This document shows, piece after piece, positions 1 through 64,000 of a DNA stretch of 64,000 bases (its first letter is position 1; every line of letters begins with the position of its first letter). A program made the position numbers and the translations under genes. This DNA is from Bugula neritina (taxonomy: Eukaryota > Animalia > Bryozoa): the NCBI GenBank assembly GCA_964035545.1, contig OZ037766.1:23986126-24050125 (forward strand), given 5' to 3'. A model generated the notes under the pieces. It was not told the origin of the DNA, made no database searches, and saw only the letters and a list, made by a program, of their open reading frames with translations.

Positions 1-88
1 ACTATAAACCCATGTGGGTATAAAGATATTTTTTTGTTTAACAAAATCTTTCTTCTTGTTAACGACACATAATGCTGTGCTGACTTAC

Positions 89-3000
89 CAAAAACATCAA
101 TAAAATAAATTGACTTGTCATTCCCATGTGTTTTAGCAAACATGTATGAGCCTTTGGGAAAGTACCAGGTGTATTCACTGTTTGGCAACTGCACTGCTGT
201 CATGTTTTGACCAGGATTTAGAATAATGCTGATGTTTTCCCCAACAGATAAACAAGTACCCACTGCAATGAAAATATGTAAAGTTACATCAAACTTCAAA
301 GTGTTAGAGTTTGTAAGGAAATGATTTCAATACCATGTAGCAGCATAATATTGGCAGATTTCTGTATTAAACAACTAGTCCATGTTGAATCATGAATACA
401 ATATGAAGAATGTATACGGGCTTTTTATAGCAAAAATAGATTAAAGATTTGCATTAATTGACTTTTGCAAACTAAAATATCACGAATACAACACCTACAA
501 CTGTTACCTTGGTCAATATGATCACCAGATATTGCTCTAACATAAAGCTCAGTTGGTTTACATTGAGTATTGGAGTCATTGGAGAAACCAGAACTGCAAC
601 CTTCGCTATTGAGAGAGTCCAGACTGTGGTAGCCAGATTTACATGTGTCACAGTTTAAGCCTTCAACATTTATCTGTATTTACAAATACAGCAGCATAAT
701 TAGAATCGACCAGCATATAATGTTATCACAAATTTCCGAATAAAGTGTTTTAAAAACCAGAATGTACGCATAATGCTTTCAATCTGATTTCCTAAATTGA
801 ACAATCTAACAATTGGTTGCATGGTAAACTTGTTAACAATTTGCCAAAGTACAACTTGCTAAATGCAACAATTTTACCTGATAACTATTTGATAAGATCA
901 GTGTGTGACTATTATTGCTATATATCAGCCATGTGTCTTACCTTGCATTTGCATTGACCAGTCACGCTGTCACATTTCACGGTATTATTGAAGCTGCCAG
1001 CCTCTACACACTGACATAGCTTGCACCCATTGACCCCAAAGTCATAGTAGTTAGCACTGCACCTATCACATTTCAAACCTTCTACTCCGGGCATACACGT
1101 GCACTGCCCATTCATGTCGCACTGTGGACTCAGAGCTCCTGAGATATAATATAATTTGTATAAATGAAGTATTATTAAGTATTATATTATGAGCTTTCAA
1201 ATGAAATCAATTCTATAATCAGCTTCATGTTGAGGGTGACTGAGTGCAATAGTTTGGGGTTCTCGGGTTGGAAATTGGGCGCTCTAATTTCAAATTCAAA
1301 CTTGAGAATCCCAAACTTCTGCACTCGGTCACCCCCAACTGGAGCTGTCTATAAAGCTATTCTTCCAAATGTGTGTCTCAAACAATTTATTTGATTGCTG
1401 TAGAAAAAAGCAAAGGCTCAAAATTTCAAATAATTACATAATACAAGTTATCCGTATATAATGTTGCCGTAATTATTACAAAAGCTACCCATTCATAGCC
1501 ACATTTTTAAATTATCAACTCACACAATTTCTAAACTTTTAAAGTGTAAGAAATGCATTTAAATATCTGAAATACTTACGGAGCAAAATCAGTTATTTCT
1601 GTAACAACTCTATATGTCAATGTATGAAAAATTTGTTTTAAGCTTGATAAACATGCCTAAGCCTGCAGTAATGCATATAACTATTGCCTGTTAAACATAC
1701 ATCCTAGTGCACATACCTATTTCGCTACATTCACACTCTATACACAGATTTGCAGGAGTTTTTCTGAAATAATTTGCTTTGCATTTTTCACAGTGAGGAC
1801 CATCTGTGAAATCTGAGCAGTTCTGGCAGTATCCACCAGAGCCGGTCTGGTCATAGAGGGTTTGGTTGAAGACACAGCTATTAGATTTATTATTACACTG
1901 GCATTCTACAAAAGTCATTTTGTGAGTGAGTTATATTACAGCAAAATTTGCTGCGATATAACTCACTCACGGGACTTTTCTTAAATTTAAATTTAAGAAA
2001 ATTTTAAATATCAACTGAATAATATAATTTGAAATTTTATAAATAACTATTTATGCCTAAGTCTTAGCTGTGATTTACCTTCATTTCTATTTTTAGCCAC
2101 CGAAGATGATCTACTCTTAAAAGCTTTTTTGCTCAACTTATGGCTACTATATATGACAACAATGGTATATATTGTATGCTATTTGAAAGATTAAAAGCTG
2201 TATTATTTGTGGAATATGAAATAAATTGTGCAGAATTATACAGCCATACGTTTTTGAGAAGTAAATACAGCTCACTAACTTATGTTTTTTTAGTAAAACT
2301 TTGACAAAAAGTGTTGAAAATGTTGCAAAATTAGAAAATTATTTAGTTTCATTTGTTAACAAATTATTAGTTTTAGGCCACATTACATTAGCAATTATAA
2401 ATCTCTATAATAAATCAAAAATGCCAAAATGCAGTGTGTAATAAGTAAAGTAAAATGACCCTAATACTATGCAAAAACATTTTGGATAAAATATTCATAC
2501 CTTGACAGGTGTTTGTGCTGAAGAAGGTAGCTCGAGTCCAAGGTGCATCATTGTGAGTCTCTAGACATTGGTTACAGTCAGGGCCAGTAGTTCCATGCTG
2601 ACACTGGCATTCTAACCTAGATTTACCATTTAGAGGGTTGGTCTGTAGCACACATTTGTTAGCGTGACCGTTACATTTGCACCTACAAAATGATTATTCA
2701 GGTACATAAAATAAACTTTAATTCTATAATGTAGATTGTTGTTCCTTGCATTTGTAAAATAGAATAAAAGCCTAGTTATAATATTTTATGCATGCGTTAT
2801 AACACCTTTACATGCAATAAGATTAAGTTTTATAACCTTGGGTTTTACTAACTACATTTGCTAAATGGAACAAAAAAGCTGCATTGTAGTCTTTTTATTT
2901 TCTGCTCAGATCTATGATATACAAAACAGCACAAGAAACATGGCTGCTACATAATATAACTTGTTTTTATTAATCAAAATAATTTGACTATAGTTAGCTA

Positions 3001-6000
3001 AAACTTTTGATTGCAGATTACATAACATTATACGGTCAATTATTATATAGTGCAACTTCAAGTATGCTCTATCTGATGGTGATCGGAATCTCACTAATTG
3101 CAACACAAAGCAATCTTCAGTTTGATAATAGAGAATGGCTTAAATTCTTTTCTAAAGTAGAGTTTTTTTCAGGCGTTTTTATTGCAAGCTATAGCCTTTT
3201 AATAGTTAGCCGAAACTGTAACGAGTTACACATAATATTATGTAATGTATTTACCATCGGCTTTATCTTGCAGTTGAGAAATTTCAATAGCTTCATTGCC
3301 CTTTATGATGTAGCCGACAAAAATATTGCATTCATTAAAAATATATTTTTCCTTAAAATTGGGGGCCTAAGCTAGGTGTTTTCTTACTTATAAGTTTACA
3401 AATTGTATTTATACAATAATGTTTTGAATGAACTTTACCTTTTACTAAATAAGGTCATATGTAGGCTATAGGCTATGGGCTCTCAAGCAAATTGTTCAAG
3501 TAAATAGTATAAGTGCTAACCGACTTTATATAGCTTTTGCAAAAAAAGTTGTATGCTGTAAGTTTTATTACTCCAGCTACAGTTTCTCTCTCATTCTTAT
3601 AACTGTACATTTTTTAAGATTTACCTTCCACCTACAGAGATATCAGATATAGCATAATAGTATGACTGAAGAGTTGCCTTCTCTCCAAAAACCTCATTTC
3701 CAAATGTGTTCAATCGTCTCAATCTGATCTGAATTGCAGTGGCAGTTACAAACTCCTGCAGATTGAAACAAGTTATTATTTTACTGAGCAACTATGTCAG
3801 TTGCAAGACCTATAGAAAAGACTTAGCATAAAGGGAAAGGTAGGTTTTTACCAGTCGAGATTAGTGCAAAAAATGAGTTTACTATTTATTTTGATCCTAA
3901 TTAATACACTATTATTCATTCATGCTATGTATATTAATCATGTCACCATGAAACATAAGACAAAATATGATTAAAATTTAAAAAATAAATCTTCAGTAAA
4001 ATAATGTCAAAAAGGCAGATCTGAAATTTTGTAAATCAATAAATACACAATAGCAAAAATTGAGTTATTGAAAGAGCTTGTGTTTTTAGCTAAAATAGAT
4101 GCAAATTATTTGTTTGAAAATGATAGTTGAGCAATTAAAGATGAATGTTAAAATCTTTGTCATATTAATAGAGAAGTGCACAACTTTTTGATCAATAGCA
4201 AGATATTTTATAATTTAAACATAAATCTTATTCATGAATTAAAACTAAAATTCAAGCTTGAAGTCAAAGTAACTGCCTGCATGATTTATTTGCTGTAATA
4301 ACTTATAATACAGAGATGTATACATGTTTTATCAATTATGAATGCATGCTTGCTATTTTTAGAAAAAGTTCGACTTGCGGAACACAGCTGCTATAAGTAG
4401 GACAATTTTACTGCCAGCCCATGAAAAACTAAATCAATTTGACAATTTTCCTAAACTAAGTTGACACAGTTTACATAACATAAAACACTCAAGAGTGTCT
4501 GGTGTTTTCACTACTGACCTGTAACAACTCACTCTTCTCAAACTGATATGCCTGAGGCCTGTCTGCTAGTGTGCTAAACACAACATTCCCACCGGTTAAT
4601 GGAGATAAAGAGGTGTATTCATTTGTACAGATTGCTCTAGTGGGGGAATCTATAGCACCCTGTAAACAAAACAGGCTATTAAGACTATATTGTTAAGAAA
4701 ATAGAAGTAGATATCTAATTTTGTCTAAAAGAAATATGCCAACAAATCTTTTAGCTTACACTCCCACATTCAACTCTATTATAATATGTTGTGCATATTA
4801 AGTTGAAAAGTTAGATATGTTTAGTTAAACTGATCAATTTCTAATTATATTTAATAAACTTTATAGTTGCTATAAATATTTAATAACACACCTTTTGAAC
4901 CTTAGACGTTTTTCCCCAAAGATATGGATCACCTTTCATGCCTGCTATGGCGTATTAGCAGCCAACAATTGTTGGGCAGACATCAGATTAAAAAATATGT
5001 TTCCACTTTGTTAATTTAATGTGATATATAGATTTTTTTGTCTCCATTTAAAAAGCTACAATTCTGGTTATTTGTCAATCTTCAAGGTATTTTAGAGGTA
5101 TTAGAGGTTGTGTCCTATTGATGTGTTTCTAAATACATAAACACAATAGTAGTTTTTATTCTACATTAAGCTTTAACCAGTTTCTTAGTTCGATTTTATT
5201 TAGCTCAGTTTTAATCATATAAGTTACAAGCAATGTGTTAAGCACTGAATGAAGCTGCTGTATTGTTTAGGTCTAAACTTGTAGTACCGTATTGTGTATA
5301 TTTTCAAGTTTGCTTTGATAGCATTAGAACACATATTATATAAAAGATCGTTTTAAATTTAGTTTAAATTGGTGAGACCATCGTAGCTTCACAGTTATGA
5401 GATTATATATTAGTGTCAGAAAATATGACTTACATTCTGAATGATGTTGTAGGTCGCTAAGCAACTTGAACTATAATACTGATAGGGCTCCCATTCTGAC
5501 CCACTAGTAGTTTTCTTCCAAATAGAGAAACTCTCAGGCCTAGGTGACTGAAATGCAAGTCTTATGTAGGTAACTTCATAAGCTTTACCTGCAAGCATAT
5601 TTATAACTTACCCTAAAATCATCAGAGTGACACTACCTTACAAATGCAAAGACCTTCCTAACAAATTATGAGATGCTTCTTTTATAACCCATGAAAACTC
5701 ACCCAAGTCTAAGGTAATTGTTGCCTGTACCATGTCACCCAACCCTCTTTCTCGGTACTCATACAGTGTCACACTCTGCCACCAGGTGCTGCTACCTTTT
5801 GAAACGATACCATATAATAATGCACAATACTATATAATAATGCATGTGCAACTGGCTTTCAATAAAATGATCAAAGTGATATGCTATAATACAAAAGAAA
5901 CAATATCTACTGATGGCATATTTCAACTATACTTATTGCATCAAATACACAACTTTTGTTTGAGAATTTTCTGTTATTAATATGCTATTTATATGGAAAA

Positions 6001-7698
6001 AATATTTTACTTGGATTTTTTTGCAAACTGAAGTTATCTTCTCTTCAAACCCAAACACCAGAGAAAACCATTTGAACATTATACCAACCACAGCGCAAGT
6101 TAAGTAAAAAGCTAATTAATTCAGATGCAGGCATGTGCGTACTTGCGTATGCATGTGTGTTTAGACATACACACCTTTTGGCTATAGTGCTATTTAAATA
6201 TATATATAAGAAAGCCACTTTCATGTTTCAGAGAAAGCTGCCAGTAATGGATAACTGCCAATCTTTAGTTATACAAACATTAGATGTGACTCAAAGGTTT
6301 TTGTCTAAACAAAATTTCATTCAACTCCCGTTTTCTGCATACCATAACCAAATCAGCAAACTGATTTATTAAGCAAAATCCAGTACTGATGTTGGTGTAG
6401 CTCTCTTCTAAATGTAACGTTTAATACTAATTAAGCTCAGAGTAACTTATATAATTATATTGCCTATCACTTATAGAAGAATTCATTCATTTAATTAAAG
6501 TAGCTATAATCAATGCGTACCATTTAAATCAACCATATTTGTTGCAGGATGTTGCTCAGCTAAGTTGGTAGAATTGGCGTCACAATAACTGCTTTTTACA
6601 GATGATGAAGTTAATGGGTAAAATATTTTGAAATCGCTCAATTTCTGAGAGTCAAACACTTGGTCATCTGATTGAAGCGTATCACCACACGTGTGACTTG
6701 CATCTATCTGAAAAGTAAATATAGCAAGTGATTTTCAAAAATTCAATAAAGCATTTAAAACAATTGGTATATTTCCATGGTGATGAAGCTTGAGTTAGAC
6801 AGAAAAAAAAGGGAGGAGGGGGTATCAGTATTGCTGACTTTTTTTGTTTAAATTTATTATTGTATAAAGTTAAACATTCCAAGTTTATCTAAACATTTCA
6901 CTAGTAGAGGCACAGTTGTGGTCTAATGGTTAGAGCATCCTTTCAATAAAAAGTGTCAAAATAAAATTGAATGTACTAATAATACTAAAGTAGACTATTT
7001 TTACTAAAGCTGAATGAGAAAAACTTTACTAGAGGGTGTGGGCTACAAATGCTTTTTGAAACTAAATTTGAATTTCTATTCATAACACGCTGATGGTTTA
7101 AATATTCAAAATTATGATTTGTTTTACAATGAAATGTGTTTTTGAATGTTGTCACTTTTATACATGTTTTTAAGTATAGATATCAGCAAATAAACTTTCT
7201 AGCTTTAAAGATTCAGTTTATAGCCTGATGTTGAAAAAAGAAAAGATTTTACTAAAAATCTGCGAGCTTCTAGCTATATCAATAGCAGTAATAAGTACAA
7301 TAACCGGGAAAAATATTGCCAGTAGCCATTAGAAATTATTATAATATGCTGCAACTATTTAATTTAATTAAAAATTAACTCGAAGGTTGAATGCTTTAAT
7401 ATTTAACACTATAACTTCCCATGCTTCTAATAAATCTTTTATTGATGCATAGGGGCGTAGTCAAAGTGTGGTCGCCACTGAGTTATAGCGAATTGAACAC
7501 TTTCATATAACTAAATTTAAGTAGATTTACTTAGTATGTGATTTTATTACTTACGGGCAATCCAAAGACAATATTGGAGAAGAAAGGTTCACATCTAATC
7601 GCTTGTCCAGCTGAGTTATAGCAGGGGGAATAACTTCTTTGCCCACTAATTAAATTGCAACACAGTGTTAACAGCACTGCTTTTACTAGCAAAGCCAT
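89..7698 (-). CDS. LAMC1-like: Laminin gamma-derived secreted protein: signal peptide, LN domain, 4 LE repeats, degenerate LE5, then a non-laminin module. 3' end lies outside the window.
   Basis: 11 frame-consistent GT-AG exons: 7698-7555, 6707-6521, 5795-5703, 5588-5434, 4659-4519, 3755-3625, 2682-2501, 1905-1717, 1138-942, 673-508, 262-89. Translation begins [19 protein letters not shown] and contains [50 protein letters not shown] and [23 protein letters not shown]2 ([20 protein letters not shown]) is gamma-type. Confidence 0.9.
1221..1346. repeat. Short imperfect inverted repeat (MITE-like) in an intron
   Basis: agcttcatgttgagggtgactgagtgca...agtttggg pairs with cccaaactt...tgcactcggtcacccccaactggagct. 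Confidence 0.55.
1922..1970. repeat. 49-bp near-perfect hairpin just upstream of a splice acceptor
   Basis: gtgagtgagttatattacagcaaa-a-tttgctgcgatataactcactcac. Confidence 0.7.
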
Positions 7699-9042
7699 GG
7701 CTAAACATTCACTCCAGTTCAGCTAGTATATATAGTGGTTGCTAAAGTGTGGCAGCTATCATATGCTGCCTACATTATATAAACGTTTGAGTGCTTGCTT
7801 GCCAGTTTAGACTGCAATCAACCCCAAAACTTCATCCAGTAAGAAACTCCTAACCATATTATAACAGAATTATTCAGTGTAGCAAGCCACGCCCAACTCA
7901 AAAGTCACGTCCTGTTCCATGGCCCCACCCATTTAGTTTGTTGTCAGTCCAAAAATTGACACCAAATATCAACCCAGTAAAACAATTAACCATGAGATGC
8001 ACCAATTGCTGAGCTGAGGAGCTCCTAGGTTTATTAATCACACAATAATTGATTCTTAATAGATAATATATATCCACTTATCTACGAACCTAGAAGGTCA
8101 ATTATGCTGATACACACATAACGTGTATAATAGATACTTACTATCTATAGTGAATAATCAGGTTCATCTAATGTAATTTTGCACTTATACATATCATGTT
8201 AATGTTTACTTTCCTTCATTTGTTATATTAAATTGCAAAGAAGTTCTCAGAATAAAATTTGATAGTGAAAAGCAACTAAACAAGTTTGTTGCGATAACTT
8301 TTTGCAAGGGTTGACTACCTTCTAAACATTTGAGAGTTGAAAAATTATGTAATTTAAAGTATACGAACTTCAAACAACACATCATTGAAACAATAATTTC
8401 ATCATCATATCTATGGAGGATGTCATTCTATTCCAATTACTGCTAAAATTTGCATTAAATTTAATTTTGAGGAAACTGTAATTGATTTCATACATGCATA
8501 GTCTAGCTACTTTCAGCTTTATTAGATGCGCTGTCTGCACTTTCAACATCCAGATGGATCATTGCTCATGGAATTTTTAGCTCATCCTGAAATTTCTTTA
8601 TTCTACAAACTAGCATTGCCAAATAATAGCTGAAGTAAGTTTTGAAACTTGAAAGCCAACAGAAAATAATTTTTAATTTTATGTTGTCTGTTCTGTATTC
8701 CTGGTGTGTGCAAAAATGTTGGTGCTTTTTTAGCACAAAGGAAATGTATAGTGAAAAGACTTTAAACATTTTATTAAATGATTCATTCAATAGGCTAAAC
8801 AGCGCACATGCACAGTTAATTACCTCTAATTTCTTTTATCTATAACACTGTTTTTGATAGGTGAATATTTTGCATATATAAGCATGTAATCTCCAACTAA
8901 AAATTAACATCATAAGTTTAAAGGGCAAATGCTAAAAAGCTGAATTGAGTATTACTCTTTCAAATTGTGTTAGCAAGCATTCTAAAAATTCACCCCTTAT
9001 AGTTGATATTTTTAGTGATATTCGGAAACCCTAAAAACCCAT

Positions 9043-9644
<602 letters not shown>

Positions 9645-9649
9645 TATAT

Positions 9650-9862
9650 ATGCTAGCATTTTGCATATGCTAGAATTTTGCAATGCTCGTGACTCCTAGG
9701 TAACCCCTAGAGTCACTTGAGCTCTCTGGCCTGAGTTTACACACCTTTTAAATATGCTTTAGTAGAAACATAAGTTTCTACTATTGCGAAGGTGTGGGCC
9801 ATGGTACTCTGTTCTGTGCTGATGAGGGGACAAACCCCGAAACAGCCGCTGTCCACAGATTG

Positions 9863-9866
<4 letters not shown>
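9650..9866 (+). mobile_element. Partial retrozyme-family monomer between (AC)n and (TA)n
   Basis: Near-identical to part of the 271-bp unit at 34131-34727. It ends just after the hammerhead and runs into (TA)n at about 9866-9956. Confidence 0.85.
9813..9859 (+). ncRNA. Type I hammerhead ribozyme
   Basis: tctgtg CTGATGA gggg-acaaa-cccc GAAA cag-ccg-ctG TC cacaga. Intact core, stems I-III pair, GUC cleavage triplet at 9851-9853. Confidence 0.9.
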
Positions 9867-9951
<85 letters not shown>

Positions 9952-10237
9952 TATATTACCGCAAAAAGAATACTGTAAGCAATAGTGCAAGGTAACATCC
10001 CTTTCATTATAATTATTAGTCAGCTTTGCTATATTTGTGTATTACTCATTGAGCTGTCTGTAAATCGAATCAAATAAAAACAAATTCTGACCAGCTCGCA
10101 ACTTCCATCATGCAGTAATCTTTTTATTGCCCAAAAAAAATTTTTTTTTTACTGAAAAAACAATATTCATGATATCACCTGAGATATTTTCCTTACTGTT
10201 GTTATTACCCATTAAGTCTAGGCAAAGTCATGTTAAA

Positions 10238-10280
<43 letters not shown>

Positions 10281-11869
10281 TGTGTAACTTATTTGCATTT
10301 TAATTGGAATACTTAGTTTTATATTTAATTTATAAGTCATTTATTTTGATGTTTAATATGTCAATTCAAATTGAAAATCTATAATATTGCAGTTATGTTA
10401 TACAGCTTGTGATCTGAATGTAGTCTTTATATTTTAATTATTGCATGTTACTTAAAACTATTTTTTTATAAATATATTTGGTTATAAAGATTGATTGATT
10501 ACAACTATAATTGATTATGCGTATAAACACAAATTGATTACATATTAAGAGCATCATTAGTGCTGCAAAATATGACACTATTTACTAATGAGCTGTAATA
10601 TTATTTTATGATGGCAGAATTAAAGGCTAGAATTTCCTTTTGCTGCAAGTTCTTTGTATAAGGAAGAAATAATTATAATCTTAGAGTTGCATAAGATCAT
10701 CATATAACTCTGTCTGAATTAGAGATTGTGTTTTAGTAAAGCAGCAATCTAAAAGATCCAAACAAACAATATTATGTCCTTTCATGGCTATATAACTGCA
10801 GGATTTCTAAATAAGTGATGCATTTATACAAAAATAACCATCAGTAGTTGATATTTTCATAACAGAAAACACTTACTTGAATCTATAATGAAAAAATTGT
10901 TACACTGGCTTATTTTTCAAATGCGCGTAGGCATGATGTAAATTCTGGAATGTCAAAGATGTGCCAATTTCCCACATTCAAAGCAATCCAAATGTAAGGT
11001 TTAAATTACCTATAATCTATCTCTTATACTCTTATACGTTCTAAGATCAAAATACCTGGTGATTATATAAAAAACACATTCATGTGATGAATTTAGTTCC
11101 CTTAACATTCAAGTAATAAATAGCGTGTGTTTTTAAATTTACATAATTATACTATTCAACAAATATGCTGTGAAGTTTTAGATTAGAACACAATTCAAAT
11201 GTGTGAAGTTTATTTCTCACCTGAGTCTCATTATCCTAAAATTTAAATACTTGCAAATATGCACTCGCGAACACAAAAACAAACGCGTCATGTTACTGCA
11301 TAAATTTTATATCCAACTTTAAGGCTGCTGTTATATTCGTGTTGACAATCTGGCTGAACAGGTTCCTACCAGAAGCTCATTCCAGAGCACAGTTTTATAT
11401 TACAAGTAAGTGGAAAACACCATTAGTGTTTTGCTGAAGCTATTTTGTGAAGCAATACATAGTTCTTTCGTTTCTAAAATAACGCAATATATTGTTACAG
11501 TTGCCTATAAATTGACAACTTTTATATTACCAGTTTATTTATTGTGTACTGTAATTGCATTCATTCTTGAAGAGGTTGCTGTGATATTTTATAACTCCCA
11601 AGTACTATATAAAATATTATTTTTAACTTTACCTGTTTTTGTGGTGTCTAACGCAACCTAAAAGTAACAATTTTTGGTGTACAAAAAGACATCATTCTTT
11701 GATTAATTTGTCAACTTTTAATGCATTTTGTACTTTAAGCAGCTATAAAGTCACATCAATGGTGATATAAGAAAGGCTAAGATATATTTCAGTAATTTAT
11801 ACTCTTTATGAAAGTATTTAACAGCTTAGTACTATTGACTTGCAGAGGCCTTTTTGCTTTAATATATGG

Positions 11870-14800
11870 ATGATGAAGGTAGCACGGGATGTCAAAACCA
11901 CTCTTTTGCTTCTTACTGTGTTGGGTTAGTGAAATGTGATATTTTCTTTCCATAATTAACACTTTTTAGCCTTCAAGATCTACTTATCTAAATGAAAATA
12001 GGTGTTTTTGTGTTCTATAAGAAGTTATTTTTGCTGTATTATTTGACTGAAGCATGCATACCTATAGCTATCTTTTTTTCACCTATAATGTGGTGTGAAG
12101 TTTGTTTTTCTGCTACATACATTTCTATAGCTGTATATATGCAGAATGAGATATATGTATGTATATACATATGTTCATATATACATATATGAACATATGT
12201 ATATATATGTATATATGTATATACATTATATTATACTTTTAAATTAAAGATGACAATATAATATTCTAACTACAATGTTGATTATTGGCTGCAGTTGAAG
12301 GTATTCTTCAAAGACAATGCATAATGTTACTAAAATTTTGCTAATAACTGTTAAAATAAAATCATAGGCATTTAATCGTTTTGTAGGCCAACTTCTCATC
12401 GTAAAACATGCAGATGCTGTGCAAGCTTGTGAAGAAAGAGCTTGTTATCTGCCTACAGGGAACTTGTTGATTGGCAGAAGACACCTTCTAGCAGCCTCAT
12501 CAACATGTGGCCTCAACAACTCGCAACAATACTGTATCCCTGGCCGTTCTCACAACCCCAGATGCTACCCTTGTGATAGCAGACAACCGTGGTCAAAGAA
12601 CAACACTCACAGTCATAACATCACCAACATCATTGCTTCTTCTTCAAACAAAAGGCTTAAAAAATGGTGGCAAGCTGAAAATTTGAAAGAAGAAGTGTCT
12701 ATTCAGTTAGACTTTAACGCCGAGTTTCAATTCACACATTTGATTATTATATTCAAAACTTTCAGACCTAAGTCGATGTACATTGAGAGATCTGCTGATT
12801 TTGGTAAGACATGGCACAAATATAGGTACTTTGCAGAAAACTGTAGCCACAGTTTTCCTGGAATTTCTAGAGGTCCAGTTCAGAGTTTAGAAGACTACAT
12901 TATCTGTGAGGAAAAGTACTCCAACGCATTACCAAGAAAAGGTGGTGAGGTTAGTTGGGTAAATAGAGGCAGTTTTTGTGAGTTGTGCAATGCCTCAAGA
13001 ATATGCTACAATAGCAGTAGCAGCTTTTTATGATCTTAATAATATGGCATTCAATAAACTGTGGTGAAGTGCAAAGGGTCATATGTTTTAAGAAAATTAG
13101 TTTTCATACAAATTTAAATGCCATATAAGACTTTTCAACTTGTCAACTTTGCAATCTTAAAATTCAACCGTGCATATAAATTAATGTTAAGTCATTTTTA
13201 GATCTTGAAAAAACTCTGTGTTGCAATAACCTTTGTGATGAAAATATTGTCCCCAAACTGATTTTGCATAACAAAGATTTGATGTTCAACATTACTTATT
13301 TTAGTATGAAACAATGCTGTGGCTTGCGTTTTAGGTTGTTTTCAAAGCTTTGCCTTCTAATGTCGTCCTGAATCCATTTTCTGATGAAGTTGACAATCTT
13401 TTAAAACTAACTAATTTGAGGATCGTCTTTAAAGAGCTGCAAACGTTGGGTAAGTTTAGTTGACTTAACTTTGACATAGAGCCAATTTAATATAATAGTA
13501 ATTTATTAAAGAATTCCCATTTATCTGCTTAAACATTTTGCGCAAGGTCAATAAACTTATTCATGCATTAGAAAAAATACAAAAGCTATATTTGTCATTA
13601 ACTTTAAAGTTGTTCAGTGGCTTTGTGATTTTTCTATATTTTATAAATTTGATTTTTTTTGGTTTAATGAATTATGAAAATTATAATTTTATTAAATATA
13701 AAAAATTGTTAAAGTAGTATATCACAAATGAGCAAACGGTAATGAAAATTGAATAACATTAGGACTAATAATGCATATATAATCAGTACATCAGGGATGT
13801 GCAACAGTATCTTAGTAGAAATATTTTAATGCACAGCTTTTGAGGATGTTTTTGTTGCTAAAACTATATGTTATAGCTTTTTCAAATCTGTAAGCATGCT
13901 CAATTTATGTAAGTTTTAGCCTACCAATTAAAATCGCCAAAAGCATTACATAGTTGTTGCATTTTATGAATAATGTCGCATCTTTTAACATCTTAGTCAC
14001 ATACTCAACTCGAATATGCATTTTAGGGCAAAACATAACAGCTCTAACTCCTCAGTCAAGCAAACAATACTATTACGCTATCTATGACATGGTTGTGAGA
14101 GGAAGTTGCTCTTGTAATGGTCATGCCCCACAATGCAAGCCAGCTGATGGAGAAGATCCTAACACGAGATACATGGTCAGTTACTACTCTCATTATAATA
14201 AATGGATGCTAGTCACATTGTGTAATAGTAAACATACAATGAAATGGTGACACACTGGCATGTCATAACAAGGGCCATCATTTCATGTTGTGACATGGTG
14301 CTTGTTGACAAACATTTATGTCGCATCGTTATGCCCAGACAGGGTGTCACAATACCCTGTCACATCATAGCAGCAAGCTAAAATTCACCTACCAATTGTT
14401 CCTTAGGTATATAAACACCATTGCTTATAGCTATAATGATTAAAGCAACACGATTTAAAAAATATAAATAAATCCTGCTTACCTGCTTTCTACACTCCTA
14501 TGTATATAACTGTTATAAGTGATGGTTGTTAAGGTCTACAGTCAATGTGCGTGCACTCATAATACGAAAGGCAAGAACTGTGAAATGTGTGATGATTTTT
14601 ATAATGACCGACCATGGGCTCCAGCTAAAGGAACTGAAGCCAACCAGTGTAGAAGTATGTATATTACTTACAGTTTATTTGTTTTCAATTTAACAGATTT
14701 TGTGCTTTTTAAAGTTTATTAGGTAAAACTGGTTTTAATTGCCCACTACGCTGTATATAGAGGTAGAACAAACTTACTTAACACTAATTTTGTAAAATTT

Positions 14801-17800
14801 CATAAAGAAATACCTACACTTTGTTTTTGTAGTTTCGGTCTCAATTATAAGCTAACCATGCTTGTTGTAAAGTATGTATAATGCCGTAAAGGTTTCTGAC
14901 TTTTTAGTGTGTGCATGGAAGCCTTTTATCACAATAATTGACAAAAATCAGGTGGACTTATCTCAATGACAAGACAATTATTGTTGCCTTTATGATTTAA
15001 CTATAAGAACGGACTTTATGTTGTTTCACTTACAATTTACAAACTCAATTAGTTCAAATGAAAACTACAATTTTTCAAAAATGTGTGATGTAGTTACAAA
15101 AATCACATTTAATATACCAAAGCAACTCAACTACATTTTAGGGTGTGAGTGCAATAATCATGCGAGCAGTTGCCATTTTGATCCCGCTGTCTACCACGCC
15201 TCGGGAAACGTCAGCGGAGGTGTTTGTGATAATTGTCTGCATAACACTGCTGGCCTCAACTGTGAGGCTTGCAGACCTGGCTTTTACCAAGACCCAGTGA
15301 AGGATTTGAAAGACAGATATATATGTCAGCGTGAGTGAATCACAATATCATAGCATTCGACTACTGATATATTATCGCATTATTCTCGCATTGTTATATA
15401 ACGTATTATTATATTTTATTACATTATATTATGTTATGTTATCTTATTTTATATTATATTGTCTTTTATTCTATTTTCTTGTATTATTGTAAGTTATATA
15501 AGAGTGTATTATATTGTGTTATAATTTATTATATTATAATATATTATGTTATAATCTTTTATATCGTATTATATTATTTTACAATATATTATATTATGCT
15601 TTTTAAATTATATTATATTATATATGGTAGTTCTTCTAGACCAAGCAGCTACATGTCACCGAATAAGCATTTTTAGCAAAAAATCTAAATGGAGGAATTA
15701 TAGTGAAATCACATTAATCGTAGACAGGCAAAAAAGATGTCTTAACTTCCAACGTTTGAACTTGTCCATATAATCTGTGAACTATATAATTGAAGCTCTA
15801 TATATGTGATGTTGTAGCATGTAACTGCAGCTTGTTAGGTGTAGACCCAAACTCCGTGGAGCCATGTAATGAACGAAATGGACAATGCATGTGTTTACCT
15901 AATGTGGTTGGCAGATCATGTGACCAATGTTTGCAAAATCATTGGGGGTTGGCAAGTGGTGCAGGTTGTCTGCCATGCATGTGTAGCCATGAAGGAAGTT
16001 CTTCTTTGCAGTGCAATGAGGTTGATGGACAATGTTCATGCAGAGCCGGATGGAGTGGAAGGCAGTGTGATCATGGTATGCTTTTACACCAGAGTGCTTA
16101 AATAATTCATATACGTATATAATATGATATTTAAAGTGTATTATATTATATAATGACGTGTATTCTATGAATTTGTTTATTTGCTACTTGTAGTAGTTTA
16201 AAAAAAAACTTGAGCAATTTTTTTTTAAATATACAATAAGTTTTCACAAAAACTCACGAACTATTAATTTTAATTCCTTTTTATAAGCTAAAACAATGCA
16301 TATTTTAATCATTATATGTGTGTATGTATATTACAGTCTTATACTTTTTTAGTTATGGAACGGTTAAATAGTTCTTGTCCACATCAAAATCTTACTGGCT
16401 ACTTGATTCCGGGACAAACAAAGGTCAAGGTCAAGCTGCTCGATGACTTTTTTGGTGTTTTGGCAGAAGGAGTTCATCAATTTGTCAACTTATATGATTC
16501 TGAAGAGTGCATTTATTTTGCCAACATTATGAGTGAGTCAATTAGTTGAACACTGCTTTGTAGTAACTTCTCATTAGTGCAATGAGTCATGAGTTATACA
16601 GCTTTTAATACACCCTATACTCATATTTGACAGTGTAACAACTATAAGAGCATCATTATGCATTGGCATGTATACTGGTTACGAATTTATAGTGATATAT
16701 TTGTTATTACCTTCTACCAAGGGGATATAATTTCTTGCTACTGTATTTTACCATCTTTAGGAATATCTCAATAGTTTTTGAAATTTTTTATATGGTTGCT
16801 TTTAAGCCCCTTTACATACCACATCCAAAAGAAACTGCAGGTGTTACAAAATGTTTTTAATTTAGTTGAGTAGTAATAAATAAAAACACAATTGCTTGTG
16901 ATGTGCAAATACTGTGCAAAATTTTGTTTACTTGCATAAATTTTCTGTTTGCTTACACTTGAATATATTGTTTGTATCGACATAGACTCACCAATACTTA
17001 GAAGACTGACGTTCAAAGCTAGCTATGATGATGTGCCATGTCATTTAACTGTGAATTTATTTAGCGTGGTTTCTATAATCAGAGCTTTAAAGAATCAGAT
17101 TGATAACTTTCAAGAAGTTTGCAACAATGGTAAGTTACTCTTTTCAAGATAAAACTTTATTACTCTTATTTACTAAAAAGTGTTTTGAAATATTAAGGGA
17201 ATACTTTAATGCTTATATAAACATATAAAATATTATTTAGACTGTCACATGTCTACTGAGATGTCACCTTCATATGAATGTCAAAGAAATGTGCTGACAG
17301 TCTATTGGCCAACTGACAATGTGTACTCTGTTGACACAAAGGAAGTTCCTGGTGACCTGAGAGTTACTCTGAGAGAGAGGCTGGTTGATCACGAGACAAC
17401 ATATTCGGAGATTAGGGTTCCGATTCTTACCCAAACGTAAGTAGAGCGTAATACTGATAACATTACACAATAGTGTAATGTTATATAGTACAGTGTAATA
17501 ATAATGGTGTAATGTAAGTATAGTGTAATGATAGTACTAATGTAATGCATGTACAGTGCAATGGCGTAAATACTTATATCATGTATAGATATAGTGTCAT
17601 GGTAATACTAGTGTAATGTAATTGTGATGTAATGATAACAATAAAGTAATGCAAGTATAACAATGTAATAATAATGCTAATGTAATATCATTACAGCTGG
17701 GTACAATGTTAAAACTTTAGTTAATTAGCAGGGAATCAGCAGTTTATTAAATTTAATATAAAAAAGCTTGAAAAGTTTTTTCACAGTTCATGCTGTTAGT

Positions 17801-18130
17801 TTCTTTATTTTTTTAGCAAGTTGCCTGTTTGTATAACTTTTTATTAATTCTAATGTGTTTAATGGAAACTATATTTTCATTATCATGATTATTTTAGGTT
17901 GTGATTCTACCAGCGGTATTTGCATTTTTCAAGGGATATACCAGGTTTATAATGTAAAAAGGTTTTAGTCTTGCATGCTGATAATAGAATTTAGTTGTGG
18001 TGCTTTTTATTCTGTTTACAGTGTTAAGGCAAGAAAAAATGTAAAAGGAGAAACGATACAACTGATACTCCGCTCAACCTGTGCTGATCACACCATGACA
18101 TATGACCCTATCAGTGATGTCTGTCGCTAA
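11870..18130 (+). CDS. LAMB1-like: Laminin beta-derived secreted protein, about 692 aa: signal peptide, LN domain, LE1, LE2, two distal-type LE repeats, and a ~210-aa non-laminin C-terminal module. No coiled coil.
   Basis: Exons 11870-11924, 12387-12949, 13335-13449, 14027-14175, 14534-14654, 15142-15330, 15818-16075, 16353-16532, 16986-17129, 17241-17436, 18022-18130 (2079 nt, open to TAA). Beta-LN motifs: [63 protein letters not shown]. Confidence 0.88.
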
Positions 18131-18712
18131 ATCAATGTGGAGACATCATTTGGAAAATCCAAATCTTTGCAGACTAATTTTGAAGCACATTTAATTGATG
18201 ACTTCAAAATTGTCAAGTAATTTAATATAATATTACAAAACATTCTGTTGTGTGCTAACTATGTTACATAACTGAATATTATAATCATCAATTGTAAAAA
18301 AAAGAAAACTAAAGCTAACTAGTATATTAATTTATCGTTTAAAAAATTCTTTGCATTTTCTTTGTGTATATGATTTTTATGTATATCGTATAAAGCATTT
18401 CTTCTACAGCTTCTGCCACAATTTTTATTTTGAATAAAAATCTGCAAGAGTTGTCTTTTCTTAACAGAACTGAGTTTGAAAATGCCCATCAGCATGCTTT
18501 TAATTTTATAACTGTAGAAATGACATATTATTTTAACTAGTAATTGCAATAAAAAAATGATACACTTTCCAAACGATCAATTTTAATGAACCAAACATGA
18601 TTTTATAGCAGTAAATTATTTGTTGATTTTAAAAAGTATTTTGATACAATGAAGTTATAGAGTTGTATTGCTGCATTGTACATAATAAACTTTAAAAACA
18701 GATAATTAAAGC

Positions 18713-19011
18713 TATCAACTGGTGTTAGAAGAAGGGCATGTAGTATGAGTCCTAACTATGTGTTTCTATTTAGCAGTAGTAAAGCAAAGATTGCTTGTCA
18801 CATGGCTTACAAGTTGAGAAATTCGCAAATATGAAAATTGAACATTGTAGAATAGTGTGTCTTAATCTGGTAACACTGTGTGTATGAGACTTTATTGTGT
18901 ATCTCATTCTACAGTTATTCTTTGAGTCTTCTTTGTAAGATTATCACTTCTTGGCAGGTCCTCCCTTGTCTGTGACGCTCTCAGCTGTTCACATTATATG
19001 CTTTTTGTCCT
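18713..19011 (+). repeat. Local duplicated segment, copy A (copy B at about 36063-36432)
   Basis: tatcaactggtgtt...gaagggcat...tatgtgtttctatttagcagtagtaaagcaaag...cttcttggcaggtcctcccttg is shared by both copies. Confidence 0.8.
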
Positions 19012-19316
19012 ATGTATACATGTATGTACGTATGTATACATGTATGTACGTATGTATGCATGTATGTACGTATGTATGCATGTATGTACGTATGTATGCA
19101 TGTATGTACGTATGTATGCATGTATGTACGTATGTATGCATGTATGTACGTATGTATGCATGTATGTACGTATGTATGCATGTATGTACGTATGTATGCA
19201 TGTATGTACGTATGTATGCATGTATGTACGTATGTATGCATGTATGTATGTATGTATGTATGTATGTATGTATGTATGTATGTATGTATGTATGTATGTA
19301 TGTATGTATGTATGTA
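19011..19316. repeat. (TATG)n-derived minisatellite with a 20-bp unit, left of Tc1
   Basis: (tgtatgtacgtatgtatgca)n followed by (tatg)n. Confidence 0.95.
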
Positions 19317-21088
19317 CAGTGCTGTGAAAAAGTTTAAGGACGCTTCCCTGTTTTCCATAATAGCAATGTTCCAAGCTAATTTTAAGACATAACTAATGCC
19401 TTTCCATAGGCATGGTGCCTATCAAAATGATCCTTAAAATCTCCTTATCTCATTCATATAAATTATAAGTGTCTCTTTTTACATCCTCTAAAAACTTAGG
19501 TGAAACAATGAGATACTATGCATATATGGGAATTATTCAACGTTCTCACAATTTGTGTGTACTGTAGAACATCAGAATATTTTACTTGAAACATAGAAAA
19601 ATATTATATGTGAATTGTTATACACATTATAGCAGCATTGCAAAACACAGTGCTTTAAATTTTAGTATCAATATTTTGTTGGCTAGCCTTTATTCTCAAT
19701 CACAAGTTGGCAGCGACGAGGCATCGACTTGTACAACTTCTCCAACTCCTTTTCAGTCACGACATGATGCCATGCATGAATTACAGGCTTTATGAGTGTC
19801 ACCTTAGTTGTTGGTTTTTGTGAAGAGACTATTTTAGCCATTCTTGACCATAAATTTCTTATTGGATTCAAGTCCCGGCTTTGTGCTGGCCAGTTAAGCG
19901 TTGAGACCCTCTGCTTTTTCATCCACTTTTTAACAGTTTTTGCCCAATGGCATGGTGCATTGTCATCTTCAAATATGTTAATTTCATTTAAAAAGAAGTT
20001 TTTTATGATTGGAAGGAGTTTAGCATTAAGATTCTCCATATATTTTTGAGCATTAACATCATTCCAGAGCAATTACTGAGTCGACCTACACTTTTTCGTG
20101 TTATGCAACCCTAGAACATAACACCGATAGAGTGCTTATTTGTTCGAAGAATAAATTAGGGGTTATGTTTTTCATACTGGTATCTTTTAACACAACAGTT
20201 TCCAGCATGGTTGTTCACATTAAATATGGATTCATCTGAAAAAATTACTTTTTTTCTAATCATTCACTGTCTAATTACCAGGCTCCCTGGTCCACCGTAA
20301 CCGGCTTTTTTGCTGCTTCTCGGTTGGTTGAGGCTTCCTCTTGCTTTGCGGCCATGTAAACCATGGCTCAGCAATCTTGCCTTATCAGGGATGTTGAAGC
20401 TGGTGTTCCTGTTGATTCTGACTATTCCTTGCCTACTCAAGACTTGTTTTATGGCAATCTTTCTTGCTGATCCCAATGAGAACCTTGTTATCTCTAGGTG
20501 TGCTTATTTTTGGTTGGCCATTTTCAGGTCCATCTGCTACACTACCAGTGTCCATAAACTTCTTGATAAATTGATGTACAGTTGTCTTTACTTTGCCAAC
20601 CTTTTCAGATATTTTCCTAATTGAATAACCTTCTTTTTGCAAGAAAATTATTACAAACTTTGCCTCTGAAGGAAGATTTACAGCTCTCATTTAGTCTATG
20701 GGCAGCACCCAAGTAGACACCATGTAAAATCTCACAACTAAATGACATATTTTAAATTATAAAAGAAAGTTATACTTTATGATATCATGATGCCACGCAC
20801 AAAGTCAAATTTCACTATTTAGCCTTTTGTGGTTATAAAAGTCGATAAACTTTGGTTACATAAAAATACAGGAGTTGCGCTTCCTTAGCTGCCTGTGCAC
20901 TTGGCCCAGAAATGGGTAGAAAAAATCACAACAGCAAGAATTTAGAAGATGGAAATTGTAGAGCACATTCTAAGGGTCATTTTGATATATAGAACTTGCA
21001 GGAAAATATTAAGAACTTACAAGAAATGCCTATTAAACAAGATACATAGAAATTTCTGCAAGCATCCTTAAACTTTTTCACATCACTG
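19317..21088 (-). mobile_element. Tc1/mariner DNA transposon, defective
   Basis: TIRs of about 28 bp (cagtg[c/a]tgtgaaaaagtttaagga[c/t]gct) with TA on both sides. Transposase remnants lie on the minus strand. Confidence 0.93.
19683..20690 (-). pseudogene. Tc1 transposase pseudogene
   Basis: HTH start MRAVNLPSEAK...GYSIRKISEKVG, then FSDES, FEDDNAPCH and DLNPIRNLW (catalytic E of DLNPIEN replaced by R). Split across frames by stops and frameshifts. Confidence 0.9.
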
Positions 21089-21096
21089 TATGTATG

Positions 21097-21130
<34 letters not shown>

Positions 21131-21545
21131 TGTATGTATGTATGTATGTATGTATGTATGTATGTATGTATGTATGTATGTATATATGTATGTACGTATG
21201 TATGTACGTATGTATGTACGTATGTACGTACGTATGTACGTATGTATGTACGTATGTATGTACGTATATATGTACATATGTACGCATGTACGCATGTACG
21301 CATGTACGCATGTACGCATGTACGCATGTACGCATGTACGCATGTACGCATGTACGCATGTACGCATGTACGCATGTACGCATGTACGCATGTACGCATG
21401 TACGCATGTACGCATGTATGTGCGTATGTATGTGCGTATGTATGTGCGTATGTACGCATGTACGCATGTACGCATGTACGCATGTACGCATGTACGCATG
21501 TACGCATGTACGCATGTATGCATGTAGGTATGTATGTATACATAT
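21089..21545. repeat. (TATG)n / (TACGCATG)n compound microsatellite, right of Tc1
   Basis: Directly visible 4-, 8- and 12-bp units. Confidence 0.95.
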
Positions 21546-22171
21546 ACTCATGCATATGTCTTCATTTATTTATTTGTTGCTTCTGGCACTTCATAATAAT
21601 ATCTTATATAATCTGATATGCAGATTTTTTATATCAATTAGTTATAAGGGTTCTAATTTGATTTGTATGTTTATACATGCCATGCAATACTTTGCAATAA
21701 AATTTTAGAATAATATGATTTTGTTCACTGTAATACAGGATAAGCAGAGAGGTGGGAAAATAGGCATCGTTATCATGTGTCATTGCAGATAGGGAGAATT
21801 ATATTCTTTTCAAGTAGAATTCATGTTTGCATCAGTTGAAAAATCTATTAACCTTATAATGCGTTATGTATTTTTTTATTATTGAATTATATACCAACAA
21901 AGATAACGATATTTAAAAACACAACATAATTGCATCAGTCGTTCTGTGGTGCACAGCAACATAGCCTTTGCAAGAACTTTCTAAATCTTTTTGTTCTAGA
22001 AGTTCCCTCTCCTGCCACTCTTTCTCCTAAAACGGAAAAGATCGTCAGTGTTACTCGAAGTATATCATACTTTACACACCACAGGTGATATGGCAAGACA
22101 TTTTCAGAATCTTCAGATGCTATAAAATTAGGAGATATAAGTTTACAAATTTATATTCAACAGTAACTTAC

Positions 22172-24657
22172 CATTATTATATCCATCAGTAGTAATTTTC
22201 TCTGTAGCTTCCACTAATCCATTTCCTTTGGCCATCTTCAAAGTGACATCACTTTTTTTGCAATGCTTAATTCTACCAACTTTTTCCAAACTTTTTATAC
22301 TTTGATTTGGCTGTTCAGTGATAAAGCGCTCATCTTCCTTTATGACCATATCATCTCCAGTTATTTCTCCATCTTTATGCATCAGATCTTCTATATTAAC
22401 AAGCTTCTTTTTCTCCACCAGGATCTCAACATCTGTAATCTTTCCTGATTCACACTTTGATTTTTGTTTCTTATCCTGCTCATCTTTCTCTACCACTAAC
22501 TCATCTTTAATTGTCTGTCCTGATCCATGCTTTGGCTCTCGTTTTTTAACAGCCTCATCTTTCTCCATTACTATATCATCTCTGACCATATCAACAGCTT
22601 CATGCTGGCACTTTTGGTTTTCAACAGGCTCACCCTCCTCTCCACCAATTTCGCCTTTTGCCATAACTCCTGTGTTGGTCTTCAGCTCTTCCGTCTTATC
22701 AGACTGATCCTCGGCCACCACCATGTTATCTCGGAGCATCTCTCTTGTTTCATTCTTTTGCTCTTCTTTATTAACATTCTTATCTTCCTCCAACACCATC
22801 TCATTATCAACCATCTGTTCTGCTCCGAAATTTTGCCTTTGGTTTTCACCAGCCTCATTTTCCTCCCCCTCCATATCATCTCTGACCATTTCTATCACTC
22901 GATGCTTGCCCTCCTTGTTCCCAACAGACTCGCATTGCTCTACACCTATCTCGCCTTCTGCTGAAACTCCTGTTTTATGCTTTGGCTCATCCTTTGTAGC
23001 AGCCTCATTTTCCTCTATCACCATATCATCTCTGACTATCTGTCCTGCTCTATGCTTCTGCTCTCGTTTTTTACTAGGCTCATTCTCCTCTACCGCCTTC
23101 TTATTTTGGACCATCTTTCCTGTTTCATCTTTTGGCTCTTCTTTGTTAGTAAGTTTATCTTCCTCTACCACCATGTCATATTCTGTCATTTTTCCTGATC
23201 CACGCTTTGACTGTTCTTTCTTATCGTGCTCAACTTCTTTTTCTACTGTCTCATCTTTGACCATTTGCCCTGCTCCATGTTTCAACTCTCGTTTCTTACC
23301 AGCCTCATTCTCTTCTCTCTCTATATCATCTCTGACCATTTCTATTACTCGATGCTTGCCCTCTTTGTCCCCAACAGACTCGCATTGCTCTGCAACTTTC
23401 TCGCCTTCTGCTACAACTCCTGTTTTATGCTTTGGCTCATCCTTTGTAGCAGCCTCATTTTCCTCTATCACCATATCATCTCTGACTATCTGTCCTGCTC
23501 CATGCTTCTGCTCTTGTTTTTTACTAGGCTCATTCTCCTCTACCACCTTCTTATTTTGGACCATCTTTCCTGTTTCATCTTTTGGCTCTTCTTTGTTAGT
23601 AAGTTTATCTTCCTCTACCACCATGTCATATTCTGTCATTTTTCCTGATCCACGCTTTGACTGTTCTTTCTTATCGTGCTCAACTTCTTTTTCTACTATC
23701 TCATCTTTGACCATTTGCTCTGCTCCATGTTTCAACTCTCGTTTCTTACCAGCCTCATTCTCTTCTCTCTCTATATCATCTCTGACCATTTCTATTACTC
23801 GATGCTTGCCCTCTTTGTCCCCAACAGACTCGCATTGCTCTGCAACTTTCTCGCCTTCTGCTACAACTCCTGTTTTATGCTTTGGCTCATCCTTTGTAGC
23901 AGCCTCATTTTCCTCTATCACCATATCATCTCTGACTATCTGTCCTGCTCCATGCTTCTGCTCTTGTTTTTTACTAGACTCATTCTCCTTTACCACCTTC
24001 TTATTTTGGACCATCTTTCCTGTTTCAGCTTTTGGCTCTTCTTTGTTAGTAAGTTTATCTTCCTCTACCACCATGTCATATTCTGTCATTTTTTCTGATC
24101 CACGCTTTGACTGTTCTTTCTTATCATGCTCAACTTCTTTTTCTACTATTTCATCTTTGACCATTTGCCCTGCTCCATGTTTCAACTCTCGTTTCTTACC
24201 AGCCTCATTCTCTTTTTTCTCCATATCATCTCTGACCATTTCTATCACTCGATGCTTGTCCTCTTTGTTCCCAACAGACTCGCATTGCTCTACACCTATC
24301 TCGCCTTCTGCTGAAACTCCTGTTTTATGCTTTGGCTCATCCTTTGTAGCAGCCTCATTTTCCTCTATCACCATATCATCTCTGACTATCTGTCCTGCTC
24401 CATGCTTCTGCTCTCGTTTTTTACTAGACTCATTCTCCTCTACCACCATCTTATTGTGGACCATCTTTCCTGTTTCAATTTTTTGCTCTTCTTTGTTAGC
24501 AGGTTTATCTTCCTCTCCCACTATCCCATCTCCGACCATCTCTCCAGTTTCATGCTTTGACTGTTCCTTCTCAACAACCTCATCTTTCATTACCACTACC
24601 TCATCCTCTTTCTCCACACCAACTTCTGCTCCTGTTTCAGATCCATATCTTGCCCAG
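22172..24657 (-). CDS. Large exon encoding a Glu/Lys-rich repetitive protein (25-aa subunits in 150-aa higher-order repeats); function unknown
   Basis: Open for more than 820 codons, with acceptor ttttag at 24660-24658 and donor gtaagt at 22171. A 450-bp period is visible (22861/23311/23761/24211). Possible last exon 22119-21996; upstream exons are unresolved. Confidence 0.7.
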
Positions 24658-27600
24658 CTAAAATATTTAATAATATTAAGCTTCTCTCATATATGCTTAG
24701 TTGAAGTTGTAAAGTTACATGTTGTTTAGTAACTTTTTGCAGTGAAAACATACAGCTATAGAGAAGCAAACAAGCATCTGTAGGCTATTATAGATAAGTT
24801 CTATGCTGACACACACCATGGGGTTTATGCCATCTTCCTTTATGGTGTCAGGAAGAACATATCATCACATCTATATAACTACTGCGCTACATTAAAAGCC
24901 CTTTTTTCATGTTTCCAGCTTAGTCTGATGCTTGGACACTTTCAGTTATGAAGGCTTGCGACAATTATGGAAAATTTTAATCAAAAAATAAGTTTTATTG
25001 AAATAGATCTTCATTGCTATTCATATTTATTATACTAACAGTAATAAATTGTAAAATACTAAAACAACACTGACCTAGACTTATCGGAAATTAAACAATC
25101 GTAATAATTATTTCTTCAGCCGTGCCCTTTCCAGTATCACTAACAACTATTGGCATCTTCCAACCTAATGTGGCATCTATCTACTAAAGCTGAGTTGCTT
25201 TCTAAATAAATTATTATTATTTGCTTGTCAATAAAACTTATTTAATACAACTATATCTGACATAATATTCATCTCAACTTACGAGTCTACAGAGCTCTCT
25301 GCTGTGCCAATCTTCTTGATCACGTAAAAAATGAAAAAGGGCAATAAAAATATGCATATAGTTTGCAATAAAGGAACACTGAAATTAAAAATATCAGTCA
25401 ATAATACCTCCATTTTGTCTAATTTGCATATTCTATCAAATATAGCAATATTTTGATTGTTGGGAAAAATATATAAACCATATAAGGAAATTAGGTGCCC
25501 TATTGTTACAATTAACCTCTACACATTTTTTCGTATATATTACTATTAATAGTACAATGATTGTTCTGATTGTTTATGATATTCCATTGTTTTTACTGTG
25601 AATGTGTTGATTTAGGAGTTGTTTTTCCTAGAAGCTATGTTGCCTGGTACTTAACTTTATGCTTTGAAATTTCCATTCAAAAATCAAATAGCATATATTT
25701 TGAGTTTGAGTAATGATAGGATATATGTAAAATTAGTTTAACTATAAATTATTGTTTTCCAAAAAATATATACCAACAATTGCATTTAGCTTGCCAACAT
25801 ATTCATTTTTTATTAGGTAATTCTATAAATAATAAATACCATTTCAGTGACTTTGAAATGTATTATGTTTATTTGTAAAAACTTTTTATTTAAACATGAG
25901 CTGTGCATATAATATTAAATAATTTACAGTATTATTTATCACTTCTTATTATAATATATTCTTATGTAATACATTGCTACATGTTTATGGGTCACAGTTT
26001 TTTTATGCGTAACTTCAAAATTGACAAAAATATGAACTCTGCCCTATTTTCTTTCTATATGATGTAAAATATCATTTTATAGCAGTAGCAGCTTTAAGAT
26101 GAACAAAACCATAGGATTGATATATTCTGTCTGAGTTCTCAAGCAAACAGAGTCTTAAACATACATGTACATCATAATGCAGCATGTAGCAACCTTTGAC
26201 GTGTATATGCAAGTTTAGGTACCTTAGAAATTATAGCAATACAACCACTGTTCAAAGTGTAACAAACTAACATATTATGAGCAGCTTCGTATGAGATGAG
26301 TTGAAGACATTCATTGAACAAGCTGAGCTCGTGGTGCTCATCTCAGAGTTAAAAGTTGTGATACTCATATTAAACTTAATTTAAATTTACGTACATGCTT
26401 TAAAAGCCATGCAATGGTCAGACTTATTGAGTAAAATTTTAAGGGATAATTAGACCTTGGCCACAAATTGAAAAATTAATAACTTTCAAAAGTATGAAAA
26501 CCAAATGAGAAATCTACACAGCTGACAAGAATATTAGCAGCTAAAGAGGATGTTTTGTCAGTAACCTTGGTTTATTATTCATAAGACAGTGGAATAATTT
26601 TGTATAAATACTTCAAATTAGCATATTTGAAACTTTACAATAAATTCAAGTGTTCGATTAGCAATTAAAATTCTGTGCTACAATAGAAAAATGACAGGTC
26701 TTCGTATCTATTCTAAGTAGAAACACTAATTGCTTAGCAAACTCAATACCCATTTCTGACCAAACTAGTGGTAGTAATTGTTGAGTTAGCAGTCAATGGC
26801 ATTTAGTTAAACACTCTAATTACAACATATTGTATGACTGCTGATTTAGCTTTTAACCAAAAGTTTTTAATATTAGAAAATGTCAGTCTTTCATAGTTTA
26901 TGGTGTGTTTTGGCAACAAATATGTTTTTAATTCCTATTTTTATGTGGTAAATTATTTATTCACTAGATAGTCAGTTTGTCAGCATAGTTAGGAATAAAC
27001 AGTATGCCGTTGGCCAGTGTAATTCATAAATTATAACTCCCAGTTTTTTACTGATCTATGCTTGGCTTTAGCTGTAGCATATACAGTATCTTTGTTATAT
27101 ATATAAATACTGTAGTTTAATGCGCTACATATTTCTTAAGCTAACAAAGCTTTGTTTTTGCAGTAGTGTGTTAATAAAATATGTGTATATGATATTGCAG
27201 CTCCAGCACTGGATGGTAAACTTTCTTGCACTTCATTGATTAAATTTTATCCAAATTTATACCTTGCAAAATAATTCCAGCTTTATCATATTTATTTTTA
27301 AACATTTTAGGATAATTTTCGGAGTTTCTTCAAGTCTGATCATTTTTCACAAATGTTCATTTGATAAACTTTTCATAGTAAAACTTTGTGTAGTTGTTTA
27401 TCATGTTATATTTTAGTTAATATGGATTTCAGTATAGGCCTATTTCATGTTCGAAGAATATGAGTTCTAGCAACTATTCAATTATTTTAATTATGATACA
27501 AAGCCAAAGCATTGACTTACTGAGAAAAAGGATTAAAGAAAAAACTGCTAAACTCTTATTGACAGTATTTTTCAGTTAAGTAATAAGATCATGCAGCCAT

Positions 27601-27833
27601 TTTTAACTTTATCCTGTCACTTCTACGCAGTAATTTTCATCATGGCTGCATAAGAAAATAATAAAATCTCAGTTATTAGCTTTACCCAATTAATTTATCA
27701 ATTAGAAAACTGCATTTAGATCATTTTATAATTTTAAACACTCTAAATCCTGTAAAATTCTTTAGACCTAAGAAAATCTTCACTTGCATTTTAGACAAGA
27801 AATCAACATTAAGTAATTAACAACCAATATTGT

Positions 27834-28310
27834 TGTAAATTATAGGGTTCACAGCGTGTGGGTAATTAAGACGAGATAGAGTGTAGATTGATAATCAAAG
27901 AGTAGCAAATTTAATTAATATTTATTACACACGAATTATACAAGAGTTATAAAAAACGGCATACAAAAGAATGCACTACATAATTACCAACATTATCGTG
28001 CACAAGCTATAACTTAACTAAGCCGGCTCTACTTTAAGACAACATGGGCCCCTGGCTGGCTTATAGTGGCCCTTTTATACCCGCGAAGCTGTTGTAATAC
28101 AAGAATGATCAGGGGATCACTAGCCAATCTGTGAGGGGGGGGGGTGATCACTAGCCAATACGATGGGAGATAGCGTAGTGAAGCATATCATTGTGATTAG
28201 GGTGGAAAGTATAGCGTAGCGACCGTCAGGCCTAAATATGTTACGACGCTACTGTAGCAATGCGTAGCACAGGAGCTGCTCAGTTTCAAATTAGTCCGCA
28301 AATCTTTACA
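27834..28310 (-). mobile_element. Probable solo LTR
   Basis: tgtaaa...tttaca termini and higher GC than the flanks. On the minus strand, TATAAAAGGG (~28080) is followed by AATAAA (~27925). No clean TSD. Confidence 0.45.
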
Positions 28311-28640
28311 ATATTATTATGAAATTTATAGAAACCTGTTTATACAGAGATCAAATGGGGTATTTAGTTGTATCACACCCAAACCCAACATGCAAAGAGC
28401 TGTCATTAGTTCAAAATTGTAAAACTTACGATTTCATACCAACCTCTTGCTGTGCCAGCTGTAGGAAACTACATACCTCATGACTGGGGCCTGATTGTCT
28501 GTATATAGACAAAAACTTGGCTTGTTCAACTTTAGAGTTTTCTTGGTGTTGCAGAAAGACTGACGTATGCTGTCAAGGATGCTGCCATGCATGTAAATGG
28601 ACCAAACCTAGGATATAGGTGAGAGCCCTCACTACCTATA

Positions 28641-28940
28641 ACTACCACTACCACCACTACTACCACTACTACTACCACTACCACCACCACCACCACCGCC
28701 GCCACCAGCACCATCACCACCACCACCACCACTACCATAACCACTGCCACTACCACTACCACTACCACTACCACTACCACTACCACTACCACTACCACTA
28801 CCACTACCACTACCACTACCACTACCACTACCACTACCACTACCACTACCATTACCACTACCACTACTACTACTGATACTACTACTGCTACTACTACTAC
28901 TACTATTACTACTACTATTACTACTACTATTACTACAACT
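28641..28940. repeat. (ACCACT)n/(ACT)n microsatellite
   Basis: Directly visible. Confidence 0.95.
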
Positions 28941-30686
28941 TCTATTTCTACAAAATTCACCATGACAGAACCAACAACTACTACCACCAAGCCAATATTT
29001 AAAACTTTCAGCTCACATGATGTTTCTCATCTATTTACATCCTCGCGTCTTAAGCCACTAAAAGTAATATAACTAGTTAACTGTCTTTTGTTAGAAGAGC
29101 CAATGGCATTGAATTGTTGCTAGAAATGTTGTTGATCATTATGCTGTATACTGTGTAATAAGTAGGTTGGAGTTAAATTTATTATAATTAAAGTCATTTT
29201 TTGCTTGTACTGTTAATTTTACAAATCAAGTTATACTACAGATGAAATAATATTTATATTTGTTGATGATTCATCATTGCAGTAACAACTTGCCACACTG
29301 GCAAGCACGCAGCAACATGTTTGACCCATAAAAAATATTTTTTTAATTCAAAAAGATATCTTTAGTTGGAAAACTTATGAAGTTGGCAAATTATACTAAC
29401 TGGAATGTTTTTGTTAAATGTAATGTGATATTCCATGACCCATCAACTAACTGCTATAAGTAACAATGATGTTTTTAAATCAATATGCAAATTGCTGTAA
29501 AGTAATTGCAAAAAGAATTCGCCCAAAGAATAAAATTAAAACTGCATTCTTTTAATAACTACGCCAGCATTCTACCCATTCTACTATAGAGACATTTGCA
29601 TGGGGAATCTTAACACATCATTTTACCCAGTTCTCTACAACTTCCCTTGCTTCCCATTACCACTTCAGCTCTTTTACTCTGCTATAGAAACTAGTGGGAA
29701 TTTTAGCACAAAATTACTCAATCTTGTAACTAATTGAACAAAATTCTATCTGTAATTTGACAAACTTGCAAAGACTGTGAAGCTCAAAGCAAGATTAGGA
29801 ATTTCTTTATCATGTAGCTCATTATTTATTTATATGTACTTATAATCTTCTTTCCTTTCCTTTATTATGTAATATCTTTCAAGAAAATCAATAGCTATTG
29901 CTTGTAACATTTCAAAAGTTTGATTCGCTACCAAACTTTGTGTGTGTCTTATGTTTTGTGCTAACTCTTACAAATTCAGTGTTATTCAGTGTTGTACTTT
30001 CTTCTAGAGTAGCAAAATTATTTTCCCAACAGTGAAATGAAAACTCCTATTCCCAACATGACATTCACATCTAAAATTAAACAGAAATTTCGTTAAGTAT
30101 GCACCAGAGTAGTTTTCAAGCATGGAAACAGCTGAGAGTGAGCGCGTAATAATCATCGCAACTTGAAAGTGTCAAAAATTTCAAATTGCAGTAACTTGTA
30201 TATAACATGTTGATGAAAAAACATAAAGCTTGAAACTATGCTTCAGTTTGAAAACACTTTTCAGTTCTCATTAAATATTTTATGGTTTACGCCTTTATAA
30301 AATGTTGACAACTTCAACTAGATTTTTTAAATATATTTGCAAAAAATGTAATAGTTTATAAATTACAAATAGTTATCAAAAATGAATGATAAATATATTA
30401 ATATAAACTTTTCAAATTGTGTTTACTAGATTAAAAGTGCAAAGGATCATTTAAATTATAGCTCAGTTCTCATCACAATAATTTTGAAAGGTTGCTAGTT
30501 GCAGATATTTTTAATATTCACACAGTAAATGTTATGTTTTTTCAAAGTAAAACTATAAACAAGTAGTTTTTAACCAGCAAATGCTCAATATTTATTTTGG
30601 TTTAAATAACTAATAGCTGAAAATTTATTTATTGAACAGTTAAAGTTTTTGAAATACTTTATAGTCATATCAGCTATTTCCGTTAC

Positions 30687-32190
30687 CTTTCAACAGCATC
30701 TTAGCTGAAGAAATTTCATATGCAAGCTGGCACGTATAGCCATTCGCTAAGTTGAGACATATGCTTCCAGCGCTGCAATTATGTGCTCCTGTTAAACATT
30801 CATCAGTGTCTAAAAGATATAATAAGAATCTTGAATTTCATTGCAATGTTAAGATTTAAGGATAACCTGTGCTTTAACCAAATTAATTCATTTGCGGTAG
30901 TAAAACATGATGAGTTGTGAAAACACTAGAATGTATCTCGCATTTCCATTAAATCAATATTGCTATTTAAGACAAGACATTGCGATTTTATATTTTTTCA
31001 AGTTAGAAGATCTCAGAAATAGTTTCTAAATTAAAATGTATAAAAAAGTAACTTCACTCTTTTTAACAATACCTGTAAAACAATTCAACATCCAAAAATA
31101 TTTGGCCAATCTGACAATTTAATTTTTCATCTAATGAGCAATCTGCTTATAAGTCTAGCTTCAATACCAAGCATACAATTACTTTTAATGAAAGCAAAAG
31201 GTGCTGGACTCAAATGATGAGCAAAATTTTTATTATGTTGTTTCAAACATGGCAGAGATATTGTTTTATCAGTTTAGTAGAATATGTATAACAAAATTTC
31301 TCTGTTACCTGCATTATCTAAATCAGTAAAAACAGTTGTTGATAGTTGAAAAGATGTGGTTGTCTGTTGTGATGCTGTTGCAGTTGACATTATAGTCTTA
31401 GTCTGTAGAAGTGTCACTGCATCACTGGATGGCATGGGCGTTGTTACTTTTGGAGTAATAATATTGCTAGGGGTGGTAGCAGCAGTTGTACTAGTGACGG
31501 CGCTAGGAGTAGTAACAACAATAGTAGTAGCGGTAGCATTAGCAGTATAAGGGTTGGTAGTTTTAGTAGCAGCGCTAGTTGCAGAAGATGGAGGATCACA
31601 ACTGTATCCTGCTGTTGGTCCAATCACATCACAGCAGCTTTCACAACAAAAGCTAGCATATTGAGCACAGCTCTCTGTTGGTTCTGACAGACACACAGAG
31701 AGTCTATCTCCATACAGACAATCTGGTCCCAGCCAAGGTTTCCTATGTAGAGCACAAGTTTCACAGCAGTGTTTTTCTACAAATATTGATATAGCACAGT
31801 CTACTGCTGTTACTGTTGCACATCTCACACCTGGGTTGAAGGCCACTTCGCCTGGTAAATCTCTACAAATTTCTGAAAACCAAAGCGATAATGTAGTTTC
31901 AGAAGATGGAGGATTACAACTGTATCCTAATGCTGGTCCAATCACATCACAGCAGCTTTCACAACATATGCCAGCAGATTGAGAACAGCTCTCTGGTGGT
32001 TCTGATGGACAGGAAGAGTTTCTATCTCCGTACGGACAATCTGGTCCCAGCCAAGGTTTTCTATGTGGAGCACAAGTTTCACAGCAGTATCCAGCTACAA
32101 TTTTGGATTTAGCACAGTCTACTGCTGTTATGGTTGCACATGTCAGCCCTGGGTGGAAGCTCACTTCGCCTGGTAAATCTCTACAAGTTT
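30687..32190 (-). CDS. Partial gene: tandem Cys-rich domains (CCxxC motifs), Thr-rich mucin stalk, and a calcium-binding EGF-like exon
   Basis: Exon 32190-31309 (phase 1-1) encodes two 106-aa repeats (CRDLPGEV...CCETC...DCPYGDR...CCESCC) and a T/S/A/P-rich region. Exon 30809-30687 encodes DTDECLTGAHNCSAGSICLNLANGYTC. Start and stop are not resolved. Confidence 0.7.
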
Positions 32191-33998
32191 CTGAAAACCA
32201 AAACAATATTGACATAGTGAGTAAAGTTGAAATAACATTTAAATTTACAGATCTTAAAACTTTTAATAACACATAAACTATTTAAGGCAAACCACAACAC
32301 TTGCAAAAATTGCTAAACTATAAAGTAAACTAGCCAAATCAAGGTTAAACCAAAAAAATATCTTAGTTTTTGGTAGTTTAAAAAAATCTACCAGGCAGAA
32401 GTTTACACTGAGTAAAAAAGATTTTTACTGTACTTGGGTGTAGTCAACAACCCACAGCAACTTTTTCAGCAAACGATAACAATATTACTCGCTCACTCAA
32501 ATACACATGTATATTAAGGGTTTTTGCTTCTGTTTATATACGCAGTCTGGTTCTATAACTATACTGGTTTTCAATAGTCTGCAATTAAATATGACCGAGT
32601 AGCACAACCCAATGATGCAACCCAATTCAATGCAACACAGCCCAATGCGGAGCAAGAGGAATTTGGGCTTTCGATATTTTATATTCAACAGACAGCTGAT
32701 TATCAATTATAGAAGATTAGTTTTAGGCAAAATGGAGTATAATAGAGAATAGAAATTACAGTCCTTTGCAGTAAATTTATTTATATTACACACTCATCAC
32801 AGAAAGCCACACAGTAGGCCTACACATATTTATATTTAGGGCTACACGTACATATCAAAAATAAATTTTAAAATTGTGATTCTCTGATCTTAGGACATAG
32901 TATGTGGTTCAACTGCATAGAAATGCACAAGCTTGATGAACCTTGCTTATATTGCTATAGTAGCCATCATGCATCAAAATTTATTCATCAATTAAAAACT
33001 TCAATTTTCAAAAAACAAATGATCAGTTATTATTTAAATTGAACTTGACCGCAATTGAAATTGTTATTGAAAAAACACACACATGTACATAAACACAAGC
33101 ATATATTATAATTATAAGTTATAGCATTCACCTATCTGCAAGACAGTAGCTGTTGCAGCTGCATCGCCATTAAAACTACAGAAAATTTGTAGCATAAGAA
33201 GACTTGTAGTAAATGCACAGCATTTTCTAGTATAAGTGTAAGCCGAATTCATAATTTTAAAAGATGACTTATTATCAATCTTAAATTTGAAAGATATTAC
33301 TTTTTTACTGTTTGCAACAAAATATTTTAGTAATTGATTTCAAAATCACTTTGAATATTTAAATAGCTATATGCATTACACAACGCTACTCTTAATGCTA
33401 TTTCGTTGCCCCAAAACCTTTGGGTGCATGTTAAATTCCTCTAAAATTTGAATATTATTTTGTTATTTATAACACGAGGTTATGCAATCTTAAAGTTCTA
33501 TCACTCAGCATAATGTACTGCTGTCATCTTGCTATCAGCACAATGTATAAACGGCTTGTTGATTAATTTTTTAGTTTAAAAATAAAAAGAAATCCCTAAA
33601 TGTCAATAGCAAATAATGTGATAATTTTTCTTGGGTTGCTTTTATGATACAAAACATTTTTTTGAAAGTTCAAAGTTTTAGCTATACACCAAGTAAATAC
33701 ACTTTTATAGATTTCTCCCCTAAATTTTGATTATAGATCATATTAATTTATGCAGAAAAAAGAACAAAAATATTAATAAATAATTATTCACAACTTTGTA
33801 TAATTGCATTTGGTAATGAAAGCATCTGTTTAAAATAGGATACTTTTTAAATTTAGATAACTTCTGTACGTATTTAAAAAAGTTATAGCAAATAATCATA
33901 AACGAAAAGTTTCAATAATAAATTATTATAAACTTGTTTATGCAAGGAGCATTGTTAAAAGTGTTTGCTGAGTTTAAAAGGCTGTGCCTAAATATGCA

Positions 33999-34179
<181 letters not shown>

Positions 34180-34403
34180 TTGAGATATTACGCTCTCATT
34201 TAATGCTCAGCAATGACATTAAATGATTGAGCACTCTCACCATGGTCACAAACTCAAGCTGCTAGCATTTTGCAATGCTCGTGACTCCTAGGTGACCCCT
34301 AGAGTCACTTGAGCACTCTGGCTTGAGTTTACACACCTTTTAAATATGCTTTAGTAAAACTATAAGTTTTACTATTGCGAAGGTGTGGGCCTTGGTACTC
34401 TGT

Positions 34404-34450
34404 TCTGTGCTGATGAGGGGACAAATCCCGAAACAGCTGCTGTCCACAGA
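34404..34450 (+). ncRNA. Type I hammerhead ribozyme, array copy 2
   Basis: Same fold; GUC at 34442-34444. Confidence 0.9.
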
Positions 34451-34674
34451 TTGAGATATTACGCTCTCATTTAATGCTCAGCAATGACATTAAATGATTG
34501 AGCACTCTCACCATGGTCACAAACTCAAGCTGCTAGCATTTTGCAATGCTCGTGACTCCTAGGTGACCCCTAGAGTCACTTGAGCACTCTGGCTTGGGTT
34601 TACACACCTTTTAAATATGCTTTAGTAAAACTATAAGTTTTACTATTGCGAAGGTGTGGGCCATGGTACTCTGT

Positions 34675-34721
34675 TCTGTGCTGATGAGGGGACAAATCCC
34701 GAAACAGCTGCTGTCCACAGA
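34675..34721 (+). ncRNA. Type I hammerhead ribozyme, array copy 3
   Basis: Same fold; GUC at 34713-34715. Confidence 0.9.
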
Positions 34722-34723
34722 TT

Positions 34724-34765
<42 letters not shown>

Positions 34766-34771
<6 letters not shown>

Positions 34772-35550
34772 CTCCACCGCTATCTCCTTTACAACCATCT
34801 GTTTTGCTTCAAAATTACGCTCTTGTTTTTCACCAGCCTCATTTTCCTCCTCCACCATAGCTTCTCTCATCATTTTTATCATTTGATGCTTGCACTCTTT
34901 GTTCTCAACAGACTCTCGTTCCTCTACATCTATCTCGTCTTCTGCTACAACTCCTGTTTTATGCTTTGGTTCATCCTTTGTAGCAGCCTCATTTTCCTCT
35001 ATCACCATATCATCTCTGACTATCTGTCCTGCTCCATGCTTCTGCTCTCGCTTTTTACTAGGCTCATTCTCCTCCACCACCATTTCATCTTCTGTAATTA
35101 TTATTGATCTTTACTTCAGCTTTTCATTCCTATCGTGCTCAACTTCCTTTTCCACTATCTCACCTTTGACCTTCTGTCCTGCTCCATGTTTCAACTCTTG
35201 TTTCTTATCAGGCTCATTCTCCTCTACCACCTTATCATCTCTGACCATCTTTACAGCTAGATGTCTGCGCTCTTTGTTCCCAACAGGCTCACCTTCCTCT
35301 ACACCCATCTCACCTTCTTCCATCTTTTTTGTTTTATTCTTGAGATTTTCTTTCTTACCAACCTCATCCTCCTTCACCATCTTGGCTCTTGTTATCTCTC
35401 CAGCTCCATGCTTCAGCTCTTCTTTCTTAGCAAGTTTATCTTCCTCTCCCACTATCCCATCTCCGACCATCTCTCCAGTTTCATGCTTTGACTGTTCCTT
35501 CGTAACAACCTCATCTTTCATTACCACTATCTCGTCCTCTTTCTCCAGTT
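34766..35550 (-). pseudogene. Truncated paralogous copy of the Glu/Lys-rich repeat exon
   Basis: EKEDEIVVMKDEVVTKEQSKHETGEMVGDGIVGEEDK matches 24617 onward. It has an in-frame TAA at about 35111, lacks the ~90 bp containing the splice acceptor, and ends abruptly at the retrozyme/(TA)n junction. Confidence 0.75.
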
Positions 35551-37831
35551 GTAAAGTTACATGATTGCTTAGTAACTTTTTGCAGTGAAAACATACATAT
35601 ATTATTATATTATTATAATACATTATTACATGTTTGTGGGTCACAGCTGTTTTACACTAAACTTCAAAATTGACAAACATATAAACTCTGCCCTATTTTC
35701 TTTCTCTATAATGTGAAATTAGTCGTGAAATTAGTCCGCCACAATGTGGATTTTGCAACTATAAAAATATGCAGGGAGTTGTCCTTTTTACCCAATCTCT
35801 TTCTAAAAGTGCCTATCAACACACTTTTTTATCCCTGTGAATATAGTATTTTTATATTTTCAATAGTAATTGGCAAAGTGTGCAATGATATGCTTTCAAA
35901 ATAATCACATTTAATTAAATTAACCCAAATGATTTTAGCAGCAAATTATTCTTTAGTCAAATCTGAAGGATTATTTTGACACAATAAAGGTGCTAAAGTT
36001 GCATTACTGTATTGTACATAAAATAGTTAACACAGCTGTTTAAGCAAGCTAGTAATACAGGATATCAACTGGTGTTGAAAGAAGGGCATATAATATGAGT
36101 CCTAGTTATGTGTTTCTATTTAGCAGTAGTAAAGCAAAGTTGGCAAGTATATCATATGGCGTACAAGATGACAACTTTGCAAATATATAAGCTGAACATT
36201 GTGCTAATACTGCATCTCAAAATTATGGTAACACTGTGTGCATGAGGCTTCTTAACCGTTCTCTTACACAGTTGTTGCAGTTGGTAATAAAGTGTGCATT
36301 TTTTGTTAAGCTTTATTGTTTATCTCATTCTACATATTTTATTCTTTGAGTCTTGTTTGTAAGATTAATACTTCTTGGCAGGTCCTCCCTTGTATGTGAA
36401 GCTCTCAGCTGTTCACATCTGTTTTTTGTCCTTAACTATCACGAAGTTTTTTTCTATATAAATAAGTCTGCTTTATCGATTTGCAATCAATTAAATAATT
36501 ATATAGCTTATAAAGTTTTCATTTTGCAATCTAAAGACTTATAACCAATTGTGGTTCTTAAGTAGAGTTTGGTGCTCATTTACCATATTGAACAAACTAC
36601 TAGGCTGGAGAGGCAAACAGGTTGGATTTTATCTTTATTTCCAACACTCAAAAACTTTTGTCAATCTCCACATACAACCTTTCTCATGTAACCAACTAGA
36701 AATCAACCAACTTTGCTTACTATAACCAACCGTAAAACCTATATTAAACAATGTTAACTATATAATACATAGCCAGATGACAGCAATACAAAAACATAAA
36801 TGCGGGAAATACCATTATTCACATTGAAACTACAGCAGTATATAAATTATCTCAAAAAGACAAAACTTGAATCTAATATAATATAATAAATTATAATACA
36901 ATAAAATATAACTACATTGTGAGTCTATGCCTCACTGATTACTAACTGTAGGTATTCCCCATCTGCTTGTTATATGGGGAGGAATTTTGCATAGCTTATA
37001 CGCGTTTGTATAAATAACATAAAATGAAGACTGTTCTTTTATGCAGCAGCTTAATATCTATATAACAGTATACTTGGTGAAATAGCCTGAATTTAATTTG
37101 GGCCATTCTAGTTTTACAATTGAATTAAAAATATGAACTAGTAATGGACAGGCCACAAACCCTGACTCATATAAAGTGCAGTTTTCAAGTCTAGTCCAGT
37201 GCAAAAAATCTGTACATAGCTCTTCAGGAAAACATTAATAAGATTGCATGATTAAATAAAATGTTAGAAATCAAGAAACATGTCATGAGATACATTTCAT
37301 ACATTAGATAAGCAAGTATAGGATTTAAAAACGGTGTGAATTTAAACATATCAATTATGTTTTCAATCTTAAAAACTGAGGTTCCTGATAAATAAGAGAA
37401 GGAAAAGCTGGCTGCATATAAGTAATTTGACACTTGGACATGTTGAACATAAAACCTTTCAATAATTTATGTCAGCTTATCTTTCTTTGAAAACCTCCAT
37501 ATATCAATTAATGTCACTCATCTATAACACATTGAATAAATGTTTGCAAATCAAATTATCAAAAGATCAATTTTTCTGTAACAAAAGTTATACCCTGGCT
37601 TACATATATTTGCAAAATTTTAAACAAAGTTTAGCCAACTGGCATAAATGCTGGTTCGTATTTCATTCACTTCAAACACAGAACATAATATATATATATA
37701 TATATATAAGTTGCTGTGCTCGTTGTGAGTCAATACAGTTTTATACAAAGGTCAGGGGCAAACGGTAGAGAATATAACAGTAAAATTGTACAACATAGTC
37801 TACTGAAAGTGAGATATAAATTAATTGTAAA

Positions 37832-42334
<4,503 letters not shown>

Positions 42335-44172
42335 AGTTGAAAATCAGCTTAATTGATGGCAGTGCTAGAGTTACTATAGCTACTGCCAACTTAAATGACA
42401 TTGAGCTGAAACACTGCAGGTGGCCTTGTAAATCAATTTACTTTGTAAAATAGTACTTGTATTTTACACAGCATTTCCAATATACATATACTAAGCAATT
42501 ATTATATTAAAATATTGGTTATTGAATTAATTACAGCTTGCTACTTATATAAGGTATATTAAAGTAATAACATGTTATATTCTAACACATACCACTTGAA
42601 TTGTATTGCATTTTTTTCACATTTGCTATGCTTCAAATTATTATATATTTCACCACTTTTGCATAGTTTTGTTACATATAGTAGTAGTTCTATAATTACA
42701 TCGTTTTATATTTTTCAAGTCTAGGCTAGCTGTTGTGTTAGTGATTTCACTTATATATTTTTGTCATTCAAACACGTTTGGCCAATTTTCTTATTTTCAG
42801 TTAATAGCAACTTGTGTGCTAAAGAGGATGTGTTGTAATAACGCAGTTATATGGCATAGAAACTCATGGGCATTATTGCATTATTCCAATAAAAAACTTA
42901 TGGCTTATATGAAAGATGTTATATAGGTTGATAACTTCCATTAGTTGAAGCTAGTATATTGTATTTGTTTGTTATAGTGTAATATTTTAATAAGATTTCT
43001 CTAGCCAATATTATTTTAGTGTCAAATACTCCGTATGTGTTATAATTATATAGTAACCTGTATCTAACACTAAACATATTGGATTAAAAAATTCATTGCA
43101 ATTAAGTATGAATTTCTTACCAGGAAATGGAAATAATGTAAAGTTTCAACAAAAAATTTCATATGGCTGCAAGTAATTATATTGTTAAGTTCCTTATCTA
43201 AGCTGCTAAGGCTAACATTTACAGACTTCTATCTGTCATGTGTTTAATATTATTGTTCAAGAAACTATAAGAAAACTAAGTAGTATAGGAACTTGTAAAT
43301 TATTATACAGTACTAAATCGAGCACTTCACTTATACAGTTGCAAACATGTATTATATAATCTCCATAAGTCAGTGAATCAGGAGCCATAACTATATATAA
43401 CTCAATTTATTTTTCTCATAAATGTATATGCCATCATTTGATGACTTTCTCTGTTTAAGTTTCACAAACACAAAACTAGGTTAAGTGCGACTAGGCTTGT
43501 TTACTTACAGTTTAAAAACTCTATCATAAAATCTAGCTTTTCAATATTTACTTTTTCGATAGGATTGAGCAAATTGAAATAATAAAAAGTTATTATGTCA
43601 GGTTTCATTAATTATAATTGATTTTGAGGGAGGGTGACTATCTTTCTTTCTTTGTAAACATTTGTGAACTCAGAAGAATATAACTGCACTAAATTAGTTT
43701 ATATGTGAGGAGAGAAATAAAAAACAGTCACTTCATATTTGGCTCTTTCTATTCTAATAAGAGACAAGAGTATGCAACTACAAATTAGAAATAAGCACTT
43801 CTTTAAATACAAAATAGTTTCTTTAAATAAGAAGCTGTAGTATAACATAGTATTTGACCTGAGGTGTATATATCATGACATGATTTCTCATACAAACAGT
43901 TTTGCAAAGAAAATAAATGCAATATATGTGATATTTGCACAAGAATAACAGCACAATATTGAGTAAATTCCTAATAAACCTTATTGTGGATCTTCCATGA
44001 TTATCATTTTACTTTGATTACCTTCGATGCACTACCTAGCAGCTTTATACAATTATAACGAACCGCCAATAATTGTCTTTGAGTGGCCATCATAGTTATT
44101 TAATTAAAATACATTATCATAAGTCACGTGCCTTTAAAGCTAATCTGGGCAGCTTAAGTTGTCAGTCTATAT

Positions 44173-44461
44173 CCCTCATTCACACGTTGCCTTATTGTAG
44201 GCCGTAACGTAAAATGTCGGCCATTTTTAATGTGTCCAAGCTCAAGTTCTCAAAGTGCGATATTAGGTACGATCTATGACACCTCATTGGACAATTATAT
44301 CCAATGAATTGACATGAATGTTTTCCTGTCCAATAGGAGCCCCTCGCAACTTGTTTGAACCCAGCAGCGCTTGATCCTAGCGTAGGCAAAGCCGTACAAG
44401 AAGCTTAGACATTGGTGAAAATGGCCAGTATTTTACGTTACAGTAAAGTGTGAATGAAGGG
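44173..44461. mobile_element. MITE-like element with nested inverted repeats
   Basis: Outer ccctcattcacac...gtgtgaatgaaggg; inner gtaacgtaaaatgtcggccatttt...aaaatggccagtattttacgttac. Confidence 0.65.
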
Positions 44462-45286
44462 TTAGTTTCTACAAAAAAGCTCCACTCATACCATACATCT
44501 TCACATAAATTATATTAGACTGAGAGTAAGAATTAAGGTTCCCAGCCTTTTCGTCTGAGCTCATAAGTGTTGTAAAGTAGGGGAGTTACAGATAGATGCA
44601 AAAAAGTTACCATCCTTAAATTTATTTGAAAACATTAAAAAGTGAATAATTGAAGCTCGCAATTACAGAAGTTAAGACTCTGAAACAATGTATTATACGG
44701 CCATTATCAGATTTATTGCCACATACATTACATGCATAATCATATAACTAGTTGAAGTCTGAATCCATTGTTTACACAAGAAAAAACTTTGACAAAGTTC
44801 TACCAAGATGCAACTTTACAAGCTTAGCAACAAAACATCATAAGAAATTAAATATCTTCATCCAAACCATAATTTATGTATATTAAATAAAAATAAACAA
44901 GACCAACAGAAAATTAAAATATTTACAATGCACCGTGGAATATATTATTTTACTCATTTCCTACATAGATAAATTCCTTATTTATTAAAAATGCTACATT
45001 AAATATGCAATTAGAAATTCACAGAAGCTTATAAAATATAACTCAAAATGAATGTTTAAGTAGAATTATACAAGTGTTAGCTGTAAAATGATATTGAAGT
45101 CATCTTGAAAACTAAACAGTTGTATAACATATTTGACTTATAAATAATATGATTAGTTAGGAACCGTCATGTGAATCATGTAGGAAAATCACTGAGCAAC
45201 TAGACTATAATTATTACCCTATTTTGCAGACACATGGAAAGACATTATCGATTAGATACTGTATAAATATTGCGCTCTACAAAACC

Positions 45287-48200
45287 TTAGGAGTCGTGTT
45301 CCCTATTCTCCGGACTAAGTGGAGGGGAGAGGGCGCGCCTGACCCTTCTGCGACCTTCAGCCAGCCAATCATTCTACAATATAAACCGTGCTGATGCGGG
45401 AATAGGGGTGTAAGATGTTAATATGAGCTAAAATTTAGAGATAACAGTTTTCAGTCGAGTGTTGGAAAGGTGAAAAAAGATACCGATATTTTAGTGCAAA
45501 CAATAAATATTCGACTAAATTATGTAATGTAAGGAAATGCCAAACAAAATTTTTTTTTAGATACCGGTAAGTAGAAATATAAAATTTGGGATTTTATCGT
45601 AAAAAAGTATATTGGAAAGATTATGAGATAGAAAATTGAAGTGATTCTAAACTTATAAATTATAAAAATTAGAAAATAAATAAAATACATACAATTCTGC
45701 CATTCTGCTGAAAATGCTCCATAAAATTCTGAACAAACTCCCCACTTCTGTCTGACCAGTTCTGAATCAAGTCTGAAGTCTTCTCCTTTAGTTCATCTAT
45801 CTTTCCGCCAACTTCTATTCTTTTTGCCTGTACATTTCGAATATACGTACACAGTGTTATATATACACGTACACAGTGTTATATATACGCACACAGTATT
45901 ATATATACATACACAGTATTATATATACATACACAACGCTATACTATATACATACACAGCGCTATATATACACGTACACAGCATTATATATATATAGATA
46001 TTACATACACAGCATTATATATACATACACAGTCTTACATAAACACGAACGTACACAGTAATATATACTGGTACTTGGACAATATAATTATAATATAGTA
46101 CAGTGTATGTGTATACTTTATGCGGATACACAGAGTATTATTTACACTTACACAAAATATGGACCTAAAAACAATTATAAAGCATAAATATTACTGGAGT
46201 TGAAAAAAATTTTTTTATTTTTCTTCAAATTTCAGGTATATAGTGTTTTTTATAAGGCATATATAATACACACAGTGCAGTACACATTGCAGTCTGAGTG
46301 TACATGGCATATATAATACACACTTAGTCGATAAGGCATATATAATACACACTTACACGTAAGTATCCCACATTGAGATCTTCTCTGGTATAACCTCGAG
46401 ATAAGTTTCTTCTCACATACATATCGTAGTCTTTGATGATACGAGCGATTACATCAGTAGTAGAGATACCTGAGGGATAGCGACACATGCGAACAATGTA
46501 AAGACATGAAATAGGTTTATATACGGAAAACATTATATATCTAGCTCAAAGAGAAGGTGACTTTCTGTACTATTTACACACTATGATATCCTGTCTAAAC
46601 TAGTGAAAGGGAAGTGACAACTCCGAGTTACCTTCGGTTCTTTGAGTGGCTAAAAACATTCCTTTGGCTTTCAAGGCGCTGTAGATATCCTCTGACCCAG
46701 CTGCAGAGTATGGCAAGTCGTCGTGGGCAACAAAGTCAATCTGCAACAAATATTGGATGAAAACTACTAGTAGAATTGTAGCAACAGCTGGGCATTGCCA
46801 GTACCACATGTAGTGTGAAGATATCAGCAAGTGATGCTTTGCTACATGTAATATCCTACATACTTTATAGTAATATCCTACATACTATACAGTAATATCC
46901 TACATACTATACAGTAATGCCCTACATACTATACAGTAATATCCTAGATATTATATAGTAATATGCTACACACACTATATATAATATAATATGTATTCTA
47001 CATACTGAGGTATAATGTATTACATACTTTATGAAATGTGAGGAATTCGTCGGTCACCTTCCAGGGTGTATCTCTCAGCACCTCATCCACGTACCTACAG
47101 TGTCTAATGGCCTCGTACCGCTCCTTCTCGTTCATCACAGTTCTCCCCTTATTCTCCAGAGTCAGGGCATCGTTACACACTACAAGTCCGGTGGAGACAA
47201 ATACTGAAAGAACTGACATCTAGCATTTAAACAGCAGATAATCAACCAAGGAGACGCACTGCACCCAAAGTGCAGGTGGGTGTTGCTTTCTGCATTGATT
47301 AAACTAAAAATACTACACCACCTTTGATAGCAGCTTTTAAATAATAATAGTTGTAAGTTCCCTTTCAAATATTTATCTAAATAAAATGCAGGTGACTTGT
47401 CCACTCTATATGGAAACATTCCAATATGCTAGTACACAGATATGTTAGCAGACGTAGCTGTAACTCACCGCCAACAATAAGATAAGCATTTGGTACCAGC
47501 TGCTTAACCTGCATAAGTTGTCGAGCATGCCCGGAGTGAAACATGTCATATATACCATCGGCAAACACCCGGACCCTTCGTGGAGCTAAAAGTAAACATT
47601 GTAGCCTTCATCTTGCAAGAGTCTCGCCAATATTTGGAACATGTGACATATATGCTCACATTGATATAAAGCTTGTTTACAATATGCAGTTAATAATAAT
47701 AATAGTGTGTGTGTGCATGCGTGTGTGTGTGTGCGTGTGTGCGTGTGTTTGTGTGCACATGTGTATAACATGATTAAGCTCTTTAACCATGGTCACAAAC
47801 TGAAGCTGCTAGCACTTTGCAAGGCTCCTGATTCCTAGAGTCACTTGAGCTCTCTGGCTTGAGTTTACACACATTTTAATTATTTTTGATAAAAACACAA
47901 GTTTCTTCTATTGTAAAGTTGTGAGCCACTCTGGTCTGTGCTGATGAGCGGGCAATTCCCATAACAGCTAGTGTACAATAACCAGTTATATAAGAAAGTG
48001 AAATGCACATGGGAAGGCAGGATTGCTCAGCTATAATAAACACCATACCATACATGTCAACCAACCTGTTCCAGCTTTTGCTTCTTCTAGAGAAATCTTT
48101 ATAGAATAGTCTGTCTGTCTATTACTTTCTATAGCCTTTTGGTCATCAGAGAATGGTGCTGGTTCTGAGTACTAAATAAAGGAAAACAGGCTATGTGCAA

Positions 48201-49350
48201 ATCAGTGTTGAGCTTTACATGCTTTCCAAATCCATTTAGTCAATCACCACCGATCAAGAAATACATTGAATCAGTAATCAACTTCCACAACTTCTCAAGC
48301 TGCCAAATAAAACCTGGCCAGACAAACGCTGAGTTTGCTGACCTGAATCAAAGAGGAATTTCTCACATATATTCAACATAATCTAAACCCTAAATATATC
48401 GGAGACGCAACTTCAAAATGATTTGCATTACAAATGGGAATGCAAGCTATTGTACTCAATAAGCCCATTGATTTCCTACCTTTTCTAAAAGACTGCAACT
48501 TGTATATATTCATATTCTAAAGTCAGCCTCAAAGTAAAAGCTGCCAGATATAGACTTAGAGATGAATAATTTTGATTAAATTGAATCAATTTTAGCGATT
48601 AGATTTAGAGCAATCTGACTTGATGTCAAGAGCCATAACTTCTCATAGCAGAAACACACTTCACAAAAACCAACTATTTGGTGCTTAGGTTATTTACTAC
48701 ATAGAACTACAGATCTATGGGTGTAACAGTACTCTAATACCTGATAGCGTGAGTTCTGATGGGGTTCTCTTACTCTAAGATTTTAAATCAGAAAATTACT
48801 AACTTTCAAACTTAATTTAAATACATAACAAATTCTGAACCCAAGAATATTACATTCACTATAGAAAATATGTAGAAAACAATTATATCGCATTAATAAT
48901 TAAGGAAAAAAACAGAACTGCATTGACATAATGTAGGGTGAAAGAGTTGACTGGAAGACAATCAAATCATCTCTCATTAGCAGTTAGCAAAAACTGATAT
49001 TTTGTAAATCCAAAAATTTAGAATCAAATAAAAAATACTTTCTACATAAATTTAACAACTTGTGCATTTATGGGTGTTCAGTAATTTGTTATTAGATAAA
49101 GTTATTAGTAGAAATTAAAGTTTAAGCTTTAACTTGATAAATTTTCATCTGACAAGTAACTGGACACAGTTGATGGCGCCACAGCCTACTGAAAGCTCAG
49201 TATAACATTACAGATAGACATAGATATAAACAAGCAGCTGAGCAAGGCCAGTAATCTACAGCTACTTACTGTGTTTAGTTCACAAAGTAATGCTGACTTA
49301 GCAGGAATGGCGGCAGCATCTTGACCTGTCTTTCTCTTCTTAGTAGACAT
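45287..49350 (-). CDS. PCYT1: Choline-phosphate cytidylyltransferase (CCT), about 299 aa
   Basis: Exons 49350-49270, 48171-48066, 47585-47469, 47179-47028, 46740-46632, 46469-46357, 45827-45693, 45373-45287 (900 nt). Motifs [21 protein letters not shown] (HxGH), [19 protein letters not shown] and [31 protein letters not shown], plus an N-terminal KKRK NLS-like motif and a C-terminal SP-rich tail. Confidence 0.95.
47770..47980 (+). mobile_element. Degenerate retrozyme monomer in a PCYT1 intron (antisense to the gene)
   Basis: ccatggtcacaaactgaagctgctagca...ctagagtcacttgagctctctggcttgagtttacacac...tctgtgCTGATGAg. The GAAA is mutated to ATAA and stem I is lost. It abuts a (GT)n tract at about 47705-47765. 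Confidence 0.8.
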
Positions 49351-52134
49351 GACTTGAGAGGTAGGGCAGTCTAATAACGAAAACACATTCGAGGGATTTG
49401 AAAATTATTCCAGGTTATATTATATAATTGTGTATTAAATACCATAATACAGAAAATATTAGAAATACCATAAAGGAAAAACTTAACACACAATAAAAAC
49501 TATATAATTTATCTGTAATAAAGTACAAAATTCCAAAATAGAATGCTTTCAAAAGTTCGCCACCTTTGAAAATTTAAAACTTGAGTATTAGCCTACAACA
49601 TTCCTGACATCTATTACTATAAAATCAAAGAACTTACTAATAAGCTACTAGAAGACGGCCAGCTACGCGTGACACTTCACTAGAAACTAATTGTGTACTT
49701 AACTGGAGTAAAGCAGCCCGTGCTAGCTGGCAGTAATAACATTACATGTACAGGTTCAATGTTCAAAAATATTCGATAAAAGCTCACGAGTACACTATTG
49801 ATAACAGCTTCTACACTATTCACTAATAGCCACAGTAATACGTAACGTTGCTAGACTCTGGACTTGGACTAGAGCAAGCAAACAAGGGGGGGGGGGGGGG
49901 GGGCTTTTCGTTCTCAAATAGACTAAATACTGTGGAAGATAATTAGTGGTCAAGTAGCAATTCCCTTGACAAAGGAAGATAACAGTGTTGGAGTGACTAG
50001 TAAGAACAAAATTATGGTAGTTATAGGGCCATAACAGTCTTACTTCAAGAGTAGTAGAGAACCATGCTTTGTCACGTAAGACATACCTCCACTGTAAAAA
50101 TTGCTAGCCACCATTTTGCTTATAATATAGGAATACCAGTGAGGTTGTGGTAGGGCAGTGAATGCCAGTCAATGATCTCATAAGTTGGCAACAAAAGGGC
50201 ATTTACGGGCAAAAATGGACTCTGGAGCAACAACTCCGAAAGACAAGTTAAAAAATTCAAGGTCGTTTACATAGCATTAGGATTGGAACTATTGGATTAT
50301 AAAATTTTCACTTGTCCTTTATATGCTTTTATAACTTAAAAAATATAGATAGCACAAAATTTACAGCTTTTTTACCAACAGATGTAAAAGTACACACAAC
50401 TCCAGAATTATGAGACAGCAAACTTCCATGAGAATTTACAGTTGGGCTCCCACCCAGATACCAGTATGAATTGAACAAAAATTGAAGTTTTGCAATTTGT
50501 GAAAAATAGCTGAGCAGAATAAATATTTTTGAAGCTATAATACAAAATATAAAATTGCTAGAAAAATCTGGCTAATCAATAAAATATATATGTAGTAATA
50601 ATTCACAGGGATATAGAGTCATTTAACAAAATCCATATCACTTATCAGTATGTTTTAAATCATTTGAACTTGAGTGATTGATGGATAATCATAATTTAGC
50701 TAATATTTCTTACTGTACTAACAAAAAGCTCTTTTTTATTTAATTACAAAATTATAATAAACTGCAAGTTAGATGACAAACTCCTCTGCTTAGATGACAA
50801 AAATCAAGCAACAAACCCTTCTGGTAGAGATGAAGATCACCTCGCCTAGCAATTGTAATGTTTAGACAGTTGTTTGCAACTCTTACAAAATTGTTGTGTA
50901 AAAACATTATATTTGAAATTTTATATCAATGGGAAGTCTATTATTTTTCTAAACTCTACAAAATTCCTTGGCCAAGACTATAATATAGTTGTAAACAACA
51001 TATACAACATAATATAGTTGTAAACAACATTATATACAATATAATGTAGACTGTAGTTATACACAACATATACAATATAATATAGCTGAAACACAACATA
51101 ATACATATATGAAAACAAAACTACTGTTTTGTAGAAAATGGAGATAAAACTTCAATATTTCTAATAGCAATGCTAGTAGTAGTTTGTAGTTGTGATGCAT
51201 AATATGCTCTGCTTTTCTATGTCTGGTTAAACTGAATATATTTTTCTAGCCTTATTATGTGTATGAATTATATTGCAATACAATATAAATTTATAATTAT
51301 TAACATAATTACAATATACCACACAGAGCATAGAGTATACAGAGCTTACCCTCACTTCTTTCTGCATCCATAGCACTACTGGAGCATCAGAGAGAGAAAA
51401 AGAAGTAAACTATGCTAGTGTGACTAGACTAGTAGTTAGGATAAAGCACGCATGAATAACTCTTTGCCAAGTCTGTAATAGAAATAAACAACAATTACTT
51501 AATACACTGCCTATTGACAAATAAATTCAGCTAGGTGGAACCATAACATAATAAACTACTATTACACCATAGCCATCACCCCATTTGCATTACAAAATTT
51601 GAAAGGCTTGATAAATACCACTTTGTAGGTGGAGCCTAACTAATACATGCAATACAGAGTACGTGATGTATAAATTGGTCTAACTACTAGAAAGTGACAT
51701 TCCCCTGTGCACTACCCATCCACTGATTGGCACTTAAATACTGCATTTTTATGGCATATGTACTTTTCATTTGACATTTGAAAAAAGATGCACAAACACA
51801 AGTTAATGCAAACCAAAATGACAAATCCATCTATATGAATCCATTAGAAGCAATGGAAACGAGGTGAAATATTGTATCTATAAAACGAAAAAAGAAATTT
51901 GTTTTGTAAGCTGAATAGTGAGAAGCCATGAAGAAAATTGTAAACACATTTGATGCCAACTATTGGCTAAAACAGCTACCACTACTATAATAACAGGTAA
52001 CAAAATATCAGGTAAGAGAATATCAACTTCTGGCCTCTCAAACCAACCAGCTGCTCTATCAGTGAGAATAGAACCTGAAAACTGTTTTACAATCATTATC
52101 AACCTTAACATAAAATAAATTATATACCACTTAG

Positions 52135-52975
52135 CGTAGGGCCATATGTAGGGCCAAAAATGGGATGTTGTGTGCAAATTTTCATGTGCCTAACATGCTC
52201 ATGCCTGTTGGATCTAATTGGTATACTATTATTTAGCGAGCACACTTTTTTATTTCAGTTCATGTTTTAGCTTTTAGCGAACTGAATTAAAACAGTTTCA
52301 TAATATAGTTTGCATTTTCGCATCTTCGCTTATGGGGCTGCCACACTACAGTCGAAACGTTTTCGAGGCTAAGCGTTGACCTCTGTGACTTCACAACTGT
52401 CTGATTTCTGAATGCAACTGTCAGTTTTTTGCGATGCGATGAAAGTTCGACTTCAGCAATCAGCCAATCACTGACTGGCCAGGTAAACCCTGATTGGTAA
52501 GTGCTTTTACTTATTCCACGTGCTACTAGCGAGCATTATTATTTGATTTGGTTCTTCTAATTATATTATTTCACTTATCATTATGATGAAGTTATGTATG
52601 CACATCTTAATAAAAATTAACCATAAAAATAAATATTTAGCAGATAAATTTGGCTAAATTGTATCAGTATATTTGGTTATTCTAACTTGGCTAAATTTTA
52701 ATAGCATATTAAGTTCTTTATGCTAACGAAAGCGATTGAATAAATTGAAGGTATGCAAGAGCAGCTCTAAAAATGGCCACCACAGTCGAGTTTCGACTGT
52801 AGTGTGCCATGCCCATTAATATCTACATACACATTGCTGATGACGTAGGCGTCTGTAGGCGAGTAGTAAAGTTTAACACTAACATCATTAGCTAATAAAT
52901 TTCTGCACTCGCAACACACGCATTGTGTGTGGCATGTCTAAACGGGTTTTCTTGCACGTCATGTGTGGCCCTACG
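52135..52975. mobile_element. Probable outer MITE hosting a nested MITE
   Basis: cgtagggcca...tggccctacg 10-bp terminal inverted repeat. Confidence 0.45.
52333..52815. mobile_element. PIF/Harbinger-type MITE
   Basis: TIR tggggctgccacactacagtcgaaac / gtttcgactgtagtgtgccatgccca, flanked by a TTA direct repeat (52330-52332, 52816-52818). Confidence 0.7.
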
Positions 52976-53693
52976 ATTAGTGATGTTTCAGCTGCTGAAA
53001 AGCCACTAGGGCATAGAAATATAATCAAAAATAATTTGTAACCGTTGCTATAGCTTCAGCAATCTATAGCAACATATCTTAACAATCATTAACATAATAA
53101 ATGTGACTTGTGAATCTAAAATGCAATCAGAATGATCAAACCACTGTTATTTGCAATAAAAATATTTGCAGAGACAACAACTCTGAACTCCATCAAGAAA
53201 AAATTGTAAGTATAACTTCTATCAGTTGGTCTGGCTGCAATACTCTAATCAAACTGTTTAGGTTTCAACATTTGGCCATCCAATTGAAGGTTAATTTTGT
53301 TGACTGGCTTAGCAAAAACCTCTAAATGTATGCTGACCTTTAATTTTTGAAAAGAATAATTATTGTTACATATAAATCATTTGATGCAATTATTGGTTGC
53401 AATTTATATATGTCATTTATATAAGTATTTTATATGCATAATATGCAATTCAAAATGTAGTTTTTAGTAGAAATAAATGCTACAAAATACTTGGGGTAAA
53501 CTGTTAGTTATACTTAGTAGGAGAATTAAATAGAGAAAACAGTTTTAGGAAGAACATACTTAACATAATAAGTAAACATTATAAGTAAACAATGAATAAC
53601 GCAAAATCATAAGGAAGCAGAAAACTTACAAATTTTAGTAACTGCATCTAAATTAAAACATCGCATCAGTTACAAAGCTAGGTCTGATTAATC

Positions 53694-56600
53694 AATATAT
53701 GTGACCAGTCGCGACAAAACCGGGGATGTGGCGGCGTTTATAAAGTGTAGTAAATGAAGGTTTAATTTGGATATACTTAAATTTGAAATTAATTTTCAGT
53801 TTTTAGGTTTTGAACTTTTCTAATACAAAAAAATCCAAAGATTTCAAAAATCATACTTTCGTAAGCATTTGATGATTCCTTCAGCTCCAAAATTGCATTT
53901 AAAGTTGGTAACTAAGGCATTCAATTTTTTAAATGATGAAAAAATTGCGAAGTTATCAAATAAAGAAAGAAGACAATTTTAGTCATTTTCATAGCGTGAG
54001 ATCTTGCAAATTTATTTTTTATCAAATGAATTTAGCTTACACCTCTTTCTTGGCATTGTCAGAAGCATCGTATTTAAAATCGCAGGCTAGTTTTAGTTTT
54101 TCATCGTGCTCCATCCAAAGTTAGCTTTTAAGTTACTGAGCTGTTTTGCCCTTTGGTGATAAATGCTAAACTTAATCTTTATCTTTAGCGTTCAAGCTTG
54201 AAAATCACAACAATACAGGTAATTATACTCAAAACCATCCTTTACGCTATTAACTTAGAATTGTTGCCAGGATTATTTGTAGTTATCAATTTATTAATAT
54301 TCATACTATCACTAGGAGTATGTCTATTCTTATTCTATACTAGTAACTATTTAAATGACTCTCACTATGACTCACAGTTTGAGGTACGATTACTCATAAT
54401 GATAATCATAATGAATATTATTCATGATTTACTGATACTGGTATTTGGCAGTAAAACTAAATGTAGCTCATTAATATTAATAGTATAAGTAATAGTTATA
54501 AATTCACTATTTGAGTCTGACTCTGAGTTTCGCCTTCGGTCTTAAAACTTGATACTTATACTGATAGTATTATATTTATTGATTTATTCTATAGTTGATA
54601 TTTAAATTTACATTGGACTTATTCTTAGTGACTTTTAGCCTCTGTCTTAGATTTTGTGAATACAGTTACTGATTACTATTACTATTTGTATTACTATTAC
54701 TGTATTAGTATTAGTATTAGTATTCACGTTAGGCCTACTAGTCAAACTACCGTTTCCTTTTGTGATTTTCAAATTAGCTCAAAGTTTGATTTAAAATATA
54801 ATGATAAAATCTTTATCACATTATGCAGGCTTACAGTTACTGTCAAAACTCAATTGGTAATCCTATTTATATTGATAAAAGCATCACCTATAACCAAATT
54901 GAAATGGTAAATGTGATTAAATGAGTATAATGATGAAATATTAATGTGAGTTCATATTGATTCTATAGTTGACTGACTTAGTTCTTCAGTAAGTTACTTT
55001 TAGTCTTATTTAGTGAGTAGCAACACTAACTGAATGCATAAATAGTCTAAACTTTTTAATTTTATTATAAAGGATGAGCAAAAGTTTATTCATATTTTAA
55101 AGTAATTTATTGAATTCAAATTGATTTTATAGTAAATGTCTTTAATATATTCAGTTGCATTTAGCTAGCTTTTTTACTCAATTAAATGCCTGAGTGGTTA
55201 ATAGTTATCGAAAGACATTGCTTCAAAATTGCCAATTGCAGATATGCTAGATATTCAAGTGCATAATGTGTAATTTTACTGATAATACTATGTTAATATA
55301 GAATAATACGATATTCTGTACATTTTAGAAAGTGGGCTTATGAGAGCATTAGAGTGAAGACTTATACCTACACAACTCTACTACCTATCAATCTAACACT
55401 CCTAATGTAGACACTCTGAATTTTGGCTTGCAAGGTTATGGCTTCTGCTCATTTCATTCATAAAAAGGTTTGCAGTCTTTTAATGATGTGCTTAAAAATT
55501 TTCAACATTTTTTTAATTTAAATTGTTCTGTTTAATTCACTACATTTAAATGTTAATAAAATGCAGGATCACAATTAACTGCTGCCATAATAGTACCACA
55601 AGACTGTTTAACCAACTAAATTTTTATAATATAACTGCGTATAATTTCTAATCAAGCTACCGTTTTCTTTTGTTATTTAAAAAAGTCAACATTGTACTTG
55701 CAGCTCTGGAATAGACAATAGATGGGTAGATTGGCAGAATAGACGTCAAGTAGCAGCATCTATAATTGCTAGCAAATCAGCTGATGATAGTGATGAAGCT
55801 TTTGCCACATACATGATGTTATGTGTCCATACTCTGTAAACTCATATTATGAAGACCAAGGAAGTAGAAAGATGAAAAGTGTCTTTTTTGCAAAAACCGT
55901 AGAAGCTACCTAATTTTCTTTTCTTGATTAGAGTTAATTCAAGCATAATGGTTGTATCCAGGCTGGATTTGTTACTGCATTAATTAGTTTTTTTAAAAAA
56001 TAATGTATTTGATGTTTTAAATGTGAATATTAATGCCTAATAAAACTCAAAAGTTCTAATCGCTGATTTTATGTTTATATTTTCAACATCAATTGCTAAA
56101 TTTAGTTGCCGTTAGAGATTATAAAGATATTTATGAATGAATCTCGAATGATCTCATAATAGTCAAATGATTTTCTCATAAGTGTTCTACTCATTAAGCA
56201 ATAACTATGAAACAGCACAGCTCAATAGCTGCAGTTCGATATATTACACAATATATTAGAGGAGAGGAAGATATTCAATGTATAACAGGAAGCAGCTGCC
56301 ATTTTGTTTTATATGACTTCCTGCTGACTTGGATGTCTAATTTAAATATCTCAACACACAAATTTGCTGAAACATCCTCCTCTTTGCTGGAATTGTTGAA
56401 CCTTTCAATCATTAAACAAAGTAAAAAGCAAATTGACAAATAAATTAGACAAAAAGTTTGGCGGCCATATTTGACCTAATTTTATGTTGAGGCAGCATGA
56501 AATTTAGTTTAACAAAAAGCCCAAACTTTCACAATTATTTTGATACCAAATTTGTCACTATTCCTATTATACAAAGACCCGTTGCTAAGGCTTGTAAATT

Positions 56601-56848
56601 GTAAACAAATAATTCTCAACTTATTCTAGAGTTGCCAACTTTAAACGCGATTTTCTCGAAACAGTAATTTAGAAATTCTAAAAACGTTAAAGTTTTTAAA
56701 TACTGATATCTCGAGTTCTATTTATGCTACAGACTTCAAATAAAGTGCAAAATGTTCAAAAAAGTCTGCTCTATCACTCCATAGTAATAACTAGGTTTTC
56801 AACATTTTATATACATCCCTTGTTTTGTGGTGCCAGGTCACATATATT
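53694..56848. mobile_element. Unclassified non-autonomous DNA transposon, about 3.15 kb
   Basis: Imperfect ~36-bp TIR: aatatatgtgaccagtcgcgacaaaaccggggatgt versus the reverse complement of the right end, aatatatgtgacctggcaccacaaaacaagggatgt. No transposase ORF seen. Confidence 0.55.
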
Positions 56849-58167
56849 TTTAATAATTTGGAAGCAATTAATGAAAAAAACTTTAACTGATAAAACTAAT
56901 TTTAGCATAACATTTTCATGTTTTCTCTTTCTATGCCAATGAACAGGAATAAAGAAATTCTGATAAACAATGGTCTACGCTTTGAAAGAACTAAAGTTAA
57001 TGTATGAACTTAAATAAATTTGAATAACAACACTAAACACTACACAGTATCTATTGCTGTCAGCCAATCAAATTAGTGAGTTCATTTAACCAATCTGTAT
57101 ACTTATATTCTATGACTATAGTTATACTTATAATGTAACTGTAAATGCTATACCTATAGTCATAACTTATACATTTAATGTGCAGTTTGAAAGATCTTAA
57201 GCATGCATCATGCATATGTTAAGCTAACCCAACTTCATATATTTACAATGCTGCTCACATTTTTTTAGAAGCCTGTACATTTATTGACATTTCATTTTTT
57301 ATATAACATTCATAGTTACTGAATGAGCATTCTTTGAACATTGTCGGTATAAGTTCCATGTAAAACCTAATAATTTATTTTATGCCTAGTAACTTATCAT
57401 AAAATTAAATGCAATGCTAGTACTACTATGAGTATGTCCTCTAGTATACATACTCATAGTTATAGTAGCTACATATTTATTATAATTATTCTCCTTGTAA
57501 TTATAATCATTATCATAGTTCAAATTATACTGATTATTACCATTTCATTATTTAAATAATTGTAAAATGTTAGTTACAAGTACAACTGAGATTTTAACTG
57601 CAATTGCAAATAATAAACTCGCAAAAGCTATCACAAAAAATTAAAATTTAAAGTTGAAACTTAAACCTAAGAGTACGAGTAAGACAAAGAAAGTCAAGAC
57701 ATTATCATTACGATTAACACTGTGACTATGAGTATCTCAGTACGAGTATGAGCATTAATAGACCATTGGTCAATCGGATTTCAATTTGCTTTTGAGGTTT
57801 GAATTTCAATTTGATCATCATTTACATTATTAAATCTAAAAGTAAAAGTGATTGTGAAGGCCCACGCAACTTGAACTTTCATATGGTCAAGTCAGAATGA
57901 TGATAAATAATTATTAACAATTATAAAATATTATTCAATATGAATATTCAGTACTTCACTTTCAGTAAAACTAAAAGTAAAAGTAAAACTAAATGTGATA
58001 CTGATAAGAAATTAGTTAATTACCACTAACACTGCCAGCTAAGCTATTTTATTTTTACTGCAATCGTGGTACTTACAATAATTAAAACGTTTATTGTTTA
58101 TCAACTATGTAGTGGTCATTACGATTATTATTATGATCCTAATCAGAATCACAGCTACAGTACGGGT

Positions 58168-58399
58168 TGTTCGGTGTTCATGTAAACATTTATTTCTAAT
58201 TTGTTATTTTATTATTTTACTATTTTTTGTCATAATCTTAATAATTAATTGTATCACTTATTGTAATAGTTTTAGTATTTTCGTGTATATATATTGTGGT
58301 AATAAATCACGGCTTCGGCCTCTTACGTTTATCAACTAACTCGAGCACGTTCTGTCTTTTCACGATAGCTGAAATAATATCACAAATCAACATAAAACA
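58168..58399 (+). repeat. 5' LTR
   Basis: tgttcggtg...taaaaca; appears identical to the 3' LTR by eye. Confidence 0.96.
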
Positions 58400-58443
58400 T
58401 GGTGCCCCGAGTCTAATTATTATTAATATTACACTGAAATAAC

Positions 58444-61400
58444 ATGGAGCAATTACTAGCGCCAAAACCATTAGCAGATGGACCGAATTTACCTGAGGAA
58501 TGGAAGATTTTTAAACGTGACTTCGAACTTTTTTTAACGGCCACATCGAAAGATACAGCCGAAGGCAAAGTGAAAACTGCATACCTACTTAGAACTATCG
58601 GTCGCCGAGGCAACCAAATATACGACTCTTTCAACTGGACTGACAACAATGACAAAACTGACTATGACAAAGTTGTGACGCAGTTTGATGACTACTGCAA
58701 ACCAAGAATAAACTTAGTGGCTAAGACTCACTCACTACTGACTTGTAAGCAAGGAAATAGAACTATTGACGAATTTTTGACTGAACTACATACCATTGCA
58801 GGACTATGTGACTTAAAAGACATGTACAACCGACTGATACTACAGGCACTGATACTGGGAATTGAAAGTGACAAGATTAGAAAGAAACTGTTTGACTTGA
58901 CTGACTTTGACAAAGCAATTGAACTCTGCAGACGAGAAGAAGCATCGGCTATTGACTACAAGACTATGACTAAGGATAACACATATGGACTCGAACAAGT
59001 GAACTTGGTAAAACATAGACCTCCGACTCATCAATATCACTCTAATGACACTCGTAACACTGATAAACACAGAGGACAACTTTCACACACTCACTCTCAG
59101 CCCAACGTCAGAAAATCAGTTGGTGCTTCTAGGTGTGGAAACTGTGGAGGCAATCACCCACCTCGAGCATGCCCAGCATATGGGAAACAGTGCAATCATT
59201 GCAAGAAATTTAACCACTTTGCTGCATACTGCAGGTCACGCATGCATCATTATCGCGACTCAACCGAAACAGCCAATCAAGTCACCTGGAATTACTCTTC
59301 AGACAGTGACTCTCAACATGTAAGTACTATCTCCACTACTGTACGAGATCGTAAATTATTAGCGATGCTCACTGCTAAGCAAGCAGATACTATTTATGAC
59401 ATTGAATTCCAACTTGACACTGGTGCATCATGCAATACTTTGAATACGATCGACTACGACAAGCTAGGTAGACCGAAACTTACACCGACTGATACTGTAC
59501 TAACTTTATATGACCAGAGCAAGTGTGCACCACTAGGGTGGACACGGATACAGATACTAAACAAGCAAGGATGTTACACTACATTAAAATTCCTAGTTGT
59601 GGAAACCACCCAACATAGCTTGCTGTCATGGAAATCATGTTTGCACCTGGATTTATTACAAATGCCCAGCACCAAAAGCGAGAATGTAAACTTTGCCACT
59701 ACTGACCCAGACCTTCAGACTTTACTGACTAACTTTGATGACATATTTACCGGACTTGGAAAGTTTGAACAGGAATATAGGATAGAGCTAAGACCTGAAG
59801 CTGTACCAGTGCAAGTCCGACCGCGGAAGGTGCCCTTGTCGATGAAATCAGATCTCATCAAGACTATTCTTGAACTAGAACAACGTCAAATTATCGCTAA
59901 GGTAGAAGCACCTACAGACTGGATAAGCCATCTACAACCAGTGCGCAAGCCTAATGGAAAGATACGCATCTGCATAGATCCGCAAAATCTCAATCAAGCA
60001 ATTAAACGAAACCACGCTGTCATGCCAACATTGGAAGATGTTTTGCCACAACTCAACGGTGCCAAGTTTTTCTCCTTGTGTGACGCCAAAGAAGGTTTCT
60101 ATCAAATTCCCCTAGCTGAGGAATCTACAGACTTGACAACTTTCTGGACTCCCATAGGAAAGTACAAGTACCTAAGGCTACCCTTTGGAATTGCATCAGC
60201 GCCGGAGGAGTTTCAGAGAAGGCTCACGGAAAATCTTGCTGGTCTTGATGGCATCACCATAGTTGCAGATGACATCCTAATTTTTGGAAGTACAAGGAAA
60301 GAGCATGATAGAAACCTTGAAGCGCTCTTCAAACGTGCTCGACAGACAGGACTGAGACTGAACAAGGAAAAATCCCGCTTCCTTCAGGACGAACTACCTT
60401 ACATTGGACACATACTGACAACTAATGGACTTAAACCAGATCCTAACAAAGTAAAAGCCATTCTTAAGATGAAACCTCCCTCATCTCCACAGGGAGTAAA
60501 ACGATTCCTTGGTCACATCACATACATGTCAAAATTTATTAGCAACCTAGCATCGGAATCTGAACCATTACGACGTTTACTGACACAAGACAATGCTCAA
60601 GACTTTCACTGGACTGACGACCAAATGAACGCTTTTAATAGACTGAAGACCTTACTAACTGACTCAGAAACTCTACAATACTTTGACTGCAACAAGCCAG
60701 TAACTATACAAACTGACGCTTCAAATGCTGGTGTGGGTGCAACACTCATGCAAGGAGGCAAGCCTGTAGCATATGCATCTCGCAGTTTAACAAAATCGGA
60801 ACAGAACTATGTGCCACTAGAGCTTGAGTGCCTTGCCATAGTGTTTGGCACTGAACGCTTTGACCAGTATATCTTTGGTCACCATGCTGTCACTATCCAA
60901 ACTGACCACAAACCCCTTGTATCTATTTTCAGGAAATCCATTCATAAGGCATCTCGGAGGTTGCAGGCTATGCTTCTTCACTTACAAAGATACCCCAACA
61001 TTAAGGTAACTTGGCAAAAGGGTGCTGAACAGATCACGGCTGACTTACTCTCAAGAGACTCATACTTTGACTCCCCCAACTATCAACAACTACCAGAACA
61101 CATTTTTCACATTGACTCTCAAAATAATGATGCTCCTGTTTGTGACGACTTAATTGACAACATTAGGACTGCTACTGCACAGGACAATGAACTTATGACA
61201 CTGACAAACCTTATTAAACATGACTGGAACATTGCCAACTGCACAACTCACGACAAGTACAAACACTTTCAGGACGAACTATCTATTGACAATGGCATTG
61301 TTTACAAAGGACTACGAGCCATTATTCCAAAGACACTCCAGAGAAAGTTTCTCCAACTACTTCACACCGGCCATAATGGGATTAACTCCACACTAAGACG

Positions 61401-62394
61401 TGCCCGCCACACAGTGTTTTGGCTTGGCATCACCAATGACATCAAAAACAATATTGCTAACTGTCGACAATGTCAACTGGATGCTCCCCGGCAACAGAAG
61501 GAAACACTTTTACTCCACACAGTTCCCCAACAACCCTGGACCAAAGTAGGAATTGACTTGTTTGAATACAATCACACTCACTACATTACTATTGTTGACT
61601 ATACGACTGACTACCTTGAATATGACCGACTGGACAACCAAACAGCAGAGGCTGTTATCAACTCCATAAAGCGCTGTTTTGGACGCCTGGGAATACCCAG
61701 ACAGGTTCACACTGACAACGGACCACAGTTTACCTCGCACCAGTTTTCCACTTTCAGCCAATCATGGAATTTCACACACACCACCAGCTCTCCATATCAT
61801 CCTCAGTCCAATGGGAAGGCAGAGTCTGCTGTGAAGATAGCCAAACGTATACTCCGCAGATGTGAAGAGCCCGAACTTGCGTTACTGGAACATCTCAACA
61901 CCACCAAAGAAGGCCTGACGGCCAGCCCAATTCAGCAACTTATCGGAAGACCCACCAGGTCAGTACTCCCACAAGTTCGGCCAGAAACAGAGAACAACCA
62001 AGGTTGGTGGGAAAAGCAGGGCCGCAATGAAAAACTGCAGCAGAGATGCAATGACGGTGCAAGAGATTTGGCAGTGCTGAAAGAAGGGCAACCAGTTTTG
62101 GTTCGAGACTGGAGTCAGCACCGGAGAAAATGGCAGGAGGCGCAAATTAACAAACAATTGAGTAGCAGAGCCTATGCCATACAACTTAACAACAACCTCT
62201 TTCGGAGAAACCGGCGAGACATCAGACCACTCGTCACGGAGCCAGCGAGTCCTGAGACACCAAAGGATCCTAAACAAAACGCTAGTAGTACCCAGGTTGA
62301 CACCACCGAGAGCGCCAATCATAGCGACAATCTAAGACGTTCAACCAGAGAACGGAAGCCACCTAGTTGGATGGCAGACTATGTGCCCTCTTAA
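58444..62394 (+). CDS. Gag-Pol polyprotein, 1316 aa (Gag, PR, RT, RNase H, IN)
   Basis: Two CCHC knuckles (CGNCGGNHPPRAC, CNHCKKFNHFAAYC), protease LDTGA, RT LPFGI...VADDIL, RNase H TDAS...TDHKPL, integrase HHCC plus IDLF...TDNGPQF...NGKAE. Gypsy domain order. Confidence 0.97.
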   Translation: MEQLLAPKPLADGPNLPEEWKIFKRDFELFLTATSKDTAEGKVKTAYLLRTIGRRGNQIYDSFNWTDNNDKTDYDKVVTQFDDYCKPRINLVAKTHSLLTCKQGNRTIDEFLTELHTIAGLCDLKDMYNRLILQALILGIESDKIRKKLFDLTDFDKAIELCRREEASAIDYKTMTKDNTYGLEQVNLVKHRPPTHQYHSNDTRNTDKHRGQLSHTHSQPNVRKSVGASRCGNCGGNHPPRACPAYGKQCNHCKKFNHFAAYCRSRMHHYRDSTETANQVTWNYSSDSDSQHVSTISTTVRDRKLLAMLTAKQADTIYDIEFQLDTGASCNTLNTIDYDKLGRPKLTPTDTVLTLYDQSKCAPLGWTRIQILNKQGCYTTLKFLVVETTQHSLLSWKSCLHLDLLQMPSTKSENVNFATTDPDLQTLLTNFDDIFTGLGKFEQEYRIELRPEAVPVQVRPRKVPLSMKSDLIKTILELEQRQIIAKVEAPTDWISHLQPVRKPNGKIRICIDPQNLNQAIKRNHAVMPTLEDVLPQLNGAKFFSLCDAKEGFYQIPLAEESTDLTTFWTPIGKYKYLRLPFGIASAPEEFQRRLTENLAGLDGITIVADDILIFGSTRKEHDRNLEALFKRARQTGLRLNKEKSRFLQDELPYIGHILTTNGLKPDPNKVKAILKMKPPSSPQGVKRFLGHITYMSKFISNLASESEPLRRLLTQDNAQDFHWTDDQMNAFNRLKTLLTDSETLQYFDCNKPVTIQTDASNAGVGATLMQGGKPVAYASRSLTKSEQNYVPLELECLAIVFGTERFDQYIFGHHAVTIQTDHKPLVSIFRKSIHKASRRLQAMLLHLQRYPNIKVTWQKGAEQITADLLSRDSYFDSPNYQQLPEHIFHIDSQNNDAPVCDDLIDNIRTATAQDNELMTLTNLIKHDWNIANCTTHDKYKHFQDELSIDNGIVYKGLRAIIPKTLQRKFLQLLHTGHNGINSTLRRARHTVFWLGITNDIKNNIANCRQCQLDAPRQQKETLLLHTVPQQPWTKVGIDLFEYNHTHYITIVDYTTDYLEYDRLDNQTAEAVINSIKRCFGRLGIPRQVHTDNGPQFTSHQFSTFSQSWNFTHTTSSPYHPQSNGKAESAVKIAKRILRRCEEPELALLEHLNTTKEGLTASPIQQLIGRPTRSVLPQVRPETENNQGWWEKQGRNEKLQQRCNDGARDLAVLKEGQPVLVRDWSQHRRKWQEAQINKQLSSRAYAIQLNNNLFRRNRRDIRPLVTEPASPETPKDPKQNASSTQVDTTESANHSDNLRRSTRERKPPSWMADYVPS

Positions 62395-62435
62395 AACAAT
62401 CATATCTAAATAGCTTTTTTCTATTCTGTGGGAGA

Positions 62436-62667
62436 TGTTCGGTGTTCATGTAAACATTTATTTCTAATTTGTTATTTTATTATTTTACTATTTTTTGTCA
62501 TAATCTTAATAATTAATTGTATCACTTATTGTAATAGTTTTAGTATTTTCGTGTATATATATTGTGGTAATAAATCACGGCTTCGGCCTCTTACGTTTAT
62601 CAACTAACTCGAGCACGTTCTGTCTTTTCACGATAGCTGAAATAATATCACAAATCAACATAAAACA
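62436..62667 (+). repeat. 3' LTR
   Basis: Direct repeat of 58168-58399. Confidence 0.96.
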
Positions 62668-64000
62668 CGGGTACCTATGGTTCCAATCTGAATCACAGTT
62701 ACTGAGTGTCCCGTAGCATGGCAGTTCAATTTAATAAAGTTAAAGTGAAAGCGAAAGTCGTAATTATAACACAAGGCCAAATTGTTCTTGAAACTTATGC
62801 GCTCATAGAGTTATCTTCTCAGTATTGCAAATAGTGCGGCTGACCCAAACAACTTCCATAATAGTTTTATCGAAGTTTAATGTAAAAATTATTTAAATTA
62901 TGATATAATAACAGATTGAACAACTAGAGCAGTATAATAATATAGAGCTCCTCAACTACTTCAAATTGGCATCATGTCATTTAGATGGCTACTAATAACT
63001 GATGGATGAGAGCATGAAGTTGTTTCCCCTAAGAAAATAGATCTATGGCTGAGAGCCTCAGCGTATCCTCGCAATAGCGGTTTCAATTAAAACCCTTTTA
63101 ACATAATTCCTGTTAAATGAAAATGCCTCACTTCAGCTTGTTCAGCCTCTAGTTGAAAAATTTGAATTTGTTCAAGCTATTAAAAGTTATGATCGAGTTG
63201 GAGTTATAGCTAGGCAATTGTTAGCCAGATTGATGAATGTTTCAGACGATGGATTTGAATTTTTAAAGGCATTCGATCACACTTTGAAAGACCTAATATT
63301 TATTATTATAAAATATAAGGTCATTCAAATTGTGATACTGATCGAATGCCTTTAAAAATTTAAATTGAAGTCCATCGTCTATAAGTATAAGGCTTATAGT
63401 TTCCGTTTGTTTACTTTATTTTTATTTTGATTACCAATTAATTATAATGAATTAATATTATAATTCAAATTATGATTATCAATATCATTTTGATTATGAT
63501 TAAAAGTAAAAGTAATTAAAATGTACATTTCTTGCAAGAAATAATGGCACACTTGACTTTGTCAATCGCATTGACAATCACAATGAGTATGACTACGACA
63601 ATCACAATTACAATGTGAAACTGAATGTCTTGGAAGGTTTATTTCCGATGCCCTTTTAGAAGATGACAACAGGTCTGGATTCATTCAGTCAACTGCAAGT
63701 ACTTCAATTTAAAATTTAACTGGCAATGACAAGAGTCAGTGACAAGAGTTTCTGTAGTCTCAGTTTTATTTATAATGAATAAGCAATTATGATAATGCAT
63801 TTATTTTTACTTTTGATGATTTTATGTTTTGAAAAGTTTAAATTACCAAAATGTTAGTCTTAGAACTAGAAGTAGAACTATTAGTAGCCTAATGCACAAT
63901 TTTTACTTTAGCTTTGGGGCTTGGCAAGATGCATTAAGATGAACTTGTTTAACTTGATGTAAATTACCAGTTAATCTTGCATCGAGTATTTAAAACTGTA

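Follow-up and report, generated by a model that had tools for sequence, protein, structure and literature searches.

Head-to-head laminin gamma-like and beta-like short-arm genes that end in the same four-exon tail in Bugula neritina

The window analysed here, a stretch of 64,000 nucleotides from Bugula neritina, contains two genes arranged head to head, both of which encode an LN domain followed by LE repeats (PF00055 and PF00053 matches). The gamma-like gene has 11 exons running from 7698 to 89 on the minus strand, and its 735-aa product ends just left of the window; the beta-like gene has 11 exons running from 11870 to 18130 on the plus strand and encodes 692 aa. All of these exons show AG/GT boundaries and an open frame. 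The two start codons are 4.2 kb apart, so that a shared promoter is hypothetical, and the spacer between them holds an AC microsatellite of 593 bp (9047-9639). The finding rests on one genome, and the genes are known from its DNA sequence.

In the gamma-like gene, exon 1 (7698-7555) carries the start codon, a signal-peptide-like hydrophobic segment and the beginning of the LN domain, which occupies exons 2-6 (6707-6521, 5795-5703, 5588-5434, 4659-4519 and 3755-3625). Exons 7-9 (2682-2501, 1905-1717 and 1138-942) encode LE1 to the first part of LE4, and exon 10 (673-508) encodes the end of LE4 and a degenerate LE5 stub. Exon 11 (262-89) is the first exon of the tail, a divergent small Ig/HYR-like unit that has lost its second cysteine. 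In the beta-like gene, a putative exon 1 (11870-11924) provides the start codon and a signal-peptide-like segment and ends in phase 1. Exons 2-4 (12387-12949, 13335-13449 and 14027-14175) encode a beta-type LN domain and the beginning of LE1, exons 5-6 (14534-14654 and 15142-15330) the remainder of LE1 and then LE2, and exon 7 (15818-16075) LE11 and an LE12 that is cut after its sixth cysteine. Exon 8 (16353-16532) is the first tail exon, in which the small Ig/HYR-like unit retains both cysteines, and exons 9-11 (16986-17129, 17241-17436 and 18022-18130) encode a six-cysteine SEA-like core and the stop codon.

Both genes thus present a signal-peptide-like start and a short LE array behind the LN domain, without a coiled coil. 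The exons of the spliced models were searched one at a time, and neither the window nor the 20 kb to its left yielded an exon for LF, L4, NTR or a coiled coil. In particular, PF21199 (LF) matched only on contig C4, PF00052 (L4) had no match at the mini-laminin locus, NTR/C345C (PF01759) matched only on C1 and C5 and not at the pair, and the coiled-coil exons of the parent genes had no match in the window or in L019/L020. Stop codons end both tails. The earlier note on this DNA had seen the beta-like gene stop at 692 aa without LF or coiled coil, which holds, and over the 20 kb leftwards the gamma-like gene does not resume a laminin architecture. The beta-like tail shows no membrane anchor, and no hydrophobic stretch at the C-terminus of the pair suggests a GPI anchor as in netrin-G. 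We infer that both products, the mini-laminins, are secreted laminin short arms that lack a coiled coil and hence cannot enter the laminin trimer.

Full-length laminin genes, whose existence the earlier note had left to a genome search, are present elsewhere: beta on C4 and gamma on C8, with alpha and a true netrin also on other contigs. The gamma-like gene shows 68-81% identity to the full-length gamma over exons 4-6 and 72-73% over exons 7-9, the comparison covering the parent gamma gene from its exon 4 onwards. The beta-like gene shows 64-67% identity to the full-length beta over exons 2-4 and 77% over exons 5-6. Its exon 7 corresponds to the parent's LE11-12 exon (65% identity, E 7e-42), a match that rules out its reading as LE3-4. 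This means that the middle of the beta-like gene has also been deleted: LE2 is joined to LE11-12, the parent's LE3-10 and LF are absent, and the truncation of LE12 is made by a new phase-1 donor. In the gamma-like gene, exon 10 ends at the phase-1 intron just before L4, which already exists in the parent, and the LE5 stub, rightly described before as degenerate, has lost its first two cysteines (pN 0.35). Since synonymous sites are saturated between copies and parents (pS about 0.75) while pN is about 0.19, the copies are, on this sequence evidence, old and under selection. Both sequence identity and a tree of one exon (support about 90, not starred) place each copy with its full-length parent, which bears out the independence from netrins that had been proposed.

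Both genes end in the same four-exon tail, entered in phase 1. Its first exon is 174 bp long in the gamma-like gene and 180 bp in the beta-like gene, with phase 1 in and out for both, and a single profile, built from rows that include these two exons, matches both (E 4e-15 and 3e-18), in keeping with the homology suggested earlier. The three further gamma tail exons, predicted leftwards at about 144, 196 and 110 bp, were found just left of the window at 141, 196 and 112 bp (L019 8830-8690, 8189-7994 and 7574-7463, the last with the stop codon). They were copied recently from exons 2-4 of the left neighbour's tail, at 92% identity, with 12 synonymous and 16 non-synonymous changes, few for judging constraint. 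A redundant second copy of tail exon 1 behind the gamma-like gene (L019 about 9160-8995) is dead, both of its splice sites and its frame being lost, and exons 2-4 are still open. At the two junctions, the introns between LE and tail are short, at 245 and 277 bp, and contain no other head; the one in the beta-like gene is spanned by an independent DNA contig. In a second haplotype, a tail exon carries an in-frame 3-bp indel, and the intron indels listed are of 1-2 bp.

The earlier note described a lineage-specific mini-laminin pair with a non-laminin tail; this description stands, except that it took the tail for a feature of the pair itself. The genome contains about 90 copies of the tail, mostly behind the NHL-like propeller heads of secreted proteins, so that a tail private to the pair is ruled out. 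Two of these copies flank the mini-laminins, and the pair may lie together through insertion into a cluster of tail genes, without acting jointly, which speaks against an LN-LN mechanism. One neighbour gene (39890-42335, plus strand) joins an NHL-like propeller exon (about 39890-40744) to a four-exon tail (about 41380-42335) whose exon 3 is 97% identical to that of the beta-like gene over 185 bp. NHL-like propellers were found at 22 of the 29 tail loci checked, and other heads are EGF repeats (P0064) or a signal peptide only (P0052); a transcript-like contig has the tail spliced in one frame after an NHL-like head. All named proteins related to the tail come from Bugula neritina (e.g., KAF6023477.1, KAF6019239.1 and KAF6021840.1). 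Judged from these copies, the tail is the constant end of a lineage-specific secreted-protein family. Only two laminin-tail fusions were found in the genome, adjacent to each other, one beta and one gamma, and no alpha-type fusion was found. The first tail exons of the two genes are not sisters in the exon tree, which suggests separate captures.

The tail is modelled as a small Ig/HYR-like unit followed by a six-cysteine core with a SEA-like (ferredoxin) fold. The model of a tail relative, P0002 (pLDDT 92), is ferredoxin-like and has SEA domains among its top structural matches; the best of them (Z 5.5, rmsd 5.4 over 118 residues) scores in the range of a common fold, tied with unrelated proteins, and identity to the SEA domains is 9-13%. 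Tail exon 1 is modelled as part of an Ig-like sandwich (Z up to 4.8). Pfam returned no match for the tail exons or whole tails, PF01390 (SEA) included. The HYR domain is an Ig-like sandwich of about 80 aa, and we take the end motifs of tail exon 1 to resemble it; PF02494 (HYR) matched none of 36 copies of this exon, the HYR matches of the genome include no tail exon, and a profile comparison of HYR with tail exon 1 was not significant. Nothing supports the SVEP1-like gene to the left, covered in part, as the source of the tail; no HYR-bearing locus has a tail match. A reading of the tail as a degenerate LF domain, the end of which its first exon resembles by eye, is rejected: there is no PF21199 match at the locus and no profile match to the parent LF exon, and the model is alpha/beta where LF is all-beta.

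We propose that the pair arose by exon shuffling: the 5' portions of the laminin beta gene and of the laminin gamma gene would have been duplicated, and each would have acquired, by way of phase-1 introns, the four tail exons of an expanded secreted family. The tail would then act as a shared stalk, to fold, display or anchor whichever head is present. The likeliest use of a matched beta and gamma pair would be LN-LN binding, both being made together: a beta-gamma half-node, in which the two would bind each other or the tips of real laminins, could cap or loosen the laminin lattice or tie tail-bearing proteins to it, possibly during budding or metamorphosis. Isolated beta and gamma short arms do dimerise (PMC3531742, PMC9852560), although the vertebrate dimers are weak, at about 20 uM (PMC9852560). 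Among the interface residues, Y147, R149, S213, F259 and F264 are kept in gamma and E204 in beta, and pairing of the two mini-laminins is plausible. At the residue that corresponds to human beta1 S200, the beta-like copy carries Arg (Ala in the parent), and at D261 the gamma-like copy carries Asn (Asp in the parent). Both substitutions speak against an LN-LN mechanism; S200R breaks the vertebrate laminin node (PMC9852560). In its favor, the only two fusions found are adjacent while their parents lie on the separate contigs C4 and C8. We give this co-expressed LN-LN mechanism slightly less than an even chance. The fuller picture, of a co-regulated half-node with re-tuned LN surfaces, binding each other or the laminin lattice on a stalk common to about 90 variable-head proteins, is doubtful as a whole.

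The two genes might instead be independent variable heads on the common stalk, unpaired and binding non-laminin ligands (guidance receptors, glycans, microbes or surfaces) as gamma-type netrins do. The diversity of heads on the tail, the first tail exons that are not sisters and the substitutions at beta 200 and gamma 261 all fit this explanation, which we hold to be rather unlikely: it leaves unexplained why the only captures are one beta and one gamma, head to head, and the LN polymerisation surface residues are mostly retained. It is less probable still that the pair builds a matrix or adhesive of its own (cuticle, frontal membrane or larval glue), in which LN-LN and tail-tail contacts would form a laminin-independent polymer shared with NHL-tail proteins. 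Both chains are predicted to be secreted and in principle bivalent, and the SEA-like fold of the large tail family occurs in surface-coat proteins, but the alpha-type fusion that would close a three-arm node was not found, and self-association of the tail is hypothetical. Finally, the models could be wrong or dead, i.e., decaying laminin fragments next to tail cassettes that belong to other genes, or a false join in the assembly. The relaxed LE5 stub and the recent gamma tail copy, in which constraint rests on few changes, leave some room for this, yet the frames are open despite saturated synonymous divergence, the junction introns are short and hold no other head, and independent DNA covers the beta junction. 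This makes such an error very improbable, and both genes are very probably real and functional as modelled.

Laminin short arms are held to have given rise to netrins on two or three occasions (PMC9788559), and the locus would show this step towards a netrin-like architecture twice more. Because one genome still shows the parent genes, the breakpoints and the donated cassette, the exon-shuffling route can be traced. With its expansion to about 90 copies, the tail would represent a hitherto undescribed extracellular domain, and a natural beta and gamma pair without a coiled coil would test the three-arm polymerisation model outside vertebrates. If the half-node proposal were true, a protein family of recognition type would be connected with the basement membrane or with an extracellular polymer separate from it, and the netrin architecture would have been re-invented as a matched pair. 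No orthologue of the fusions was found in other species by protein searches (limited by query length), a metagenome scan and Atlas features, and we found no paper on the fusions, bryozoan laminin short arms, NHL expansions or the tail family.

Among known systems, netrin-4 also combines a laminin-beta LN domain and a few LE domains with a new C-terminal domain and no coiled coil, and can in principle take the beta site on the gamma LN domain (PMC5141367, PMC12328585). The beta-like protein differs in that its tail is not NTR/C345C, its LE set is LE1, LE2, LE11 and part of LE12, a gamma partner gene adjoins, and its LN domain derives from the beta gene of the Bugula neritina genome itself, its LN exon matching laminin beta1 (E 2e-56) far more closely than netrin-4 (1e-30). 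Lattice inhibition of the netrin-4 kind rests on high-affinity binding to the gamma LN domain that blocks polymerisation, and the residue comparison gives a mixed picture for such a role. Netrin-1/UNC-6 resembles the gamma-like protein in being secreted, with a gamma-type LN domain, LE repeats and a non-laminin C-terminus; however, the true netrin with NTR sits separately at C1:14.2 Mb, the gamma-like copy has retained four LE domains and the intron pattern of gamma, and its exon 4 is 75% identical to laminin gamma vs 47% to the genome's netrin. By these comparisons, the LN domains of the pair are not of netrin lineage. LaNt alpha31 is likewise a laminin short arm without a coiled coil, which can modulate the laminin lattice (PMC9788559), but it is an isoform that arises by intron retention from an alpha gene, its LN domain being identical to the parent's, whereas the mini-laminins have genes of their own, diverged from beta and gamma, and carry a folded tail of 200 aa. 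They share with their laminin parents the exon structure and 64-81% identity over the LN and LE exons, and differ from them by the absence of LF/L4 and coiled coil, the foreign tail and the internal deletion in beta. SEA domains (MUC16, dystroglycan, TMPRSS6) have the ferredoxin-like alpha/beta core and the extracellular setting of the tail, which differs by its six conserved cysteines, the lack of a membrane anchor and that of a Pfam SEA match. The bryozoan family that joins an NHL-like propeller to a mini-HYR unit and a six-cysteine domain has the same four-exon tail, with the same phases and cysteines, but in the mini-laminins the head is a laminin short arm and not a propeller.

The laminin gamma-like gene is real: its 11 exons in the window run on the minus strand from 7698 to 89, with AG/GT boundaries and consistent phases, and the remaining tail exons that the earlier note had predicted are present as three more exons left of the window, followed by a stop. 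The gene is cut at a phase-1 intron also present in its parent, between the LE5 stub and L4, and its product, hydrophobic at the start and not at the end, sums to 735 aa when the last exon is counted as 112 bp. The beta-like gene, head to head with it, lies on the plus strand, its 11 exons extending from 11870, where the start codon is inferred, as far as the stop codon at 18130, with AG/GT at all boundaries and consistent phases; exon sizes again add up to the protein length (692 aa), with a hydrophobic segment at the start and none at the end. The truncation proposed for this gene holds, but the gene is also internally deleted, which had been missed. Indeed, exon 15818-16075 scores 135 bits against the parent exon of the third-last and second-last LE domains, which we take to be LE11-12 in vertebrate numbering, and at most 48 bits against earlier LE exons, so that LE3-10 and LF have been deleted between two phase-1 introns. 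The same exon ends early, at a new donor, and LE12 stops short after its sixth cysteine. A search near the pair turned up no remnant parent exons. A search for RNA runs that contain the locus found none. The read-contig check covers the beta LE-to-tail junction only, through one contig (15778-16586) from the one other run, unlabelled, whose intron coverage resembles that of DNA and which could be the source sample itself. In the second haplotype, the listed exon variants are five synonymous and two missense changes, and tail exon 2 carries an in-frame 3-bp deletion.

The separate full-length laminin genes that the earlier note had proposed searching for do exist in this genome, which is 216 Mb in size: beta on contig C4, with LF and coiled coil, and gamma on C8, with L4 and coiled coil. 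An alpha-like laminin gene and a true netrin with NTR are both on C1. Two further LN + LE genes (G000 C8:8.944-8.956 Mb and C3:5.95 Mb) are distinct from the beta, gamma and netrin loci and have no tail copy nearby. The window exons are 64-81% identical to the C4 and C8 genes, with saturated synonymous sites (pS 0.74-0.76) and pN about 0.19. Since open frames were kept over such a distance, long purifying selection is indicated, and both mini-laminin genes look functional from their sequences; among the exons compared with the parents, the only one where constraint is relaxed is the gamma LE5 stub (pN 0.35).

The tail had been regarded as private to the pair, which is not borne out. It is a widespread cassette whose third exon has 85-92 genome matches and whose first has about 70, with copies clustered on C2, the contig on which the window spans 23,986,126-24,050,125, and on C7. 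In 22 of the 29 loci checked, it is preceded by a propeller exon that encodes some 300 aa; this head gave no Pfam match, although PF01436 is present in one relative, and is called NHL-like here. Two genes of this kind, for secreted proteins that end in the same four-exon tail, lie on either side of the laminin pair, at 39890-42335 (+) and, on the left side, at about 3760-640 (-) of L019, a stretch left of the window. Among 1.84 billion representative proteins, tail exon 3 matches just 85. One of these is a complete propeller + tail protein, encoded on a contig that lacks introns and resembles a transcript; in two others the tail is joined to EGF and to a signal peptide, respectively. Wherever a database relative of the tail bears a name, it is a Bugula neritina protein. 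In some family members on C7 (loci L036, L037 and L038), tail exon 1 stands in two to four copies in tandem, which suggests a role as a repeatable spacer. About 29 propeller-only proteins (P0091-P0119), mostly of 260-290 aa, come from short metagenome contigs and are 42-55% identical to the head of P0012, which suggests that the family is sampled in environmental data. In the predicted model of a tail relative, P0002 (pLDDT 92), the core has a ferredoxin-like fold; SEA domains rank among its best structural matches, at Z up to 5.5 only. Tail exon 1 is predicted to form a partial Ig-like sandwich, with a best Z of 4.8; these predicted likenesses are at the level of fold, not of family membership.

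At the nucleotide level, tail exon 1 of beta and that of gamma are only 57% identical, and a weakly resolved tree does not place them together as sisters. Gamma tail exons 2-4 are 92-94% identical to those of the left neighbour, and a second exon-1 copy arrived together with them. This copy, behind gamma, has lost its acceptor and shows a 4-bp insertion, a stop and a GC donor, a decay that is expected if gamma uses its own older exon 1. The four local copies of exon 3 (window 17241-17436 and 41929-42124; L019 8189-7994 and 1229-1034) are 91-94% identical, while most values for exons 1 and 2 are close to 55%, a pattern indicative of recurrent gene conversion that is confined to exon 3 and partly reaches the downstream intron.

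Directly left of the cluster lies a SVEP1/polydom-like gene (vWA, EGF-like, three sushi, two HYR; L020, further DNA on that side, about 8140-340, minus strand), which extends past L020. Within the window, there are long acidic open frames on 75/150/450-bp repeats (22146-24686 and 34646-35656, minus strand) and a cysteine-rich 335-aa open frame with two 318-bp repeats (31277-32281, minus strand), all with no Pfam match. A 271-bp unit stands in 2.2 tandem copies at 34130-34730, and a short stretch near 9805-9865, between the laminin genes, is related to it by eye. Mobile elements comprise Tc1/mariner-type transposase fragments (19686-20690, minus strand) and an intact retrotransposon polyprotein of 1318 aa with RT, RNase H and integrase (58438-62391, plus strand).

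LN positions were numbered by alignment to vertebrate chains. The gamma copy keeps Y147, R149, S213, F259 and F264 and has Asn for D261 (Asp in the parent). The beta copy keeps E204, has the parental Gly and Lys at 68 and 208, is one residue shorter in the loop after 68, and has Arg at 200 where the parent has Ala. The LN surfaces are thus mostly intact but altered at the probable site of beta-gamma contact. Lacking a coiled coil, neither chain should be able to enter a trimer. In vertebrates, the tips of beta and gamma associate in a weak dimer, then closed by alpha (PMC9852560, PMC3531742), S200R breaks this node (PMC9852560), and netrin-4 binds gamma and thereby blocks beta-gamma-alpha tip assembly (PMC12328585).

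We tentatively favour a pair that would be co-expressed and bind through LN-LN contacts, and that would cap the laminin lattice or tether to it. Pairing is argued for chiefly by the fact that just two laminin-tail fusions were found in the genome, a beta and a gamma gene in head-to-head orientation whose parents lie on separate contigs. This arrangement has to be set beside the varied heads of the tail family, among which the laminin arms might be independent heads on a common stalk, a reading ranked second and rather unlikely. It is less likely still that the pair builds a separate polymer. Dead or wrong gene models come last and are very improbable beside the conserved frames; the relaxed gamma LE5 stub is among the points in their favour.

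We found no description of laminin-tail fusions in the literature searched, which takes in few subscription journals. The pair fell outside both laminins and netrins when membership was tested, and its likeness to netrins and LaNt proteins lies in the design of a short arm with a new C-terminus (PMC9788559). The new elements here are the pairing of matched beta and gamma genes, a beta arm with an internal deletion, and a tail that had not been described.
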